Virus record (IMG/VR): IMGVR_UViG_3300045988_105378
Coordinates: 1 to 59,584 of that record
Source: a virus
DNA: 59,584 nucleotides
Reading direction: 5' to 3' (one strand)
Part shown: positions 1-59,584 of the stretch, piece by piece
Position numbering within the stretch: position 1 is the stretch's first letter
Layout of the letters: the number at the start of each line of letters is the position of its first letter
Program-made: the position numbers and the translations under genes
The notes under the pieces: generated by a model
The model's database searches: none
Told to the model about the DNA's origin: nothing
Seen by the model: the letters and a program-made list of their open reading frames with translations, nothing else

Positions 1-187
1 AAATGGTTTTAATTGCGAAGTTGATACAAATGGTAAATTAAATGATTTGATGTTAATGTTAATTTGCGGAACTGCCACAGCATTAAAAGAATTATTAGGA
101 GAAAGAAATCCTGGTGTTGCGAAATTCCTTGAAGAAGTGGCAAAACAATATTTGGAGGAAGATGAAGATGGCGAAGAAGAAGAGTAG
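1..187 (+). CDS. C-terminal part (44 codons) of the wrap-around CDS that starts at 59333; hypothetical protein
   Basis: Frame continuous from 59333 through the window end (exactly 84 codons) into 56..187 (stop TAG 185..187), because 59530..59584 equals 1..55. Joined protein is about 127 aa with an acidic C-terminus. Confidence 0.5.
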   Translation, partial: NGFNCEVDTNGKLNDLMLMLICGTATALKELLGERNPGVAKFLEEVAKQYLEEDEDGEEEE

Positions 188-482
188 TGAATTAAAAGAA
201 GTTAATGTGGATACTTTAGGTATTGAAGAAATAGAAGAGTTATCAGATAACTTTCCTAAAATACCGGAAGAACAATTTAGTTCAATTCCAGAACCATCAG
301 TAGAAGAACAAATAAATATAGCAACAAAGGAATTGGAACAAAAGTGCAATGATTTAACTCAAAAGATTTATTATATGGAACAGGAGAACAAACAACTTAG
401 AGATGTAATAGATAAACAAGCACATAACTTTAATGAATGTGTTGGTAATCTAGTATATACAGTGTTTGGTCCTAAACAATAA
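162..482 (+). CDS. hypothetical coiled-coil protein (early region)
   Basis: ORF track 114..482. An internal ATG at 162 is preceded by GGAGGA (154..159), making it the likely true start (MKMAKKKSSELKEV...). Confidence 0.55.
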   Translation: MKMAKKKSSELKEVNVDTLGIEEIEELSDNFPKIPEEQFSSIPEPSVEEQINIATKELEQKCNDLTQKIYYMEQENKQLRDVIDKQAHNFNECVGNLVYTVFGPKQ

Positions 483-763
483 TGAAGAAGTATTTATTGG
501 AATGGTTAAGGATATCCGGGGTTTGGGTATTCCTTACCATAATACTTAGTATAGTATTATTAGTTAATATAAATAGTTTAACTAAAGAAAATACTAAGTT
601 AAAAGAGGAATTATCAGCATTAAAAGTAGAGAAGGAAGATACTTTCAATACTTTAATAGAAAGAAATCAAGAGTTATATATCAAGAAGATGGAATGTGAA
701 GAGTGGAAGCAATTATTCTATTCAGAAATAGATTTCCATCCAGATGAAAGTTATCCATACTAA
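482..763 (+). CDS. hypothetical membrane-anchored coiled-coil protein
   Basis: 93-aa ORF with an N-terminal hydrophobic segment (WVFLTIILSIVLLV) followed by a heptad-like region. ATGA start/stop overlap with the preceding gene. Confidence 0.5.
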   Translation: MKKYLLEWLRISGVWVFLTIILSIVLLVNINSLTKENTKLKEELSALKVEKEDTFNTLIERNQELYIKKMECEEWKQLFYSEIDFHPDESYPY

Positions 764-1009
764 CATATAATAATAAATACATTGGTTCATAGTAGTAATG
801 GTGCTTATAAACATAAAGTATACTATGGTAAAAAGGCTAAAGTAATAGGGGTACCATCCTTTCCCAATTTAATATGTTCCGAGTCTGGTGGCAAATATAA
901 GGTAAGTTCAATTCTTACAAGGAACACTGTTGAAAGTATCAGTTGGTTATAAGGTTATTGTATTAGTTCGAAATAATAGATAACAATATAAACAAAGAAA
1001 CATAGGCTA

Positions 1010-1450
1010 CCGGTGCGGAGTTTGCAAGGTTCGTAATATGTCCGTACGCCGTGAGGAATAGGAGTGGTGAACTATTCCAAGATGATCCAAATAAAAACGA
1101 ACCAAGTTACCAAGCGATTGGTTTGGTGGGGAGCCAGGAAACACAGCCAATAAAAATGTGGTGCCCGAATATATCCTTCGGATGCTAGGAGTAAGTGGAT
1201 ACAGAACTAAGTATTAGTAATAAAACTAGTTAAATTACTAATGAGCTAGGGAAAGTGGGTCGCCGAAAGAAGGGGCATCTATGATTACTATAGAAAATAA
1301 GGTCGACAAGTATATAGTAAGAGTATCAGAGTTCAAATCTCTGTCGAAGGTTCAATATGGAGTGGATATTACCGGGATGGTGATATAGAATATATTTGCT
1401 AGTACAGGAATATATGTTGGTTCAAATCCAACCCACTCCACAATGATATA
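1010..1450 (+). ncRNA. candidate structured non-coding RNA region; may contain tRNA-like elements
   Basis: No ORF of 60 aa or more on either strand between 764 and 1740 in an otherwise tightly packed genome. Several perfect local hairpins (GGAATAG...CTATTCC, ACCAA-gcga-TTGGT). Two canonical T-loop motifs (CAGAG-TTCAAAT-CTCTG near 1327..1343; GTTGG-TTCAAAT-CCAAC at 1416..1432). Strong terminator downstream at 1510..1548. Confidence 0.25.
1359..1440 (+). ncRNA. tRNA-like element (non-canonical)
   Basis: Perfect 7-bp acceptor-like stem GGAGTGG/CCACTCC, perfect T-arm GTTGG-TTCAAAT-CCAAC with G53/A58/C61 equivalents, and a GG-containing D-loop-like segment. I could not fold a canonical 5-bp anticodon stem with a 7-nt loop. 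The 5' stem of the enclosing hairpin is 16 nt long. Confidence 0.2.
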
Positions 1451-1509
1451 TTCATTTATCTAACTCCTTTCTAAACTCGTTAGATAAGTTGAAGTGTAAA
1501 ACCTTTCAA

Positions 1510-1548
1510 AGGTATGGTGGTAGTGCTTAGCCATACCTATTTTTTTTT
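1510..1548 (+). terminator. rho-independent terminator
   Basis: AGGTATGG-(13-nt loop)-CCATACCT, a perfect 8-bp GC-containing stem, followed by A then a T8 run. Confidence 0.7.
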
Positions 1549-1740
1549 GTCTAAAAAGTAACGTAATCGCGTGGGGAAAGATGATATTATAATGATATTA
1601 TAAAAATATATAATAAACTAATATAATAATAAAGAAAAGGATAAAAGAAAAGGTATATAAAGATATAAGAATATAGTATAACGATAATATCCTAAAAGAA
1701 AAGGATTAACTAAATAATAAGGTAGAGGGGAGATAATAAA

Positions 1741-3219
1741 ATGGTAGATGCTATATATAGTGATATCCGTAATTTCTATAGTAGGAAACAGAGTTCCCCA
1801 TATAATGTAATAAGTAGAAGTAGTAAGCAGTTAGAAGATAAGACCAAAGAGAAAGTTGTGGATTTAAACAAGGTCATAGGAAGGGAATACGAACCTTTCT
1901 GGTATAGTAGAGAACGTTATAGAGTAGTTAAAGGTAGCCGTGGTAGTAAAAAGAGTAAAGTTACGGCATTATTCTATATAAGCAATATGATGGAATATCC
2001 AATGGCTAATCTAGTGGTAATAAGGAAAAGGTTAAATACACATAAAACTTCTACTAGAAATGATTTGATATGGGCTATAAATAGATTAGGAGTAAAATCA
2101 GATTGGTTATATAGTGATTCAGATAGTGGAGAATTAACTATAACAAGGAAAAGTACAGGACAGAAGATATTCTTTAGAGGATTTGATGATCCATTGAATA
2201 TTACTTCCTTTTCAGTTGGTGTAGGTGTTCTTTGTTGGGCTTGGTTCGAAGAGGCATTCCAAATAGAATCAGAATCAGACTTCGATAAAGTAGATAAATC
2301 TATCCGTGGTAAGATGCCAGATGGCAGTGAATTATCAGAACATGGTTTATGGAAGCAAATAACATTTACATTTAATGCTTGGTCAGATAAGAGTTGGCTA
2401 AAGAGAAGATTCTTTGATAAATGTCCAGATGTTAATATAAATGAGGATGAATTAGACGAATATAATAATGGAAAACGTAAGAAGATAAATAAATGGGCTA
2501 GTAATCCTAAACAAAGTATATTCGTAGGAACTACTATATATGCTTGTAATGAATTCTTAGACCAAGATGACTTAGATCTATTTAATTTAACTAGAGTTAA
2601 TAATCCAATAGCATTCCAAATAGAAGGTCTTGGAAACTGGGGTATATCAGAAGGACAAATCTTTAGAAATTGGACTATTATGGATTTTGATTATAAGGAA
2701 ATAATAAAGAAATCAGTTAATATAAATGGTAAAACAGATTTAAAGATAAGATTTGGATTAGACTTTGGTTACACAAATGATGTGGCAGCGTTAATTAGTT
2801 GTATAGTAGACGAAAAGAATATGCGTATTTGGATATTTGATGAATTCTATAAAGTAGGACAAACTAACTTAATGCTAGCAAATATGCTGAAGTATAAGGG
2901 TTATAACAAAGAAGTAATCCGATGTGATTCGGCAGAACCAAAGAGTATAGATGAGTTAAAATACTATGGTATTACTAGAGCAGTAGCAGCATTAAAAGGT
3001 AAAGATAGTATTAGACAAGGTATAGGTAGATTAAAGGATTATAAGATTATAGTTAGTCCTAATTGTGAAAATACTATTATAGAACTTAATAACTATGTAT
3101 GGAAGAAGGATAAAGATACAGAGAAGTTATTAAATGAACCAATAGATGAGTTTAATCATTTAATGGATGCTTTAAGATATGCCACAGAAGGAATTAGAGT
3201 TAGAACCTTTAGATTTTAA
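1741..3219 (+). CDS. terL: terminase large subunit
   Basis: 492 aa. N-terminal Walker-A-like VVKGSRGSKKSKVT, size and position at the head of the structural module. C-terminal nuclease-like acidic residues (e.g. IWIFDEF) were noted by eye, not aligned. Confidence 0.85.
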   Translation: MVDAIYSDIRNFYSRKQSSPYNVISRSSKQLEDKTKEKVVDLNKVIGREYEPFWYSRERYRVVKGSRGSKKSKVTALFYISNMMEYPMANLVVIRKRLNTHKTSTRNDLIWAINRLGVKSDWLYSDSDSGELTITRKSTGQKIFFRGFDDPLNITSFSVGVGVLCWAWFEEAFQIESESDFDKVDKSIRGKMPDGSELSEHGLWKQITFTFNAWSDKSWLKRRFFDKCPDVNINEDELDEYNNGKRKKINKWASNPKQSIFVGTTIYACNEFLDQDDLDLFNLTRVNNPIAFQIEGLGNWGISEGQIFRNWTIMDFDYKEIIKKSVNINGKTDLKIRFGLDFGYTNDVAALISCIVDEKNMRIWIFDEFYKVGQTNLMLANMLKYKGYNKEVIRCDSAEPKSIDELKYYGITRAVAALKGKDSIRQGIGRLKDYKIIVSPNCENTIIELNNYVWKKDKDTEKLLNEPIDEFNHLMDALRYATEGIRVRTFRF

Positions 3220-3258
3220 CGTTTTGCTAGGGGCAAAAATGCCGATAAGGAGGTATTT

Positions 3259-3465
3259 ATGGATATAAAATTCATAGCAGAGATGAGGAAAACCAATGAA
3301 ATAGTAGTATTATGCGAGGGAAACAACGTGGATTTATACAAGTCTATTATGAGGAACTTCGAAGAAAGTACTAATATTAGTCGTTTTGCTATAGTGAAAA
3401 ACAACGACATACTAGAAGAAAAGTGGTTACGTCCTAAGGAAATGGTAAGGAGGAAAGTAAAATGA
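3259..3465 (+). CDS. hypothetical protein (68 aa)
   Basis: ORF with RBS AAGGAGG upstream. First of five small ORFs inserted between terL and portal. Confidence 0.5.
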   Translation: MDIKFIAEMRKTNEIVVLCEGNNVDLYKSIMRNFEESTNISRFAIVKNNDILEEKWLRPKEMVRRKVK

Positions 3466-3665
3466 GGCAGTTAATAATTAACAATAGTGATCTAACTAAT
3501 ACAGATATAGGTAAATTCTTAGATCAATTAAAAGAAACGCATCAAGGTGAAACCATATATTACGGCAAAGTAGATAGAATATGGTTCTTACATAAAAATA
3601 AAAGATATAGATTAGACATAAAATACTTAAAGAGGTATACGTCATTTATATTTAAGGAGGATTAG
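3462..3665 (+). CDS. hypothetical protein (67 aa)
   Basis: ATGA overlap with the previous ORF and a GGAGG-type RBS. Confidence 0.5.
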   Translation: MRQLIINNSDLTNTDIGKFLDQLKETHQGETIYYGKVDRIWFLHKNKRYRLDIKYLKRYTSFIFKED

Positions 3666-3667
3666 TT

Positions 3668-3934
3668 ATGAGAGCATTTATTAAAGAGGATAAGTGGAAG
3701 GAATTTAAAGAACTAACTAATAAGTATGGATTTTACATAGATACCAAGAAACCATCTAAATACTATGCTAAACCAATAGATGAGGACATAATATTATTAG
3801 TTGGTAAGAAGACTAGGGAATTACATTTAATAACACCAATGGGGGAAAGTCCATTTATGGAAGTCCACACACAATTTTATAAAGATTTATTTGATGAAGG
3901 TTATATAGAATTTATGGAAGGAAGGTTTGATTGA
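3668..3934 (+). CDS. hypothetical protein (88 aa)
   Basis: RBS AAGGAGGA, ATG at 3668. Confidence 0.5.
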   Translation: MRAFIKEDKWKEFKELTNKYGFYIDTKKPSKYYAKPIDEDIILLVGKKTRELHLITPMGESPFMEVHTQFYKDLFDEGYIEFMEGRFD

Positions 3935-4118
3935 TGTGACAAGGGAGGAGCAGGAAAGGGAAAAGGAGTTAAAGAGGTTGATTTATATCAGAAATGAGCT
4001 TATAAAGGTAGCCAAGAAGGAATTAAGACAATATAGAGATGAACTTAATTCTTTAGGTAATAATAAAGAGAGGAGGGATGGAGATGGCAAAGGTAAAAGA
4101 TTGGTTCGTAAGAAATAA
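3927..4118 (+). CDS. hypothetical coiled-coil protein (63 aa, TTG start)
   Basis: The track ORF begins at TTG (ttg att gat gtg...). Charged coiled-coil sequence. Confidence 0.4.
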   Translation: MIDVTREEQEREKELKRLIYIRNELIKVAKKELRQYRDELNSLGNNKERRDGDGKGKRLVRKK

Positions 4119-4431
4119 GTTTGAAATAGTTCTAGGATCTTTAGTGCTATTTATAATAGTATCTTTATTATCAATAGTGTTCAATGTTATGCTAATGGCT
4201 ATATCTGAAGATTTAACCAATGTAGTACAAACTAAGGATAATGAAATAGAAGAATTAACTTACGAAAGAAACTATTACTATGGTATGTATGACAGCATTC
4301 AACAAACTTATGAAGAAGTAGTTCCTAAACAACAATATATCCAAGATGTAGAGTATTTGGAATCAGTAATATTGGAATTAAGAACTCTTTGTGAAGGTGA
4401 ATGCAAGAAATGCGAAACATATAATAGATAA
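4078..4431 (+). CDS. hypothetical membrane protein (117 aa) with C-terminal Cys cluster
   Basis: Transmembrane segment IVLGSLVLFIIVSLLSIVFNVMLMAI. C-terminus CEGECKKCETY. RBS GAGGAGGGATGGAG. Confidence 0.5.
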   Translation: MEMAKVKDWFVRNKFEIVLGSLVLFIIVSLLSIVFNVMLMAISEDLTNVVQTKDNEIEELTYERNYYYGMYDSIQQTYEEVVPKQQYIQDVEYLESVILELRTLCEGECKKCETYNR

Positions 4432-4454
4432 TGTAATGGAAAAGGAGGAAGAAC

Positions 4455-6113
4455 ATGTCAAAGAAGAAAAGTAGCTCTATGATTAACAACAATCTTGGCG
4501 GTAATCAAATAGTATACTTAGACCAACCAGAAAAGATAGACACTATTGAAACATATAACGTTAGTGCTAATAAGATAGAAGTAGATAAATTAGTACAAAC
4601 TATATATGATGAATTTAATAATAGTGATGAGCGTAAACTAATGCTTGAAGGTATTAAGTATTACAATAATGATTCAAAAATAGATGATAAGAAAAGATAT
4701 GACCATTGCGGTACAGATGCTACTGTCAATGATAAATTATCTAATGCCAAGATGCATAAGAATATTATGCGTAAGTTAACTAGACAAAAGGTTAATACAT
4801 TACTAGGTAAACCATACAGTATAAAGACTGATGATGATAACTATAAGAAGTTATTAGAAGATGTTTACTTCACAAAGTTTATGTATAGAAAAATATATAA
4901 TACTTGTAAGGAAGCAATTAAGGAAGGCATACATTGGTTAAATGCCTATTATGATGAGAATGGTGAATTACAATTTAGAAGGGTACCTGGTAATCAAGTA
5001 AAAGTATTCTGGGCTGATAGAGAACATACTAAAATAGCACAGTTAATACATTACTATGAAATTGCTATATATGAAGGTGATAAGAGTAAAACAGTTACTT
5101 ATGCCGATTATTATAGTTCTAGTGGAGTAATTCATTACGTTAAAGAAGATAAAGGATTCGTTAGAGATAAAGAAAGACCAGTAGAAGAAGGTAACTTTAC
5201 TTTAATGGTTCCGCAAACAGAAGAAATAAAAAATGATGATGGTGAGGTAATAGAAACCACATATAAGTTAGATGAAAATGGTAATATAGTATTCGAACCA
5301 CAACAAATGGTTTGGGATAGAATACCGTGGATACCATTAAAGTATAATCAAGAAGAAACATCATTACTTAAATACATAAAAAGCCAACAAGATAGTTATG
5401 AGACACTATTAAGTGCTATGGTGGATATAGTAATAGATATACCAAATGCCATTAAGTACTTCAAAGGTTATGCTGGGGCAGATTTAGCAGAGTTAACAGC
5501 AAATATTGCTAAGTATAGAGCTGTATTAGTAGATCCAGATGGGGATGTTGGTTCATTAGATACTACTTTCGATGGAACTACATTCGGTGAATTATTAGAT
5601 AGAATTAGAAAAGATGCCTACGAAGATGGTGGCGGGGTAGATATGCAATCTGATAAAACTGGAGATAAGAGTGGTGTAGGATTAAAATTCTTATATTCAG
5701 ACCTAGATCTAGATCTAAATGAACTAAAACAAGAAATGGATGTATTCTTTGAATGGTTATTATGGTTTATAGATTATGATATTAGAGCCAAGGGTGGACA
5801 AGATTATAGTAATGTAGAGGTAACATTCGAATACAATAAAACTAATATAATAAATGAGTCAGAACTAATTAGTATGATAAATAGTTCAAGGGATATGATA
5901 CCAGATGAAATCTTATTACCAAAGCATCCATTCGTAGATGATGTCACTGAAGTAGAAGATGCTATCGAAAGACAGAGAGAAGCAGAAGATGCAGAAATGG
6001 AAAAACAGATGCAATTATATGGTAATCAAGGTTTTGGTAGTACATTACCAAAAGTAACAAGTAGTAAGGATGATAGTAAATCACAGAAAGCTAAAAGTAA
6101 TACCAATAGTTAG
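4455..6113 (+). CDS. portal protein
   Basis: 552 aa. It sits immediately upstream of the Mu-F-like minor head protein and downstream of terL, with a size and acidic C-terminal tail typical of SPP1-type portals. Family assignment by position and size only. Confidence 0.7.
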   Translation: MSKKKSSSMINNNLGGNQIVYLDQPEKIDTIETYNVSANKIEVDKLVQTIYDEFNNSDERKLMLEGIKYYNNDSKIDDKKRYDHCGTDATVNDKLSNAKMHKNIMRKLTRQKVNTLLGKPYSIKTDDDNYKKLLEDVYFTKFMYRKIYNTCKEAIKEGIHWLNAYYDENGELQFRRVPGNQVKVFWADREHTKIAQLIHYYEIAIYEGDKSKTVTYADYYSSSGVIHYVKEDKGFVRDKERPVEEGNFTLMVPQTEEIKNDDGEVIETTYKLDENGNIVFEPQQMVWDRIPWIPLKYNQEETSLLKYIKSQQDSYETLLSAMVDIVIDIPNAIKYFKGYAGADLAELTANIAKYRAVLVDPDGDVGSLDTTFDGTTFGELLDRIRKDAYEDGGGVDMQSDKTGDKSGVGLKFLYSDLDLDLNELKQEMDVFFEWLLWFIDYDIRAKGGQDYSNVEVTFEYNKTNIINESELISMINSSRDMIPDEILLPKHPFVDDVTEVEDAIERQREAEDAEMEKQMQLYGNQGFGSTLPKVTSSKDDSKSQKAKSNTNS

Positions 6114-6123
6114 GAGGTATTAG

Positions 6124-7977
6124 ATGAACTCAGAAGAAATAAGGAAGGCAATCCAAAGTAATAGCAATTACTGGGAAAGAAGGGCACTGGAAAACAAACT
6201 TAACATAGTCGAGAATGAAGAAGACTATGTTAAGCGTATTTCAGCGATATATGACCAAGCCAATAAAGACATTGAGGATAAATTAGGTAAAGTCTATGCT
6301 AGATATGCTAAAGCAAATGGTTTAACATTAGATGAAGCATATAAGAAATTACCTAAAGCAATGGAAACTGAATATAAGAAAGATGTTATGGACTATATTA
6401 GTAAGGCAAAAGAAGATAGTACTAAATGGAAATCTTATTTACTAAATCAAAGTCTTATGCATAATCATTCAGTATTAGATCAATTAAGAACTGAGTATAG
6501 GAAAGTGGTATATGATATTGATATGGAAGAAACAGGTGGTAAATTCCTTGAGAAGATATATACTACTAGTAATTATTATGCACAGTATAGTAATAATAAC
6601 GATGAAACCTTTGCTAAAGTAAGTAAAGATAGAATTGAAGCATTATTAAAAGAGAATTGGTCCGGTGGAGGTAATTTCAGTGAGTTAATATGGAAAGATA
6701 AAGAGAAATTAGTTAAAGCGTTAGATGATATAGTTATCAAAGGATTAGCAACAGGTGAAAACTTTGATAAGATGGCGGATAAGTTATCTAAGAGAATGGA
6801 TACTAGTAAATCTAATGCTAAAAGACTAATAATGACAGAATCAGCAAGAATGGATAATGAAGGTTCATTAGCATATTATAGAGAGACGGGGGTAGAAAAA
6901 CTAATCTTTGTTGCTACATTAGATATGAGAACATCAGAGATATGTAGGGCAATGGATGGAGAGATATTTGATATAGAAGATGCTAAGATAGGATTAAATG
7001 TACCACCATTACATCCATATTGCCGAAGTGTTATTAGTCCATATTATGAAGACAATGTTCCAGATACTAGAGTATATAGGGATAAAGATACTAATAAATC
7101 TGCTAAAGGTAAGAATAGAACTTATATGGAATATTTAGAGGAAGAGTTAGGGGATAAAGAACAAGCAGAGGCATTAGTAAGTACTAAAAATACATTAAGA
7201 AACTTAACTAAGGCAATTCAAATAAATAGCCCTACTACTTCATATAGTATACCAGATAAGAGTATTTCTGATATAACCGGATATGAGATAGATAGAGAAT
7301 ATCTAGAATGGACTAAAACAAGAAATGCTAGAGATATTAAACATTATGAAGATAAAGGTGAAATAACTGCTGAAGAATTAGATAAGTTATTTGAAGAAAT
7401 AAAGAAACTAATGGAAGATCCAAATAATGAGGTTGCTATAAGGGTTAAACTAGAGGATTTAGAAGAAATACTAAAAAGTGGTAAAATAGTTAATGGATTT
7501 GAAATAGATAAAATACATAACTTTATAGAAGCCAGAAGAAGAGAAACTGAGAAAGATCTATTTGGTATACCTGAGGATGCTGGCGCAAATGTTAGACCAA
7601 TTTATGGATATCTAAGTAATGAAGATTTAGAAAATGGTATAACAGGTGTAAAGGTTTCTATGTATGGTGATATAAAAATAGTATTGAAAAATAAAGTAAA
7701 GAAAAAGAGTACTATTACCATTGGGGATTCTTTAGATAAAAGTTCATTGGTATATCCATCAAAATTAACCGACTTAAAACTATATAGTGGGTATATTGGG
7801 GATTACCTTGATATTAGAGATAATGGTTTAAAAGGATTATATACATATCCAGAGGTACAAATATTTGGTGGTATTAAACTAAAAGATATATACCAAATAG
7901 AAATACCGAAGGAGTATAAAACTATTGAATTATCTAAACTGCTTAGCAGAAAAGGTATAAAAGTCAAATGGAAATAA
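6124..7977 (+). CDS. minor head protein, Mu F / SPP1 gp7 family, with about 280-aa C-terminal extension
   Basis: Conserved core MTESARMDNEGSLAYYRETGVEKLIFVATLDMRTSEICRAMDGEIF...PPLHPYCRS typical of the phage Mu F-like head morphogenesis domain. Residues from about 340 to 617 are extra. Confidence 0.8.
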   Translation: MNSEEIRKAIQSNSNYWERRALENKLNIVENEEDYVKRISAIYDQANKDIEDKLGKVYARYAKANGLTLDEAYKKLPKAMETEYKKDVMDYISKAKEDSTKWKSYLLNQSLMHNHSVLDQLRTEYRKVVYDIDMEETGGKFLEKIYTTSNYYAQYSNNNDETFAKVSKDRIEALLKENWSGGGNFSELIWKDKEKLVKALDDIVIKGLATGENFDKMADKLSKRMDTSKSNAKRLIMTESARMDNEGSLAYYRETGVEKLIFVATLDMRTSEICRAMDGEIFDIEDAKIGLNVPPLHPYCRSVISPYYEDNVPDTRVYRDKDTNKSAKGKNRTYMEYLEEELGDKEQAEALVSTKNTLRNLTKAIQINSPTTSYSIPDKSISDITGYEIDREYLEWTKTRNARDIKHYEDKGEITAEELDKLFEEIKKLMEDPNNEVAIRVKLEDLEEILKSGKIVNGFEIDKIHNFIEARRRETEKDLFGIPEDAGANVRPIYGYLSNEDLENGITGVKVSMYGDIKIVLKNKVKKKSTITIGDSLDKSSLVYPSKLTDLKLYSGYIGDYLDIRDNGLKGLYTYPEVQIFGGIKLKDIYQIEIPKEYKTIELSKLLSRKGIKVKWK

Positions 7978-8086
7978 ATATCATATAATATAAATGATAA
8001 ATGATTCTAGACTTTATTCGAGGATGGTTTTACCATATCGCTTACCTCGGAAAAAAGCGGAATAGTAAAGGAGAGGAGAATTTATT

Positions 8087-8734
8087 ATGAAGGATAAGTT
8101 AGTTAAGTTAGGACTATCAGAAGAATTAGCTCAAAAGGTTGTTGATAATTTCGGCGATGTAGTTGATGGAGTCTATGTAACCAAAGAGAGATTCAATGAA
8201 GTCAATAAGGAATTAAAACAAGCGAATGAGACTATTAAGGAAAGGGATGGTCAATTAGATAAATTGAAAAATGACAATGAATCTAATGAGGACTTAAAGA
8301 AGACTATCCAAGATTTACAAAAAGCAAATAAGGAAGCAAAAGAGAAAGCTGATGCAGACTTAGCAGCAGAGCGTAAATCAAATGCTATTAAGATGGAACT
8401 TATAGGAAAAGTTCACAATGCAGATATTACTATGAGTCAATTAAAATTAGATGAGATAGTAATGGATGATAATGGCAAAGTTAAATCAGGATTGAAAGAA
8501 CAACTAGCAAGTTTAAAGAAAACAGATAGTTATTTATTCATTCCAGAAGATAATGGTTCAAATAATAATCAAAACCAAAATGCACAATCTTACATAAAAG
8601 GTGCTACACCAAAAGAAGGTGAAGGGGCACCTGCTGGAAACTTAAGTAAAGCAGAATTATTTGCTAAATCATTAGCATCAAACCATAATGAAGCAATTAA
8701 GAGTTCAGCAGAAAGTGTATACTTTGGTGAATAA
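8087..8734 (+). CDS. scaffolding protein (putative)
   Basis: 215-aa highly charged coiled-coil protein between the portal/F-like genes and the major capsid gene. Confidence 0.55.
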   Translation: MKDKLVKLGLSEELAQKVVDNFGDVVDGVYVTKERFNEVNKELKQANETIKERDGQLDKLKNDNESNEDLKKTIQDLQKANKEAKEKADADLAAERKSNAIKMELIGKVHNADITMSQLKLDEIVMDDNGKVKSGLKEQLASLKKTDSYLFIPEDNGSNNNQNQNAQSYIKGATPKEGEGAPAGNLSKAELFAKSLASNHNEAIKSSAESVYFGE

Positions 8735-8754
8735 TAGAAAAGGAGGAAAGAACT

Positions 8755-9150
8755 ATGAAAGTTATTCAAACAGAATATGGTACAAGCATTGATATTTTAT
8801 TCAATCTAGATCCATATACAGCTAGACCTATTATGGTAAGTGATGAAGGTGTTACTGCAGATACAAAAACTGGTAAGAAAATTGTTAAAGCAGGTTCATT
8901 ACTAACTAAAGAAGGTAAGATAGCTAATGATAAAACAGTTAGATATGTTTTATTAAAAGATATCGATGTAACTTATGGTGATGCAGCAGGTGCTGGAGTT
9001 TACCGTGGTACATTAGATAAGAAAAAGATTGAAAAAAATACAGGAGTTACTATTTCAGATGATGCTATGTTAGCATTAAAAGGAATAATCTTTATGACAG
9101 ATGATGATTTAGATTATTTCGCTGATGTTAAAGCAGCACCTGGTGCTTAA
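8755..9150 (+). CDS. hypothetical head protein (131 aa)
   Basis: Strong RBS GGAGGAAAG. Sits between the scaffold and capsid genes. Confidence 0.45.
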   Translation: MKVIQTEYGTSIDILFNLDPYTARPIMVSDEGVTADTKTGKKIVKAGSLLTKEGKIANDKTVRYVLLKDIDVTYGDAAGAGVYRGTLDKKKIEKNTGVTISDDAMLALKGIIFMTDDDLDYFADVKAAPGA

Positions 9151-9185
9151 TTGAAGTAATAAATTAGAAAGAGGAGGAATAAAAG

Positions 9186-10247
9186 ATGAATTCAATTATG
9201 GATTTAGTTAGTGCAAAGGCATTAACAACATATTGGCAAGAAACAGTAAGTAATCGTATTCCTTATCTTGGTGAAGGATTATTCCCAGCTAAAAAGAAAA
9301 TGGGATTAGACCTTGCTTGGATTAAAGGTTATAAAGGATTACCTATTGCATTAAAACCAAGTCATTTCGATACTAAAGCAACAGTAAGAGATAGAATTGG
9401 TGTTAAAAAGATTGAAACAGAAATGCCATTCTTTAGAGAAGCAATGACAATTAAAGAAAGAGATAGACAAGAATTATTAAGATTCCGTGAAAACGATAAC
9501 CAAAACTTATATAGTTCTATTATCTCAGAAATATTTGATGATAGGGCACAATTGATTGAAGGTGCCTTAATTCAAAGTGAAAGAATGAGAATGCAGTTAT
9601 TAGTAACTGGTGGTATTAGTATAGTAGCAAACAATGTAGACTATACATATAATTACGATGTAGATGGTGAATGGAAGAAAAATAATTATTTAGAAATGAG
9701 TGGTACTTCACTATGGTCAGACTTAACTAATAGTACACCAATGGAAGATATCAGATCAATGCAACAAAAAATAGTAGATTTAACAGGGGTAAAACCAACA
9801 AGAGCAATAATGACTCAAAAAACTTGGAATTACTTACTACAAAATAAATCTATCAAAATTGCATTAAACCCACTTGCTGGTGGATTAAACTTAGTCAGAG
9901 ATGCAGAACTTAAAAGCTTACTATTAAGCGAACTAGGTCTAACAGTTGCAATCTATGATAAGAAATTCAAAACAGAAACAGGGGCAACACAAAACTTCTA
10001 TCCAGATAACTACATTACTTTATTACCAGCTAGTACAATTGGTAATACTTACTATGGAACTACACCAGAGGAAGCAGATTTACAATCTATGAACTTTAAT
10101 GGAGATGTTTCTATAGTAGAAACAGGTGTAGCGGTTACTACAATCAATATACCACATCCAGTTAATAAAGAAACTATAGTTTCTGAGATCGTATTACCTT
10201 CATTCGAGAGAATGAACGAAGTTGCTACAATGAAAGTTGCAGCGTAG
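9186..10247 (+). CDS. major capsid protein (putative)
   Basis: 353 aa. Positioned after the scaffold, with a strong RBS (AGAGGAGGAATAAAAGATG) and a downstream terminator at 10257..10288, as usual for highly expressed capsid genes. Confidence 0.65.
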   Translation: MNSIMDLVSAKALTTYWQETVSNRIPYLGEGLFPAKKKMGLDLAWIKGYKGLPIALKPSHFDTKATVRDRIGVKKIETEMPFFREAMTIKERDRQELLRFRENDNQNLYSSIISEIFDDRAQLIEGALIQSERMRMQLLVTGGISIVANNVDYTYNYDVDGEWKKNNYLEMSGTSLWSDLTNSTPMEDIRSMQQKIVDLTGVKPTRAIMTQKTWNYLLQNKSIKIALNPLAGGLNLVRDAELKSLLLSELGLTVAIYDKKFKTETGATQNFYPDNYITLLPASTIGNTYYGTTPEEADLQSMNFNGDVSIVETGVAVTTINIPHPVNKETIVSEIVLPSFERMNEVATMKVAA

Positions 10248-10256
10248 TCCAAATAG

Positions 10257-10288
10257 AGGAGGGTTGCAAGATACCTTCCTTTATTTAT
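10257..10288 (+). terminator. rho-independent terminator after the capsid gene
   Basis: AGGAGGGT-(8-nt loop)-ACCTTCCT, an 8-bp stem with one G-U pair, followed by TTATTTATAT. Confidence 0.5.
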
Positions 10289-10313
10289 ATAAATTAAGAA
10301 GGAGGAGAATTCT

Positions 10314-10727
10314 ATGAGATTTCCGTTTGCGGTTAAACATAATGGTAAACTCTATGAGGCAGGATTAGAAGTACCTATTGGTAAAGAGCCTGTTAAAGAA
10401 ATAGAGAAAGAAGATAAAACTGCTTCAGAATTATCTAAAGAGTTAAAAGAGAAGTACAATATTGATATGGCTCCACAAATGGGAAAAGCCAAACTTCAAA
10501 AAGCTTTAGATGAAGCAGAAAAGAAAGCTAAGGAAGAAGAATTAAAAGCTAAGGAATTAGAACCAGAAGAAAACGAAGATGAAGAGTTAGAAGATGGTGA
10601 AGAGGAATTAGAAGATGAAGATTCTGAATTAGATGGCGAAGAAGAGGAAGAACCAGAAGATATAGATGATGGTGAACCTAATGAAAACGAAGATGAATCA
10701 TTCCTAGAAAAAATTATAAATGAATAG
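10314..10727 (+). CDS. hypothetical protein with about 60-aa poly-acidic (Glu/Asp) C-terminal tail
   Basis: 137 aa. C-terminal half EELKAKELEPEENEDEELEDGEEELEDEDSELDGEEEEEPEDIDDGEPNENEDE. Confidence 0.5.
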   Translation: MRFPFAVKHNGKLYEAGLEVPIGKEPVKEIEKEDKTASELSKELKEKYNIDMAPQMGKAKLQKALDEAEKKAKEEELKAKELEPEENEDEELEDGEEELEDEDSELDGEEEEEPEDIDDGEPNENEDESFLEKIINE

Positions 10728-10746
10728 TTAGCAAGGAGGTGCTAAT

Positions 10747-11181
10747 ATGAAAATTGAAGAAATCTTAGATTATAAGTTAAAGAAACTTCTAACTGACAAG
10801 TATAATAAAGTTACTGATGAAGATAAGAAGTTTATATTAGCACAAGCTAAAACTAAGATACAAGCATATTGCCATAGAAGAGATATACCTAAAGAGGCAT
10901 ATTACATATGGGCTGATATAGCTATTGAAATATTAAAGAACATTGATGAATCCTTATTTAAAATTGATACCATGTCTGAAGAAGAATTAAATAAAAGGGT
11001 CACTAGCATTAAATCCGGTGATACTACTATTACCGTAGATAGTGGAAATGCTAATGATACATTAGATACAGGATATAAAACCAATTCTAATGATGATGCT
11101 ATACTAAATAGTTTTGCCAAACAATTACAAGCATTCCGTAAGGTTGCTGCTGGTTGTGGGGATGGTTTAGATGGCTGTTAA
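10747..11181 (+). CDS. head-tail connector protein (putative)
   Basis: 144-aa ORF in the capsid-to-tail connector block. Call by position only. Confidence 0.4.
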   Translation: MKIEEILDYKLKKLLTDKYNKVTDEDKKFILAQAKTKIQAYCHRRDIPKEAYYIWADIAIEILKNIDESLFKIDTMSEEELNKRVTSIKSGDTTITVDSGNANDTLDTGYKTNSNDDAILNSFAKQLQAFRKVAAGCGDGLDGC

Positions 11182-11560
11182 TATTAGACCTTTTGGTAAA
11201 TTATTGAATGTATATATGTATGATGATACTTGTACTATTACTAGACTAAAACAAACCAAAGACCAATATGGTGCCACTAAACCAAATGGTAGAGAGGAAG
11301 TCTATAAAGATATTCCTTGTAAGTTTAGTTTTAGTGAAAAGGATAATCCATCAGATAGTAATGAAACATATATGCCAGTTCTAAAGCAGGTAGTAGTATT
11401 TACCGATTTAGATAATAATATACTAGCAGGAGATTACATTAGTGGTTATCGTACAGATAAAGCTAGTGGAATTAAACAGTTAGTAGAAGGTATATGTGGG
11501 GAACCAAATAGATTCGGAACACACCAAGAAATACCAATTCAAATAGAAGAGGAGAACTAA
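11171..11560 (+). CDS. head closure / head-tail adaptor (putative)
   Basis: 129-aa ORF overlapping the neighbouring start/stops (operon-like). Confidence 0.4.
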   Translation: MAVNIRPFGKLLNVYMYDDTCTITRLKQTKDQYGATKPNGREEVYKDIPCKFSFSEKDNPSDSNETYMPVLKQVVVFTDLDNNILAGDYISGYRTDKASGIKQLVEGICGEPNRFGTHQEIPIQIEEEN

Positions 11561-11994
11561 TGGCTAGTACAGGAACTATTAAATTCAAAGTAAATATAAA
11601 AGGAGTAGAAGAATATAAGAAAAATGTTCAGAATGCTATTCCAAAACTTAGAAACTTTGAATATAAATTCCTTACTACTTTAGCAAATATGGTTATACAA
11701 AGGGCTATTCCAAATACACCAGTAGATACTGGTAGATTAAGAAGAAGTTATAAAGTTACCAAAGTGGAAAACTTAGGTAATACTTTACAAATAACCGTAT
11801 ATAATGATGCTAGGGACAATGGTTCAGCAGAAAGTTATGCTTCATATGTTGAGTTTGGTCATTTTACTAGGTACCGTACTAGTTGGGTAGAAGGACATTG
11901 GATGCTAACAATTGCCACAGATGAGGTAAAAGCAGAAATGTCAAGGGTATGGAAAAAGTTATTTAATGAATGGGTAAAGGAGAGTGGATTATAG
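11560..11994 (+). CDS. tail-completion / neck protein (putative)
   Basis: 144 aa, ATGA overlap, position in the connector block. Confidence 0.4.
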   Translation: MASTGTIKFKVNIKGVEEYKKNVQNAIPKLRNFEYKFLTTLANMVIQRAIPNTPVDTGRLRRSYKVTKVENLGNTLQITVYNDARDNGSAESYASYVEFGHFTRYRTSWVEGHWMLTIATDEVKAEMSRVWKKLFNEWVKESGL

Positions 11995-12489
11995 ATGAAT
12001 ATAGAAATTACTGAAAATATTATTAGAGGTTCTATAGTTTATCAATTAAAACAAGCCTTCGGTGATTCATATAAATACTATGATGAAGAAATAGAACAAG
12101 GATTCGAAAAACCTTCATTTCACGTAAGTAGGATAGATGATATCAGTCGTAAAGGATATACTGGTAATCAATATAAGTTAGTAGATAATACTTACAGATA
12201 TGTTATCAAATACTTTACGGCAGAGAAGAATAATAAAATTAAGGATATCAATGATAAGATTGATGAATTGAAACAGATATTTAATTATTTAGAAATAGTA
12301 AATATCAAAGATAATAAAGTTTATAGTAAGTTTAATAGAATAAATGGTATAGAAGTTACAGTTAGTGATGGAGTACTACTATTCCAAATAAACTTTCCTA
12401 TAAGAACAGTCGAATATGTTCAAGTAGATAAAGTAAAAAGTAATACTTTGGTAGAACATATAATAAATAATGAAAAGGAGGAAAAATAA
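11995..12489 (+). CDS. tail terminator / sheath-stabilising protein (putative)
   Basis: 164 aa, directly upstream of the sheath gene. Confidence 0.4.
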   Translation: MNIEITENIIRGSIVYQLKQAFGDSYKYYDEEIEQGFEKPSFHVSRIDDISRKGYTGNQYKLVDNTYRYVIKYFTAEKNNKIKDINDKIDELKQIFNYLEIVNIKDNKVYSKFNRINGIEVTVSDGVLLFQINFPIRTVEYVQVDKVKSNTLVEHIINNEKEEK

Positions 12490-12490
12490 T

Positions 12491-13849
12491 ATGGCTGGAG
12501 GAGTATTTCAAAGTCAAAATAAGATTAGACCTGGTGCCTATATTAAATTCCAAGGTGTTCCATCTGAGGATAATATAGTAGGTAGTCGTGGTGTAGTTAC
12601 TTTTGCAGCACCTATTAACTGGGGACCTGAGGGTGAACTAATTAAGCTTACCGTTAGCGATTTATATAATAATAACCTAGAAAAACTAATTGGTGCAAAT
12701 ATTTATTCTAGTGATGCTAAATTAGTAAAAGCAGCATTAGAAAACGCCCATACTTTATTACTATATCGTGGTAGTAAAGGTGGTAAGAAAGCCGCAGCAA
12801 CATTAACAGTTGGTGAAGCTAATTTAAAAGTTACAGCTAAGTATACTGGTACTGCCGGTAATAAAATTAGTGTAGCAATTAAACAGATGTACAATAATGG
12901 ATATGCAGTTAATACATATCTTGGAAGTACACAAAAAGATTCACAAATAATTGACAATTTAGAAAAATTAGTTGCTAACGATTTTGTAGAATTTGAAGGA
13001 ACTGGAGTTATTACAGCAGAAGTAGTTAATACATTACTTACTGGTGGTGAAAATGGAACATTCCAAACTTCAGATTACGATGCTTACTTAGCATTATTAA
13101 AAAATGAACAATTTGATACATTAGCAGCATATAACTTTAGTTCAGGAGCTTCATTCTTTACAGGAATTTCTATTAGGGAATTCATTCAAGAAATGAGGGA
13201 AACTAGAGGAATTAAATGCCAAGCAGTTATAAATAACTTTGTGGCAGCTAATTACGAAGGTATTATTAGTACTAATGGACAAGGTGTTAAGTATACAGAT
13301 GGTTCAGAATTAAGTGGTGAAGAATTTGTAGTATGGGTAGCAGGTGCTACAGCAGGTGCTGATATTACAGAATCAAATACATATAAAATAGTTACTAACG
13401 CAGTAGAAATTACTAACGATGTTTTAGAAGATGATATAGAATCACTAATCACACAAGGATACTTAATTATAAGTAAACGTAGAGATGGTGCTATAGTAAT
13501 TGAAAAAGATATCAATACATTAGTAACATTAAGAGATGAAGTAACAGCAGCATTTAAAGAAAACAAAGTAGTAAGATTACTAGATTCAGTAGCAAACCAT
13601 ATAGCATTGGATTTCGAACAAAACTATGTTGGTAAGGTTAACAATGATAGTACTGGTCAAGCTTTATTCAAAACAAGTATAATTAGTTATCTATCTAACT
13701 TACAAGCAAGTGGGGCAATCATTAACTTTAACAGTGCAGAAGATGTATTAGTTGAAGCTGGTGAGCAAGTAGATTCATTCTATTCAGAAATCTATATCCA
13801 ACCAACTTACAGTGTTGATAAGTTATATATGGTAGTAAACGTTAAATAA
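12491..13849 (+). CDS. contractile tail sheath protein
   Basis: 452 aa from the RBS-supported ATG at 12491 (AAGGAGGAAAAATAATATG). N-terminus MAGGVFQSQNKIRPGAYIKFQGV is typical of phage sheath proteins. Followed by a tube-sized gene. Confidence 0.75.
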   Translation: MAGGVFQSQNKIRPGAYIKFQGVPSEDNIVGSRGVVTFAAPINWGPEGELIKLTVSDLYNNNLEKLIGANIYSSDAKLVKAALENAHTLLLYRGSKGGKKAAATLTVGEANLKVTAKYTGTAGNKISVAIKQMYNNGYAVNTYLGSTQKDSQIIDNLEKLVANDFVEFEGTGVITAEVVNTLLTGGENGTFQTSDYDAYLALLKNEQFDTLAAYNFSSGASFFTGISIREFIQEMRETRGIKCQAVINNFVAANYEGIISTNGQGVKYTDGSELSGEEFVVWVAGATAGADITESNTYKIVTNAVEITNDVLEDDIESLITQGYLIISKRRDGAIVIEKDINTLVTLRDEVTAAFKENKVVRLLDSVANHIALDFEQNYVGKVNNDSTGQALFKTSIISYLSNLQASGAIINFNSAEDVLVEAGEQVDSFYSEIYIQPTYSVDKLYMVVNVK

Positions 13850-13870
13850 TTAAGAAAGGAGATGTTGTAG

Positions 13871-14338
13871 ATGAAAACATTAAGAGCTAGTGATATTCCA
13901 GCAGGAAGCGAAGCCGTTGCCTATATTGAAATAGATGGCAAGGTTGAAGAGTTCTTCTATGCTAAATCTATTGAAGCAACAGCCGAACTTAATAAATCAG
14001 AAGTTAAAGTAATGGGTAAACGTGGAGTTCAAAATAAAGCTACTGGATGGTCTGGTAGTGGTTCTATGACAATCTATTACGTAACTACAATGTTTAGAAA
14101 TATGCTATTAAAATATGCCAAAGAAGGAGTATTACCAGCATTTAAGTTAGTAGTAACTAACGAAGATAAAGGTACTTCTATTGGTAAACAAACAGTTGTA
14201 TTATACGATTGCGTTATTGATAGTGTAAATCTAGTTAAGTTCGATGTTGAATCAGATGCATTAGATGAAGATATGGATTTCACATTCAGTGATTTCGATA
14301 TATTAGATAGTTTTGGTAATCCAGTTTATTCAGATTAG
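13871..14338 (+). CDS. tail tube protein
   Basis: 155 aa immediately after the sheath gene (XkdM-like position). Confidence 0.65.
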   Translation: MKTLRASDIPAGSEAVAYIEIDGKVEEFFYAKSIEATAELNKSEVKVMGKRGVQNKATGWSGSGSMTIYYVTTMFRNMLLKYAKEGVLPAFKLVVTNEDKGTSIGKQTVVLYDCVIDSVNLVKFDVESDALDEDMDFTFSDFDILDSFGNPVYSD

Positions 14339-14436
14339 TCAAAACAAGTAGCAGAACCGAGGTAGATTGGTAAGTTTAGGTCCTAATCAATATAAATTAT
14401 CGGTTAAGACCTTTCTTACTAAATATGCCGAAATAA

Positions 14437-14886
14437 ATGGCAAATAAGGAGGGAGAATATTATATGTCAGCATTAAAAGAGTTCTTAGTTGAAAATTCAG
14501 ATATAGTAGGAAAAGAAGTGGAGGTTCCAATTAGTCCAAGATTTAAGGATAAAGAAGGAAACTTACTAAAGTTTAAGATTAGACCAATGACAGGAGATGA
14601 ATTTGGTAAATATCAAAAACAATGTACTACTATAAATGTTAATGGAAGAAAGAAAGAAACAATCTTTGATAGTGGTAAATTCAATTTACTATGTATTATA
14701 AATCATTGTATTGATCCAGATTTCAAAGATGCAGATTTCTTAAAACAATTAGGAGTACAAACACCAGAGCAAGCAGTTAGTAAAACATTGCTAGCAGGGG
14801 AAATAGTTGAATTAGGAAACCAAGTTACTAAGGTTTCTGGATTTGATACAGATATCAATGAAGAAATAGAAGCAGCAAAAAACTAA
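14437..14886 (+). CDS. tail assembly chaperone (G-like, unshifted product)
   Basis: 149-aa ORF between the tube and tape-measure genes. Ends at the slippery sequence A_AAA_AAC followed by TAA. Confidence 0.65.
   Translation: MANKEGEYYMSALKEFLVENSDIVGKEVEVPISPRFKDKEGNLLKFKIRPMTGDEFGKYQKQCTTINVNGRKKETIFDSGKFNLLCIINHCIDPDFKDADFLKQLGVQTPEQAVSKTLLAGEIVELGNQVTKVSGFDTDINEEIEAAKN
14877..14883 (+). promoter_or_regulatory. programmed -1 ribosomal frameshift slippery heptamer A_AAA_AAC
   Basis: X_XXY_YYZ heptamer aligned to the zero frame (gcA AAA AAC taa) as the last codons of the chaperone ORF. Possible stimulatory hairpin GCGAA...TTCGC at about 14902..14930. Confidence 0.6.
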
Positions 14887-15074
14887 TTGAGGAAGGTGAT
14901 GGCGAAACGATGTACGCATACTTCGCTTTCCATAAGATACATATGAGGCCTTCCGAATTTGCCAATTTACCGGTAAAAGAGAAGGCCTTAATTATTGCCT
15001 TTATAGATGAATATCAAAAAGAAAAGAAGAAGGAATCCAATGCGGTGAAGAAGGCAAGTAGAAAGAAAAAATAG
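14877..15074 (+). CDS. -1 frameshift extension of the tail assembly chaperone (GT-like product; joins 14437..14883 to the -1 frame through 15074)
   Basis: The -1 frame is open from 14862 to TAG at 15072..15074. It encodes ...KKLIEEGDGETMYAYFAFHKIHMRPSEFANLPVKEKALIIAFIDEYQKEKKKESNAVKKASRKKK. Otherwise 14887..15100 would be an unexplained 214-nt gap before the tape-measure gene. Confidence 0.6.
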   Translation, partial: KKLIEEGDGETMYAYFAFHKIHMRPSEFANLPVKEKALIIAFIDEYQKEKKKESNAVKKASRKKK

Positions 15075-15100
15075 TGCGTACAAGATAAGGAGGTAATGAT

Positions 15101-17545
15101 ATGGCAACAATTAGTAGTACCTTCAAGATGCAAGATAATGCTACAAGTACATTGAATAGTGTATCTAAAAGTTTAGACCAAGTTATTAAACAAGCGGATA
15201 CATTAAATGCCAAAACTCCAAAGTTTGGAACTGGTGGTTTAAATTCAAACTTGTACAATGCAGTTAATCAATACCGTTCCTTAACCACAATGCAAGACAC
15301 AGTCAATGCTAAAATTGAACAAATGCAGGCTAAACAAAATAAAGTTAGAGATGCTATTAAGAAACAACTAAGTGCTGAGAATGCTAATGAAAAAGCAATT
15401 GATAGAAATCGTAAGAAAGTTGAAAAGATTGAAGATGCCAAGAAGAGGTTAATTAAAACTTCAGATCAATTAACTAATAAGATTTTAAATCAAGCAAAAG
15501 CAGTTGATACCGTTGCTAAGAATACCAATAAGATAAAATCCAACAGTAGTGGGGTTGAAAGTGGTCTTGGTAAATGGGGTGCTAGAATAACAGTATTCAA
15601 TCAAGGATTGGAATTAGCACAAAAAGTAGGAGCTGCGGTAAAGGCAGGATTAGATTATTCAGATAATTTAGCACTTAATAAAGCAAGATTAAATCTTATG
15701 AATGATGGTTTACAAACCACTGAAGAATTACAGGATAAGATATTTGCGGCATCACAAAGGTCAAGAGGTTCTTATGATGATATGACTAAATCAGTTGCTA
15801 AGTTAGGATTATTAGCAGGTGATGCTTTTAAATCAAATGATGAAATGATAGCATTTAGTGAAATGATGAATAAATCATTTAAAGTATCCGGGGCATCTAA
15901 TCAAGAGATTAGTACAGCAACATATCAGTTAACGCAAGCGATGGCAGCAGGAAAACTACAAGGTGATGAATTCCGTAGTATTATGGAAAACGCACCAATG
16001 TTAGCAGATGCTATTGCTAAGTATATGGGTAAATCAAAAGGTGAGTTGAAAGAACTATCTAGTGAAGGTGTTATTACTTCAGATATAATTAAGAATGCTT
16101 TATTTAGTTCAGCAGATGAAATCAATCAAAAATATGAACAAATGCCAAAAACATTCGCAGATGCAATGACCAGTATTCAAAATAATGCACAAAAAACATT
16201 ACAACCAGTGGCAGATAAGATTAGTAATCTATTAAATAGTCCGCAGTTCCAATCTATGGTTAATGTAATCATAAACGGAATTGGATTGATAGGAGATGGA
16301 ATTGCTTGGTTATTAGGAGTAGGTACTAGTATCTATGATTGGTGCCAAAACCATTTACCATTGATTAAGGCATTGCTATTTGGTATAGGTGTTTATATGG
16401 GTGTTACAATGGTTAAAGATGTAGCATTACTAACAGTAGCATTATTGAAACAAGCCGGTGCTTGGTTATTAGCACATTCACAAATGATATTGGTTATTGG
16501 GGCATTGGCACTTGGCTATTACGTATTCCAACAAACAAATAGTATTCTAACAACATTAGCAGTAATGATTGCAGTAGTTGCTGGGGTAATGGCTATTTGG
16601 AATATAGCACAATGGGCTTTAAATAGTGCCATGTATGCTTGTCCAATAGTTTGGATAATAGTATTGATAATAGCATTGATTGCAGTAATCTATCTAGTAT
16701 TACAATGGATAGGTAAAACTACAAAGGTAGCCAACAGTGGATTAGGAATGATAGCCGGTGGTGTTAATGTAGTAATTCAATTCTTTAAAAACTTAGGATT
16801 GGTAGTAGCAAATATTGGTCTTGGAATATGGAACGTATTGAAAGCTTGTGCTAGCAATATTGGAACAGCATTTAAGAATACCATTCTTAATATTAAATCT
16901 TGGTTCTATGGAATGTTAAGTACAGCATTAACTGTGGTTGAGGGTATATGTAAAGCATTAAATAAGTTACCATTCGTGGATATAGATTATAGCGGAATTA
17001 CTTCCAAGGCTAAAGATTATGCTAATAAAGCAAAAGAAGCCGAAGATAGTAAAGAAGAATATAAGAGTTTAATGGATGAATTCAATAAAGGTATGAATAC
17101 ATTCGATACATTCCAAGATGGTTGGGCTAGTGATGCCTTCAAACAAGGTGCAGCGTGGGGAGATGGAATTGCAGAGAAGATTGATAATGCCATTGGAAGT
17201 TTTGATCCAAGTAAATTACTAGGGGATACTTTAGGAAGTTTAGGACAAGGTCAAGATTATGGAAACGGATTTGATATGGCTTCAATGATAGATCCAAACG
17301 GAAATGTACCAGTTGATGTTAAGAAAAATAGTGATAAAGAAGTAGATATTTCAGATGAAGATTTGAAAATGCTTAAAGATATAGCAACAAGAGAATACAT
17401 GCTAAATTATAAACATATAACACCAAATGTTAACATTGAATTCGGAGACATTAAGGAAACAGCAGATGTTAACCAAGTTAAAGATGCTATAACTAAGATG
17501 ATGAATGAAGAGTTGGCAGAGTTATATGTAGTAGAGGAGGGCTAA
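15101..17545 (+). CDS. tail tape measure protein
   Basis: 814 aa. N-terminal coiled-coil, a central block of multiple hydrophobic transmembrane-like segments, and a position after the frameshifted chaperone. Confidence 0.85.
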
Positions 17546-17546
17546 T

Positions 17547-18242
17547 ATGATAAGCTTATTTGCTAAGTATAAAGATAGATTGGTTCAATTACCAGTAAAT
17601 CCAGAAGATATAACTATTAGTGGAGCCGTTAGTAATAGTACTTCTGATACTGTTGGACAAGGTCAAATAAATGATTTAGGGTTTCCAGAATTAAAGGGAC
17701 TAACTGTTAGTTCCTTTTTCCCTAAACGTTATAACAATGAATTATATATCAATACAGGTGGTGATTTCGAAGGACCTGATTTCTATATTAAGTTCTTTGA
17801 AGATATTAAAACAGCAAGAGAACCATTTAGATTGATTATAACAGATATAGATATAAATATGTTGGTTAGTATAGAAAACTTTGAGTATACCTACCAATAT
17901 GGTACAGATGATGTAGATTATTCTTTAGAATTAAAAGAATATAAAGAACATAATATTAGAGTATTAAAAGCCAGTCGTAATGGTTATACTACAGTTGATA
18001 GTACAATTCAAAAAGTAGCATCTGCATCAGTTACTAATACAAATAGTAATAGGTCAGTTGAGAAACCTACACCTAAAACTTATACAGTTGTAAGTGGGGA
18101 TTCTCTATGGAAAATAGCACAGAAGTTGCTAGGTGATGGTAGTAGATGGAGAGAAATCTACACATATAATAATAATAAGAGTATCATAGGAGGCAATCCA
18201 AATCTAATTAGACCAGGTCAGATTCTATCGATACCTAGTTAG
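17547..18242 (+). CDS. LysM-domain tail protein (XkdP-like)
   Basis: C-terminal LysM motif [31 protein letters not shown]...[10 protein letters not shown]. Position after the tape-measure gene as in PBSX-like tails. Confidence 0.8.
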
Positions 18243-18253
18243 GAGGAACACTT

Positions 18254-19243
18254 ATGAAGTATGACAGTCTTGAGTTAATAGTACAAAGTTCTGAAGATGG
18301 AACTATATACGATTTATCAAATATAAGTAAATCAATAAGTACAAGTAAACCCATAGATAGCTCTGCTGGTAAGTGTTCTTTTTCTATTGATACTAATAAA
18401 CAGAAAATAAGAATTCCAATGGGTAGTACAGTTAGTTTAACAGTAACGGAACAAGGTAAGAAAAAAGGAAAATTCTTTGGATATGTATTTAGTACAGAAC
18501 CAAAGGGTAATGAAGTTAATGTTACAGCATATGACCAATTACGTTATTTAAAGAATAATGAAACATATGTGTTAACTGGAACCACTATGGAAAGAATTAT
18601 TAAACTAATCGGAAATGACTTTGGTTTAAGATTAGGAACAATAGAAGGTGTAGGATACATATTACCAGAAAGAGTAGAGGATAATAAAGCTCTTGGAGAT
18701 ATAATTCAGAGGGCAATAGATTTTACATTACAAGGTACAAGAAGACAATTCATTATAAGGGATGAGTTTGGATATCTTTGTTGTAGAGATGTAAGTAAAT
18801 TAGTTACCAATTTAGTTGTTGGTGATGTAAGTTTATTAAAAGATTATAGTTATAAAGAATCAATTGATTCTAACGTATATAACAGTGTAAAACTATATAA
18901 AGATAATAAAGATAGTGGTAAGAGAGAAACTTACGTTATATATGATAGTAATAATATTAAACGTTGGGGTAAACTACAATTCTATCAATCAGTGGATGAA
19001 AATATTACTGATGCACAAGCAAGAGAAAAGGCACAGCAATATTTAAAGTTATATAATAGAGTTAATAGAACCCTATCATTAAAATGCGAAGGTGTAATAG
19101 ATTTAGAACCGGGTAGTGGAATATATTTACAAATAACAGATATACCGGGGGTAGTATTTACACAAGCGGCTTTAATAACCAAGATAGATGATAACTATGA
19201 GAATGGAAATCATACTATGGATTTGGAGGTGATGTTTGAATGA
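18254..19243 (+). CDS. tail/baseplate protein (XkdQ / late control D-like position)
   Basis: 329 aa following the LysM protein. Call by synteny. Confidence 0.45.
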   Translation: MKYDSLELIVQSSEDGTIYDLSNISKSISTSKPIDSSAGKCSFSIDTNKQKIRIPMGSTVSLTVTEQGKKKGKFFGYVFSTEPKGNEVNVTAYDQLRYLKNNETYVLTGTTMERIIKLIGNDFGLRLGTIEGVGYILPERVEDNKALGDIIQRAIDFTLQGTRRQFIIRDEFGYLCCRDVSKLVTNLVVGDVSLLKDYSYKESIDSNVYNSVKLYKDNKDSGKRETYVIYDSNNIKRWGKLQFYQSVDENITDAQAREKAQQYLKLYNRVNRTLSLKCEGVIDLEPGSGIYLQITDIPGVVFTQAALITKIDDNYENGNHTMDLEVMFE

Positions 19244-20298
19244 ATATGATTGGTATAGTAAATGAAGCAATCAATAGAAAATTAAATTCAATTAGTTTTA
19301 CAAACATCATAGTGGGAACAGTTGAGTCTGTTAAACCATTACAAATAAGAATAAATAGTAGAATCTTAATAGGGCAGAGTTTCATTGAACCTATGAGTCT
19401 AGGATTAAATGACTATTCTCCTAACTCTGCCCTACCACTTGTTGTGGGAGAAAAAGTGCAAATGGTTAGGTACAACAATGGACAAAGATTTTACATATTA
19501 GGTAAATCAGTTAGTTCTAGCACCATAAATGTTGATTATAGTAAACAGGTTTATAATAAACCGTCTTTAGTTACAACATCAGATGAATCTCTAAACCCTT
19601 CAAAAGAAGAAATAAATGGTGAAATATCTTTAAACAAGATTGCTAAAACAGGTAATTATAAGGATTTATTATATAAACCAATTATTCCAATAACATTTAC
19701 AGATAATATGGAATCTGATTATTCAATATCAGAATTACCAAGCTGGCAAGTAAGTCTACTACAGCAAATGATTAATGAATATCTCCAAGATAATGATAGT
19801 ATAAATAACTATATTTTAAGGGCAGATGGAATTCAGTACTTAGAGGATAGCGATTCTACCTTCGATGTCAGCATGAATTATGGTAAAACCGAATCCCTAT
19901 TCACTTTTAAAAAAGTAGGACCATATGGGTCTATACCACATGCGTTTCAATTTGTTGGCTCAATAATAGTTAATCAAAAAATTAGTAAAGGTAGTGGGTA
20001 CAGTAGTGCTGCCTTTCGAAAGAATGGTATAATGATTTATTGTGATAAAAATTATAAGATAACCGCTGTTTGTCAAAGATATAAATTGTACGGAGGGGAT
20101 AAGGATAACGCGGGATTTTCTGCTGATTATATTAGTACATATGATTCGTATACCAAAGCATATATACCAACTAAAGATTACCAACCAGCGACTAAAAAAT
20201 ATGTAGATGATGCTATTGCTGATGGAACAAAATCATTAGCAACAAAAGATTATGTTGATACCAATTTTCTTCAATTTGATGTTATTGAAGAATTTTAG
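19240..20298 (+). CDS. putative baseplate hub/spike protein
   Basis: 352 aa. An N-terminal segment (PLVVGEKVQMVRYNNGQRFYILGK) resembles the OB-fold start of gpV-type spikes. Weak evidence. Confidence 0.35.
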   Translation: MNMIGIVNEAINRKLNSISFTNIIVGTVESVKPLQIRINSRILIGQSFIEPMSLGLNDYSPNSALPLVVGEKVQMVRYNNGQRFYILGKSVSSSTINVDYSKQVYNKPSLVTTSDESLNPSKEEINGEISLNKIAKTGNYKDLLYKPIIPITFTDNMESDYSISELPSWQVSLLQQMINEYLQDNDSINNYILRADGIQYLEDSDSTFDVSMNYGKTESLFTFKKVGPYGSIPHAFQFVGSIIVNQKISKGSGYSSAAFRKNGIMIYCDKNYKITAVCQRYKLYGGDKDNAGFSADYISTYDSYTKAYIPTKDYQPATKKYVDDAIADGTKSLATKDYVDTNFLQFDVIEEF

Positions 20299-20325
20299 TA
20301 TATATATGAAAGGAGGAATGTTCAG

Positions 20326-20370
20326 ATGAACATTAAATTAGTACATGGGGGGGAAAGAGTTATTTATTAA
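20326..20370 (+). CDS. 14-codon leader mini-ORF containing a G7 homopolymer
   Basis: RBS GAAAGGAGGAATGTTCAG then ATG. Encodes MNIKLVHGGERVIY and contains GGGGGGG at 20347..20353 in an AT-rich genome. Confidence 0.3.
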   Translation: MNIKLVHGGERVIY

Positions 20371-20427
20371 GCTCAATTCCTTCTCTAATATCTCCGGAAG
20401 GAGGTATAAATAGATTAGGTGATACCA

Positions 20428-20949
20428 ATGGCTAAGGCGGTTCAGTTAAAAGATAAAAATGGAAATAAAATCTTTGCAGCACCGTGGATGCCTATTGGTT
20501 CAATATTCTTAACCGTATCTAATGATAACCCAAGTAAATACTTCGGTGGTACTTGGGAAAAGATAAGTGGTGGGTTCTTATGGGGGTGTAATACCTCAGT
20601 GGACAATAATTTGATGACCGATGGAAGCACCAAAACATTTAATGATGGTGGCGGAAATACCGGTAGCACTGCATTAAATGTTAACCAAATACCAAAGCAC
20701 GGACATTGGATTTTAGCATTAAATAAGAATTCCAATGGTTATAATTACAATTCCGACATGGACTATACTCCACAAGGTGAGAAAGTTGTAGTAAATTATA
20801 GTACTACATATTATGCTGATGAACGTGGTTGGGGTAATAGTGTTGGAATGCAAATGACTGGTGGTAATCAAGGTCATAATCATACATATCCAAATCATAC
20901 ACATGATATTCCGCACATAGGGGTATGGGTATGGAAAAGAATAAAATAA
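20428..20949 (+). CDS. phage tail-collar-domain protein, paralog 1
   Basis: Motifs FGGTWEKISGGFLWG and NQIPKHGHW plus His-rich ...GHNHTY..HTH... The C-terminus VWVWKRIK is shared in pattern with the next two genes. RBS TAGGTGA 5 nt before ATG 20428; the track ORF starts at GTG 20419. Confidence 0.6.
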   Translation: MAKAVQLKDKNGNKIFAAPWMPIGSIFLTVSNDNPSKYFGGTWEKISGGFLWGCNTSVDNNLMTDGSTKTFNDGGGNTGSTALNVNQIPKHGHWILALNKNSNGYNYNSDMDYTPQGEKVVVNYSTTYYADERGWGNSVGMQMTGGNQGHNHTYPNHTHDIPHIGVWVWKRIK

Positions 20950-20963
20950 TCTATTAGAATAGA

Positions 20964-21425
20964 ATGAAGGCAGTTTATTTAAAAGATAACAATAATAATA
21001 AGGTTGTAACGGTACCATATTATAGGGTAGGAGATTTATTTCTTACTACTATAGCAACAAATCCATCAAACTTTCTTAGTGGAAAATGGGAACTGTTTGG
21101 TCCAGGAAGATGTTTAGTATGCGTTAATACTTCAGACACAGATTTCAATACAGTAAAGAAAACTGGTGGGGAAAAGACACATAAACTAACAGTAAACGAA
21201 ATGCCAAGTCATAACCATCAATACGAAGATATTACAGGAAATAGGTCGTTGAATGGACAATTCGGAAGAAGTGGTTATTATGAATCGGAATCTTATATGG
21301 GGGTAACTAACTCCGTAATAGCATACGCAGACGCTGATTTTAGAATGACTTATGTTGGTGGTTCTGAATCACATAATAACTTACAACCATATATTACTTG
21401 TTATGTTTGGATAAGAATAGCTTAA
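20964..21425 (+). CDS. phage tail-collar-domain protein, paralog 2
   Basis: KTHKLTVNEMPSHNHQY...YVWIRIA. Collinear similarity to the flanking paralogs. Confidence 0.6.
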   Translation: MKAVYLKDNNNNKVVTVPYYRVGDLFLTTIATNPSNFLSGKWELFGPGRCLVCVNTSDTDFNTVKKTGGEKTHKLTVNEMPSHNHQYEDITGNRSLNGQFGRSGYYESESYMGVTNSVIAYADADFRMTYVGGSESHNNLQPYITCYVWIRIA

Positions 21426-21444
21426 TAAGAATACTCGTAATATT

Positions 21445-21891
21445 ATGAGTAAAGCAGTTAAATTAAGAAATGATTTATATTTAGATACTAGAGGAATAGT
21501 ACATAAAGGAAAAATATTAGCAGATATTCTATACCCGATAGGTAGTGTTTATATGAGCACTAATTCCACAAGCCCAGCAACACTGTTTGGTGGAACTTGG
21601 ACTAAAATAGAAGGTAGATTTTTATGGGCTACAGTAAATACACCAATGACAACAGGTGGTAGTAAAACTACCGACGATCACGTGCTGACGATTGACGAAA
21701 TACCACCACATACCCATAGTTATTATGGTCATTATGGTTATAATCGTCAGGCACGTAGTACTTTAGGATGGAATCTAGGAGATACAGATTATAATGATTA
21801 TAATGTTAGTACAACTGGCGGTGGACAAGGACACTCACATACATATATGCCGCCATATTTTGAAGTATATATGTGGTATAGAACTGCTTAA
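21445..21891 (+). CDS. phage tail-collar-domain protein, paralog 3
   Basis: YPIGSVYMS...LFGGTWTKIEGRFLWA...LTIDEIPPHTHSYYGHYGY...GHSHTY...YMWYRTA. Confidence 0.6.
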   Translation: MSKAVKLRNDLYLDTRGIVHKGKILADILYPIGSVYMSTNSTSPATLFGGTWTKIEGRFLWATVNTPMTTGGSKTTDDHVLTIDEIPPHTHSYYGHYGYNRQARSTLGWNLGDTDYNDYNVSTTGGGQGHSHTYMPPYFEVYMWYRTA

Positions 21892-21916
21892 CATAAAATA
21901 TTAACAAAGGAGGTAG

Positions 21917-22315
21917 ATGAATATGTTACCAGAATTAAATGCTATAAATCAGGTAGATGAAACGATGCCTAGTTATACATATAATATAAATAGAAATACA
22001 AATCGTATTTCCGGTTACATAGACAATAAGGATGCCATCGTTCAAGCCATATATCTAATATTACAAACCGAACGTTATGAATCAGTGATTTATAATTGGT
22101 ATTACGGTGCAGAATTAGATGATTTAATTGGTAAGAATAGGAATTATGTTACTAGTGAATTAAGAAGAATGATTAGAGAAGCATTATTAGAAGATGATAG
22201 AATCAGTGAGGTTACCAGTTTTTCTTTCAATTTTAAAGATGATTCAGTACTAGTTCAATTCTTAGTTCAAACAATCATTGGTGACATACAAATGGAATGG
22301 GAGGTGAATATTTAA
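21917..22315 (+). CDS. baseplate wedge protein (gpW/gp25-like, putative)
   Basis: 132 aa immediately upstream of the baseplate J-like gene. Stop overlaps the next start (TAATG). Confidence 0.45.
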   Translation: MNMLPELNAINQVDETMPSYTYNINRNTNRISGYIDNKDAIVQAIYLILQTERYESVIYNWYYGAELDDLIGKNRNYVTSELRRMIREALLEDDRISEVTSFSFNFKDDSVLVQFLVQTIIGDIQMEWEVNI

Positions 22316-23379
22316 TGAATGAGATACCTACTTATGAAGAGATTTTACAAAGATGTTTAGATAGAATTCCAAATAGTTTTGATAAAAGACAAGGTTCAAT
22401 TATATATGATGCTTTAGCACCTTGCTGTGTTGAATTAGCACAAATGTATATCCAATTAGCAAGTACATATGAATTAGTATTTATAGATACAGCAGTTGGG
22501 GATTCATTAGATGCTTTAGTTAAACAGAATGGTATTAGTAGAAAAGAAGCAACAAAAGCCTTACGTAAAGGTGAATTTAATATGGTTGTACCAGTTGGTA
22601 GCAGATTTTCAGACGGAACTAATAGTTATATAGTTACAGAAAATATTCCTAATTCTAATAATTCTAAACTTAGATGTGAACAAGCCGGAAGTGTTGGTAA
22701 TTCATATTATGGTTCACTTACACCAATTAGTTATATTACTGGTCTAACAAAAGCAGAATTAACTGATATTATAGATCTAGGTGATGATGTTGAAACAGAT
22801 GATGCTTTAAGGGAAAGATATATGGAAGTAGTTACAGCACCTCAATTTGGTGGTAATGTTTCCGACTATCAAAATAAAGTAAAAGCATTGGAAGGAGTTG
22901 GAGGTTGTAAAGTTATTCCTATATGGAATGGTGGAGGAACCGTAAAACTTATTATTACTAATTCACAAGGTGGTGTTCCAACTGAATCATTAGTTAGTTC
23001 AGTACAACAAGCAGTAGATCCAACACAAGATCAAACCGGAATGGGTATAGCACCAATCGGTCATATAGTTACAGTTGTTGGTGCAGAGGCATTAAATATT
23101 ACAATATCAGCAACATTTACATTACAAACAGGATTATCACCAAGTGATATTCAAGAAAGTGTAAACCAAGTTGTTGATAATTACTTTACTGCTTTATCTA
23201 GAACTTGGGATAAAGAAGATAATCTTATTGTTAGAATTAGTCAGATTGAAACTAGATTACTTGGTGTTAGTGGTGTATTAGATGTTACTAATGTTAAGTT
23301 AAATAATAATACTAGTAATATATCACTTGAAGCAAACCAAATACCAGTAAGAAATGGTGGTGTTGTAGTAAATGTCTAA
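22315..23379 (+). CDS. baseplate J-like protein
   Basis: 354 aa from the RBS-supported ATG 22315; the track ORF starts at 22297. Size and position match baseplate J / XkdT. Confidence 0.55.
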   Translation: MNEIPTYEEILQRCLDRIPNSFDKRQGSIIYDALAPCCVELAQMYIQLASTYELVFIDTAVGDSLDALVKQNGISRKEATKALRKGEFNMVVPVGSRFSDGTNSYIVTENIPNSNNSKLRCEQAGSVGNSYYGSLTPISYITGLTKAELTDIIDLGDDVETDDALRERYMEVVTAPQFGGNVSDYQNKVKALEGVGGCKVIPIWNGGGTVKLIITNSQGGVPTESLVSSVQQAVDPTQDQTGMGIAPIGHIVTVVGAEALNITISATFTLQTGLSPSDIQESVNQVVDNYFTALSRTWDKEDNLIVRISQIETRLLGVSGVLDVTNVKLNNNTSNISLEANQIPVRNGGVVVNV

Positions 23380-23908
23380 GATAAATAATTACTTACCAAA
23401 AGTACTACAACCAATAGTTGAATTTCAGCAAATAAATTCAGATTTAGATATAGAATTAAATAATATAGATGAACTAATTAAAAATATTGAAAAAGAAGTT
23501 ATTGTTCAGACTGCCACAGAATATGGTATTAACCAATGGGAAAAAACTTTAGGAATTATTCCTAGTGATAATGATTCATTAGAAGTTAGAAGATTTAGAG
23601 TTTCTAATATCTTAACTAGTAAATTACCATATACAGTTAGATGGTTAAAACAAAAATTAACTGAAATAGTTGGTTCAGCAAGTGGTTGGACATTAAATAT
23701 TAACAATAGAGATTATACTATTACTATTGTTCTTTCAGGGTTAGATACAAAACTAATGTTGGAAGTAGAAAAGCAATTAAGGAATGCAATACCTTCAAAT
23801 ATGGTTTTAGAAATTGGAGGACCTAGTATTGCCGGTGGTAATATTAAAGTTGGTATTGCTATGATGTATGGTACTAAGTATACCATAGGAAGTTCTTATA
23901 CAAGTTAA
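23372..23908 (+). CDS. tail protein (XkdU/gpI-like position)
   Basis: 178 aa overlapping the end of the J-like gene. Confidence 0.45.
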   Translation: MSKINNYLPKVLQPIVEFQQINSDLDIELNNIDELIKNIEKEVIVQTATEYGINQWEKTLGIIPSDNDSLEVRRFRVSNILTSKLPYTVRWLKQKLTEIVGSASGWTLNINNRDYTITIVLSGLDTKLMLEVEKQLRNAIPSNMVLEIGGPSIAGGNIKVGIAMMYGTKYTIGSSYTS

Positions 23909-23923
23909 AAGGAGGTGTAAGAT

Positions 23924-24727
23924 ATGTTTAATGGATTAGTTTTAACAAATAAGGGTATGGAATTACTAACCAACTTATTAAATGGTCATAACATTCAATT
24001 TACTCATATTAAAATGGGTAATGGTGATGCCCCAGCAGATATTAGTACAATGACCGATTTAGTTAGTACTAAACAAACATTACCAATAGCACGTAATTCT
24101 ATTATAGATTTTAAAACTATGTTAATAGGTGCCAATTTATATGGAACAAATGTTAAGGAAGCATTCTATTGGAAAGAAGTTGGTTTATTTGCCAAAGATT
24201 TAGATGGGGATAACATTGAATATTTATTTAGTTATGATAATGCTGGTAGTCAGGCAAGTTATATACCTGCCGGTGGAGCTGTTACAGAACAGTTAATAGA
24301 CCTAAACGTAGTAGTAGGAAATGTTGATAACGTTACTATTGAAATTGATAAATCATTAGTATATGCCACACAAGATGATATGGATAAAGCAATAGAGACA
24401 TTAAATACTACATTAACTAATAAAATAAACACAGATGTTAAATCGGTAAATGATGCTTTAACGACACATAAAAATGATAAGAAAAATCCACACGGTGTAA
24501 CTAAATCACAAGTTGAATTAGGAAGTGTTGAAAATTATGGAATAGCAACTGAGGCGGAAGCAAAAGCAGGAACAGCAGCAAATAAGTATATGACACCACA
24601 GAGAGTTAAGAATGCAGTAGAAGCATTCGGGGTTATTTCAGATGGTAATGTAATAATTAAAGTTGGTGGTACACAACCAACAGCACAAACAGGTAAAACA
24701 ATAATTTGGATAAATACAGCAAGTTAG
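23924..24727 (+). CDS. tail fibre protein
   Basis: C-terminal region NPHGVTKSQVELGSVENYGIATEAEAKAGTAANKYMTPQRVKNAVEAF matches the widespread phage tail-fibre attachment repeat. Confidence 0.6.
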   Translation: MFNGLVLTNKGMELLTNLLNGHNIQFTHIKMGNGDAPADISTMTDLVSTKQTLPIARNSIIDFKTMLIGANLYGTNVKEAFYWKEVGLFAKDLDGDNIEYLFSYDNAGSQASYIPAGGAVTEQLIDLNVVVGNVDNVTIEIDKSLVYATQDDMDKAIETLNTTLTNKINTDVKSVNDALTTHKNDKKNPHGVTKSQVELGSVENYGIATEAEAKAGTAANKYMTPQRVKNAVEAFGVISDGNVIIKVGGTQPTAQTGKTIIWINTAS

Positions 24728-24744
24728 GAAGGAGTTGATTTTAA

Positions 24745-26220
24745 ATGGCAACAGCTATATCTACACAAACCTTAGATAGTGGCAATCCCGCCGTATATGG
24801 TAATGTGACATATGATTATTGGCGTTCCGGTAATTATATGGTTTATAAAGTTACAGTTTCTGCTTGGCTTGGTAGAAACGGTTGGAGAAATAATAGATGG
24901 GCTTGTAAATTATGGGTTAACGGTGAAGAAATATGGTCAAATCAAACATTAAAAGGTCAAACTTCCGGAAATCTTGGAACTGATCCATATTCAGCAACTA
25001 CAGATGAAATATGGATACCAGTTAATAGTGGTTCTATTTCAGTCCGAGTTCAATTTGCAGATACAGGATTCAATACTGGTTGGAATCCAAATCTAAGTAA
25101 TTTTACCAACTGGGGAACATATAATGGCTCTTTAGCTGTAAGTACACCATCGGCACCAGGGGCTCCCGGATATGTCAGTATCCCAAGTTCAATAGCACCA
25201 GATCAAACTGCTAATATTAGTTGGGGTAGTGCAAGTGGTGGTACTAACGGAGTTAGTGGATACCAATTATCATATACTAAAGATGGTGGAAGTAATTGGA
25301 CATATGTAGATGTTAGTGGAACTAGTTACAATCTAAATCTAAATAGTGCCGGATTTGTTAATGGAAGTGTATTAATAGCAACAGTAAGGTCATATAGTAC
25401 CGTAAATGGAAGTAGATATTACAGTGGTTGGACTTATAGTGGAAATACCACAACATCATTCGTAGCACCATCTACACCATCTACAGTTACAATACCTAAT
25501 TCAATAGCACCGGATAAAACAGCATCTATTAGTTGGTCGGCAGCAAGTGGTGGTAGTAATGGTGTTAAAGGATATGCTTACCAATGGAGTAAAGATGGTG
25601 GAAGTACTTGGTCTACAGAAAAAACTACCACAAGCACAAGTTTAAGTTTAAACTTAGGGGCAAATGGATTTGTTAATGGAAGTAGGTTAGCATTTAGAGT
25701 AAGATCATATACTACAGGTCAAGGAAATAATTACTACAGCAATTATAAAACAAGTTCAGTTACTACAACATCATTCGTGGCACCAACAGTACCACAGAAT
25801 CAAACTATTAGTTATGATATGTCAGAACCAATTCCGACAGGAATATATAAAGCTAGTTGGAAAGCACCTACTAGTACAGGTACCAATGGTATTAGTGGTT
25901 ATAGTATTCAATGGTTAAAAAACGGAGAAAACTTTGGAAGTGAATATGATGTAACCGGAACCTCAGCGGAAAAAGAAACTACAGAAGATACTATACAACC
26001 AAATGATACTATATCATTTAAAGTTAGGGCATATACAATAGGTCAAAATAATAAATATTATAGTAACTATGTTACCAGTGGAACTATAACAATAGTAAGT
26101 GATAAATTCATTTATATATCACAGAATGGTGGTTCATTTATTAAATATAAAGCCTACATTAGTGTTAATGGTGGGGGCTTTAAAGAAATAAAAAAAGAAA
26201 AATTAAAAGTAATACAATAG
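24745..26220 (+). CDS. tail fibre / receptor-binding protein with three tandem FN3/Ig-like repeats
   Basis: Repeats SIAPDQTANISWGSASGGTNGVSGYQLSYTKDGGSNW..., SIAPDKTASISWSAASGGSNGVKGYAYQWSKDGGSTW..., YKASWKAPTSTGTNGISGYSIQWLKNGENF..., each ending ...YYSNY.TS..TTTSFVAP. Confidence 0.6.
   Translation: MATAISTQTLDSGNPAVYGNVTYDYWRSGNYMVYKVTVSAWLGRNGWRNNRWACKLWVNGEEIWSNQTLKGQTSGNLGTDPYSATTDEIWIPVNSGSISVRVQFADTGFNTGWNPNLSNFTNWGTYNGSLAVSTPSAPGAPGYVSIPSSIAPDQTANISWGSASGGTNGVSGYQLSYTKDGGSNWTYVDVSGTSYNLNLNSAGFVNGSVLIATVRSYSTVNGSRYYSGWTYSGNTTTSFVAPSTPSTVTIPNSIAPDKTASISWSAASGGSNGVKGYAYQWSKDGGSTWSTEKTTTSTSLSLNLGANGFVNGSRLAFRVRSYTTGQGNNYYSNYKTSSVTTTSFVAPTVPQNQTISYDMSEPIPTGIYKASWKAPTSTGTNGISGYSIQWLKNGENFGSEYDVTGTSAEKETTEDTIQPNDTISFKVRAYTIGQNNKYYSNYVTSGTITIVSDKFIYISQNGGSFIKYKAYISVNGGGFKEIKKEKLKVIQ
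25190..26070 (+). repeat. three roughly 290-bp in-frame tandem repeats encoding FN3-like modules
   Basis: Seen at the protein level within 24745..26220. The DNA copies have diverged. Confidence 0.5.
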
Positions 26221-26242
26221 AATAAGAATAAGGAGGTATTAT

Positions 26243-26860
26243 ATGGAATGGTTAACCGCCATATTAGTAGGAATAACAGCAGTTATTTCTGCAGCTGGGA
26301 CTTTAGTAGTGACAGCAATGAAAACCAAAAAACAAATAGAAGATACTATTCCTAAAAAGCTCAAAAAACAATGTGGTATTGATACAATAATCATTCAGCG
26401 TATGGAAGAAGTTAAAGAAATATTAGATGCTGATAGAGTTCAGATATATGATTTCCATAACGGTGACCACTATGCTAATGGAAGAAGTGCATTAAAAACT
26501 ACTTGTACCTATGAGGTAGTTAGGACAGGAGTAAAAGGATACCAAATGTATTTACAGGCAGTACCATTAAGTGCCATACCAAGATTTACAAAGAAATTAT
26601 TAGATGAAGGTGAATTAGATGTTCCTTGCCTAAAAAGTATTGAAGAATCTATGCCAGGAGCCTACAATATTAAAAGAGAACAAGGGGTTAATGGATTTTA
26701 CGATATAATTTTAGAAAATAAGCAAGGGGAACCTATTGGCTTTCTAGCAATCCAATATGTTAATAATTCTCATAAAACATATAATAATAAAGAGAAGAAT
26801 GAAATCTTAAGATTGAAATTCTTCATTGAAGATAATCTAGAACAGATGATTAAAAAGTAA
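26243..26860 (+). CDS. hypothetical N-terminally membrane-anchored protein (205 aa)
   Basis: Transmembrane segment LTAILVGITAVISAAGTLVVTAM. Located between the fibre genes and the holin. Confidence 0.5.
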   Translation: MEWLTAILVGITAVISAAGTLVVTAMKTKKQIEDTIPKKLKKQCGIDTIIIQRMEEVKEILDADRVQIYDFHNGDHYANGRSALKTTCTYEVVRTGVKGYQMYLQAVPLSAIPRFTKKLLDEGELDVPCLKSIEESMPGAYNIKREQGVNGFYDIILENKQGEPIGFLAIQYVNNSHKTYNNKEKNEILRLKFFIEDNLEQMIKK

Positions 26861-26874
26861 GAGGAGGTGAAAGT

Positions 26875-27162
26875 ATGGAATATGCAGCATTAGTAATTGT
26901 AGCAATTCTAGTAGAGGCAATATGGGAAAATATTAAGATGGTATTTCCGAACAAGAAATTCTCAATCTCAATGTTAGGTTCATTATTAGTTTCTATTCTA
27001 ATATGTGTTCTAACAAAGGTTGATATATTCCCAGTTGTAGGTTTATCTATTTCAATACCAGTTATTGGAAGTATTCTAACCGGTATTATAGTAAGCCGTG
27101 GTGCTAACTTTGTTAATGATTTGTTTACAAAATTAAAAGGAGGAACTAACAATGGAAAATAA
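26875..27162 (+). CDS. holin (putative, three predicted TM segments)
   Basis: 95 aa. Three hydrophobic segments (AALVIVAILVEAIW; LGSLLVSILICVL; VVGLSISIPVIGSILTGIIV). Immediately upstream of the endolysin. Confidence 0.65.
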   Translation: MEYAALVIVAILVEAIWENIKMVFPNKKFSISMLGSLLVSILICVLTKVDIFPVVGLSISIPVIGSILTGIIVSRGANFVNDLFTKLKGGTNNGK

Positions 27163-27292
27163 CTTAGAAAACATTGAAGAAGTTGAACTAAAAGAACAAG
27201 CCGAAGATGAAATAGGTCCGGAAGAAAGAGAAGAAGATTTCGGTATACCATCTGAGGATGAAGAATTAGTTGAATTAGAAGAGGAGGAATAA
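27152..27292 (+). CDS. hypothetical 46-aa poly-acidic peptide
   Basis: ATG 27152 preceded by AAAGGAGGAACTAACA. Encodes MENNLENIEEVELKEQAEDEIGPEEREEDFGIPSEDEELVELEEEE. Below the 60-aa track cutoff. Overlaps the holin 3' end by 11 nt. Confidence 0.35.
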   Translation: MENNLENIEEVELKEQAEDEIGPEEREEDFGIPSEDEELVELEEEE

Positions 27293-27294
27293 AT

Positions 27295-28260
27295 ATGAAA
27301 GTATTTGGTATTGATATCAGTACTTGGCAAAGAGGTTATCCTTATGATAAAGCCAATTCCGAAGGTGTAAAGTTTGCCATATTAAGAGCAGGTTTTGCAC
27401 AAACCAAAGATAATCAATTTGAAACACACTATGCCAATGCTAAGAGATTAGGTTGGGGTGTAGGTGCTTATTGGTATATGTATGCCACAACAGTTGAAGG
27501 TGCTAAGAAGGAAGCAAGGGCATTCCTAAAAGCAATTGCTGGTAAACAATTTGATTATCCAGTATATCTAGATATTGAGGATGGAAGTATTTCTAGAAAT
27601 ACTACTAAAGAAACTAGAAATGCTATGGTTAGAGCATTCGGTGAAATAATAGAATCAGCAGGATATTACTTTGGTGTTTACTGTAACCTTAATTGGTATA
27701 GAAACATAATTAGTGGTGCTGAATTAAATAAAAAATATGATTGGTGGATTGCTTGCTGGTCTAAAGGGGCACCAAGTGGTCTTAACTATGGTCTATGGCA
27801 ATTTGGTGGTGAAACTAATTACATTAGAGGTAATAAAGTAGCCGGAGTTACTACAGATCAAAACTATGCAGTGAAGGATTATCCAACAATAATCAAAAAT
27901 GCAGGATTAAATGGTTATCCAAAACAATCTAATCCAGAACCTACACCAGCACCAAAACCAAGTATTCCATATGAAGGAGTAAGTGATGAAGAACTTGCCA
28001 GAAGAGTATGGCTAGGGGAATTTGGAAATGGGGAAGAAAGAAAAAATAAATTAGGATCTAGATATGCCGCAGTACAAGCTTTAGTAGATAGAGGGGTTGG
28101 AAAACCTCAATCACAAGCACAATACTATACAATCCAACGTGGGGATACTTTATATGGTATAGCGTTAAAGTTTGGTACTACTATAGGTCAATTAGTAAAA
28201 TGGAATAACATTAAGAATGCTAATTTGATATATGCTGGAACTAAAATAAGAGTAAAATAA
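27295..28260 (+). CDS. endolysin: GH25 muramidase + CW_7 motif + LysM
   Basis: N-terminus FGIDISTWQ...DYPVYLDIEDG matches GH25 lysozymes. RVWLGEFGNGEERKNKLGSRYAAVQALV is a CW_7-type repeat. C-terminus YYTIQRGDTLYGIALKFGTTIGQLVKWNN...AGTKIRV is a LysM domain. Confidence 0.9.
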   Translation: MKVFGIDISTWQRGYPYDKANSEGVKFAILRAGFAQTKDNQFETHYANAKRLGWGVGAYWYMYATTVEGAKKEARAFLKAIAGKQFDYPVYLDIEDGSISRNTTKETRNAMVRAFGEIIESAGYYFGVYCNLNWYRNIISGAELNKKYDWWIACWSKGAPSGLNYGLWQFGGETNYIRGNKVAGVTTDQNYAVKDYPTIIKNAGLNGYPKQSNPEPTPAPKPSIPYEGVSDEELARRVWLGEFGNGEERKNKLGSRYAAVQALVDRGVGKPQSQAQYYTIQRGDTLYGIALKFGTTIGQLVKWNNIKNANLIYAGTKIRVK

Positions 28261-28276
28261 GAAGAGAAATTATAAA

Positions 28277-28304
28277 AGTGCCTTACCAAAGGTGCTTTTT
28301 TTTT
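28277..28304 (+). terminator. rho-independent terminator after the lysis module
   Basis: AGUGCCUU-ACCA-AAGGUGCU, an 8-bp stem with two G-U pairs, followed by a T8 run. Confidence 0.55.
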
Positions 28305-28308
28305 ATCG

Positions 28309-28314
28309 TATAAT
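28309..28314 (+). promoter_or_regulatory. tcgTATAAT-type -10 element (family member 1 of 7)
   Basis: TATCGTATAATATAT directly after the terminator T-run. Shares the xCGTATAAT core with six other sites. Confidence 0.25.
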
Positions 28315-28334
28315 ATATAAAATCTCAGATAATA

Positions 28335-28397
28335 TCCGAAAGTTTTTTCGGAAATTACCATTTATGACTTGTTTTTCTCATAAAAAGATGCTATAAT
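28335..28397 (+). promoter_or_regulatory. early promoter P_A: -35 TTGTTT (28369..28374), 17-nt spacer, TGcTATAAT extended -10 (28389..28397); upstream 7-bp inverted repeat TCCGAAA-gttt-TTTCGGA (28335..28352) and conserved GGAAATTACCATTT element
   Basis: Sigma-A-type consensus. The 48-nt core (28350..28397) is about 85 percent identical to 57729..57776. Confidence 0.55.
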
Positions 28398-28425
28398 AAT
28401 AAATGTAAGGAAGGAGATAGTTAAA

Positions 28426-28656
28426 ATGAAAGAAGAAATTGAAAGAAGAATTATGGCAAAGGAGGAAAAGATAAAACTTCTAAATATGAAGTTAGATGAA
28501 AGTAAGAAAGCATTAAAAAGTCTAACAATGGATGAATTCGAAATAGAAGAATATTTAATTAAAACAGCAAGTAAAAGAATTTCTATAAGAAATGAGATTT
28601 GCCAATTACAAGTTGAAGTATATGAACTAATGCAAATACTAAAACAAGATAAATAA
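28426..28656 (+). CDS. hypothetical coiled-coil protein (76 aa)
   Basis: First gene downstream of P_A. RBS AAGGAAGGAG. Confidence 0.5.
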   Translation: MKEEIERRIMAKEEKIKLLNMKLDESKKALKSLTMDEFEIEEYLIKTASKRISIRNEICQLQVEVYELMQILKQDK

Positions 28657-28857
28657 ATGAAAGGAAGGTTTTACAATATGGAAAAGAAAAAATTAAGTAA
28701 AGATGAAAAAAGAATATTAAGGGAGGATATCCAAGATCTAAAATGGTTAGCAGAAAAATACAAGGCGGAAGGTAAACTTACCAAATCCGCCGACTGCGAA
28801 AGTGAAATGGAAAAACTAAAAGGAAAGCTAAGAGGTGAAGAAGATGGAATTTGTTAA
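28657..28857 (+). CDS. hypothetical protein (66 aa; alternative start at 28678)
   Basis: Track ORF. An internal ATG at 28678 has a better RBS (GGAAGG). Confidence 0.45.
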   Translation: MKGRFYNMEKKKLSKDEKRILREDIQDLKWLAEKYKAEGKLTKSADCESEMEKLKGKLRGEEDGIC

Positions 28858-29245
28858 AGAGAATCTAAACCCTAAGGGTTGGAAAACTGGGGATTGTGTG
28901 GTAAGGGCATTAGCAGGTGCCAACAATAGAAGTTGGGAAAGTACCTACTTAGCACTATGTGATATAGGTGCAAAGAAATGTAGGATGCCAAATGATAAAG
29001 CAACCTACGAGGCATTCCTAAAAGATAATGGATGGGTAAAACAAAAGATGCCAGTGTGGTATGATGCCTTCGGAAAGAAAAATAGATACACAGTTGAAGA
29101 TTTAGCAAAAGAATATCCGAATAAGAAAATGGTTGTTAGTGTAGCACACCATCTTACCTTTTTAGATAAAGGTACTTTAAGAGATACTTGGAATTGTGGT
29201 TCTAAATCAGTTGGAAATTATTGGATAAAGGAAGGTGAAGAATAA
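28835..29245 (+). CDS. hypothetical protein (136 aa)
   Basis: ORF with GGAGG-type RBS. Confidence 0.5.
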   Translation: MKKMEFVKENLNPKGWKTGDCVVRALAGANNRSWESTYLALCDIGAKKCRMPNDKATYEAFLKDNGWVKQKMPVWYDAFGKKNRYTVEDLAKEYPNKKMVVSVAHHLTFLDKGTLRDTWNCGSKSVGNYWIKEGEE

Positions 29246-29592
29246 TGGATAAGGAAGTTATTTACAAAAATCTACAAAGGTATGCAAAGATAGTAAACAG
29301 AATAGATTATGAATCAGAAAGAGGATTCGAGATGATAAAGGTTTACTTTTACGAAGATCAATTCTATATGGCTAGATTATTAGATGGTAATGTAGAAGAA
29401 GTAAAGGCAATTCAGTATACAGATTATAAAGTAGTTGGTACGGAGGTAGTAAGAAAAACTTGTTGTATATGTGGTAAGGAATTTATAGGATTTGGAAATA
29501 ATCCACATCCAGTAAAAGATAAAGGTACCTGTTGTGATCAATGTAATAGTGAGGTTGTAATACCAAAAAGATTGGAGGTATTAGCAAAATGA
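29245..29592 (+). CDS. hypothetical zinc-ribbon protein (115 aa)
   Basis: C-terminus TCCICGKEF...GTCCDQCN. Confidence 0.5.
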   Translation: MDKEVIYKNLQRYAKIVNRIDYESERGFEMIKVYFYEDQFYMARLLDGNVEEVKAIQYTDYKVVGTEVVRKTCCICGKEFIGFGNNPHPVKDKGTCCDQCNSEVVIPKRLEVLAK

Positions 29593-29843
29593 TGGAAGTA
29601 GTTAAAAAGAATCAAAAAGATATGATGAAAGATGTAGTTAAAGGTTACAGAGGTTGTGGACATAAAGAATATTTCGGAATGATACATTGGAGAGACGGTT
29701 TACAATACTGTCGCCAATGTATATATGAGTTATGGCAAAAAGAAAGTGGATGGAAACCTGGTAAGGATGATTACGTATTTCCATATTACGAAGATGGGGT
29801 AAACTATTATAAGGAGGACCAAAATGAAGAAGGAAAAAATTGA
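29589..29843 (+). CDS. hypothetical Cys-rich protein (84 aa)
   Basis: CGHKEYFGMIHWRDGLQYCRQC motif. ATGA overlap. Confidence 0.5.
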   Translation: MMEVVKKNQKDMMKDVVKGYRGCGHKEYFGMIHWRDGLQYCRQCIYELWQKESGWKPGKDDYVFPYYEDGVNYYKEDQNEEGKN

Positions 29844-30138
29844 ACCAAGATTTATTCAAAGGAAATTATTTGACACAACACCAACACAGGAAACTAAAGC
29901 AATTATAGAACCGGTAGAAGAAGTAATTGATAAATCAGTAATAGATGGTTGGACAAGTATATATCAGAAAGATGATAGTACTGATAGATTTGTATTACTT
30001 AGTCCAAGTGGGGAAAGATATGCTTGTAAGTTTTATAATAAAGTAACTGATGATTTTGTAAGTGCATCATTTATGTCAATGGTTATGTTGAATGAGCATT
30101 TTGATAGAAGTATTATTTCTGGGAAAGAAGGTATATAG
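29824..30138 (+). CDS. hypothetical protein (104 aa)
   Basis: ORF overlapping the previous stop. Confidence 0.5.
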   Translation: MKKEKIEPRFIQRKLFDTTPTQETKAIIEPVEEVIDKSVIDGWTSIYQKDDSTDRFVLLSPSGERYACKFYNKVTDDFVSASFMSMVMLNEHFDRSIISGKEGI

Positions 30139-30417
30139 ATGATAATACTAAAGACAATAGTTGATAGTAAAGATTTTAGTTACTTTAATAGAAATAAAAT
30201 GGCTATGGAATATACAAATACACTTGATGAGGAGGGGTGGGTAAATTCCCTCCTTGAAGGTGGGTATATATCACCTGACTTCAGTACTATATTTTATTAT
30301 GGCAGGTCACCATATGAGGGGCAGTTAATACAATTTAATAAAGATACCGAAGGATATAATAAAATCCTTAACAGGTTAATAGAAAAAGGCGATTTTGTTT
30401 CGTATAATATAAAGTAG
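30139..30417 (+). CDS. hypothetical protein (92 aa)
   Basis: ORF directly abutting the previous stop. Confidence 0.5.
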   Translation: MIILKTIVDSKDFSYFNRNKMAMEYTNTLDEEGWVNSLLEGGYISPDFSTIFYYGRSPYEGQLIQFNKDTEGYNKILNRLIEKGDFVSYNIK

Positions 30418-30430
30418 GAGGATGATTCGA

Positions 30431-32152
30431 ATGTTATATGTCAGATATGATAGACCAAAGAATTTGGTTAAAGAGGAATTTTCAGCATATGTATCATTCA
30501 AATGGTCACAAGCCTATGTTGATGGAATAAAAGCATTACCACTTAGATATTGGATACCACAACAAAAAGAATGGGAAATACCAGTTCAAATGGTTCCATT
30601 ACTAAATAAGATTGGGGAAGTTAAAGAATTAAACCAAATAATCGATGATGATGAAAATAAAATTCAGATAGATGAAAATGAATTTAAAACCAAACCATTC
30701 AAACATCAATTAGAAGGGGTAATCTATGGTATAGAACATCCGAGTTGGTTATTAGGGGATCAGCAAGGATTAGGTAAAACTAAACAAATGATAGATCTTG
30801 CAGTATGGAAAAAGAGACATCAAGGTATAAAACATTGCCTAATTATATGTTGTGTTAATAACTTAAAATATAACTGGTTAAATGAAATAAAAGTTCATAG
30901 TAATGAAAGTGCCTGTGTATTAGGTGTTAAGAAAAAAGGTAAGGAACCATCAATGCAGGATAGAATAGATCATTTAAAATACGGACCAGAAGAATTCTTT
31001 TGGATAACTAATATTGAGAGTTTAAGGGTTAAGAAAGATAGTAGAATTAACCGATATAAATCGGAATTTGTTGATAGGTTGAATCTATATCTTATGAATG
31101 GTGATATCGGAATGATAGTGGTAGATGAAATTCATAAATGTAAAAATAGCACATCGGCACAAGGTAGAGGATTATTACAATTAAAAGGTGCCAATAGGGT
31201 TGGATTAAGTGGTACTTTATTAGTTAGCAAACCATTAGATTTATACACACCATTGAAATTCATTGGTGCAGTAAATAAAAGTCAATGGGAATTTGATAGA
31301 TACTATAGTAGTAGAGATTACTTTAATAATATAGTAGGTTATCAGCATTTAGACCAATTACAAGTACTTATGGATATGAATATGTTAAGAAGAACTAAAG
31401 ATTTATTGGATTTACCACCAAAACTAGAGAAGATAGAGTATATAGAACTAAGTAGTGAGGAAAGAAAACTATATAATGCCATAGAGCAAGATATAAGACA
31501 GGAAATAAGAACAGATGCTAATTTAATTAAATCCCCAGCATCAGTGTTAGCAAAACTAACTAGATTAAGACAAGTAAGTACACATACCGGATTAGTTAGT
31601 GATAAGGTAATTGCTAGTTCTAAGTTTGAAAGATTAAAAGATATCTTAGAAGAAGCACAGGACAATGGGGAAAAAGTTATAGTATTTACTATGTTTAGAA
31701 AATTAGCAGAAATGGCAATGGAGGAATTTAAAGAATATAATCCATACCATATATGGGGTCAAATGAACCAAGTAGAATTACAGGACCAAGTAAATGGATT
31801 CCAAGAAGGTAATAATTTTAAAGTATTATTCGGTGTTATTCAAGCCGCTGGTACAGGTATAACTTTAAATACTGCTAGTATAGTAGTATTCCTAGATTTA
31901 CCGTGGGATACAGCAACAATGGAACAAGCCGAAGATAGAGCCCATAGAATTGGAACTAAAAAGACAGTTACTTGTATTAGACTAATAGCAAAAGATACAT
32001 ACGATGAAAGAGTATGGAGAAGAGTTCTTAGTAAAGGTCATATGAGTAAAGCACTTATTGATATGGAAAAGATAGAAAATGTTAGTCCATTTATAGATTG
32101 TGTATTTGTTAGTGGTGAATATGAGGATGAAGATACTAGAACTTTATGGTAA
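30431..32152 (+). CDS. SNF2-family DNA helicase
   Basis: DEAH box MIVVDEIHKCKN, LSGTLLVSKPLDLY, helicase C-terminal motifs FGVIQAAGTGITLNTASIVVFLDLPWDTATMEQAEDRAHRIG. RBS-supported ATG 30431; the track ORF starts at 30422. Confidence 0.85.
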   Translation: MLYVRYDRPKNLVKEEFSAYVSFKWSQAYVDGIKALPLRYWIPQQKEWEIPVQMVPLLNKIGEVKELNQIIDDDENKIQIDENEFKTKPFKHQLEGVIYGIEHPSWLLGDQQGLGKTKQMIDLAVWKKRHQGIKHCLIICCVNNLKYNWLNEIKVHSNESACVLGVKKKGKEPSMQDRIDHLKYGPEEFFWITNIESLRVKKDSRINRYKSEFVDRLNLYLMNGDIGMIVVDEIHKCKNSTSAQGRGLLQLKGANRVGLSGTLLVSKPLDLYTPLKFIGAVNKSQWEFDRYYSSRDYFNNIVGYQHLDQLQVLMDMNMLRRTKDLLDLPPKLEKIEYIELSSEERKLYNAIEQDIRQEIRTDANLIKSPASVLAKLTRLRQVSTHTGLVSDKVIASSKFERLKDILEEAQDNGEKVIVFTMFRKLAEMAMEEFKEYNPYHIWGQMNQVELQDQVNGFQEGNNFKVLFGVIQAAGTGITLNTASIVVFLDLPWDTATMEQAEDRAHRIGTKKTVTCIRLIAKDTYDERVWRRVLSKGHMSKALIDMEKIENVSPFIDCVFVSGEYEDEDTRTLW

Positions 32153-32185
32153 AAACATATAATATAATTAGGGAGGTAGAAATAG

Positions 32186-32446
32186 ATGAAATACGATGTT
32201 AATTACATTGCAGAACAATGTGGTGTCAAAAGAGGATCTATTGTTAGTTATGTTAAATATTGTGCAGAGACAGGTATAGAAATACCACAACCAATTCCTT
32301 ACCAATCTAGTAAATATGTTTATAACAAACAGGATGCAGATAAAATTGCTGAAATGTTTAGAAATAAAAAACGTGGAGAAATGGCAGAATATAATTACAA
32401 ACATTGTTGGGGGAAGAAGATAAGAGAAAAATACCCTCGAGATTAG
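32186..32446 (+). CDS. hypothetical small HTH-like protein (86 aa)
   Basis: N-terminal VNYIAEQCGVKRGSIVSYVKYCAETG resembles a helix-turn-helix. Confidence 0.45.
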   Translation: MKYDVNYIAEQCGVKRGSIVSYVKYCAETGIEIPQPIPYQSSKYVYNKQDADKIAEMFRNKKRGEMAEYNYKHCWGKKIREKYPRD

Positions 32447-32503
32447 CAGCAGAAGTCAGCAGAGGTACGGTTTAAATAAGAAACTGGATAATTTATACGG
32501 ATT

Positions 32504-32552
32504 ATAAGAAACTACCTTAAAAACGTAAATAAATCGGTTTCTTATTTTTTTT
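32504..32552 (+). terminator. putative rho-independent terminator (9-bp perfect stem, long loop, T7 run)
   Basis: ATAAGAAAC-(24 nt)-GTTTCTTAT then TTTTTTT. Confidence 0.45.
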
Positions 32553-32561
32553 CTCTAAATA

Positions 32562-32592
32562 TTGACCAATTAAGACATTTATGACGTATAAT
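32562..32592 (+). promoter_or_regulatory. promoter: -35 TTGACC, 19-nt spacer, cgTATAAT (family member 2)
   Basis: TTGACCAATTAAGACATTTATGACGTATAAT. The spacer is long. CATTTATGA is shared with P_A. Confidence 0.35.
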
Positions 32593-32615
32593 TATTTATG
32601 AAGGAGGAGAAATAT

Positions 32616-32990
32616 ATGTTCGATAACCTTACTATGGAAGAGGTTGTTGACAGATTAAAAGAAGTTAGGGATAATCAAAAGGCTTTAAAAGAACAAGAAG
32701 ATGCTTTAAAGAAAAGAATTTTAGCAGATGGTAGATCAGAAATTAAATCGGAAAACCATACTATGAAAATTCAAGTTAGAACTAAAGAAGTATTTAATGA
32801 GGAAGCATTCATTGAAACATTCAAGAATGACCAAAACTTTGATGATACTATTAAAGCAAATATTTTAGAAAATAAATTAGTTCTAAATCAAGCAAACTTA
32901 AATGAAGCTGTTCAAAATAAAGTTATTCCTTTAGATTATGTAATTCCTTTTAACACTGTTACTGAATCTCAAGTAATTACAGTAAAATAG
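32616..32990 (+). CDS. hypothetical protein (124 aa)
   Basis: ATG 32616 preceded by AAGGAGGAG. The track ORF start at 32598 would include the RBS. Confidence 0.5.
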   Translation: MFDNLTMEEVVDRLKEVRDNQKALKEQEDALKKRILADGRSEIKSENHTMKIQVRTKEVFNEEAFIETFKNDQNFDDTIKANILENKLVLNQANLNEAVQNKVIPLDYVIPFNTVTESQVITVK

Positions 32991-33010
32991 TCCTTTGATG
33001 GACTATTTTT
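32988..33010 (+). terminator. rho-independent terminator
   Basis: TAGTCC-tttgat-GGACTA followed by TTTTT. Confidence 0.5.
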
Positions 33011-33023
33011 CGTGATTGTATCG

Positions 33024-33029
33024 TATAAT
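33024..33029 (+). promoter_or_regulatory. tcgTATAAT-type -10 element (family member 3)
   Basis: TGTATCGTATAATTAAATTAGGAGGAGG. The RBS lies 8 nt downstream. Confidence 0.3.
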
Positions 33030-33051
33030 TAAATTAGGAGGAGGAGAAACG

Positions 33052-34077
33052 ATGAATAATGTAGATAAAAATGGATACATAATCGAGCCAGAAGAACTAA
33101 ATCAAGAATATGAAAGTTCTCAATTTCTAATGCTTACTTATGATATATTAGTGGATAAAAGATTAAGTGATTTTCAAAAATTACTATTTGCCAGTATAAC
33201 AGGTCTATGTAAACAAAGAGGATATTGCTGGGCTGGCAATGCTTACTTTCAAAAATTATTTAATAGAAGCCAAACACAAGTAAGTGAAGGAATATCAAAA
33301 TTGGTTGAATATGGGTATCTAAAAAGAGAAATAGTTTATAAGAAAAAAGAAGACAAAGATGGTAAAATTATTACAACAAAACAGATATCTTTTAGGAAAT
33401 TATTTGTAGTTATTAACAAGGCGGATTGGAATACGGGTATACCGGAAAACCAGAATAGGGGTATACCGGAAAACCAGAAGCAAATAGATAATCCTTTAAT
33501 AGATAATCCTACTTCTAATAATTCTATATTATCTAAAGATAATAAGAATTATATAGAAGACAACACGGAAACGGTTGTCAATAATACGGATGATAATATT
33601 AAAAATAATAATATAGAAGATAAGAATGGAATTGAAGATAGTAAGATTTTTAGTGGGAAGGCGGATACTTCCGCATCAGTTCTAAAAACGCCCGCCGCCG
33701 AGGGTGAAGAAAAACCTAAGAAGGGAAAAGGTGGTCTTGGACCATTGTATGATGAAATTACAAAAAGAATACCAGCGGCAATATATCCAACATTGAATGC
33801 GGCATTAAAAACTTACTTAAAAGCACATTTAGGAATAAGAAGATTACCGAGTCCGGAGAAATGGGAAGATATGATAAAGAAGTTACAAGAATATGCCAGT
33901 GTGGAACTTAGTGGTGCGAGTGGTAAAAAGTTTATGGAAAACAGGGCATTGGAAATAGTTAAAAAAGCAATAGATGGAAAAGATGGGGTGCCATATACAG
34001 ATTTCGATGATATCTATGATAAGGGGTTGATGGAACCAACCTTTGAATTAAACCGAGATTATACAAAAGGTTACTAA
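33052..34077 (+). CDS. replication initiator / replisome organiser (winged-helix N-terminal domain) carrying internal iterons
   Basis: ATG 33052 after AGGAGGAGGAG; the track start at 33016 would include the promoter. The N-terminal LSDFQKLLFASITGLCKQRGYCWAGNAYFQKLFNRSQTQVSEGISKLVEYGYLKRE is a wHTH typical of phage initiator and replisome-organiser proteins. Central repeats GIPENQNR/GIPENQKQ and IDNPLIDNP. Confidence 0.55.
   Translation: MNNVDKNGYIIEPEELNQEYESSQFLMLTYDILVDKRLSDFQKLLFASITGLCKQRGYCWAGNAYFQKLFNRSQTQVSEGISKLVEYGYLKREIVYKKKEDKDGKIITTKQISFRKLFVVINKADWNTGIPENQNRGIPENQKQIDNPLIDNPTSNNSILSKDNKNYIEDNTETVVNNTDDNIKNNNIEDKNGIEDSKIFSGKADTSASVLKTPAAEGEEKPKKGKGGLGPLYDEITKRIPAAIYPTLNAALKTYLKAHLGIRRLPSPEKWEDMIKKLQEYASVELSGASGKKFMENRALEIVKKAIDGKDGVPYTDFDDIYDKGLMEPTFELNRDYTKGY
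33435..33510 (+). repeat. putative origin iterons: 2 x 24-bp direct repeat each containing the palindrome GGTATACC, then 2 x AATAGATAATCCT, then an AT-rich tract
   Basis: GGGTATACCGGAAAACCAGAATAG / GGGTATACCGGAAAACCAGAAGCA, then AATAGATAATCCTTTAATAGATAATCCTAC, then an AT-rich stretch. Confidence 0.45.
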
Positions 34078-34667
34078 TGGATATCGAACAAAGAAATAAA
34101 AGGGTTGAAGAAAATCTTAAATTGGTGTCGCACGCACTATCATTGCTAAAAGTTCCTTGGAACGAAGATTATTTCCAACAGGGGGTATTGGAGTTAATAA
34201 GATGTGCAGAGAAGTATGATGAGAGCAAAGGTTATAAGTTTAGTACTTACGCAGTTAAGTGTATAACACTAAAATTAAAAGATTATATAAAAAGAGACTA
34301 TGTTTTAAAACCAAAACTAACAGGGGAAAAAGGTGGTAAGGTATATGCACCACCAACTATTAGTTTAAACACAATAGTTCATGATGGTGCTGGTGATAAG
34401 GCAATATTCTTGGAAGATGTTATAGAGGATGATGTTAATTGGGAAGAAATAGATTTAGGAATAGAGTTAGATAACATAGTAGAGAAGAAAATAATAAGTA
34501 AAGATGAATTACAATTATTTATAGATTCGGAGGTCAATGGTTATCCACTTAAGACATTAACTAAGAAGTATAATGTAACAAATAGGGTGGCAAGAGGAAT
34601 AATTTCTAGGGTTAGAGAAACCTTAGCGGAAAATATTTCGTATAATTATTATGAAGGAGGTCAATAG
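34077..34667 (+). CDS. sigma-70 family RNA polymerase sigma factor (phage-encoded)
   Basis: A region-2 signature LELIRCAEKYDESKGYKFSTYAVKCITLKLKDYIKRD fits the sigma-70 region 2.1-2.3 pattern LiQEGniGLmkAvekFDp.rGfkFSTYAtwwIrqaI. A C-terminal HTH (LTKKYNVTNRVARGIISRVRETL) fits region 4.2. Confidence 0.7.
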   Translation: MDIEQRNKRVEENLKLVSHALSLLKVPWNEDYFQQGVLELIRCAEKYDESKGYKFSTYAVKCITLKLKDYIKRDYVLKPKLTGEKGGKVYAPPTISLNTIVHDGAGDKAIFLEDVIEDDVNWEEIDLGIELDNIVEKKIISKDELQLFIDSEVNGYPLKTLTKKYNVTNRVARGIISRVRETLAENISYNYYEGGQ

Positions 34668-34668
34668 A

Positions 34669-35355
34669 ATGTATTGTTTCAAAAATGGTAATGAATGTCC
34701 TTATAGAAATATTTGTAAAAACAAGACCTCTAATGGAGATTGTTATAAACTATGTAGTAAATTAAATGAAATTGATACATTGTTTCATAATGCTAATATA
34801 CCAAGAGCATTTCTCCAACCAATAGTTTTGTATCCAGATAAAATAGATGTTTCTTCTTACGAAGTATTAAATATAATAAAGACAAATATAGTAGAAACAG
34901 TTGAAAGAGGAATGAATTATACTATACATAGTAGAATACGAGGAAATGGAAAAACTAGTTGGGGTATAAAGATATTACAAAATTACTTACATTGTATATG
35001 GACTGAACCTGGTGGAAGAACCAGAGGCTTATATGTAGATGTACCAGAGTACTTCGCACAATTAAAGGCAGAATTCGATAGTAAAGAGAAAGATGCTAAA
35101 GAATTTGCTAAAGATATAGACCAAGCAGATTTAGTTATATTTGATAATATTGATGAAAATAGATTGAGTGAGTGGGAAAGAAATGTTATGAAGCAGCATA
35201 TTAAGAGAAGAATAAACAATGGGTTGTGTAACATATTTATTATTAGAAATATTAACTCAGAATTAGTAAATATGACAGGGGAGGATATTGCCTACTATAT
35301 TCAAAGTAATAGTCAAATAATACCTCTAATTGGTAAGGGAGGTAAAGTACAATGA
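34669..35355 (+). CDS. DnaC/IstB-like AAA+ helicase loader with N-terminal Cys-rich zinc finger
   Basis: Walker A RGNGKTSWG and Walker B DLVIFDNIDE. N-terminus CFKNGNECPYRNICKNKTSNGDCYKLC. ATG 34669 after GAAGGAGG. Confidence 0.6.
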   Translation: MYCFKNGNECPYRNICKNKTSNGDCYKLCSKLNEIDTLFHNANIPRAFLQPIVLYPDKIDVSSYEVLNIIKTNIVETVERGMNYTIHSRIRGNGKTSWGIKILQNYLHCIWTEPGGRTRGLYVDVPEYFAQLKAEFDSKEKDAKEFAKDIDQADLVIFDNIDENRLSEWERNVMKQHIKRRINNGLCNIFIIRNINSELVNMTGEDIAYYIQSNSQIIPLIGKGGKVQ

Positions 35356-36623
35356 TTGAAGCACAAGTAATTAGTAAAATATTAGAAGAGAAGAATTTGG
35401 ATATATTATTGGATGAGAATATAAATTCTACATACTTTATAACATATTCAGAAGAAGCAAGATTTATATTTGGTCATTATAACGAGTATAGAACAGTTCC
35501 AACTAAGGAAACATTCTTAGGAAAGTTTAATGATTTTGAATTTACCAGTACTAAAGAAGATTGGAAATACCTTATAACCGGATTAAGAGAAGGTTATATG
35601 TTTAACCAATTAGCAATACTATTTAACAGTAGTACTAAAATAATTGAAAACAATGCCTTAGAGGGGTACCAATTACTTAAGAATAAAATATTTGAATTAG
35701 AAAATGTTAAACCAATGAGTTCTAACGATATTATTAAGAATGCCGACCAAAGATTGGATGCTTATAATAAAAAGTTAGAAAGTCCTACAAACGATGTTAT
35801 ACATATTGGATTAAAGGAAATGGACGAAAAGTTAGATGGTTGGTGTTGTGGTGAAGAATTGGTAACAGTTATGGCTAGAACTAATCAAGGTAAATCTTGG
35901 TTACTATTAGAGTTTTTAACTAATGCTTGGAAACAAGGTAAAAGAGTTGGATTATATAGTGGTGAGATGAGTGCCGAACAAATAGGTTATAGATTTGATG
36001 CTTTACATAAACATTTTAGTAATTTAAACCTAATGAGAGCCAATAAAGATGAAAAAGAGGAATATGAAGAGTACATAAAGGCATTAAAGAACAATGATAA
36101 CTGCTTTGTAGTAATAACCCCGAGAGATTTAGGTCATTTAGCAAATGTAAATGATATTGATTATATGATTAAGAAATATAACTTGGATATAGTTGGAATA
36201 GACCAATTTAGTTTGATGGAAGATTTCAGAAGTGGTAAAAATGAACAATTGAGAATTAGACTTGGAAATATAAGTGCTGATTTATTTAATTTGAGTATGA
36301 GATATAAGATCCCAATTATAGCATTATCACAGGCAAATAGAATGGCATCAAAGAATAATACCCCTGAGCTGGAACATATGGCAGAATCAGATGCTATAGC
36401 ACAAAATAGTACTAAAGTAATTAGTATGACTAGAACAGGTAATGAATTAAAAATGGCTGTGATAAAGAATAGATATGGACCTGTTGGTGATGAATTTGTA
36501 TATATGTGGGATATTGATAAAGGACAATTCAATTTTAGTAGATACGGAAGTCACGGACAAGATACTGGTGAAGAGGATAAGAGTATTGGTAGAAGACCAG
36601 TAAATGATGAAAGTCCATTCTAG
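35352..36623 (+). CDS. replicative DNA helicase (DnaB-like)
   Basis: RecA-like C-terminal domain with Walker A ARTNQGKSWLL, Walker B IVGIDQFSLME and an arginine finger region. Size is 423 aa. Confidence 0.8.
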   Translation: MIEAQVISKILEEKNLDILLDENINSTYFITYSEEARFIFGHYNEYRTVPTKETFLGKFNDFEFTSTKEDWKYLITGLREGYMFNQLAILFNSSTKIIENNALEGYQLLKNKIFELENVKPMSSNDIIKNADQRLDAYNKKLESPTNDVIHIGLKEMDEKLDGWCCGEELVTVMARTNQGKSWLLLEFLTNAWKQGKRVGLYSGEMSAEQIGYRFDALHKHFSNLNLMRANKDEKEEYEEYIKALKNNDNCFVVITPRDLGHLANVNDIDYMIKKYNLDIVGIDQFSLMEDFRSGKNEQLRIRLGNISADLFNLSMRYKIPIIALSQANRMASKNNTPELEHMAESDAIAQNSTKVISMTRTGNELKMAVIKNRYGPVGDEFVYMWDIDKGQFNFSRYGSHGQDTGEEDKSIGRRPVNDESPF

Positions 36624-36631
36624 GAGGTATT

Positions 36632-37597
36632 ATGATAAGAATTGATAAGAAGGTAATAGATGCCGAGGTAATAACTATATTAGAAGAAGTAAAAAGATAC
36701 CGTATGGAACGTGATGGTAAGGTAATACTAAAAGATATAAATGAGACAGGTAACAATATAATGGTGACCTGTCCTTTTCATAAAGATGGAAATGAAAGGA
36801 AACCAAGTTGTGGTGTAAGTTCAGTAGAAACACCGGATACACCAGCAGGAACAGTCCATTGTTTTACCTGTGGTAAAAATATGCACTTTGATAGATTTAT
36901 TAGTTACTTATTAGGGGTAGAAGATGGTGGTAGTACTGGAAGACAATGGTTATTGGAACATTTTGATGTTAGTTATACTAGGCAAATAAATGTTCAATTG
37001 ACTAGAGGTGGTAGGCAAAGTGGTTGTACTTATAACATAATAAAAGAAGCCCAGTTACAACAATATAGATTTTACCATCCATATATGTACCAAAGGGGAT
37101 TGACAGATGAGATAATTGAGAGGTATGATATTGGTTATGATAAATATAATGATATGATTACCTTTCCAGTTAGAGATATACAAGGTAATTGCCTATTTCT
37201 AGCCAAAAGAAGTGTAAAAGGAAAGTTCTTTATATTACCACAAGGTAAAAATAAACCATTATACGGGGTATATGAGTTAGATTATAGTAAACCTGACATA
37301 TATATAGTGGAAAGCTTTTTTAACGCGTTAACCCTAGCGAAATGGGGGTATAATGCTATAGCAATGATGGGAACAGGAAGTAATTATCAGTATGAACTGA
37401 TAAATAAGTTACCTTTTAGAACCATTCATTTATGCTTAGATGGTGATATGGCAGGTAGGCACGGGGCTATGAAATTAGAGCAAGTTATAGACAAAGGTAA
37501 GTTAGTTTATACACATCAGTTACCTGATGGAAAGGATGTCAATGATTTAGAGAAAAAAGATTTCTTGGCAATTCCGTATAAAATAAGGGAATGTTAA
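36632..37597 (+). CDS. DNA primase (DnaG-like: zinc-binding + TOPRIM)
   Basis: CHC2-like zinc finger VTCPFHKDG...HCFTCGKNMH. TOPRIM IYIVESFFNALTLAKWGYNAIAMMGTG...LCLDGDMAG. Confidence 0.8.
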   Translation: MIRIDKKVIDAEVITILEEVKRYRMERDGKVILKDINETGNNIMVTCPFHKDGNERKPSCGVSSVETPDTPAGTVHCFTCGKNMHFDRFISYLLGVEDGGSTGRQWLLEHFDVSYTRQINVQLTRGGRQSGCTYNIIKEAQLQQYRFYHPYMYQRGLTDEIIERYDIGYDKYNDMITFPVRDIQGNCLFLAKRSVKGKFFILPQGKNKPLYGVYELDYSKPDIYIVESFFNALTLAKWGYNAIAMMGTGSNYQYELINKLPFRTIHLCLDGDMAGRHGAMKLEQVIDKGKLVYTHQLPDGKDVNDLEKKDFLAIPYKIREC

Positions 37598-37603
37598 AAT
37601 CGG

Positions 37604-37666
37604 TTGACAATTTTATGAGAGAATTACTAAAAAAGGATTGTATTTTTCAAAAATATATCATAAAAT
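37604..37666 (+). promoter_or_regulatory. tandem sigma-A-like promoters upstream of the second sigma gene: TTGACA-18-TAAAAA and TTGTAT-17-TAAAAT
   Basis: Hexamers read directly in the 200-nt intergenic region 37598..37796. Confidence 0.35.
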
Positions 37667-37796
37667 TATTTCAGGATAGAAGAACTATAGTTGGTCCTAA
37701 GGAAAGGAGGATAGCAATTAGTTTTTAATTAAGCACCGATGAAAAAGTAATTTTATTCTAAACTTATTTTAATTTTATAAAGGAAGGTTTTAAATT

Positions 37797-38387
37797 ATGA
37801 TGAATAGTAAAATAAGCAGGGGTTTGGAATTAAGTCAAATAGCAATGAGCTATAAAATTACGGGGGAAGATAAATATTTTGAGGAGTTATGGAATGAGGT
37901 AAAACCATTCGCATTTAAAATTGGTCAGAAGTATATAAATACAATTAGTAAAGAAAATATGGAGGAGTTGGCAATGGTATGCTTATATGATTGTTGCCGA
38001 TGCTTAAAGGAAGGAACCAACGTTCTTACATACTATGGTAGAATATTAGTTAATAGATACCATGATGCCTATAAAAGACCAAGAACAAGAGGAAATGAAG
38101 TATTAAATAATCAAGCACTTAGTTTAGATGCAACATACGAATCAGATGGTGGTGAACAATATATAGCATTAAACCCAAGTACAGTGGATGATATATTTTT
38201 CATAGAGGATTTCTATGAGGAGTGTAAACTTGGGGAACAGGAGATTATATTTGTGGACCTATTAAATATTGGTTATAAGCAAACAGAGATAATGGAAAAG
38301 TTAAAAATGGAGAAAACAGAATATAAGAAAATGCTAAAAGGTATACGAAAAAAGGTTATGAAAAACTATGATTTCGGAACTATTTAA
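37797..38387 (+). CDS. second sigma-70-like factor (divergent)
   Basis: EELAMVCLYDCCRCLKEGTNVLTYYGRILVNRY loosely fits sigma region 2. C-terminal HTH EQEIIFVDLLNIGYKQTEIMEKLKMEKTEYKKMLKGIRKKV resembles region 4. Same length (196 aa) as the gene at 34077..34667. Confidence 0.45.
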   Translation: MMNSKISRGLELSQIAMSYKITGEDKYFEELWNEVKPFAFKIGQKYINTISKENMEELAMVCLYDCCRCLKEGTNVLTYYGRILVNRYHDAYKRPRTRGNEVLNNQALSLDATYESDGGEQYIALNPSTVDDIFFIEDFYEECKLGEQEIIFVDLLNIGYKQTEIMEKLKMEKTEYKKMLKGIRKKVMKNYDFGTI

Positions 38388-38418
38388 TAAAATAGTTCCT
38401 TTTTTATGAAAAAATGTC

Positions 38419-38425
38419 GTATAAT
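38419..38425 (+). promoter_or_regulatory. tcgTATAAT-type promoter (family member 4; AAAAAATGTCGTATAATAATAATGGGAAG)
   Basis: Almost identical over 22 nt to the copy at 43129..43134. Confidence 0.3.
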
Positions 38426-38462
38426 AATAATGGGAAGCAAAAAAAAGAAGGAGGAAAACGCA

Positions 38463-39239
38463 ATGGCAAGATTAAACGCAGAACAAGCAGCATCATTTCC
38501 ATCAAGTGGTGGAAGAAGTAGTTTCCTATCATTACAAAATGATGGGGATTCAGCAGTAGTTAGATTTGCATATAACACTGTTGATGAATTATGTGGATGT
38601 GATTCAGTTCATACAATTAAGAATATTCAAACAGATAGATATGTTACAGTTGATTGTTTGAAAACTGATAATAGTAATCCAGATAGTGTATGTCCGTTAT
38701 GTGCGGCAGGAATTAAAATGCAAAAAACTTACTATTTACAAGTAAGAAATGAAGAAACTGGAGAAATGCAATTATGGCAAAGAGGTGAAAACTTTGTTCT
38801 TAATACATTAGTTCCAATTCTAGCAGATTATGAAGCAGATGGAACACCAATTACAGGTGTACCTATTAAAATAGTAAGAAAAGGTGCAAAGGGGGATTTG
38901 AATACTAAATATAATCTAATACCTAGACCAGTAGATGGAATGTTATTAGATCAATTCCCACAAGATATTGATGTTAGAGCAGAAGGTATTGTAAAGGAAT
39001 ATACATTCCAAGAATTACAAAACTTTATTCAAACTGGTCAATTACCTGCTAGTGGTAATGATGGTGATAATAACCAAGCAATTAGACCAAGAGGTAATAT
39101 GAATAATCCATATGATAATATGGGACAACCAGCAAGAGTTGAAAATTATGTAAATCAAGGTGGTCCAGTACAAGCACCAGTACAAGCACCTGCAACAAGA
39201 AACAGAAGAACTATTAGTGGCAATCAAGGCGGATACTAA
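38463..39239 (+). CDS. hypothetical Cys-containing protein with Q/P/N-rich C-terminus (258 aa)
   Basis: ATG at track start +57, preceded by GAAGGAGGAAAACGCA. CGC..C...CPLC cysteines. Low-complexity tail NQGGPVQAPVQAPATRNRR. Confidence 0.45.
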   Translation: MARLNAEQAASFPSSGGRSSFLSLQNDGDSAVVRFAYNTVDELCGCDSVHTIKNIQTDRYVTVDCLKTDNSNPDSVCPLCAAGIKMQKTYYLQVRNEETGEMQLWQRGENFVLNTLVPILADYEADGTPITGVPIKIVRKGAKGDLNTKYNLIPRPVDGMLLDQFPQDIDVRAEGIVKEYTFQELQNFIQTGQLPASGNDGDNNQAIRPRGNMNNPYDNMGQPARVENYVNQGGPVQAPVQAPATRNRRTISGNQGGY

Positions 39240-41524
39240 TGGCTTTATTTGATACTTATTCTAGAAGCTCTAAGGAGATGGATAGAATTTTAAAGGAAAA
39301 GGCAAATAAGAAAACCAGACCAAAAACTGGTAAATCTAATAACCTTTTAACAAGAATAAATACTATCCGAGAAAGAGTAGAAGAAAACCTAGGTGAGTAT
39401 AAAGATGATTACATAATTCTAACAAAGGATGAAGAAGTTAAAGATTATTTCTTAAAATTAAGAAATGCAAAACTAGTGGCAATAGATACAGAAACCACAG
39501 GTTTAAACTTTTTCCAAGATAAAATAGTTGGTATAAGTTTATACGCAGAGGGATTAAAAGCTTCCTATATCCCTCTAAACCATATATCAAGTATATATCA
39601 AACTAGAATTGATGGTCAGGCAAACATAGACCTAGTAAAAGAAGAAATGAAAAGGTGCATAGATTCTAACACTCAATTTATTTACCACAATGGTAAGTTT
39701 GATTTGAATGTATTAGAAACATTCTTAGGATTTAAGATGAATTGTCCATATTGGGATACCTTAGTGGCAAGTTACTTAATTACTAATGATAAAAACCAAA
39801 GAAGTTTGAAAGACCAATACAACAAGTATTGTAGTCATTTAGAAAATAAAGATAAGATAAATACTTTAAGTCATTTCCATGATTTATTTGAAGGATTGAG
39901 ATTTGATTATGTTCCTATACAATGTGGTTATATATATGCAGCAAGAGATGCATTTATGACATATAAGTTATTTGAACACCAAAGGGAATTCTTTGAACAA
40001 AAGGGAAATGAGGAATTGTATAAGTTATTTAAAGATGTTGAGGTTCCTTTAGTTCAAGTAACAGCAGATATGCAAAGAACTGGTGTTGCTATAGATATGG
40101 ATTTAGCAAAAAGATTAAAAACCGAATATGATGATAAATTAGCGGATATTACTAAACAAGTAAATGAAGAAATTCATAAGTTCGAGGATAAGATTATTAA
40201 ATATAGAATGATACATTATAATACTAAATTACAAGAACCAATAAACTTCAATAGTTCAGAACAATTAGCAATATTACTTTATGATATAATTGGTTGTGTT
40301 AATCCAGATAAGGAAAAACCGAGAGGGGTAGATGAAAAAGCATTAAAGCATATCAATATACCATTAACCAATGCAATATTAGAGTACAGAACAGTAAATA
40401 AATTGCTAAGTACATATATTGATGCTATACCAGCAAGAATAGAACCTACAGATGGTAGATTACATGCTAGTTTTAATCAAAATGGTGCAGATACTGGAAG
40501 ATTTAGTTCTAGTGAACCAAACTTACAAAATATACCGAGAGATGGTGGTATAAGATGTATGTTTAAAGCAACAGATGGTTATTATTTAGTAGGTGCCGAT
40601 TATTCACAACAGGAACCAAGAGTATTGGCTCATTTATGCCAAGATGAGAATATGATAAATGCTTATGCCACAGGTAAAGATTTATATAGTACTATGGCAA
40701 GTTTAGCATTTCATGTGCCTTATGAGCAATGTAAAGAATTTAATCCAGATGGAACTACTAACCATGAAGGTAAGGAGAGAAGAAGTAGGATTAAAGCAGT
40801 TGTTTTAGGGTTAATGTATGGTAGAGGTGATGCCAGTGTTGGTGAGCAATTAGGAATACCAGTGGAAGAAGCAAGAGAATTATCAAAGGCGTTATTTGAT
40901 GCCTTTCCAAAGATGAAGCAATATATTGAAGAAACTAAGGAAAAGGTTAAGAAGATTGGTTATACTACTACTTTATGGGGCAGAAGAAGATACTTAGAGT
41001 ATATTACTAAAGATAAATACGAATATAAGTATGGAGTAAATAGACCAATAAACTTTGATCCAATGTTAGATTCAGATGATGATGGTAGTACTGAGGTTAG
41101 CCAAGATATAAAAGATTATTACAATAATTTATTAGACAAGGCTAATTTTACTAAGAGAAAACAAATAATTGCCGATGCAGCAAGGCAAGGTATATTGATA
41201 GAAGATAATGGTTATTGGATTGCTGAGTCAGAGAGACAGGTAGTTAATAGTATAGTTCAAGGTTCAGCAGCAGATATGACTAAAAGAGCTATGGTGGCAT
41301 TATATAGAAATGAGGAACTTAATAGATTAGGTTTTAGATTGTTAATGTCAGTACATGATGAAAATATAGGGGAATGCCCTAAAGAGAATGTAAAAAGGGT
41401 TACAGAATTACTTAGTGAGATAATGATAGCAGCAAATAACAAATGTTGTGTAAAGATGAAATGTGATGCAGAGGTATCAGAGGTTTGGTATGGACCAAGC
41501 ATAGATTTGAAGGAGGTAGAATAA
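39239..41524 (+). CDS. family A DNA polymerase (3'-5' exonuclease + polymerase domains)
   Basis: Exo I VAIDTETTGL, exo II YHNGKFDLNVL, exo III YAARDAFMTYKLF. Pol motif A GADYSQQEPRVLAHL, motif B RRSRIKAVVLGLMYGRG, motif C LLMSVHDENIGE. Confidence 0.9.
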   Translation: MALFDTYSRSSKEMDRILKEKANKKTRPKTGKSNNLLTRINTIRERVEENLGEYKDDYIILTKDEEVKDYFLKLRNAKLVAIDTETTGLNFFQDKIVGISLYAEGLKASYIPLNHISSIYQTRIDGQANIDLVKEEMKRCIDSNTQFIYHNGKFDLNVLETFLGFKMNCPYWDTLVASYLITNDKNQRSLKDQYNKYCSHLENKDKINTLSHFHDLFEGLRFDYVPIQCGYIYAARDAFMTYKLFEHQREFFEQKGNEELYKLFKDVEVPLVQVTADMQRTGVAIDMDLAKRLKTEYDDKLADITKQVNEEIHKFEDKIIKYRMIHYNTKLQEPINFNSSEQLAILLYDIIGCVNPDKEKPRGVDEKALKHINIPLTNAILEYRTVNKLLSTYIDAIPARIEPTDGRLHASFNQNGADTGRFSSSEPNLQNIPRDGGIRCMFKATDGYYLVGADYSQQEPRVLAHLCQDENMINAYATGKDLYSTMASLAFHVPYEQCKEFNPDGTTNHEGKERRSRIKAVVLGLMYGRGDASVGEQLGIPVEEARELSKALFDAFPKMKQYIEETKEKVKKIGYTTTLWGRRRYLEYITKDKYEYKYGVNRPINFDPMLDSDDDGSTEVSQDIKDYYNNLLDKANFTKRKQIIADAARQGILIEDNGYWIAESERQVVNSIVQGSAADMTKRAMVALYRNEELNRLGFRLLMSVHDENIGECPKENVKRVTELLSEIMIAANNKCCVKMKCDAEVSEVWYGPSIDLKEVE

Positions 41525-42444
41525 TGGAATACTATGTAGTTAAACCGCCATATAAGAATATAGTTAATTATTGTATGGAACATAAGATTGCAATGATGCT
41601 TTCTTATTATAGTGATAAGAAAACAGCATATGATAATTTCTTAAAGCCTAGAAAGGAAAGAGCAGAAAAAGGATTAGAAAATGGTAAACTATTTATGGAT
41701 AGTGGTGCCTTCACTGCTTGGACTAAAGGTGCAACAATTGATGTTGATGAATATTGTAATTACATAAGTGAATATGGTGAATATGTGGATTACTTTGGAC
41801 AATTGGATACAATACCAAAAGTTGGTGGAACTGTAAAAGAAGCCGAAGAAGCAGCGAAAAGTACATTAGAAAACTATAAATATATGGTTTCCAAAGTAAA
41901 ATATCCAGAAAAAGTGGTTTTTACATTTCACGTAGGGGAACCAATAGAGGTATTGAAAGAGGCATTAACTTGGGGCAAGGAACATAAAGATATAATGAAA
42001 ATGATAGCGATCGGAGGTATGGTTAAAAAGAATGCCGATGATAAACATTCAGTAATAAGTAGAGTATTTAGTGCTATTAGGGAAATATACCCAGAGGTTA
42101 AAGTTCATTTATTTGGTTGTACTAGTAAACAATACTTTTTAGATTATCCAGCAACAAGTGGTGATAGTAGTAATTACATAATGTCAGCAACCAAAGGTGG
42201 GGTGTGGACACCTGGTGGTTTATATGGATTCGGTGAAAAGAAAGATAAGAACCATTACCTACTTCAAAGATATGATGTAAAAGAGGCTATTGATAAATAT
42301 TTAGAAGAAATCGGTATGCCGGCAGAATTACTAATGGAACACGCTAAGCATAGATTACTAGCAAATATTAAGTATATTGAAAGAGAGTTTTATTTAAAGA
42401 AAGTGGAGAATAAAACTAGAAGACAAACAAGGAGGTTATTCTAA
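41524..42444 (+). CDS. dpdA: DpdA-like DNA-guanine transglycosylase (TGT superfamily), C-terminal RRLF tail
   Basis: TGT active-site-like motif KLFMDSGAFTAW (compare TDSGGFQ). Immediately follows the polymerase gene and precedes the preQ0-synthesis genes. ATG 41524 after GGAGGTAGAATA. Confidence 0.6.
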   Translation: MEYYVVKPPYKNIVNYCMEHKIAMMLSYYSDKKTAYDNFLKPRKERAEKGLENGKLFMDSGAFTAWTKGATIDVDEYCNYISEYGEYVDYFGQLDTIPKVGGTVKEAEEAAKSTLENYKYMVSKVKYPEKVVFTFHVGEPIEVLKEALTWGKEHKDIMKMIAIGGMVKKNADDKHSVISRVFSAIREIYPEVKVHLFGCTSKQYFLDYPATSGDSSNYIMSATKGGVWTPGGLYGFGEKKDKNHYLLQRYDVKEAIDKYLEEIGMPAELLMEHAKHRLLANIKYIEREFYLKKVENKTRRQTRRLF

Positions 42445-43118
42445 TGTATAAGTTTGATGTTAAACCTGCTGATTATTTATTTAGTAAAGAGGAAAGGGAA
42501 AGCCGCGAAGATTGTAAAGTAGAAAATCTAGTTGGTGAGGAGGCAGTATTAAATAGTAAAGTAATTGATGATGCTTTTGAAAGAATACTAGCAGATTTTA
42601 AACCAAAACATAATAAAGTAATCTTTTCCCTATGCAGTAGTAGTAGACCATATATACTAAGTCAGAAGTGGAAATCATTCCATGAACACTTTGGTGATGT
42701 GGCAGATTTGGTTATATGTTCAAATGGTGGTATAATTCCAATTGAATATATGTGCTGTTTCCCATTTATGCAATATGATGCCCACAGGGCAAATGCCGGA
42801 ACAGACCAATTATATAAAGATAAGATGAAGGATAAACTTCAAAGGTTTTTAGATAAATTCGGTAGTAATTATGAAATTATAATTTATAGTTTCCTACCTA
42901 GTTCTAGAAATGCTGAAGCAATAAGAGAAATGAATGGAGCCGGAGGTGTTCTATTACCATCTCAAGAAGTTTATAGAGATATTATTGATAATGGATGTCC
43001 GGGGGTTAACTCAAGAAGATACCCACAATGTGCTAGACAAGCTATAAAAGAGATGGCGGAACATTTAAAGGTTGATGTTGATTTACCATTTAGTGCTAAG
43101 CAAAGACGTTTATTCTAA
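42444..43118 (+). CDS. hypothetical protein of the deazaguanine cluster (224 aa), C-terminal RRLF tail
   Basis: ATGA overlap with dpdA. Ends ...SAKQRRLF like DpdA (...RRQTRRLF). Confidence 0.5.
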   Translation: MYKFDVKPADYLFSKEERESREDCKVENLVGEEAVLNSKVIDDAFERILADFKPKHNKVIFSLCSSSRPYILSQKWKSFHEHFGDVADLVICSNGGIIPIEYMCCFPFMQYDAHRANAGTDQLYKDKMKDKLQRFLDKFGSNYEIIIYSFLPSSRNAEAIREMNGAGGVLLPSQEVYRDIIDNGCPGVNSRRYPQCARQAIKEMAEHLKVDVDLPFSAKQRRLF

Positions 43119-43128
43119 AAAAGTTTCG

Positions 43129-43134
43129 TATAAT
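43129..43134 (+). promoter_or_regulatory. tcgTATAAT-type promoter (family member 5; AAAAAAGTTTCGTATAATAATAATGGGAAGG)
   Basis: Begins 11 nt after the stop of the previous gene. RBS and queC start 24 nt downstream. Confidence 0.3.
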
Positions 43135-43157
43135 AATAATGGGAAGGAGGAATAGAG

Positions 43158-43856
43158 ATGAAAGCATTAGTTTTAAATAGTGGTGGTGTTGATAGTACTA
43201 CTTGCGTAGCAATTGCCGTAGATAAATATGGTAAAGATAATGTAGTTACAGCATCATTATACTATGGGCAAAAGCATGATAAGGAATTAAAGTGCGCACA
43301 AAAGATAGCAGATTACTATGGGGTAAGACATATTGAAAGAGATATTTCAAGCGTTATGGAATTTGCCAAAGATGTTTGTACTTTAATGAAAGGCGGAGAA
43401 GAAATAGAACATGCTTCTTATGCAGAACAGATTAAAGAACATGGTGAAGGTAGGGTAGCAACATATGTACCTTTTAGAAATGGATTATTTCTATCAATAG
43501 CAGCAGCAGTTGCAGATAGTATATTCCCTGGTGAAAAGGTAGAAATATTCTATGGTGCCCACGCTGATGATGCTGCCGGAAGAGCTTATGCCGATTGTAG
43601 TCCAGAATTTGCAGCAGCAATGGATGAAGCAATTAACATTGGTACTTATGGTAACATTACAGTAAACAGACCTTTAATCAATCTAAATAAAGCCGGAGTG
43701 GTTAAAATTGGTTTAGGTTTAAATGTTCCATACGAATTAACTTGGTCTTGCTATGAAGGTGGAGAAAAACAATGTGGTACTTGTGGTACTTGCATTGATA
43801 GAAAAGCAGCATTCGAAGCCAACGGAGTAAAAGACCCAGTTGAATATGAAAATTAA
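43158..43856 (+). CDS. queC: 7-cyano-7-deazaguanine synthase
   Basis: PP-loop LVLNSGGVDSTTC. C-terminal zinc cluster CYEGGEKQCGTCGTCIDR. Confidence 0.85.
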   Translation: MKALVLNSGGVDSTTCVAIAVDKYGKDNVVTASLYYGQKHDKELKCAQKIADYYGVRHIERDISSVMEFAKDVCTLMKGGEEIEHASYAEQIKEHGEGRVATYVPFRNGLFLSIAAAVADSIFPGEKVEIFYGAHADDAAGRAYADCSPEFAAAMDEAINIGTYGNITVNRPLINLNKAGVVKIGLGLNVPYELTWSCYEGGEKQCGTCGTCIDRKAAFEANGVKDPVEYEN

Positions 43857-43911
43857 ATAATTTATAAGTTGTATGAAAATCCAACCAACTTAAAAAATAC
43901 TAGGAGGAAAT

Positions 43912-44574
43912 ATGAAGAAAAAGTTTAAAAGAAATATTAGTGAGTTACAATTATATCTAACTTTACTATTTGTAGTAAGTTTGTTAATTAGTAACATTAT
44001 TACAGCCAAGCAGGTATTATTACCTTTTGGAATTGTAATGACAGGAGCAGTATTCGTATTCCCTATTACCTATATACTTTCGGATTTATTTTCCGAAGTA
44101 TATGGATATAGATGGAGTAGAATAACTTGCTATCTAGGATTTGCAGCAAATCTATTTATGGTTTTAATATTCAGTGCGGTTATAGCAACACCAGCACCTG
44201 ATTATTGGTTAAACCAAGAAGCATTTCAAACAGTGCTAGGAAATACACCAAGAGTATTGGTGGCATCATTATTAGCATTCGTTCTAGGGGATTTCGTTAA
44301 TGATAGGGTATTTAGAAAAATGAAAGAAAAATATCCTAACAGTATAAAAGGATTTGGATGGAGAGCAATACTATCCAGTGTTTGTGGAGAATTAGTGGAT
44401 AGTTTAGTATTCTTACCAATAGCATTTATTGGTCAAATGCCTTTAAAAACATTAGCAGTTATGACAGTAATGCAAGTTTTAATTAAAACTGGATATGAAG
44501 TAATTATATTACCAATTACTAGATTAGTTGTTAAGAAAACATCAGCATACGAAAATAGAATGGGAGTGAAATAA
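43912..44574 (+). CDS. queuosine-precursor transporter (YhhQ/VUT-like membrane protein)
   Basis: 220 aa. Six hydrophobic segments. N-terminal region LLFVVSLLISNIITAKQVLLPFGIVMTGAVFVFPITYILSDLFSEVYGY resembles YhhQ-family preQ0/preQ1 importers. Confidence 0.55.
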   Translation: MKKKFKRNISELQLYLTLLFVVSLLISNIITAKQVLLPFGIVMTGAVFVFPITYILSDLFSEVYGYRWSRITCYLGFAANLFMVLIFSAVIATPAPDYWLNQEAFQTVLGNTPRVLVASLLAFVLGDFVNDRVFRKMKEKYPNSIKGFGWRAILSSVCGELVDSLVFLPIAFIGQMPLKTLAVMTVMQVLIKTGYEVIILPITRLVVKKTSAYENRMGVK

Positions 44575-45056
44575 TGGAAGTAACGGAGGCAATGGTATTT
44601 GCTAATGAGTTAGCAAAACAAAATCTTATGACAAATAACGGAGGTCCATTCGGGGCAGTGGTTATAAAAGATGGTAAGATTATAGGTGTTGGTAATAATA
44701 GAGTTATTGGAAATAATGATCCAACAGCACATGCCGAAGTAATGGCAATTAGGGATGCTTGTAAGAATTTGAATACATATGATTTAAGTGGTTGTATAAT
44801 GGTAACTAGTTGTTATCCTTGTCCAATGTGCTTAAGTGCAATTATATGGTCCAATATTAAACAAGTATACTATGGAAATACAAAAGAGGATGCAGCAGAT
44901 ATAGGATTCAGAGATGATTTCATTTATAAGTTTTTAGATAAATTAAACAATAGTGAAAAAGATGATGAAGTATTAGTATTGTATCCTTGTAATAGAATAG
45001 TAACAATGGAATCATTCCTTGAATTTAAAAACAAGGAAGATAAAACAATATATTAG
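44574..45056 (+). CDS. CDA-fold zinc deaminase, closest to the guanine deaminase (GuaD) / TadA type
   Basis: GGPFGAVVIKDGKIIGVGNN...DPTAHAEVMAIRDA...VTSCYPCPMCLSAIIW, the HAE + PCxxC zinc motifs of the cytidine-deaminase fold. Confidence 0.65.
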   Translation: MEVTEAMVFANELAKQNLMTNNGGPFGAVVIKDGKIIGVGNNRVIGNNDPTAHAEVMAIRDACKNLNTYDLSGCIMVTSCYPCPMCLSAIIWSNIKQVYYGNTKEDAADIGFRDDFIYKFLDKLNNSEKDDEVLVLYPCNRIVTMESFLEFKNKEDKTIY

Positions 45057-45068
45057 GAGGTATAAAAT

Positions 45069-45416
45069 ATGTATTATGTAAGTAAAAGAATGGAAATTGC
45101 TGGGGCACACAGACTTAATTTAGATTATGAAAGTAAGTGCCTAAACCTACACGGACATAATTGGATTGTAACAGTTCATTGTAAGGCAAAAGAATTAAAT
45201 AGAAATGGAATGGTTGAGGATTTTACTTTAATTAAAAAAGAAATCCATGATAAACTAGACCATCAATACCTTAATGAAGTGCCAGAACTAAGAGGAATCA
45301 ATCCTACAGCAGAAAATATTGCTAAGTGGATTTGTGAACAGATACCAACCTGCTATAAGGTAGAAGTTCAAGAATCAGAAGGTAATATAGCAACATATGT
45401 TGAGGAGGATTTCTAA
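45069..45416 (+). CDS. queD: 6-carboxy-5,6,7,8-tetrahydropterin synthase
   Basis: 115 aa. CLNLHGHNWIVTVHC motif (Cys-x-x-x-His-Gly-His). Confidence 0.8.
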   Translation: MYYVSKRMEIAGAHRLNLDYESKCLNLHGHNWIVTVHCKAKELNRNGMVEDFTLIKKEIHDKLDHQYLNEVPELRGINPTAENIAKWICEQIPTCYKVEVQESEGNIATYVEEDF

Positions 45417-46150
45417 TGATACCAGTAGCAGAAATATTTGGACCAACCATTCAAGGTGAAGGTCCAAATACTGGTTTAAAATCAATATTCGTAAGAGTGG
45501 CAGGTTGCGATTTTAAATGTAGTTGGTGTGATAGCAAGTTTGCTTGGAAAGTTGATATAAAGACAACAAGATTTCAAAATCCATCACAACTTGCGGCAGA
45601 GTTATTCAAACGATGCCTAGAAACCCATACAAGTCATATAATTCTAACTGGTGGAAATCCTTGTTTATATGATTTCGGACCAGTTATAAAAGAATTAAGA
45701 AAATACAATATTACTTTCGATGTGGAAACACAAGGAAGTAAATTACCAGATTGGTTATTAGAAATAGATACTATAGTAATTAGTCCAAAAGCACCATCTA
45801 GTGGACAGCCAGATGTTATGGAGAGTGTACAGGACTTATTAAAAAGAATAGTTATGTTACCTGGTCATAAAAGACCGAAGGTAGCAATTAAAATTCCAGT
45901 TTTCACTGATGAGGACTTTAAGTTTGCAGAGAGATGGTTTGAATTAGTAAAAGGTTCAATATTCAGTTTAGATATAAAGTTGTATTTAAGTGTAGGTAAT
46001 ACAAATACAACAGAGAGTGGCGATATATCCGGTAGAGTATTAGCAGATTACAAAAAGTTAATTGATAAGGTAATCAGCAGTAATATGGATAGGGTATATG
46101 TAATGCCACAAGTACATACATTAGTATGGGGAAATAAACAAGGAGTATAG
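45416..46150 (+). CDS. queE: 7-carboxy-7-deazaguanine synthase (radical SAM)
   Basis: GEGPNTGLKSIFVRVAGCDFKCSWCDSKFAW, a CxxxCxxC radical-SAM cluster motif in the QueE arrangement. Confidence 0.8.
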   Translation: MIPVAEIFGPTIQGEGPNTGLKSIFVRVAGCDFKCSWCDSKFAWKVDIKTTRFQNPSQLAAELFKRCLETHTSHIILTGGNPCLYDFGPVIKELRKYNITFDVETQGSKLPDWLLEIDTIVISPKAPSSGQPDVMESVQDLLKRIVMLPGHKRPKVAIKIPVFTDEDFKFAERWFELVKGSIFSLDIKLYLSVGNTNTTESGDISGRVLADYKKLIDKVISSNMDRVYVMPQVHTLVWGNKQGV

Positions 46151-46161
46151 GAGGAAACAAT

Positions 46162-46734
46162 ATGGATAATGCTAAGTTAGAACAAGCAGCAAAGTTAATC
46201 ATTGAAGCAGTTGGGGATGATATTACTAGACCAGGTTTGGTTGAAACACCAAAAAGATTTGCCAAGATGATGAATGAAGTGCTTGAAGGTATGAAATATA
46301 CCAACAAAGAAATTGGTGAAATGTTTAAGAAAGAATTCGAAATTGGGTCAAACGATTTAGTTACAATGTCCGATATCGATGTATTTAGCTTTTGCGAGCA
46401 TCATATAGCATTGATGTATGATATGAAAGTAAGCGTAGCATATTTACCAAAGGATGGAAAAGTTTTAGGTTTAAGTAAAATTGCTAGAATAGCAGATATG
46501 TGTGCTAAGAGATTACAATTACAGGAGAAGATTGGAATGGATATAGCAGAATGTATCAGCATAGCAACTGGTAGTGAAGATGTAATGGTTGTTATAGAAG
46601 GTAAACACGCTTGTATGACAACAAGAGGAATTAAAAAAGTTAATTCAGTTACTAGAACTTCTACTACTACAGGTAGATTTGAAACAGATAGAACTTTGGA
46701 AGAAAGAGCTTATATATTATTAGGGTTAAAATAA
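46162..46734 (+). CDS. folE: GTP cyclohydrolase I
   Basis: GLVETPKRFAKMMNE...FCEHHIALMYDMKVSVAYLPKDGKVLGLSKIARIADMCAKRLQLQEKI. Conserved CEHH and LSK motifs. Confidence 0.85.
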   Translation: MDNAKLEQAAKLIIEAVGDDITRPGLVETPKRFAKMMNEVLEGMKYTNKEIGEMFKKEFEIGSNDLVTMSDIDVFSFCEHHIALMYDMKVSVAYLPKDGKVLGLSKIARIADMCAKRLQLQEKIGMDIAECISIATGSEDVMVVIEGKHACMTTRGIKKVNSVTRTSTTTGRFETDRTLEERAYILLGLK

Positions 46735-46747
46735 GAAGGAGGAAATT

Positions 46748-47848
46748 ATGATAAAATTAAAAACTGAAGTATTAAGAGATATGCTTAACAAGGCAGTAAA
46801 GGTTTGCTCATTTAATAAAATGTTACCTTTAACTGGACTAGTTGAAATGGAAACTAATGCAGAAGGATTATTCCTAAAAACTACGGATGGAATTACCACA
46901 ATGGTAATTAAAGAAAAAATTGAAGGATTAGAACCAGCAAGAGTAACAGTAGATGCTAATATTATTACAGCATTGGTTAATAAGATTACTACTGAAGATA
47001 TTGAATTACTTATTAGTAATAATGCTTTAACTATTACTGGTAATGGTGTATACAATTTAGAAATCAGGGTAGATGAGAGTGGAGAGATAGTTAAATTACC
47101 TGCTATCAATCAGGAGTTAGCAAACTCAGCAACTAAAGAGTTTGATTTTAAAGGTATTGTAGAAAGATTAAATATTTGTAAATCAGCAATAGCTGTTGGT
47201 GAAGATGGAAAAGAATTAAGAAATTACTATCTAAAGGATATGATAATTGCTACAGACCAAGTTAAAGTTAGTGCGGTTAGCAATATTCCATCAATGGTTA
47301 ATGAAGAACTATTTATTGGGGTTGATTTAGGTAGAATTATAATGGATTTAGGATTTATCAAAGCCAATTATGCTAGAAGTAATGAAAACCTTGTTATAGT
47401 CGGAGAAAACTTTGTTTTAAGTAGTACTATGCAATTAGATGACTTAGGAAACTATGGAAAAACATTACAAGGTGTTCAAGGTTTAATCAATTCAGTTTAT
47501 GCTAATAAAGTTACAGTTAAGAAAAATGATTTAATAAGTTTATTAGATAGACTAGGAATATTTGTTTCAGAATATGATTCAAGTAGTATAGATTTACTAT
47601 TCTTACCAGAATATATCAAAGTTACAAACCAAAAGAAAACTTGTGATGAAATTATTAAATATGAAAAGGCAGAGGTTAATGGTTTAGTTGAATTCCCGTC
47701 AGTATTAAATATAGAACATTTAAGACAATTATTGGCAGTTTTACCAGATGAAACAATTGAATTCCAATTTGATAGTTCTATGCCAACAGTTAAGATAGTA
47801 GATGGTGATATAGTTCAATTCTTAGGAATAATGGATGAGAATCAATAA
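46748..47848 (+). CDS. DNA polymerase sliding clamp (beta-clamp, DnaN-like)
   Basis: 366 aa. The N-terminal LKTEVLRDMLNKAVKVCSFNKMLPLTGLVEMETNAEGLFLKTTDGITTMV follows the DnaN N-terminal pattern. Three-domain size. Adjacent to replication genes. Confidence 0.7.
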   Translation: MIKLKTEVLRDMLNKAVKVCSFNKMLPLTGLVEMETNAEGLFLKTTDGITTMVIKEKIEGLEPARVTVDANIITALVNKITTEDIELLISNNALTITGNGVYNLEIRVDESGEIVKLPAINQELANSATKEFDFKGIVERLNICKSAIAVGEDGKELRNYYLKDMIIATDQVKVSAVSNIPSMVNEELFIGVDLGRIIMDLGFIKANYARSNENLVIVGENFVLSSTMQLDDLGNYGKTLQGVQGLINSVYANKVTVKKNDLISLLDRLGIFVSEYDSSSIDLLFLPEYIKVTNQKKTCDEIIKYEKAEVNGLVEFPSVLNIEHLRQLLAVLPDETIEFQFDSSMPTVKIVDGDIVQFLGIMDENQ

Positions 47849-48687
47849 TGGCTAGGGGATTATTTTCAGTCTCCAACCTTATAAAAGAACAGGAGGCACA
47901 AAACAACGTTGCCTCCTTATTTCTTAAAAGGATTGAAGAGGCAATAGTAAAATTAGAACCGGAATTCAAACCATCTATTTATTATAAACCATCCAGTCTA
48001 ATTTGTATGAGACAAATGTATTTTACAAGGCAAGGAATACCACCAGAGGATGAAAAGAAAACAGCAGCAGGAATAGGTATATGCGAAAGTGGTACTGACA
48101 GACATGATAGAATACAAAGAGTTTTATCACAGATGAAAGATTTAGGAATGGAATTTGAGTATATAGATGTTGAGACATACGTCAAAGAACATAACTTGAC
48201 AGATATAGAAGTAAAAGAGAAAAAGGGAATGGAAACTAAGTGTTTCAATAAAAGATATAATATTAGCTTTTTAACAGATGGTATTATTAGATTTATACCA
48301 ACTAATAAGTATTACATATTTGAGTATAAAACAGAGGTATCAATGAAGTTTAGAAATAGGGAAAGTGAAGAATTAACACATAGAACCCAAGCGGCTTGCT
48401 ATTCATTAAGTTTTGGAATAGATGATACATTGTTTGTATATGAGAATAGAGATATATGTGAGAAGAAAGCATTTCATTACCATTCAGATTACAGTGAGCA
48501 AAAAGAGAAGGTAATTGATAAGATTAAAAAATGTGAGGAGTATTTAGCAGAAAATAAAGTACCTCCAAAACTAACAAACAAAGATATAGATCCTAACTTT
48601 ATTGGAGGTAAGGACAGAGTAAGTGGTCCTAGTGCTAAGATTTGTCAATACTGTAAATATAAAAAGGAGTGTTCAAAATATCTATGA
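47848..48687 (+). CDS. PD-(D/E)XK exonuclease with Cas4/AddB-like Fe-S cysteine cluster
   Basis: N-terminal Cys (SLICMRQ) plus C-terminal CQYCKYKKEC, the C...CxxCx5C pattern. Central IFEYKT (ExK) motif. Confidence 0.55.
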   Translation: MARGLFSVSNLIKEQEAQNNVASLFLKRIEEAIVKLEPEFKPSIYYKPSSLICMRQMYFTRQGIPPEDEKKTAAGIGICESGTDRHDRIQRVLSQMKDLGMEFEYIDVETYVKEHNLTDIEVKEKKGMETKCFNKRYNISFLTDGIIRFIPTNKYYIFEYKTEVSMKFRNRESEELTHRTQAACYSLSFGIDDTLFVYENRDICEKKAFHYHSDYSEQKEKVIDKIKKCEEYLAENKVPPKLTNKDIDPNFIGGKDRVSGPSAKICQYCKYKKECSKYL

Positions 48688-48842
48688 GTATAAGTGATTT
48701 TGTGGATTTATTAGAGAAAAACTTGGATAATTATTTCTTAGAAAAAGAGGAATGTAGTTTATCTAGAAGTCAAATATTAGAAGTAATAAAACAAACTACT
48801 ACTGAGGCAATTGATATAGAGGTAACCAAAGAGGAGGAATAA
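48684..48842 (+). CDS. hypothetical 52-aa protein (translationally coupled, ATGA overlap)
   Basis: MSISDFVDLLEKNLDNYFLEKEECSLSRSQILEVIKQTTTEAIDIEVTKEEE. Exactly fills the gap between 48687 and 48845. Below the track cutoff. Confidence 0.3.
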   Translation: MSISDFVDLLEKNLDNYFLEKEECSLSRSQILEVIKQTTTEAIDIEVTKEEE

Positions 48843-48844
48843 CT

Positions 48845-49195
48845 ATGATAAATAGTAAGAAAAAGGGTGCTGCAGGTGAAAGAGAATTTGCTAACTATTG
48901 TAAGGCAATGGGATTCGATGTTAGAAGAACGGCACAGTATAATGGTAAAGAATTAGATAGTAAAGCAGATGTAATTGGTATACCAGGAATACATATAGAA
49001 GTTAAAAGAGTGGAAGCATTAAATATTCATAAGGCAGTAGACCAAGCTATTAGGGATTCTGAAGGTCATTCAGAAATCCCAATAGTAGCACATAGAAAGA
49101 ACAATACTAAGTGGTTAATAACAATGACCGCCGATGATTGGTTCAAGATGTGGTATGGTATAGGAAAGGAGGATAAAAATGGGAAATCAATATAA
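48845..49195 (+). CDS. Holliday-junction resolvase (Hjc/PD-(D/E)XK-like, putative)
   Basis: KKKGAAGEREFANYCKAMGFDVRRTAQ...DVIGI...HIEVKRV follows the Hjc-type pattern (KG..ERE......GF.v.R...DliA...iEvKs). Confidence 0.5.
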   Translation: MINSKKKGAAGEREFANYCKAMGFDVRRTAQYNGKELDSKADVIGIPGIHIEVKRVEALNIHKAVDQAIRDSEGHSEIPIVAHRKNNTKWLITMTADDWFKMWYGIGKEDKNGKSI

Positions 49196-49418
49196 AAAGA
49201 TTAGAGATGAAAATGATAAGAAAGTACTAAAAGAAATGTTTGGTAAGAAACCAAAACATAGATGTTCAGTTTGTCATAGATTTACATTATTTAACCATAA
49301 TGACCCAAAACTGAAGGAACATAATGGTTGTGTAATGTGCTATTTAATAGACCAAACTAGAAAGGAAAGAGCCGATGAAGAAAGAAGAAATACTGAATCA
49401 GCAAATCAAGGAGAATAG
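49179..49418 (+). CDS. hypothetical zinc-finger protein (79 aa)
   Basis: CSVCHRF...EHNGCVMC. Confidence 0.45.
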   Translation: MGNQYKKIRDENDKKVLKEMFGKKPKHRCSVCHRFTLFNHNDPKLKEHNGCVMCYLIDQTRKERADEERRNTESANQGE

Positions 49419-49866
49419 CAAGATAATTGAAGATATTGTTTATGATATTACTAGACAATATACTAAACCATTGGATGATATTATGGTAATATGTAGGCAA
49501 ATATTTACTAGTAATGATAAGATTACTAATGAAGAAATAGAAGATTTACTAACTCAATTACCAACAGCATTGTATTTTGTAAATGAAGGTCAGGAATTTG
49601 TAGGATTAAAAGAAGATGTTGCTAAGATGGCTAAAATGGAAAAATACAATGAGGCGAGAAAGAAAGCAGCAGGAACTGTGGCAGATAAAAATACTGAAGC
49701 GGAAATTCAAAGTTTAAATGAGGCATTGAACCAAGTTATTTATCAAAGGTCTTATAAGATGATTAAAAGTAAAGTTGAAATGGGACAAGAAATGATAAAT
49801 AGTTTAAAGAGGGTATTTGATGCCAGAATGAATGATTTAGAATTATCTAGAGGGGTGAGAAAATGA
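49375..49866 (+). CDS. hypothetical protein (163 aa)
   Basis: ORF overlapping its neighbours. Confidence 0.5.
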   Translation: MKKEEILNQQIKENSKIIEDIVYDITRQYTKPLDDIMVICRQIFTSNDKITNEEIEDLLTQLPTALYFVNEGQEFVGLKEDVAKMAKMEKYNEARKKAAGTVADKNTEAEIQSLNEALNQVIYQRSYKMIKSKVEMGQEMINSLKRVFDARMNDLELSRGVRK

Positions 49867-50117
49867 ATATAATTCCATCAAATAATAATAAACCAATTTA
49901 TGGTGTGGTAGGTAAGAATGTGAATTACTATGTAATACGAGATAAAGAAACCCACGAATTTGATTGTAATGATGGGGAACTTACGTTAGATATAATGAAG
50001 GCAAACTGGTATCATACATACAAAGAGGTAAAAGAACAATTAAAACATTTTGATGAACCGGAGATGTTTGAAATTATTAGATTTAGTTGTACTACTACAC
50101 TAGAGGAGGTAATGTAA
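49863..50117 (+). CDS. hypothetical protein (84 aa)
   Basis: ORF, ATGA overlap. Confidence 0.45.
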   Translation: MNIIPSNNNKPIYGVVGKNVNYYVIRDKETHEFDCNDGELTLDIMKANWYHTYKEVKEQLKHFDEPEMFEIIRFSCTTTLEEVM

Positions 50118-51163
50118 TGGGAAAGTTGGATGCTTTAATAAAACAAATCAATAAAGATTACAAAGAGGAAATTGCTTTCAGTGGTAATGATGCGGCATTG
50201 ATGAAATATGAATTAGTTCCATTTAGTAGTCCTAGATTAAACTATATGATGTATGGTGGATTACCAATGGGAAGAATGATTGAATTTGCTGGTGCTGAAA
50301 AGAGTGGTAAAACTACCACAGCATTGGATGTAGTTAAGAATTGTCAAATAAAGTTTGAGCAAGAAGGTCAAGGAAGAAAAGTGTGCTTTGTAGATGCTGA
50401 AAATACATTCGATGTTGAATGGGCTACAAAACTAGGTGTTAAAGTGGAAGATTTATTACTAATCAAACCTCAAGAACAATATGCAGAACAAATATTTGAA
50501 ATAATGAGAGCAGTCATTGAGACAGGTGAGGTTGGACTTATAGTATTAGATTCAGTGGCACAATTAGTTAGTAAACAAGCATTCGAGGAAGATATAGAGA
50601 AGAAAACCTATGGTGGTATAGCAATGTCACTTACTAAGTTTTGTAATATAGTGGTACCATTACTAGGCAAATATAATTGTATGTGCATAATGATAAACCA
50701 AGTTAGGGAAGATTTAAACAATCCATATAATACATTCATAACACCTGGTGGTAGAGGATTTAAGCATAATTGTAGTGTAAGGTTAATGTTCCAACAAGGG
50801 GATTTCTTAGATGTAAATTATAAGCATCTAAATAGAGGTTGTGAGAATCCGGCAGGTAATGAGGTTAATGTAAGAATTGAGAAATCAAAGGTATGCCGTA
50901 GTGATAGAAGATTAGGGTATTATACTTTAAACTATTTAGAAGGTATAGATTACATAAATGATATGGTTGATGTATTATTACAAACCGGTTACATAGTTCA
51001 AAATGGTAGTTACTTTACATTAGTAGATGCTGAAACAGGGGAAGTTCTATGTGATGAGGATGGAAAGGAAATTAAAGTTCAAGGCAGAACCAATTTATAC
51101 AAAAGATTAAAAGAAGATTCCAAGTTATATGACTTAATCACTTCAAAAGTTTCGTATAATTAA
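50117..51163 (+). CDS. RecA-like recombinase
   Basis: Walker A FAGAEKSGKTTTAL, CFVDAENTFD, Walker B LIVLDSVAQL, MINQVRED...TPGGRGFKHNCSVRL, collinear with RecA core motifs. ATG 50117 after GAGGAGGTAATGTA. Confidence 0.75.
   Translation: MGKLDALIKQINKDYKEEIAFSGNDAALMKYELVPFSSPRLNYMMYGGLPMGRMIEFAGAEKSGKTTTALDVVKNCQIKFEQEGQGRKVCFVDAENTFDVEWATKLGVKVEDLLLIKPQEQYAEQIFEIMRAVIETGEVGLIVLDSVAQLVSKQAFEEDIEKKTYGGIAMSLTKFCNIVVPLLGKYNCMCIMINQVREDLNNPYNTFITPGGRGFKHNCSVRLMFQQGDFLDVNYKHLNRGCENPAGNEVNVRIEKSKVCRSDRRLGYYTLNYLEGIDYINDMVDVLLQTGYIVQNGSYFTLVDAETGEVLCDEDGKEIKVQGRTNLYKRLKEDSKLYDLITSKVSYN
51155..51160 (+). promoter_or_regulatory. tcgTATAAT-type promoter (family member 6) embedded in the last codons of the RecA-like gene (..K V S Y N *)
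   Basis: AAAAGTTTCGTATAATTAAATTGAAGGGAGG. The -10 lies inside the codons tcg-tat-aat-taa. Confidence 0.3.
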
Positions 51164-51182
51164 ATTGAAGGGAGGAAGTTAA

Positions 51183-51518
51183 ATGGACACAAGGCATTAT
51201 TCTAAGAAACAGGAGAAGCGAGTGGCTAAAAATCTTGGTGGCAAGGTTAATGCCAATAGTGGAGCAACAGGATTCTATAAGGGTGATGTAAGAACAGATT
51301 ATTTATTAGTTGAATGTAAAACAGCAACAAAAGAAGTTAAATCAGTTTCAATTAAAAAAGACTGGTTAGAGAAATTGAATGAGGAAAGATTTGCTATGGG
51401 TAAACAGCATTCAGCATTAGCATTCGATTTCGGGGATGGAAAAGATTATTACATAATTGATAACCATCTGATGGATATGTTGATGGATTACATGGAGGAG
51501 ATTTATGGAAAAGAATAA
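51183..51518 (+). CDS. hypothetical protein, possible PD-(D/E)XK-like nuclease (111 aa)
   Basis: GDVRTDYLLVECKTATK resembles a D...ExK core. Weak evidence. Confidence 0.4.
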   Translation: MDTRHYSKKQEKRVAKNLGGKVNANSGATGFYKGDVRTDYLLVECKTATKEVKSVSIKKDWLEKLNEERFAMGKQHSALAFDFGDGKDYYIIDNHLMDMLMDYMEEIYGKE

Positions 51519-51834
51519 TGATGGGATATGGTTGGATGATTTATTAGTTGAAAAACTAAGTGGTACTGAAAAGTTATGGAGGGATATTTATAGAATTGCT
51601 GATGAATTTTACTTAGCAATTACTTTAGTAAAATATCCATTAACTAGCTATAAACCATCTTATACCATAAAGGTATATAAGAAAAGTAAAGATGGTTGGA
51701 ATAAGATTCTAGTAGAACAGAAAGGAATGGAATTAGGGCTAATCCTTAAGAAGATTCTAAAAGAATTAAATAAGTACAAAGATGAACATAAAAGTTATGT
51801 TATACAAAGACCAGGAGGAGGTGAAATGATATAA
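51505..51834 (+). CDS. hypothetical protein (109 aa)
   Basis: ORF overlapping its neighbours. Confidence 0.45.
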   Translation: MEKNNDGIWLDDLLVEKLSGTEKLWRDIYRIADEFYLAITLVKYPLTSYKPSYTIKVYKKSKDGWNKILVEQKGMELGLILKKILKELNKYKDEHKSYVIQRPGGGEMI

Positions 51835-52271
51835 TGTTTGGAAAGAAAAAGAAGAAGGAAGTAAAGGAATTTCTTAAAAGAGGAATAGTTAAGGACTTTG
51901 ACAAGTTACCAGAAACACAGAAGTTATTACTTAGAGGTACTGTTTATGGATTTAAAACAACATTGGATAATACAGCACCGATTGGATTTGATATTTACCT
52001 AATCAATGAGGACAAACTAATGGAGTTCAAAAATGATTTTAACACAAATGATAAGGATGAACATTCAAAACTTTATAAAGAATGGATGGCTTACTTTGGG
52101 TTAGATTATAATTTACATAGAAAGAAAGTTCAACAAATGATTAGAGGAATATATGAATACACTCATGGTCAATTAGATTATAGAAACAGCAGAATGAAAA
52201 ATGAGGTTTCATATAAACAAAAAAGTACCATTAAGAAAGAAGAAGAGATAGAGAAATCTAAAATAGTGTAG
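51834..52271 (+). CDS. hypothetical protein (145 aa)
   Basis: ORF, ATGA overlap. Confidence 0.45.
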   Translation: MFGKKKKKEVKEFLKRGIVKDFDKLPETQKLLLRGTVYGFKTTLDNTAPIGFDIYLINEDKLMEFKNDFNTNDKDEHSKLYKEWMAYFGLDYNLHRKKVQQMIRGIYEYTHGQLDYRNSRMKNEVSYKQKSTIKKEEEIEKSKIV

Positions 52272-52284
52272 AGGAGGTACAATA

Positions 52285-53358
52285 ATGGCACAACCATTAG
52301 CAAATAAATATAGACCTAAAACTTTCGAAGATGTAAGTGAACAAGGTGCTATTAAAGTAATTATAGAAAATCAGATAGCTAACGATGATTTAAGAAATGC
52401 TTATCTATTTTGTGGGGGTGCTGGAACAGGTAAAACTACTTGTGCCAGAATAATTGCCGATATGATAAATGAGCATAAGGGAAGTCCAATAGAATTAGAT
52501 GCAGCAAGTAATAATTCAGTTGAGGATGTAAGAAGAATTATTACAGATTCTAAATTCAAATCAATGGATAGTAAATATAAGATATACATAATTGATGAGT
52601 GCCATAGTTTATCAAATGCAGCTTGGCAAGCATTCTTAAAATTATTAGAGGAACCGCCAAAGTTTACAGTGTTTATGTTCTGTACAACAGACCCACAGAA
52701 GATTCCCGGCACTATATTAAGTAGGGTTCAAAGATATAATTTCCAAAGAATTAGTAAAGATGGAATCATAAAGAGATTAAAATATATCATTGAACAGGAA
52801 AACAATGAAAATTATTATAATAAAGGGGATTGGCAATTAAATGACGTGGAAGCTGATAGGAAGTACTATGAGGACAATGTTATTAGATTTGAGGAGGAAG
52901 CTTTAGATTATATAGCAAAACAAGCACAAGGTGGAATGAGGGATGCTATTACTACATTGGATAAATGTTTATCTTATAGCAAAGATTTAAGTTTAAAGAA
53001 TGTAGTAGATGTATTATCAGCAGGGGTTACCCCATATGATTTAAGTGAATTTACTTTATGTTTATTAGATAAAGATACAAATGCGGCATTAGATTGCTTG
53101 AACCAATTCTTTATGAGTGGTATTGATATGGGTTTATTAGTAAATAGTTACTTTGAGTTTTTACTAAACCTACAGAAGTATTTAGTATTAGGTAGCAAAG
53201 AAATTGCTAATTTACCAGCAGATTTATTGAATAAGTATAATAAGAATGATTCTGATTACATTAGAACCTATATTACTAAATTATATTCGGTTATAACAGC
53301 ACCAAAGATGAATGTTAAATCATTACTTGAGGCGTGGGTGATTGAAAGATGTATTTAG
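52285..53358 (+). CDS. clamp loader ATPase (DnaX gamma/tau-like, AAA+)
   Basis: YRPKTFEDV...AYLFCGGAGTGKTTCARI (Walker A), IIDECHSLS (Walker B), ILSRVQRYNF (sensor / SRC-like). Confidence 0.8.
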   Translation: MAQPLANKYRPKTFEDVSEQGAIKVIIENQIANDDLRNAYLFCGGAGTGKTTCARIIADMINEHKGSPIELDAASNNSVEDVRRIITDSKFKSMDSKYKIYIIDECHSLSNAAWQAFLKLLEEPPKFTVFMFCTTDPQKIPGTILSRVQRYNFQRISKDGIIKRLKYIIEQENNENYYNKGDWQLNDVEADRKYYEDNVIRFEEEALDYIAKQAQGGMRDAITTLDKCLSYSKDLSLKNVVDVLSAGVTPYDLSEFTLCLLDKDTNAALDCLNQFFMSGIDMGLLVNSYFEFLLNLQKYLVLGSKEIANLPADLLNKYNKNDSDYIRTYITKLYSVITAPKMNVKSLLEAWVIERCI

Positions 53359-54134
53359 TTGGTCAAAAGAAAAATAAAGAGTTAATAGATAGTGGTAAAT
53401 TAGACAATGCCACTTTCATTCTTATTAAAGGTCCGAAGAACTATGGTAAAACTTATTTAACAAAGTATATTGCCGACCATTATAAAATGAATTACTTATT
53501 ATTAGATAATAAAGTTGATACAATAAGGGATTTAGTTAATAGCAGTAATATGAATAATAACTGTGTATACCATTTTAAAGATTTTGATAAATCTTCCCCA
53601 GCGGCTAAGGCGGCATTATTAAAAATAGCAGAGGAAACACCAAAGGGAATTAGAATAGTGGTTACTACTTCAGCATATAATTTTCTAGATACCTTAGTAA
53701 GTAGGGCATATGTCATTGATATGGCGGCATATTTATTTGAGGATATAAAAGAGTATGGTAATAATTTAGATGTAGAAGACGTACTAATAGACAGGTTGAA
53801 CAAGTCTTATTTGGATTTAACACCAACTTTATTATTTAAGTTAAAGAGTAGTGATTATTTAACAGAGGTATTGGATTTAGCAGATGAGACAGTAGAGTCC
53901 TTGAATCGAGGATTAAAATTAGAAGATATTTCCAGAATATCAGCAAAGTTTTGGAAAGATGATAAGGATAGGTTACTACTTTATCTAGATATACTAAGTA
54001 GAAGTAGTCATAGAATAAACAAGGATTATTATAAGGTGGTACTGGCAGTGGAGTATACTAAATCAATGTTAAATAGGATTGCTATAAGTAATTATAGAAA
54101 CTTAGTACATAATATGTTAATGGAGATGGTATAA
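53349..54134 (+). CDS. clamp loader subunit (delta-prime-like, putative)
   Basis: FILIKGPKNYGKTYL P-loop-like. Sits between the DnaX-like and delta-like genes. Confidence 0.45.
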   Translation: MYLVGQKKNKELIDSGKLDNATFILIKGPKNYGKTYLTKYIADHYKMNYLLLDNKVDTIRDLVNSSNMNNNCVYHFKDFDKSSPAAKAALLKIAEETPKGIRIVVTTSAYNFLDTLVSRAYVIDMAAYLFEDIKEYGNNLDVEDVLIDRLNKSYLDLTPTLLFKLKSSDYLTEVLDLADETVESLNRGLKLEDISRISAKFWKDDKDRLLLYLDILSRSSHRINKDYYKVVLAVEYTKSMLNRIAISNYRNLVHNMLMEMV

Positions 54135-55102
54135 TGAAATCACTGATAGATTTAAAGAAAGAATTGAAAGAAGGTAATCTAACACAGAATTTATATATAT
54201 TTACTGGTGAAGAGAATTACATAAGACGTTTATACTATTTGAAAATCGGTGAAATATACGGCAATTTAAAGAGTTTGGATACAGTTAGTAATTTATATAG
54301 GGAACTTGAGAAAAGGGCTCTATTCGGTAAGAAACCGGCATATATCGTATATAACGATGTAGATTTTCTTAAACAAAAGGAAAAAGTATATGAAAGACTT
54401 GTAAGACTTTGTAAAGGTCATGTGGTAATTTTAGTATTCGAAGAGATACCAGAGAAAGGACCATTTAGAAATGTACTGGATGATTATATAACAGTATTTA
54501 ATAGAGTATCAGATGATATTGCTATGAAATATGTAACTAGGGAGTATCCAATTAGAGATAGAATGTTAGTACAAAAAATCGCTTTCAATTGTTATAATTC
54601 GTATAATAATATCATAGAGGAGATGAATAAGTACAAATGGTTTAAGAATCAAGAAAAATATGATTGTGAAGTAAACCAAATGGAGTACAATGATGATGCA
54701 ATAGATGCAATGACTTATGCTTGTCTATTTAATGACAGGAAGGTAATACCAACAGCAAAAGAATTTGCTAATGCTTTTCTAAGAAGAGATGGTGGATTAT
54801 TAGCAAAGTATATGAAATTATTAAAAGATGAAAATATACTAGGTTATTTACCGGAGTTATATAACACAATTGTATTAGCATTATACTTAAAAATCTATGG
54901 TAAATGGGATGGTGGAACTAGAGCTTATAATGCCGGTGAATACTGGGGCAGAATAAAGGAAATAAGAGATTTCAATATTAGTTATACCAAAACAGATTTA
55001 CTTGATATAAGGTACTTATTATACCAATTAGACCTAGATGTAAGGAGTGGTAGAATGAGAGCTGATTTGGCGTGGGATTGGTTGATAGGGGTGATACTAT
55101 AA
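54134..55102 (+). CDS. clamp loader delta-like subunit (putative)
   Basis: The N-terminal NLYIFTGEENYIRRLYYLKIGEIYG resembles the HolA N-terminus. Call by synteny. Confidence 0.45.
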   Translation: MKSLIDLKKELKEGNLTQNLYIFTGEENYIRRLYYLKIGEIYGNLKSLDTVSNLYRELEKRALFGKKPAYIVYNDVDFLKQKEKVYERLVRLCKGHVVILVFEEIPEKGPFRNVLDDYITVFNRVSDDIAMKYVTREYPIRDRMLVQKIAFNCYNSYNNIIEEMNKYKWFKNQEKYDCEVNQMEYNDDAIDAMTYACLFNDRKVIPTAKEFANAFLRRDGGLLAKYMKLLKDENILGYLPELYNTIVLALYLKIYGKWDGGTRAYNAGEYWGRIKEIRDFNISYTKTDLLDIRYLLYQLDLDVRSGRMRADLAWDWLIGVIL

Positions 55103-55266
55103 TGGAAATAGTAAGAAGCTATCAATTCAAAAAAGAAGATAGGTGTAAGAGATGTGGGAGGAGATTAAAGAATAATGAATCCCAATTATTAGGTTACGGT
55201 CCTAGTTGTTACAAAAAATATTTAAAAGAACAAAGAGGAAGGCGAAAGGATAGGAGGTTATTTTAG
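55072..55266 (+). CDS. small zinc-ribbon protein with C-terminal RRLF tail (64 aa)
   Basis: CKRCGRRL...GPSCYKK. Ends KDRRLF. Confidence 0.45.
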   Translation: MGLVDRGDTIMEIVRSYQFKKEDRCKRCGRRLKNNESQLLGYGPSCYKKYLKEQRGRRKDRRLF

Positions 55267-55757
55267 TGGAAGAGGAAAAGGTAAAGAAAACAATAGATAG
55301 AAAATTAACTGATATACAAGAAAACTTTTGTAAGTTAATTGCTACACAAGGATTAGAACCATTAGATGCTATGTTACAGGTATATCCATCTAGAAAAGGT
55401 TATAGTACTGGAAACCAAAACCAATTACTTAAGAAACTAATGAACAATCCTAGAGTGGTGGCAAGGTTAAAAGAGTTATACACTGAAATTAGAAATAATG
55501 AAGTTCTAGGGGATATGTATAACTTTGATAAAGGTGTTAAGTTATTAACTGAAAACATTGAACTAGCCAAGAAAAGAATTGAAAATGAAGGGGTCTTAAC
55601 TGAGTCAATCCATCGTATAATATTAACATCAGTCCAAGAACTGAATAGAATGTATGGATTCAATATAGTAGATAGAAATGGTGGAACCGGAGGTACTATG
55701 AATGTTACATTCGTTAAAGTAGATAAAACGGAAGGAGATGTTAAAATTGGCAGCTAA
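55266..55757 (+). CDS. terS: terminase small subunit (Terminase_2-like), GTG start
   Basis: LTDIQENFCKLIATQGLEPLDAMLQVYPSRKGYSTGNQNQLLKKLMNNPRVVARLKELYTEIR fits the TerS N-terminal DNA-binding pattern (LT.kQ..F...Y...gN.t.A...AGYS.k.A...a..LLkn.kV...i.e). Confidence 0.55.
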   Translation: MEEEKVKKTIDRKLTDIQENFCKLIATQGLEPLDAMLQVYPSRKGYSTGNQNQLLKKLMNNPRVVARLKELYTEIRNNEVLGDMYNFDKGVKLLTENIELAKKRIENEGVLTESIHRIILTSVQELNRMYGFNIVDRNGGTGGTMNVTFVKVDKTEGDVKIGS

Positions 55758-56076
55758 AAGTGATGTTGGAAGATATGAGGATTTAGTATTTAGGTTATTA
55801 TATCACTATCCGATGTTAAGAGATGATACAGGTAAACTATATTTAGCTTGTATTTCAGAAATAAGGGGTAGAGATTATATTAGATGGACTTCAATGTATA
55901 CTTTCTTTACAGAGGATGCAGAGGATAAGGATTTACCAAAAGTTCCTACAATGGCATCAGTTATTAGATTAAGTACTAAATTACAGAAACAAAACCCACT
56001 TTTACGTGGAAAGGAATGGGAAAATAGACAAAAACATTCCAAAGATTATAAGGAGGATCTAGGTTATGGACGATAA
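55738..56076 (+). CDS. hypothetical protein (112 aa)
   Basis: ORF overlapping the terS candidate's end. Confidence 0.45.
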   Translation: MLKLAAKSDVGRYEDLVFRLLYHYPMLRDDTGKLYLACISEIRGRDYIRWTSMYTFFTEDAEDKDLPKVPTMASVIRLSTKLQKQNPLLRGKEWENRQKHSKDYKEDLGYGR

Positions 56077-56284
56077 ACCAGAAATAATAGTTTTATATAT
56101 AGATAGAGACAATGATACATTGCATCAAATACTGCTTAATCCTTTAGAATTGGGTAAGATTAGTGCTGAAATAAGTAATATATTTGCCGCAAAGAAATCA
56201 GATGTTATGGTTAGTGAAGTTAAACTAAAACTATACGAGGAGGTAGACAAGAATGGCAAAAAGAATAGTAGCAAAGTTCGATAA
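56066..56284 (+). CDS. hypothetical protein (72 aa)
   Basis: ORF. Confidence 0.45.
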   Translation: MDDKPEIIVLYIDRDNDTLHQILLNPLELGKISAEISNIFAAKKSDVMVSEVKLKLYEEVDKNGKKNSSKVR

Positions 56285-56741
56285 GGATTTTGATAAGATA
56301 GAATTTTATGAAATAATGGATGATTACAGTGATTTTACAATTATTAGGAAGCAAGGAACTCAAGAATATTATGCTTGGGATAATAAATATTCAGTACTAA
56401 GTGGTAATTTACATATAATTAGTTTACCTGAGGATAGAGATAAGATGTATGAAATCTTAAAAAACTGTGAGGAATGGTATTATGGATTAGTATTTTTCTG
56501 GGCTGATAGTAAATTCGTTACAGAATATGGATTACCAAACTATGAAAAGTTAGTTGATATTTATAAGCAATTGATAAATATAAAAATAACAGAGTTTAAT
56601 GTTCAACAAACTTTGAAAGAGGTTTGGGAAAATGAGAATCTTATGGTTTATATTAAAACTAAATTATTAGCAAGAAAATTATTAAAAGCACAAAAACAAA
56701 CAGTTAAAAAGTTGGAAAAGGAGTTCAAGATAATATGGTAA
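56253..56741 (+). CDS. hypothetical protein (162 aa)
   Basis: ORF. Confidence 0.5.
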   Translation: MAKRIVAKFDKDFDKIEFYEIMDDYSDFTIIRKQGTQEYYAWDNKYSVLSGNLHIISLPEDRDKMYEILKNCEEWYYGLVFFWADSKFVTEYGLPNYEKLVDIYKQLINIKITEFNVQQTLKEVWENENLMVYIKTKLLARKLLKAQKQTVKKLEKEFKIIW

Positions 56742-57097
56742 AGTTAAGACAATATAAATTAGGTGACCAAATAAAAACAAGAGAAGGCGGTAGATGGAGA
56801 ACACCATTTACTGTTGAAGTTATTTATAAAGGATTTGTGGTGGCAGTAAATAGACAATCTAGAACTAACCCACAATTCTTATTTATTAAAACGTATGCTA
56901 ACGAAGTATATAATGGGTCAAGTAGATTTCTAAAATACGGAGTAGATAATAAAAGTAGTATTAAAGCATTTATTGATGGAGTTATTAAAGGTGAGTATAT
57001 TTTAGAAAAAGATACTTGTACCCCTATTCATATGATGTTAGCAGATAGTGAGTTTATTACAAATGAAAGGAGGGAGCAAGTTCATTATGAAGACTAA
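56735..57097 (+). CDS. hypothetical protein (120 aa)
   Basis: ORF. Confidence 0.5.
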   Translation: MVKLRQYKLGDQIKTREGGRWRTPFTVEVIYKGFVVAVNRQSRTNPQFLFIKTYANEVYNGSSRFLKYGVDNKSSIKAFIDGVIKGEYILEKDTCTPIHMMLADSEFITNERREQVHYED

Positions 57098-57707
57098 TAC
57101 AATTGAGGATATGTGGAAAGAATACTCAGAATTATTATTAAGTACTAAAAGACCTGGTATGAAACAATTAGTGGAATGGTTGAATAATTCAGATTTTAAA
57201 GTAGCACCAGCAAGTACAAGATACCATAATGCCAAAGAAGGTGGATTGATGGAACATAGTTTAAATGTTTACTATGAACTAATTAGACAGCAAGATTTAA
57301 TTAGATTATTCAGTATACCACAAGATACCTTAATCATTACAGCATTACTACATGATATATGCAAAGTAAACTATTATAAAATGGATGTGAGAAATGTTAA
57401 GAAGAATGGGGCTTGGGTACAAGAACCATATTATACAGTTGATGATATGTATCCAATAGGACACGGTGAGAAAAGTATTATAATAGCACAAGAGTTTATA
57501 AAACTAAATGATGTGGAAGTTGCAATGATTAGAAATCATATGGGTGGATTTGTGGATAATAGTTACTTTAGTTCTTCAGCATTATTCAATAAGTATCCAG
57601 AATCATTACTATTACATATGGCTGATATGAGGGCAACATATATAGTAGAATCACCAGGATTACTTGAGGAATTTAAAGAAAAGTTAGATGAATACTTAGT
57701 AAAATAG
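57087..57707 (+). CDS. HD-domain metal-dependent phosphohydrolase
   Basis: H..HN...GGLMEHSLNV and LLHDICK (H...HD signature). ATG 57087 after AAGGAGGGAG. Confidence 0.65.
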   Translation: MKTNTIEDMWKEYSELLLSTKRPGMKQLVEWLNNSDFKVAPASTRYHNAKEGGLMEHSLNVYYELIRQQDLIRLFSIPQDTLIITALLHDICKVNYYKMDVRNVKKNGAWVQEPYYTVDDMYPIGHGEKSIIIAQEFIKLNDVEVAMIRNHMGGFVDNSYFSSSALFNKYPESLLLHMADMRATYIVESPGLLEEFKEKLDEYLVK

Positions 57708-57728
57708 TAAAAACTTACCAATTCTTTA

Positions 57729-57776
57729 GGAAATTACCATTTTATGATTGATTTCTCTCATAAAGTATGCTATAAT
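57729..57776 (+). promoter_or_regulatory. early promoter P_B: conserved GGAAATTACCATTTT element, -35 TTGATT (57748..57753), 17-nt spacer, TGcTATAAT (57768..57776)
   Basis: About 85 percent identical to P_A (28350..28397) over 48 nt. Confidence 0.55.
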
Positions 57777-57805
57777 TAAAGAGTAATAAAGAAAGGAGTT
57801 ACATT

Positions 57806-58033
57806 ATGGAAAAAGATTTCAATCAATTAAAAGACCAAATAAGAACAGAGGTGCTAAGATATTTAGTTAAAGGTGGTACCGATTTAAGTAAAAGAAATGA
57901 AGTACAAGATGCTTTGGATAATTTCTATTCAGAAGTGATAGTAGATTATATGGAAAAGAATAATTTGGAACTTGGTTATGAATTTAAAATAACTGAAGAT
58001 AATGACATACAAGTAAATGTATGGGAATGGTAA
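57806..58033 (+). CDS. hypothetical protein (75 aa)
   Basis: First ORF downstream of P_B. RBS AAAGGAG. Confidence 0.5.
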   Translation: MEKDFNQLKDQIRTEVLRYLVKGGTDLSKRNEVQDALDNFYSEVIVDYMEKNNLELGYEFKITEDNDIQVNVWEW

Positions 58034-58059
58034 TTTAAGAAAAGGAAAGGTTTTATATT

Positions 58060-58362
58060 ATGAAAAGAAGAAGATTAAAAAAGTGGGTTAAGGTTTTATT
58101 AGTTATTATAGGGGTTATAGTTTTGGTTAGTATAATTAGTCTTAGAATTATAAGTATTCAAAAACAAAATAAAGAATATGAAAAGGAAATGGTACAAACA
58201 TACGTAACCTGCTTAGAAAATAACTGGACTCAAAGAGATTATTGTGCCAGACAACAGGATTCAAACTATCATTATATGGATTTACTAATTGAAAAATATG
58301 GTTATTCATATAAACAAGTTGGTTATGATTTATATGTTGTGAGGGAAGGTAATGAAAAATAA
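58060..58362 (+). CDS. hypothetical membrane-anchored protein (100 aa)
   Basis: N-terminal transmembrane segment VLLVIIGVIVLVSIISLRII. Confidence 0.5.
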   Translation: MKRRRLKKWVKVLLVIIGVIVLVSIISLRIISIQKQNKEYEKEMVQTYVTCLENNWTQRDYCARQQDSNYHYMDLLIEKYGYSYKQVGYDLYVVREGNEK

Positions 58363-58666
58363 AAAGAAAGAAAGACCTTTGATAGAGGAATCCAATAGTA
58401 TTTGGAGTGCCTTCTATTGGAGGAAGAAATATAATACAGTTGCTAGTGAGTTAGAAGTATTAAAACAAGTGATGGCGAGTGATGTATATGCCAAAGTAAT
58501 TAAAAATATGGATGACCCATTAGAAAACAAAAGATTAAAACTAACTGTAGAAAGATTAAATAACAAAGTTAGTTTCCTTCAAGAGGAGAGAAATAAATTA
58601 TATGATGAGGTTAAAGCTCTTAAGAAGAAAGGTGGAACAATTAAAGATGGCAAAGAAGAAGGATGA
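58352..58666 (+). CDS. hypothetical coiled-coil protein (104 aa)
   Basis: ORF. Confidence 0.45.
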   Translation: MKNKKKERPLIEESNSIWSAFYWRKKYNTVASELEVLKQVMASDVYAKVIKNMDDPLENKRLKLTVERLNNKVSFLQEERNKLYDEVKALKKKGGTIKDGKEEG

Positions 58667-59117
58667 ATTATTGGATAGGTTAATTAGTTCCATAGCTTCA
58701 GTTACTGATGCTGAATCAGATATATATGATTATTGTTCCAAGTTGGAAGAGGTTCAGCAAAAGATTAGGGATATAGAACATTATTTAGAAGACCATTGTA
58801 TTAGTAGAAATGGTGCTATAAACTTAATAAATCTATTACAAGAATTAAGAATAGAACGTAGACAAATCAAACAGATGTGGGAGTTGTGGAACATATATGG
58901 TACCGGAAGGGAAAAATTAAAGCAAAAAGATTATAGAGAATTCCTGGTAGTAGAATTACGTAAGAAAGATAAGGAATTACAAACTAAATATAATTATAGA
59001 CAATTTGAGGAATCTTATTTAGATGAATTAAATGAAGATAAACCGTTACCAAAAGGACGTAAACCGAAAAATATTTCGTATAATAATATAGAGGAGGAGG
59101 AGAAGATAGATGAATAA
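58647..59117 (+). CDS. hypothetical protein (156 aa)
   Basis: ATG 58647 after AAGGTGG. The track ORF starts at 58602. Confidence 0.45.
   Translation: MAKKKDELLDRLISSIASVTDAESDIYDYCSKLEEVQQKIRDIEHYLEDHCISRNGAINLINLLQELRIERRQIKQMWELWNIYGTGREKLKQKDYREFLVVELRKKDKELQTKYNYRQFEESYLDELNEDKPLPKGRKPKNISYNNIEEEEKIDE
59079..59084 (+). promoter_or_regulatory. tcgTATAAT-type promoter (family member 7) embedded in codons ..I S Y N N.. of the preceding gene
   Basis: AAAAATATTTCGTATAATAATATAGAGGAGGAGG. Confidence 0.3.
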
Positions 59118-59331
59118 GAATTCAGAGGCAAGAGAACAAAAACCAAAGCGCTACGAAAGATTACAAGGTAAGGAATGGGATTTAGTTAAGGATAACTTTA
59201 GATTACTATATACTTACAAGAGTGATAAGGGTAACATTAAAGGTATTTACACTAATGGAGTGGAAAAAGTAAGTCATTGGTTGAATGAGGATGAAAAAGC
59301 CGAATATTTAAGAAATAAGGAGGAAAGATAA
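59110..59331 (+). CDS. hypothetical protein (73 aa)
   Basis: ORF with RBS GAGGAGGAGGAG. Confidence 0.5.
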   Translation: MNKNSEAREQKPKRYERLQGKEWDLVKDNFRLLYTYKSDKGNIKGIYTNGVEKVSHWLNEDEKAEYLRNKEER

Positions 59332-59332
59332 A

Positions 59333-59584
59333 ATGTTTGGAATAAGTCATATTACCGTAAGTGGTAAAAACAAAAGTAAAGAAGAAATTAAAAAGGAAAT
59401 ACTAGAACAAGTTGATAAGCAAGTTGAGGAAATGTTCAATGCTAACAAAAAGAAAGAAGAGGCTAAAAAAGAACCAGAAGTAAAAGAAAACCAGCATTTA
59501 CATATAATGATGGATGAAGTGGATAATAAAAATGGTTTTAATTGCGAAGTTGATACAAATGGTAAATTAAATGATTTGATGTTA
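59333..59584 (+). CDS. hypothetical protein, 5' part; continues through the circular junction into 56..187
   Basis: ATG 59333 after GGAGGAAAGATAAA. Open to the window end. Confidence 0.5.
   Translation, partial: MFGISHITVSGKNKSKEEIKKEILEQVDKQVEEMFNANKKKEEAKKEPEVKENQHLHIMMDEVDNKNGFNCEVDTNGKLNDLML
59530..59584. repeat. 55-nt exact duplicate of window positions 1..55 (circular-closure overlap or direct terminal repeat)
   Basis: Identical string AAATGGTTTTAATTGCGAAGTTGATACAAATGGTAAATTAAATGATTTGATGTTA at both ends. Confidence 0.9.

Follow-up and report, generated by a model that had tools for sequence, protein, structure and literature searches.

Phages can escape restriction by placing 7-deazaguanine in their DNA. 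The precursor, preQ0, is made from GTP by FolE, QueD, QueE, and QueC, as is established for these enzyme families. Among the closest described systems, Vibrio phage nt-1 encodes a stand-alone archaeosine synthase core-domain protein (ArcS2) next to a DNA transglycosylase (DpdA2) and preQ0 genes. In E. coli, nt-1 DpdA2 alone produced dPreQ0, while DpdA2 and ArcS2 together produced 2'-deoxyarchaeosine (dG+), in trace amounts only (PMC10516641). Enterobacteria phage 9g combines a DpdA1-type enzyme, a full preQ0 pathway, and a dpdA gene adjoining the clamp gene, and its predicted end product is also dG+ (PMC6884629). In the phages Dp-1, MS1, and Flasso, the cassette occupies the slot between the PolA and DnaN genes; Dp-1 DNA contains dPreQ1, and a QueF-like protein has been attributed to this phage.

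The locus described here lies in a complete phage genome of 59,584 nucleotides (IMG/VR record IMGVR_UViG_3300045988_105378; hereafter the window). Eight genes on the + strand (41524-46734) encode, in order, a DpdA1-type DpdA, ArcS2, QueC, YhhQ, a GuaD-type deaminase, QueD, QueE, and FolE. The replication-module backbone and the PolA-to-DnaN slot are those of Dp-1, MS1, and Flasso, whose DpdA proteins are 31-34% identical to that of the window; in contrast to the window, however, their cassettes contain neither ArcS2 nor a deaminase, and Flasso has an annotated QueF reductase. The arrangement of ArcS2 beside a transglycosylase and preQ0 genes is shared with nt-1, and both ArcS2 proteins have the same degenerate C-x3-RPY-x2-S-x2-W motif. 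In contrast, the nt-1 transglycosylase is a DpdA2 to which the window DpdA, with its DpdA1 histidine, has no significant BLASTP similarity; the two phages also differ in type and in host phylum, and neither a deaminase nor YhhQ is annotated in an 18.5-kb stretch around the nt-1 cluster. Phage 9g is similar in its DpdA1-type enzyme with a conserved His196, but it forms G+ through a Gat-QueC fusion instead of ArcS2, and the 9g stretch that was examined has no annotated deaminase or importer. Every part of the window cassette except the deaminase has already been described for phages (Hutinet 2019, 2023), and the deaminase is a new element.

Organization and gene content of the cassette

The cassette is bounded upstream by a family-A DNA polymerase (PolA; 39239..41524, + strand, 761 aa) that is approximately 40% identical to the PolA proteins of Clostridium phage phiCTP1, Streptococcus phages MS1 and Dp-1, and Bacillus phage Flasso; the Pfam domains DNA_pol_A_exo1 and DNA_pol_A are recorded for an identical gene. 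Downstream lies a DnaN-like sliding clamp gene (46748..47848, + strand, 366 aa), for which a weak DNA_pol3_beta match is recorded in an identical gene and a DnaN annotation exists on the syntenic gene of MS1, Flasso, and phiCTP1. An earlier sequence-only reading had placed the genes on the + strand between the polymerase and the clamp, which is correct, and had counted ten of them, a number that is reached only by including PolA and DnaN on either side. The eight genes are co-oriented and tightly packed, with intergenic gaps of at most 56 bp and TAATG stop/start overlaps at four junctions (PolA/DpdA, DpdA/ArcS2, YhhQ/GuaD, and QueD/QueE), and the only terminator-like site on the + strand inside the block is a weak stem within dpdA at 42200. 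They are therefore likely to form one expression unit.

All four preQ0 synthesis genes score above their family cut-offs. QueC, the 7-cyano-7-deazaguanine (preQ0) synthase (43158..43856, +), matches Pfam QueC (E 4e-55) and TIGR00364 (160.8 bits; cut-off 150.3). The 6-carboxytetrahydropterin synthase QueD (45069..45416, +) matches Pfam PTPS (E 3e-32) and TIGR03367 (92.9 bits; cut-off 89.25), and the radical SAM enzyme QueE, or 7-carboxy-7-deazaguanine synthase (45416..46150, +), matches Pfam Radical_SAM and the B. subtilis-type QueE model TIGR03365 (222.6 bits; cut-off 206.1). The GTP cyclohydrolase I FolE (46162..46734, +) matches Pfam GTP_cyclohydroI (E 1e-59) and NF006826 (213.7 bits; cut-off 162). 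The YhhQ/Vut_1 queuosine-precursor transporter (43912..44574, +) is similarly supported by Pfam Vut_1 (E 2e-41) and TIGR00697 (103.1 bits; cut-off 50.95). The deaminase and the importer had both been proposed as non-standard members of such clusters. This holds for the deaminase but overstates the novelty of the importer, since a 77%-identical 'membrane protein' is present in the MS1 cassette and phage YhhQ homologues had already been noted (Hutinet 2019).

The transglycosylase gene (41524..42444, +) starts with an ATG at 41524 that is preceded by a GGAGG site, and its homologues are 306 aa long. A Pfam search gave no TGT match, yet several other comparisons agree that the product is a DpdA1-type (9g/Dp-1) DNA-guanine transglycosylase. 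These include a match to PHROG 887 (E 6e-35), tblastn matches to the DpdA of MS1, Dp-1, and 9g (E 3e-32, 2e-22, and 3e-14, respectively), and a confident AlphaFold (AF2) model (pLDDT 91.7) for which Foldseek ranks only TGT enzymes among the best PDB matches (E about 2e-9, probability 1.0). The top PDB profile match is the bacterial DpdA 7ui4 (E 0.03), in which the Asp of the SIDST segment aligns with window D214. D59, D214, and H195 are invariant, and H195 aligns with His196 of 9g DpdA. The gene thus stays within the TGT/DpdA family, as had been proposed.

The 224-aa product of the adjoining gene (42444..43118, +), previously listed as an unknown partner, is ArcS2, a stand-alone version of the archaeosine synthase core domain (C1/DUF5591). 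It matches PF17884 (E 6e-10, 39.6 bits; cut-off 26) and, partially, the NCBIfam ArcS model (E 5.5e-07), and it is 30% identical (E 3e-31) to VPFG_00169, the experimentally tested ArcS2 of nt-1. Its motif, C64-SSS-RPY-IL-S-QK-W, matches the nt-1 form C-TTT-RPY-EN-S-RK-W. The predicted product therefore shifts from dPreQ0 to dG+, by analogy with nt-1, although the final base in this phage is uncertain because nt-1 ArcS2 gave so little dG+ in E. coli. With this exception, the gene identities of the sequence-only reading, seven out of eight, stand; the motifs it quoted (FMDSGAF, GGPFGAV, HAE, and PCPMC) are all present, and these identities bear out its view of the locus as a phage 7-deazaguanine DNA-modification cluster.

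The deaminase and its linkage to deazaguanine cassettes

The deaminase gene (44574..45056, +) encodes a CDA-fold protein (PF00383, E 4e-27) whose closest PDB relatives are the B. subtilis guanine deaminase structures 1tiy and 1wkq (E 5e-39). The window protein shares with this enzyme the fold family, the zinc motif, the C-terminal Tyr, and approximately 57% identity over 113 residues. Assignment to the dCMP deaminases or to TadA was rejected because of far weaker PDB scores (1e-5 or worse and 1e-18 or worse, respectively), and sequence comparison thus upholds the proposed GuaD-type assignment. F26, N42, H53, E55, C83, C86, W92, D114, and the C-terminal Tyr are invariant in the phage, bacterial, and B. 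subtilis copies. The window protein is 69-75% identical to other phage copies and likewise to stand-alone bacterial copies, which sit in housekeeping neighbourhoods; relative to this bacterial sister clade, the phage clade differs at only four residues, all conservative and non-catalytic, and the active site is unchanged. From the sequence, we infer that the product of the added gene is a genuine guanine deaminase like GuaD of B. subtilis. Bacterial GuaD, however, is a stand-alone purine-catabolic gene, whereas the window copy is embedded in a DNA-modification operon.

At least nine deazaguanine cassettes of differing layout, which between them use four DpdA lineages, contain a GuaD-type gene, and the encoded GuaD proteins are 43-75% identical. 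The arrangements are those of the window with loci L017-L020; L010 with L032; L029; L006/L007; L033; L034; L117; L118; and L133. Wherever tailed-phage contigs were sampled, GuaD-signature genes were inside deazaguanine cassettes, in varied gene orders. In most layouts GuaD adjoins QueC; in L029 it follows DpdA. In comparison, none of 80 bacterial GuaD loci had QueC or DpdA within 6 kb. The deaminase is not a universal member, and cassettes that lack it include those of the Dp-1/MS1-like phages, Flasso, and L132. No paper linking guanine deaminase with deazaguanine cassettes was found in the literature searched.

In five sister loci (L116 and L119-L122), the position between QueC and QueD is instead filled by a small purine/xanthine-guanine phosphoribosyltransferase-like protein of 121-176 aa, closest to 1vdm (E 1e-11), 1a95, and NF006613. 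A gene of this kind lies beside GuaD in L034, and a homologue lies between QueE and FolE in the deazaguanine cluster of Flavobacterium phage immuto_2-6A. Phage phiST also has a homologue, which is not annotated beside Que genes in the phiST stretch examined, and the text of the 2023 paper does not mention the phosphoribosyltransferase. Unlike the window, immuto_2-6A and phiST have no GuaD and have DpdA3 rather than DpdA1; immuto_2-6A additionally has QueF and a formyltransferase-like gene.

A possible guanine sink and competing explanations

The preferred reading, to which we assign a probability of roughly 0.55, is that the eight-gene block shields the phage genome from restriction by inserting a 7-deazaguanine and that the deaminase acts as a guanine sink. 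YhhQ would give a second supply route by importing preQ0 or preQ1. DpdA would swap selected guanines of double-stranded DNA for preQ0, releasing free guanine. Both steps are established for the respective families. ArcS2 would then turn preQ0 in the DNA into the archaeosine base, as judged from the homologous nt-1 pair. Free guanine, both that released by DpdA and that of the infected-cell pool, would be deaminated to xanthine; it would then no longer be available to react with the DpdA-DNA intermediate in place of preQ0 and be re-inserted, and the exchange would be driven towards the modified product. The purine would be kept, since host salvage could return xanthine towards GTP, the starting material of the pathway. 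In the sister phages, the phosphoribosyltransferase-like protein would clear guanine by another route, although its substrate could be preQ0 instead. A bacterial DpdA/DpdB pair incorporates [14C]guanine into DNA to an extent that agrees with its insertion of preQ0 (PMC10164549), evidence of guanine competition that comes from a bacterial pair while the window enzyme is a phage DpdA1. This activity, the recurrence of GuaD in rearranged cassettes, and the phosphoribosyltransferase replacement all lend indirect support to the guanine sink, whereas the deazaguanine cassettes that lack the deaminase speak against it. Prevention of futile guanine re-insertion by DpdA is thus the best reading, as suggested by gene linkage and by the enzymology of relatives.

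A rather unlikely alternative is that the deaminase is a general auxiliary purine gene that favours replication, either by reshaping the guanine/xanthine pool of the host or by lifting the repression that guanine exerts on purine genes, and that its position in the cassette is accidental and not directly tied to the base exchange. The approximately 70% identity to housekeeping-type bacterial copies, without phage-specific change in the active site, would be compatible with this, as would GuaD-like genes in giant-virus contigs, which lie beside a photolyase-like gene and far from any Que gene. However, all sampled tailed-phage copies belong to deazaguanine cassettes, which vary widely in gene order and also in DpdA lineage; the deaminase start overlaps the yhhQ stop; and the scanned replication-module proteins include no further nucleotide-metabolism gene except an HD phosphohydrolase-like ORF (57048-57707). 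The overlap with the importer gene and the usual proximity to QueC could point to a 7-deazaguanine base (preQ0, CDG, ADG, or an imported precursor) as the substrate, since preQ0 and guanine have the same 2-amino-6-oxo pyrimidine ring that the enzyme targets, and the alternating phosphoribosyltransferase-like protein could likewise use preQ0. Removal of the 2-amino group would give a 7-deazaxanthine-type compound, as a new DNA modification or as a control on the precursor pool. This is improbable: the GuaD invariants are unchanged, the few differences from the bacterial clade are conservative, and destruction of preQ0 would oppose the rest of the cassette. CDA-type guanine deaminases are moreover reported to be strict for guanine and intolerant of small changes in its scaffold (PMC9081823).

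The substrate could also be a nucleoside, because plant guanosine deaminases are closely related to the window protein. The Arabidopsis structures are its second-best solved relatives (E 6e-28), and an enzyme like plant GSDA would use guanosine or deoxyguanosine from host nucleic-acid breakdown. B. subtilis guanine deaminase nevertheless scores clearly higher (136 versus 100 bits), and the window and B. subtilis enzymes have a common C-terminal ...Y end. In the work on 1WKQ, the GuaD C-terminus reportedly closes the base pocket, and deamination of nucleosides appears no more probable than that of deazaguanines. Finally, one NH3 is freed per guanine deaminated and one is used per preQ0 made, so that a deaminase usually encoded next to QueC might serve as a local ammonia source for QueC and ArcS2, two enzymes that require a nitrogen donor. 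This is highly improbable, since cellular ammonia is normally not limiting, the phosphoribosyltransferase-like protein that fills the slot in sister phages frees no ammonia, and the L029 deaminase follows DpdA rather than QueC.

C-terminal tails of DpdA and ArcS2

A disordered C-terminal [KR]xLF tail is common to the DpdA and ArcS2 families. In phage T4, the gp45 clients gp43, gp33, and gp55 similarly are unrelated proteins of one phage with a short hydrophobic C-terminal tail, and tails of this kind dock on the sliding clamp. The tail described here is a candidate docking motif, with DnaN as a candidate partner of DpdA and ArcS2, but it is basic ([KR][KR]xLF) rather than acidic or polar. A QxxLF C-terminus, comparable to the bacterial beta-clamp-binding motif QL[SD]LF, is present in MS1 DpdA, Flasso DpdA, and window ArcS2. 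The RRLF ending is confined to three of the approximately 95 + strand ORFs in the window, namely DpdA, ArcS2, and a 64-aa Cys-rich ORF (55072..55266, +) that directly follows the clamp-loader genes (52285-55102).

Composition and setting of the modification cassette

Eight plus-strand ORFs fill positions 41524-46734 of the window, between the genes for a family-A DNA polymerase (PolA; 39239-41524, plus strand) and a DnaN-like sliding clamp (46748-47848, plus strand). They encode DpdA, ArcS2, QueC, YhhQ, a GuaD-type deaminase, QueD, QueE and FolE. The sequence-only reading had counted ten genes in this block; the block is present, although the count was wrong, and overall its observation was confirmed with corrections of this kind and its interpretation proved largely right. 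Intergenic gaps are at most 56 bp, Shine-Dalgarno sites are present, and the stop and start codons of four gene pairs overlap as TAATG (PolA/DpdA, DpdA/ArcS2, YhhQ/deaminase, and QueD/QueE). The single plus-strand terminator-like site inside the block is a weak stem within dpdA. The cassette is thus one expression unit, far beyond what chance would produce.

All four enzymes of the preQ0 pathway score above curated thresholds: QueC (TIGR00364, 160.8 bits against a cut-off of 150.3), QueD (TIGR03367, 92.9 against 89.25), QueE (TIGR03365, 222.6 against 206.1), and FolE (NF006826, 213.7 against 162). The YhhQ/COG1738 transporter (TIGR00697, 103.1 bits against 50.95; Pfam Vut_1, E 2e-41) is assigned by the equivalog model as a predicted queuosine-precursor transporter, and among curated models the deaminase carries the CDA-fold domain PF00383.

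The first gene (dpdA, 41524..42444) has no match to the Pfam TGT model PF01702, and scores only 20.7 bits with the NCBIfam TgtA model (cut-off 350) and 20.2 bits with the DpdA model NF041059 (cut-off 200); these models cover tRNA enzymes and bacterial DpdA, not the phage subfamilies. Its relatives by tblastn include phages MS1 (E 3e-32), Dp-1 (E 2e-22), and 9g (E 3e-14), and it belongs to PHROG 887 (E 6e-35). Searches of the PDB gave no match with the single sequence, noise-level scores with a 7-sequence profile, and, with a 34-sequence profile, a best match to the bacterial DNA-guanine transglycosylase 7ui4 (E 0.03). The family question was settled by structure prediction and Foldseek. In an AF2 model built on 34 homologues (pLDDT 91.7, pTM 0.87), the predicted fold is a TGT-type (beta/alpha)8 barrel. 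Each of the 50 best-ranked PDB structures listed is a TGT enzyme from archaea, bacteria or eukaryotes, with probability 1.0, E values from about 2e-9 to 1e-7 and a query-normalised TM of 0.54-0.62. The reference residues for catalysis are Asp95 and Asp256 of Salmonella DpdA (general acid and nucleophile) and the DpdA1 histidine, His196 of 9g. D59, D214, and H195 are invariant in the 34 homologues; D214 aligns with the Asp in SIDST of 7ui4 and H195 with His196 of 9g DpdA, while D59 corresponds to Asp95 in a weak alignment. The His196-type histidine is missing from the DpdA2 family (Hutinet 2019, PMC6884629), and BLASTP against DpdA2 of Vibrio phage nt-1 was not significant. Therefore, from sequence, modelled structure and residues together, the gene is a DpdA1-type enzyme, a predicted DNA-guanine transglycosylase, and the earlier placement of 41524..42444 inside the TGT/DpdA family held despite the missing Pfam match.

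The neighbouring 224-aa product (42444..43118), previously described as an unknown partner of DpdA, is ArcS2. It matches PF17884 (DUF5591; 39.6 bits against a cut-off of 26, E 6e-10), as do all 53 normal-length homologue clusters (P0185-P0237), and is 30% identical (E 3e-31) to nt-1 VPFG_00169, the protein named ArcS2 by Hutinet 2023 (PMC10516641). In plasmid DNA from E. coli, nt-1 DpdA2 alone yields dPreQ0, and DpdA2 with ArcS2 yields 2'-deoxyarchaeosine (dG+) (PMC10516641). The canonical C1-domain motif is PC-x3-KPY-x2-S-x2-H (PMC10516641); the motif here, LC-SSS-RPY-IL-S-QK-W, departs from it at P, K, and H, in the same degenerate form as the active nt-1 protein (C-x3-RPY-x2-S-x2-W), and this form is kept in 53 homologue clusters. 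By analogy with nt-1, given this motif and the overall similarity, the predicted end product of the cassette is dG+, with the caveat that the dG+ yield of the nt-1 enzyme in E. coli was very low (PMC10516641).

At the DNA level, no close relatives of the block were found among 50,697 phage records, the best being 65-73% identical over short stretches. The phage shares a lineage with phiCTP1, Dp-1/MS1, and Flasso, with PolA about 40% identical. In this lineage, the PolA-to-DnaN interval holds QueC-QueD-QueE-FolE-YhhQ-DpdA in MS1 and a QueF-type cassette in Flasso, and in the Clostridium phage phiCTP1 (gp50-gp52, L005:10351-12359) a DNA methylase (PF01555) replaces the deazaguanine genes. The interval behaves as a swap site for alternative DNA-modification cassettes.

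The cluster itself is of a known kind, and all of its parts but the deaminase have been described for phages: DpdA subfamilies, preQ0 genes, and ArcS and YhhQ homologues (Hutinet 2019, PMC6884629), and ArcS2 function together with DpdA3 and DpdA4 (Hutinet 2023, PMC10516641). The word 'deaminase' is absent from both papers, and a literature search that covered few subscription journals found no relevant paper in which a guanine deaminase, another deaminase or TadA is connected with DpdA or deazaguanine. Therefore, the combination of DpdA1, ArcS2, YhhQ, and GuaD appears to be new. Three features offer new testable leads: the recurrent guanine deaminase, a phosphoribosyltransferase-like alternative to it, and a shared C-terminal tail.

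A predicted guanine deaminase linked to phage cassettes

The deaminase (44574..45056) was compared with guanine deaminases and with TadA, cytosine, dCMP, and RibD deaminases. Its best solved relatives are the Bacillus subtilis guanine deaminase structures 1tiy/1wkq (E 5e-39). Plant guanosine deaminase ranks next (6e-28), while TadA reaches 3e-18 at best and dCMP deaminases reach 4e-5 at best. The zinc and catalytic motifs H53-A-E55 and P82-C83-P-M-C86 are invariant. When phage, bacterial, and B. subtilis GuaD are aligned, F26, N42, H53, E55, C83, C86, W92, D114, and a Tyr as last residue are likewise invariant; F26, N42, W92, and D114 correspond to base-pocket residues of the 1WKQ enzyme, in which the terminal Tyr is supplied by a swapped C-terminus. 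For CDA-type guanine deaminases, PMC9081823 describes such a domain swap and a lid. The name TadA, given automatically by JGI, was rejected (NF008113, 75.5 bits against a cut-off of 150), as was dCMP deaminase (ComEB TIGR02571, 19.3 bits against 219), a name that occurs only in the match to the broad PHROG 174 (E 1e-15). The earlier call of a GuaD-type enzyme in preference to a dCMP deaminase is therefore upheld by the 1tiy/1wkq match and the low ComEB score, and both automatic labels hide the guanine link of this gene.

Thousands of relatives are present in a large protein database, and those about 70% identical form two clades. The phage clade (52 clusters) holds all five copies verified in phage cassettes, and the sister clade (30 clusters) holds two verified stand-alone bacterial copies, with ThiI, GltX, CysS, and LtaS as neighbours. 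Only four positions differ between the clades, all conservatively and none of them catalytic. Most likely, from these comparisons, the gene is an ordinary guanine deaminase taken from a Bacillota-like host lineage.

In the metagenomic relatives sampled, GuaD-type genes occur in at least nine cassette layouts (L numbers denote comparison loci in other phages and metagenome contigs; primes denote differing versions of a protein). The window and L017-L020 share the order DpdA-ArcS2-QueC-YhhQ-GuaD-QueD-QueE-FolE, and L010 and L032 have DpdA-QueC-YhhQ-GuaD without FolE, QueD, and QueE. In L029 the order is QueC-YhhQ-QueD-QueE-FolE-DpdA'-GuaD', where GuaD is only 43% identical but QueC is 88% and FolE 91% identical. 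The layout in L006/L007, DpdA''-QueC-GuaD-orf106-YhhQ, adjoins terminase genes in a different phage type. Additionally, L033 has a split DpdA (two ORFs at L033:4347-5277) followed by QueC-GuaD-QueD-QueE-FolE; L034 has DpdA, then QueC fragments, then PRTase-GuaD-QueD-QueE-FolE; L117 has DpdA-QueC-x-x-GuaD-QueD-QueE-FolE; L118 has DpdA-x-GuaD-QueC-QueD-QueE-FolE; and L133 has DpdA-ArcS2-DpdA'-GuaD-QueD-QueC-QueE-FolE, its GuaD bearing an N-terminal extension. In contrast, among the matches listed, none of 80 bacterial GuaD loci (813 kb) has QueC or DpdA within 6 kb, and YhhQ and QueD lie within that distance at one locus each. Therefore, the linkage is a phage-specific one and has persisted through extensive rearrangement. 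Deazaguanine cassettes with no deaminase also occur, in Dp-1/MS1-like phages, Flasso, and L132.

Several of these loci have further peculiarities. L133 (ENA ERZ28613789 scaffold_310) has two DpdA paralogues on either side of ArcS2; its GuaD extension is about 80 residues long, its QueE is broken by an intein-like insert (PT-HINT), and a GIY-YIG homing endonuclease lies between the parts of its split PolA. In the 191-kb contig L034, PolA, QueC, and QueE are called in pieces, perhaps as a result of stop-codon recoding or assembly errors; the phosphoribosyltransferase gene adjoins a fragment of a HAD-like hydrolase. L010, L032, L132, and L006/L007 keep QueC with DpdA, and usually YhhQ, and are devoid of FolE, QueD, and QueE. 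Since QueC would seem superfluous if YhhQ imports preQ0, this suggests that such phages draw on the CDG of the host or take up some other precursor.

GuaD-type deaminases about 50% identical to that of the window also lie beside a photolyase-like 461-aa ORF in two IMG/VR contigs (L008 and L009) that look like nucleocytoplasmic large DNA viruses, with no Que genes near the deaminase. Matches about 42% identical in 'Bacteriophage sp.' records from human faeces lack Que genes in their vicinity and were set aside as probably unrelated. MT836799 looks bacterial and has a MurA-like neighbour.

Possible roles of the deaminase

In L116 and L119-L122, a 121-aa protein fills the position between QueC and QueD, where the window has YhhQ-GuaD. 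It is closest to purine and xanthine-guanine phosphoribosyltransferases (1vdm, E 1e-11; E. coli Gpt, 1a95; NF006613). Xanthine/guanine phosphoribosyltransferase-like genes are located at L116:8641-9006, at L034:5478-6008, side by side with GuaD, and at L130:8980-9375 in Flavobacterium phage immuto_2-6A, where the homologue lies between QueE and FolE inside a deazaguanine cluster. A homologue is also present in Cellulophaga phage phiST. The 2023 paper dealing with these phages nowhere mentions a phosphoribosyltransferase in its text. Because two unrelated enzymes, each from a family with guanine among its substrates, alternate in one slot, the gene content points to the handling of a 2-amino-6-oxopurine base as what this slot serves.

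TGT-family enzymes form a covalent enzyme-nucleic acid intermediate, and any base that binds can resolve it. Bacterial DpdA/DpdB, for which guanine exchange serves as the standard assay, insert [14C]guanine into DNA to an extent that is consistent with the insertion of preQ0 (PMC10164549). Thus, free guanine would be a competing substrate that regenerates unmodified DNA. As DpdA exchange would itself eject guanine, this competitor of preQ0 would be the reaction's own product, and either a guanine deaminase or a guanine phosphoribosyltransferase could clear it. The removal of competing guanine is the likeliest role for the deaminase, at a little under even odds; to the statement as a whole, a modification cassette with the deaminase as guanine remover, a probability of roughly 0.55 is given.

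Four other roles were considered. The stand-alone bacterial copies are near relatives, and the gene could be a general purine-pool function; alongside its recurrence in phage cassettes, this is unlikely. Action on the deazaguanines themselves would fit its position among preQ0 genes and is judged improbable; according to a review, CDA-type guanine deaminases do not accept even minor alterations of the guanine scaffold (PMC9081823). A nucleoside deaminase would be in keeping with the second-ranked match, to the plant guanosine enzyme, and with the B. subtilis guanine deaminase ranking first it is given an equally small chance. Finally, the deaminase might act as an ammonia donor, but the phosphoribosyltransferase-like protein substitutes for it, and this idea was therefore set aside as very improbable.

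Phage 7-deazaguanine modifications block many restriction enzymes, and the extent of genome modification ranges from about 0.1% to 100% of guanines. If the guanine-removal reading is true, such an accessory would be a simple determinant of modification efficiency, with possible use in raising modification yields in engineered systems.

Shared C-terminal tails, the clamp and the surrounding genome

Three of the about 95 ORFs of the window, and only these, end in RRLF, all on the plus strand: DpdA (...RRQTRRLF, 42418-42444), ArcS2 (...SAKQRRLF, 43092-43118), and a 64-aa Cys-rich ORF (55072..55266) directly after the clamp-loader genes (...RRKDRRLF, 55240-55266). A terminal -LF after a variable basic stretch recurs in 57 of 64 clusters of DpdA homologues (with identities as low as about 30%) and in 39 of 54 ArcS2 clusters, and in the DpdA model the final nine residues are disordered. 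Enzymes that work on free bases lack the tail. Additionally, dpdA adjoins the clamp gene in 9g and MS1, and in Flasso lies two short ORFs upstream of it. The tail is similar to beta-clamp-binding motifs (QxxLF) and to the C-termini through which T4 proteins bind gp45, and by sequence it looks like a candidate docking motif for the sliding clamp or replisome.

A fuller, more speculative model, which is regarded as doubtful, is that DpdA and ArcS2 dock on the phage DnaN through a disordered [KR]xLF tail. Tethered in this way, they would modify new DNA right behind the fork, and a dedicated guanine-clearing enzyme (GuaD in the window, the XGPRT-like protein in sister phages) would remove the ejected base. 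Neither DpdA nor the clamp has an entry in the Dp-1 host-phage interactome paper, and no paper linking DpdA to a sliding clamp was found in the literature search, which covered few subscription journals. If the model is true, a DNA base-exchange enzyme would for the first time be described as coupled to a sliding clamp, and the model would explain how a post-replicative transglycosylase reaches a high modification density. If the tail is indeed a clamp-docking motif, base exchange would be linked to replication as a clamp-tethered, replication-coupled modification, and ArcS2 would act on DNA instead of the free base, a matter that Hutinet 2019 (PMC6884629) did not settle for the G+ synthases of phages.

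Positions 1-55 of the window are repeated exactly at 59530-59584; such a terminal repeat is a signature of circular assembly, which makes the window a complete phage genome (59,529 bp). Several metagenomes contain nearly identical contigs. From the phage relatives and the name 'Bacilli bacterium' on the nearest bacterial GuaD only, we infer a Bacillota host; among the matches listed in a scan of bacterial genome contigs, all relatives are at most 64% identical. No tRNA genes were found in the window. Nearly all long ORFs lie on the plus strand, which has a strong excess of purines (A 23853, G 12120, T 17014, C 6597) and a GC skew of +0.17 to +0.38 in each 2-kb interval. The replication module also contains a phage sigma-factor gene (34077-34667; PHROG 351) and an HD-type metal-dependent phosphohydrolase-like gene (57048-57707; PHROG 28876/5889), the latter of which could be relevant to nucleotide pools.

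Follow-up and report, generated by a model that had tools for sequence, protein, structure and literature searches.

Three unrelated proteins encoded in a viral DNA of 59,584 nucleotides (IMG/VR record IMGVR_UViG_3300045988_105378, analyzed at its full length and referred to here as the window) end in the tetrapeptide RRLF, and all three ends represent a single, portable short linear motif that is conserved within each family. The motif consists of 2-4 basic residues, any residue, and Leu-Phe with a free carboxylate, and it ends a disordered stretch of ~15 residues; its conserved core is basic residues, x, Leu, and then Phe (or Trp/Leu/Ile) at the free C-terminus. The most likely role of the tail, and one that we consider somewhat probable, is to hook DNA-modifying enzymes onto the sliding clamp of the phage, so that new DNA would be modified as it is made.

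Three Protein Families with a Conserved, Disordered Tail

An earlier note on this DNA had reported the same terminal tetrapeptide in three unrelated proteins and thought it unlikely to arise by chance. All three translations do end in this way, and a triple match was obtained in 0.06% of trials when 92 tetrapeptides per trial were drawn at random from the window proteome. The probability of finding at least three LF ends in the window is 0.005; across its six frames nine open reading frames of at least 25 amino acids end in LF, and the real genes among the nine are exactly the three RRLF carriers (Table 1).

Table 1. Location of the RRLF tails, their carriers and the replication proteins discussed in the text.
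Feature	Coordinates	Strand	Sequence or assignment
DpdA-like protein C-terminus ...RRQTRRLF, tail codons	42430..42441	+	AGGAGGTTATTC
ArcS-like (DUF5591) protein C-terminus ...SAKQRRLF, tail codons	43104..43115	+	AGACGTTTATTC
DUF6011 zinc ribbon C-terminus ...RRKDRRLF, tail codons	55252..55263	+	AGGAGGTTATTT
Family A DNA polymerase	39239..41524	+	N-terminal MALFD head, 39239..39253
DpdA-like DNA guanine transglycosylase, 306 aa	41524..42444	+	PHROG 887 queuine tRNA-ribosyltransferase, E 6e-35
ArcS-like core domain (DUF5591), 224 aa	42444..43118	+	Pfam PF17884, E 5.8e-10, above gathering score
DnaN-type sliding clamp, 366 aa	46748..47848	+	PHROG 947 processivity factor; Pfam DNA_pol3_beta E 2.9e-6
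Cas4-like exonuclease, N-terminal MARGLFSV, directly after clamp gene	47848..48687	+	PHROG 1706/1990
Two AAA+ clamp-loader subunits	52285..53358, 53349..54134	+	Pfam DNA_pol3_delta2 E 1.2e-25, 2.5e-7
Delta-like clamp-loader subunit, 322 aa	54134..55102	+	PHROG 20214 clamp loader
Internal RALF, delta-like residues 61-64	54314..54325	+	register of E. coli delta L73-F74
DUF6011 zinc ribbon, 54 aa (ATG 55102) or 64 aa (GTG 55072)	55102..55266	+	PF19474, E 1.7e-11

Two of the carriers belong to a full 7-deazaguanine set in the window, made up of DpdA, the ArcS-like protein, QueC, a Vut_1/YhhQ transporter, QueD, QueE and FolE, with the genes for QueC, QueD, QueE and FolE downstream of dpdA. A TTG start for DpdA at 41485 was rejected in favor of the ATG at 41524; its homologues have 306 residues. 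The protein gave no Pfam match and, by sequence, no match in the PDB, and because of the latter we used an AF2 model (pLDDT 91) to place the tail. Foldseek matches of this model are of the TGT fold (E 1.5e-10, probability 1.0); its residues 292-306 are coil, those from 297 to 303 with pLDDT <50. The ArcS-like gene adjoins dpdA and queC, and phage DUF5591 has been equated with the ArcS core (PMC10516641); the protein is predicted to be an enzyme that takes preQ0 to archaeosine and acts on DNA. Its AF2 model (pLDDT 91.3) likewise ends in coil (residues 209-224, with 217-220 at pLDDT <50). The third carrier, whose gene sits between the clamp loader and a 163-aa gene (55266..55757), has the DUF6011 motif CxxCG...G[YF]GPxC, the Cys and Gly positions of which are invariant in our alignment A3.

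The tail, whose absence from homologues in related phages the earlier note had named, along with a lack of binding, as grounds for giving up its reading, is kept: LF ends 57 of 61 DpdA homologues (30-97% identity) and 39 of 46 ArcS homologues. Among the DpdAs of IMG/VR and other loci the count is 73/81; of 147 representatives at 50% identity, 85 end in LF and the remainder mostly in LW, LL, LI or LF followed by two residues. The DpdA of E. coli phage CAjan and that of 83AMN also end in LF. In more distant DUF6011 homologues K/R-x-LF persists, also at internal positions (KKLFTIDKET, LLKPLFVV...).

Tail Codons and Overlapping Ribosome-Binding Sites

The Arg-Arg of the DpdA and DUF6011 tails is encoded by AGGAGG, which also serves as Shine-Dalgarno sequence for the gene that follows and overlaps (aggaggttattcTAATG, aggaggttattttaGTG). 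Behind the DpdA tail this gene begins at 42444, and behind the DUF6011 tail it begins with the GTG at 55266. The identity of the “RR” is therefore partly a matter of dual coding, since AGGAGG is the Shine-Dalgarno sequence of the next gene in two of the three tails. It could be proposed that the tails are altogether a by-product of translational coupling, in which AGGAGG, an AT-rich spacer and an overlapping start happen to read Arg-Arg-Leu-Phe; two of the three tails do share the form aggaggttatt[ct]ta[ag]TG, in which the stop codon is overlapped by the following start, and coding-embedded ribosome-binding sites are common among the 47 coupled junctions of the window. We regard this as exceedingly improbable, because coupling accounts at most for the identical “RR” in two genes. 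The ArcS-like tail is uncoupled: its Arg-Arg is written AGA CGT, there is no ribosome-binding site there, and the gene downstream has its own Shine-Dalgarno site 40 nt away. Nine coupled junctions of the window have AGGAGG inside the upstream coding sequence, and RRLF results from only those of the DpdA and DUF6011 tails.

Comparison of the tail codons, codon by codon, across 81 dpdA homologues points the same way. Shine-Dalgarno-like tail codons occur in only 6/73 LF-ending dpdA genes, 56 of the 73 have neither a Shine-Dalgarno sequence nor an adjacent start, and nearly all LF-ending DpdA and ArcS homologues are without an embedded ribosome-binding site. Even at 25-30% identity, homologues in proteobacterial and cyanobacterial phages retain LF, and gp7 of Streptococcus phage Dp-1 ends QRRLF before an annotated terminator. 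The uncoupled ArcS-like tail, the LF conservation in homologues and the dpdA tail codons together contradict a ribosome-binding-site artefact as the full explanation. A DNA repeat or regulatory element was also considered and rejected, the 14-mer AGGAGGTTATTYTA being found at only two tails within the window. The tail is a conserved, disordered peptide of the docking type with which the earlier note had compared it, and is neither chance nor a coding artefact.

The Same Tail on Other Proteins of Related Phages

Leu-Phe is the dominant C-terminal dipeptide of the loci analyzed (116/2099 proteins). Leaving DpdA aside, 43 of 2018 proteins end in LF where 8.6 would be expected (P 4e-17), against 2 for the reversed dipeptide FL; clamp-anchored loci that lack DpdA, found by a search built on the closer clamp alignment A6, have 29 LF ends among 800 proteins, with 3.4 expected. 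The carriers are DUF6884, DpdM (CxxCxxCC), SAM methyltransferase, N6_N4 and C5 DNA methylases, PAPS_reduct and Nlig-Ia, and the DpdM of phiSM ends ..QVNLF. Related phages place the tail specifically on enzymes that act on DNA (DpdA, ArcS, DpdM and DNA methylases), which supports this part of the earlier note's reading.

The motif is also found away from the C-terminus. Relatives conserve the MALFD head of the polymerase, as does phiCTP1 gp49 (MALFNF), and 44 of 92 polymerase homologues match M-x(0-3)-[LM]F. The N-terminus of the Cas4-like exonuclease is conserved in close relatives, while others have MSRRLLNL, and in Nlig-Ia the place of the motif varies by member, being either N-terminal (MPLFD) or C-terminal (..RRLF).

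These observations bear on whether the tail needs a partner pocket at all. It might instead be a non-specific arm that raises affinity for DNA, or a degradation or turnover tag that limits lifetime: the tails are rich in basic residues (2.2 at positions -6 to -3, compared with 0.74 in the background), every carrier acts on DNA, and hydrophobic C-termini can be protease signals. We think this improbable, in that the basic stretch varies or is missing altogether (..QELF, ..QVNLF, ..SLLF) and the terminal Leu-Phe is nearly invariant. The presence of LF in 81/81 of the unique LF tails follows from the construction of that set. The N-terminal (MALFD, MPLFD) and internal occurrences of the motif also fit a docking pocket, and not a C-terminal degron or a simple charge effect.

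The Phage Clamp as Candidate Receptor

The clamp that the earlier note had placed in this phage is indeed encoded there, with full-length, three-domain homology to DnaN, and a three-subunit loader accompanies it. Our clamp family profile A2 aligns over its full length to B. subtilis DnaN 4TR6 (1-347 of 359, E 8e-22), and the delta-like profile A4 matches B. subtilis delta 3ZH9_B (E 2.8e-16). The phage clamp has an acidic C-terminus (..IMDENQ). In an alignment to E. coli beta that is of very low identity, and which leaves the mapping of the pocket uncertain for that reason, the equivalents of subsite 1 keep their character (L155->L, T172->T, R176->K, L177->V/I, V360->L/I) and those of subsite 2 are not conserved.

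Several indirect lines point to this clamp: synteny and co-occurrence, the RALF of delta, the MALFD of the polymerase, and complementarity of charge. The dpdA gene lies 0-5 kb upstream of a clamp gene in Dp-1, Flasso, CAjan, Iggy, BA3, RHEph06, Me-ZS1, PaMx25, pVco-14 and R5C, and the DpdA of all 10 phages ends in LF. Clamp open reading frames number 64 within the 86 loci analyzed. The tail-less DpdAs form a small set, those of Typha, Sonali, L117 and L118, for which no clamp or polymerase was found, two of the four being partial contigs; phiSM is a counter-case, its DpdA being tail-less, yet the phage has a clamp. In the delta-like subunit the RALF stands 4 residues before the AYIVY strand (LF-GKKP-AYIVY in the phage, LF-ASRQ-TLLLL in E. 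coli), a correspondence of register with L73-F74 that was judged by spacing. Over 63 loci the mean charge is -3.5 for the clamp C-terminus and +2.65 for the DpdA tails, and where a phage has a clamp ending in ..GMRL or ..GERV, its tails are neutral or acidic (for example ..QELF); this covariation comes from few independent lineages and has exceptions in pVco-14 and Flasso.

The peptide could be a genuine docking signal for a receptor other than the phage clamp, such as the family A polymerase, SSB, a DnaB-like helicase, host DnaN alone or a complex of modification enzymes. Everything that speaks for a motif that is conserved, portable and disordered holds for such a receptor too, and the tails miss the canonical clamp-binding consensus. 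The helicase, SSB and primase homologues carry terminal peptides of another kind (acidic residues followed by [VIP]F, or EEY), and several replisome docking sites must exist for this reason. We nevertheless hold a different receptor to be unlikely: K/R-x-LF also occupies the clamp-contact position of delta, the polymerase bears the motif at its own N-terminus, which would not be expected of a receptor, and the acidic tails of helicase and SSB form a class separate from the basic LF tails. The tight synteny of dpdA and clamp across distant phages and the match of basic tails to an acidic clamp C-terminus likewise speak for the clamp.

If the clamp is the receptor, the Leu-Phe pair would insert into subsite 1, the hydrophobic pocket of the phage DnaN-type clamp, and basic residues of the tail would pair with its acidic C-terminus. 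DpdA, which would insert preQ0, ArcS, which would convert it to archaeosine, and DUF6011 could then ride clamps left on newly replicated DNA, sharing or competing for the site with the polymerase MALFD, the Cas4-like nuclease and the delta RALF, and the phage DNA would presumably be modified right behind the fork. Our HMM of Firmicute-phage clamps has no detectable match to the clamps of Gram-negative (Queuovirinae-type) phages, which are of 317-327 aa; one motif would therefore serve two clamp types, because these clamps are not HMM-related to the clamp family of the window.

More tentatively, and with somewhat less confidence than in clamp docking itself, the motif (basic, x, Leu-Phe/Trp, free terminus) may be an address tag that recruits a whole DNA-modification toolkit to the clamp, comprising DpdA, ArcS, DpdM, N6/N4 and C5 methylases, DndC-like PAPS reductases, DUF6884 and ParB-like nucleases. 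As part of the same proposal, DUF6011, encoded just after the clamp-loader genes, might use the tag to link clamps on replicated DNA with a later process (late transcription or packaging), by analogy with T4 gp33 and gp55.

Implications

The 7-deazaguanine and methyl modifications of phages have been described as post-replicative, and modification levels differ strongly between DpdA subfamilies. Tethering to the clamp, if confirmed, would give a concrete mechanism by which enzymes keep pace with fast phage replication, would add DNA-modifying enzymes to the clients of bacterial-type clamps, and would make a terminal LF beside a clamp gene a sequence marker for new phage DNA-modification enzymes. 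Were the wider proposal of an address tag to hold, hypermodification and methylation would be tied physically to the replisome, in a prokaryotic-virus equivalent of DNMT1-PCNA. When a DpdA is expressed heterologously and its cognate clamp is missing, its activity might be underestimated; a possible example is phiSM DpdA1, which is inactive in E. coli (PMC10516641).

Comparison with Known Systems

The gene set of the window resembles the phage 7-deazaguanine systems already described (DpdA, FolE, QueD, QueE, QueC, ArcS, DpdM; Hutinet 2019; Cui 2023, PMC10516641), and the published accounts of these that we consulted make no mention of a C-terminal tail, a clamp or dpdA-clamp synteny. Our literature search found no paper in which a clamp is connected with DpdA, with 7-deazaguanine or with phage methylases, and gp7 and DnaN are absent from the text of the Dp-1 host-interaction paper.

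The nearest likeness is to the bacterial beta-clamp motif (QL[SD]LF/QLxLxL; Pol II QLGLF-COOH), which is also a short, disordered Leu-Phe peptide, often terminal and present on unrelated clients; the phage delta LF is in the same register as L73-F74 of E. coli delta (PDB 1JQL), and the candidate receptor is a DnaN homologue. Leu-Phe at positions 4-5 and a terminus that is disordered by AF2 agree with canonical QL[SD]LF; the tail nonetheless departs from it, lacking a conserved Gln and having a basic residue at position 2. Within the pentapeptide only the ArcS-like protein has Gln at position 1 (QRRLF, beside TRRLF in DpdA and DRRLF in DUF6011), and at position 2, where the canonical motif has Leu, the window tails and most homologues have Arg/Lys; in the homologues positions -5 and -4 are mostly K/R. 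The form “Q/K-x-x-L-F” given in the earlier note is thus not what is conserved, Gln being variable and position 2 basic. A basic run before LF further sets these tails apart, and the phage clamp differs from its bacterial relatives in the unconserved subsite 2 equivalents and the acidic C-terminus. Some tails of Gram-negative phages, for example KLELF and VMELF, are nearer to the QL[SD]LF consensus. To our knowledge DNA-modification enzymes are not among the clients of beta-clamps.

In T4/RB69 the clamp gp45, which is phage-encoded, recognizes SLDFL[FY] at the ends of gp43 and gp55, and the gp33 tail is also clamp-binding. As in the window, a hydrophobic C-terminal peptide (gp43 ..KASLDFLFG, gp55 ..SPSLDFLYEAND) is common to unrelated proteins that include non-replication factors. 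Unlike the clamp considered here, gp45 is a PCNA-like trimer and not DnaN-like, and its motif is LDFL[FY] and not basic-x-LF. The known clients of the T4 clamp are its polymerase and factors of late transcription; DNA-modifying enzymes are not among them, and the T4 glucosyltransferase sequences lack a tail of this kind.

Eukaryotic DNMT1 and DNA ligase I bind PCNA, a clamp of another family, through the PIP box Qxx[LIM]xx[FY][FY], to which none of the three tails in the window conforms. In DNA ligase I the PIP box stands at the very N-terminus, and the heads of Nlig-Ia and of the polymerase described here are N-terminal as well. With DNMT1 the likeness is one of concept, a clamp-tethered DNA-modifying enzyme behind the fork, which our sequence comparisons lead us to propose for this phage.

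The RRLF termini of the window

The window represents a phage of about 59.6 kb (G+C 31%), with about 92 called genes of which nearly all are on the + strand; Clostridium phage phiCTP1 is a distant relative, and contigs with 94-99% protein identity to the window are present in IMG/VR. The translations confirmed the three RRLF C-termini pointed out in the earlier note, on the DpdA-like, ArcS-like (DUF5591) and DUF6011 proteins, and the genes concerned are sited within or near the replication and DNA-modification module (see table). Only nine six-frame ORFs of at least 25 aa end in LF, and the real genes among them are exactly these three. The same note held such a triple match to be improbable by chance, and so it proved: it arose in 0.06% of trials in which 92 random tetrapeptides were drawn from the proteome.

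Replication and modification features of the window
Feature	Coordinates	Remark
DnaB-like helicase	35352..36623	ends ..NDESPF
SSB-like protein	38406..39239	
Family A polymerase	39239..41524	directly 5' of dpdA
Polymerase N-terminus	39239..39253	
DpdA-like transglycosylase	41524..42444	
DUF5591/ArcS-like protein	42444..43118	
QueC, Vut_1/YhhQ-type transporter, cytidine-deaminase-fold protein, QueD, QueE, FolE		in this order between ArcS-like gene and clamp
Queuosine-precursor cluster: transporter, cytidine/dCMP-deaminase-fold protein	43912..45056	E 2e-41, E 4e-27
DnaN-type clamp	46748..47848	
Clamp C-terminal end	47831..47845	
Cas4-like nuclease	47848..48687	
Cas4-like N-terminus	47848..47871	
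Three clamp-loader genes	52285..55102	
Delta-like clamp-loader subunit	54134..55102	
DUF6011 zinc ribbon	55102..55266	
163-aa gene	55266..55757	without family match

The longest ORF of dpdA starts at TTG 41485, overlapping the polymerase gene by 40 nt (41485..41524); since DpdA homologues are uniformly 306 aa, we take ATG 41524 as the real start. The DUF6011 gene starts at GTG 55072 (64 aa) or ATG 55102 (54 aa), and homologues show both lengths. Neither the transporter nor the deaminase-fold protein has a role assigned in the published phage 7-deazaguanine pathways compared.

Overlapping ribosome-binding sites and the conservation of the tail

A ribosome-binding-site artefact was the main null hypothesis for the identical tails. 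The DNA encoding the DpdA and DUF6011 tails reads AGGAGG-TTATT[CT] and is followed by a stop codon overlapping the next start; the Arg-Arg codons therefore also provide the Shine-Dalgarno (SD) site of the downstream gene, and a 14-mer common to both is found at those two tails only. The ArcS-like tail, however, is encoded by AGA-CGT-TTA-TTC and is uncoupled from the downstream gene. Nine coupled junctions have AGGAGG inside the upstream coding sequence, and RRLF is read at these two only. The tail is retained in homologues from related phages, with LF ending 57/61 DpdA homologues (30-97% identity) and 73 of the 81 dpdA genes in the fetched loci; SD-like tail codons occur in only six of these 73, and in 56 both an SD and an adjacent start are absent. 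The dpdA stop and the next gene start are 18-19 nt apart in relatives L002 and L004, and gp7 of Streptococcus phage Dp-1, ending ..NRQRRLF, precedes an annotated terminator. With homologue tails mostly lacking an SD, the artefact fails as the source of the tail, and we consider it extremely improbable that it explains the tail outright; dual coding accounts for the identical "RR" in two genes, not for the tail itself.

Basic residues and LF also end 39 of 46 ArcS-like homologues, the lowest at 43% identity, with ..GLF[SN]V ending a further three; seven more distant ones are without the tail. Close DUF6011 homologues have RRLF or GGGLF C-termini, and in distant ones K/R-x-LF stands some 10-15 residues past the zinc ribbon, followed by extra residues (KKLFTIDKET, LLKPLFVV...). 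A DpdA profile searched against 1.84 billion representatives found 6975 family members; among the best 147 of these, on which tails were scored, 85 end in LF and the rest mostly in LW, LL, LI or LF plus two residues. Leu-Trp (..SLW, ..DLW, ..KLW) replaces Leu-Phe in many of the DpdA representatives (P0131-P0277), perhaps as a form of the tail specific to certain lineages.

The AlphaFold2 models of the DpdA-like and ArcS-like enzymes are confident (pLDDT 91), the former having a TGT fold (Foldseek, E 1.5e-10); in both, the last helix stops 15-16 residues short of the C-terminus, giving way to a coil tail with pLDDT below 50. Lys and Arg dominate positions -6 to -3 of 81 unique LF tails (basic residues 2.2 versus a background of 0.74), with acidic residues at 0.10 versus 0.68. 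Such features are those of a short linear docking motif, in which basic residues and then any residue lead up to Leu-Phe at the free carboxy terminus. That the tail is instead a non-specific DNA arm or a degron seems to us quite improbable.

The tail on other enzymes

No other C-terminal dipeptide is nearly as common as LF in 86 DpdA-centred loci (116/2099 proteins); with DpdA excluded it ends 43 of 2018 proteins versus 8.6 expected (P 4e-17), and the reversed FL ends two. The carriers are DUF6884 proteins, a CxxCxxCC/DpdM homologue, a SAM methyltransferase, N6_N4 DNA methylases, a PAPS-reductase (DndC-like) protein and a GNAT-like protein, and many of their genes lie in the interval from dpdA to the clamp gene. 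In 30 loci anchored on a clamp gene and lacking DpdA, the LF count is 29 out of 800 proteins versus 3.4 expected; these are N6_N4 methylases (four kinds), C5 cytosine methylases (two), PAPS_reduct and Nlig-Ia proteins. Since Nlig-Ia members carry the motif either C-terminally (..KKKKGGLF, ..ASRRLF) or N-terminally (MPLFD.., MNLFS..), their termini are strong evidence that it is a movable module. On all this evidence, DNA-modifying enzymes very probably carry a tail motif that is conserved, disordered and portable.

Stand-alone Nlig-Ia (NAD-dependent ligase domain Ia) examples are phiCTP1 gp60 (L001:15550-15906), L142:19503-19871 and L146:12070-12534. Small GNAT-type acetyltransferases adjoining dpdA end ..RRELF or ..GGKLF (R5C gp088, L113:3767-4102; L062:9348-9821) and may have a DNA base modification as their substrate.

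Of the roughly 40 early proteins of Cellulophaga phage phiSM, just two have an LF end, DpdM (..QVNLF) and a ParB-like nuclease (..SVNLF), and these flank a DpdA without the tail (L116, gp51-gp53), the gene of which overlaps that of the nuclease. A ParB_N protein is encoded before dpdA as well in Typha, Sonali and the clamp-less contigs L117 and L118, and DpdA and ParB may be partners.

The sliding clamp as candidate receptor

The clamp that the earlier note ascribed to the phage belongs to a family homologous to DnaN over the full length (4TR6, E 8e-22), and from gene order and sequence we infer that it is the most likely, and on balance the probable, receptor of the tail. The clamp gene lies 0-5 kb downstream of dpdA in Dp-1, Flasso, CAjan, Iggy, BA3, RHEph06, Me-ZS1, PaMx25, pVco-14 and R5C (gp093, HMM E 2e-21), and every DpdA of those ten phages is LF-ended (..QRRLF, ..QGKLF, ..VMELF, ..IQELF, ..IQGLF, ..EQRLF, ..QPELF, ..TQGLF, ..QVSLF); Vibrio phage 83AMN, counted apart, has an LF end too (..KLELF). 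The 86 loci analysed contain 64 clamp ORFs. Tail-less DpdAs, a small negative set, occur in phages in which no clamp was found: temperate Mycobacterium phage Typha, where polymerase and clamp are not annotated and the genome parts searched gave no HMM match; Arthrobacter phage Sonali; and two contigs whose ArcS is tail-less as well. An exception is phiSM, which has a clamp and a tail-less DpdA.

Phages of Gram-negative and cyanobacterial hosts (L094, L110-L114: CAjan, Me-ZS1, PaMx25, pVco-14, R5C) have a shorter clamp of 317-327 aa directly 3' of dpdA, which the Firmicute-phage DnaN HMM does not match and which gives only a weak Pfam DNA_pol3_beta_2 match; in CAjan its partner protein bears a family B polymerase annotation.

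The window delta matches B. subtilis delta (3ZH9_B, E 2.8e-16) and holds ..EKRALF-GKKP-AYIVY.. in the register of E. coli delta ..AMSLF-ASRQ-TLLLL.., in which L73-F74 insert into the beta pocket (PDB 1JQL); the delta of close relatives has KRSLF or KKPLF at that site, which is the tail motif. The polymerase begins MALFDTY, a head kept as MALFD/N.. or MSGLFNLPPR.. in phiCTP1 (MALFNF) and in 44/92 homologues, an approximate count because genes in the fetched loci were simply taken as the longest ORFs. At its N-terminus the Cas4-like nuclease reads MARGLFSV, kept in relatives, with MSRRLLNL in others. These classical clamp clients bear an N-terminal version of the LF motif. The head of T4 clamp-loader subunit gp62 (L200, gene 62), MSLFKDD, resembles MALFD/MPLFD, which may be coincidence.

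In a low-identity alignment with E. coli beta, the subsite 1 equivalents of the clamp keep their character (L155 to L, T172 to T, R176 to K, L177 to V/I, V360 to L/I), whereas those of subsite 2 differ. The beta C-terminus lines the groove in E. coli and ends ..PMRL, unlike the phage DnaN-type clamps, whose end is strongly acidic; the window clamp ends ..IMDENQ (consensus LLEDxx), and over 63 loci the mean charge of the clamp C-terminus is -3.5 versus +2.65 for the tails. Where clamps end ..GMRL or ..GERV (317-327 aa, Queuovirinae-type phages), tails are neutral or acidic (..QELF), with exceptions. That the tail docks on a hub other than the clamp is unlikely in our estimation.

A second class of terminal peptides

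Among homologues in L002-L085, DnaB-like helicases have C-termini of acidic residues followed by VF, SPF or EEY, SSB proteins end in ..DVF, ..DKF or ..GGY, and primases in ..EEIF or ..KIIF. These ends form a second, distinct class, recalling SSB C-terminal tails and those of T7 gp4 and gp2.5, and suggest that terminal peptides hold the replisome together.

Comparison with known systems

DpdA, phage ArcS and DpdM are defined in PMC10516641, which makes no mention of the tail, the clamp or dpdA-clamp synteny; a full-text literature search likewise gave nothing relevant linking DpdA, 7-deazaguanine or phage methylases with clamps. The likeness to bacterial clamp-binding peptides proposed earlier stands in part: the tail has terminal LF and disorder in common with the motif QL[SD]LF, but departs from it at Gln and at position 2, and for that reason we do not count it among the canonical motifs. 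A parallel in concept to the tailed phage enzymes is offered by eukaryotic DNMT1 and ligase I on PCNA. Functionally, T4 gp45 comes nearest as a precedent: this clamp binds the SLDFL[FY] ends of gp43 and gp55, a common terminal peptide that we checked in both sequences.
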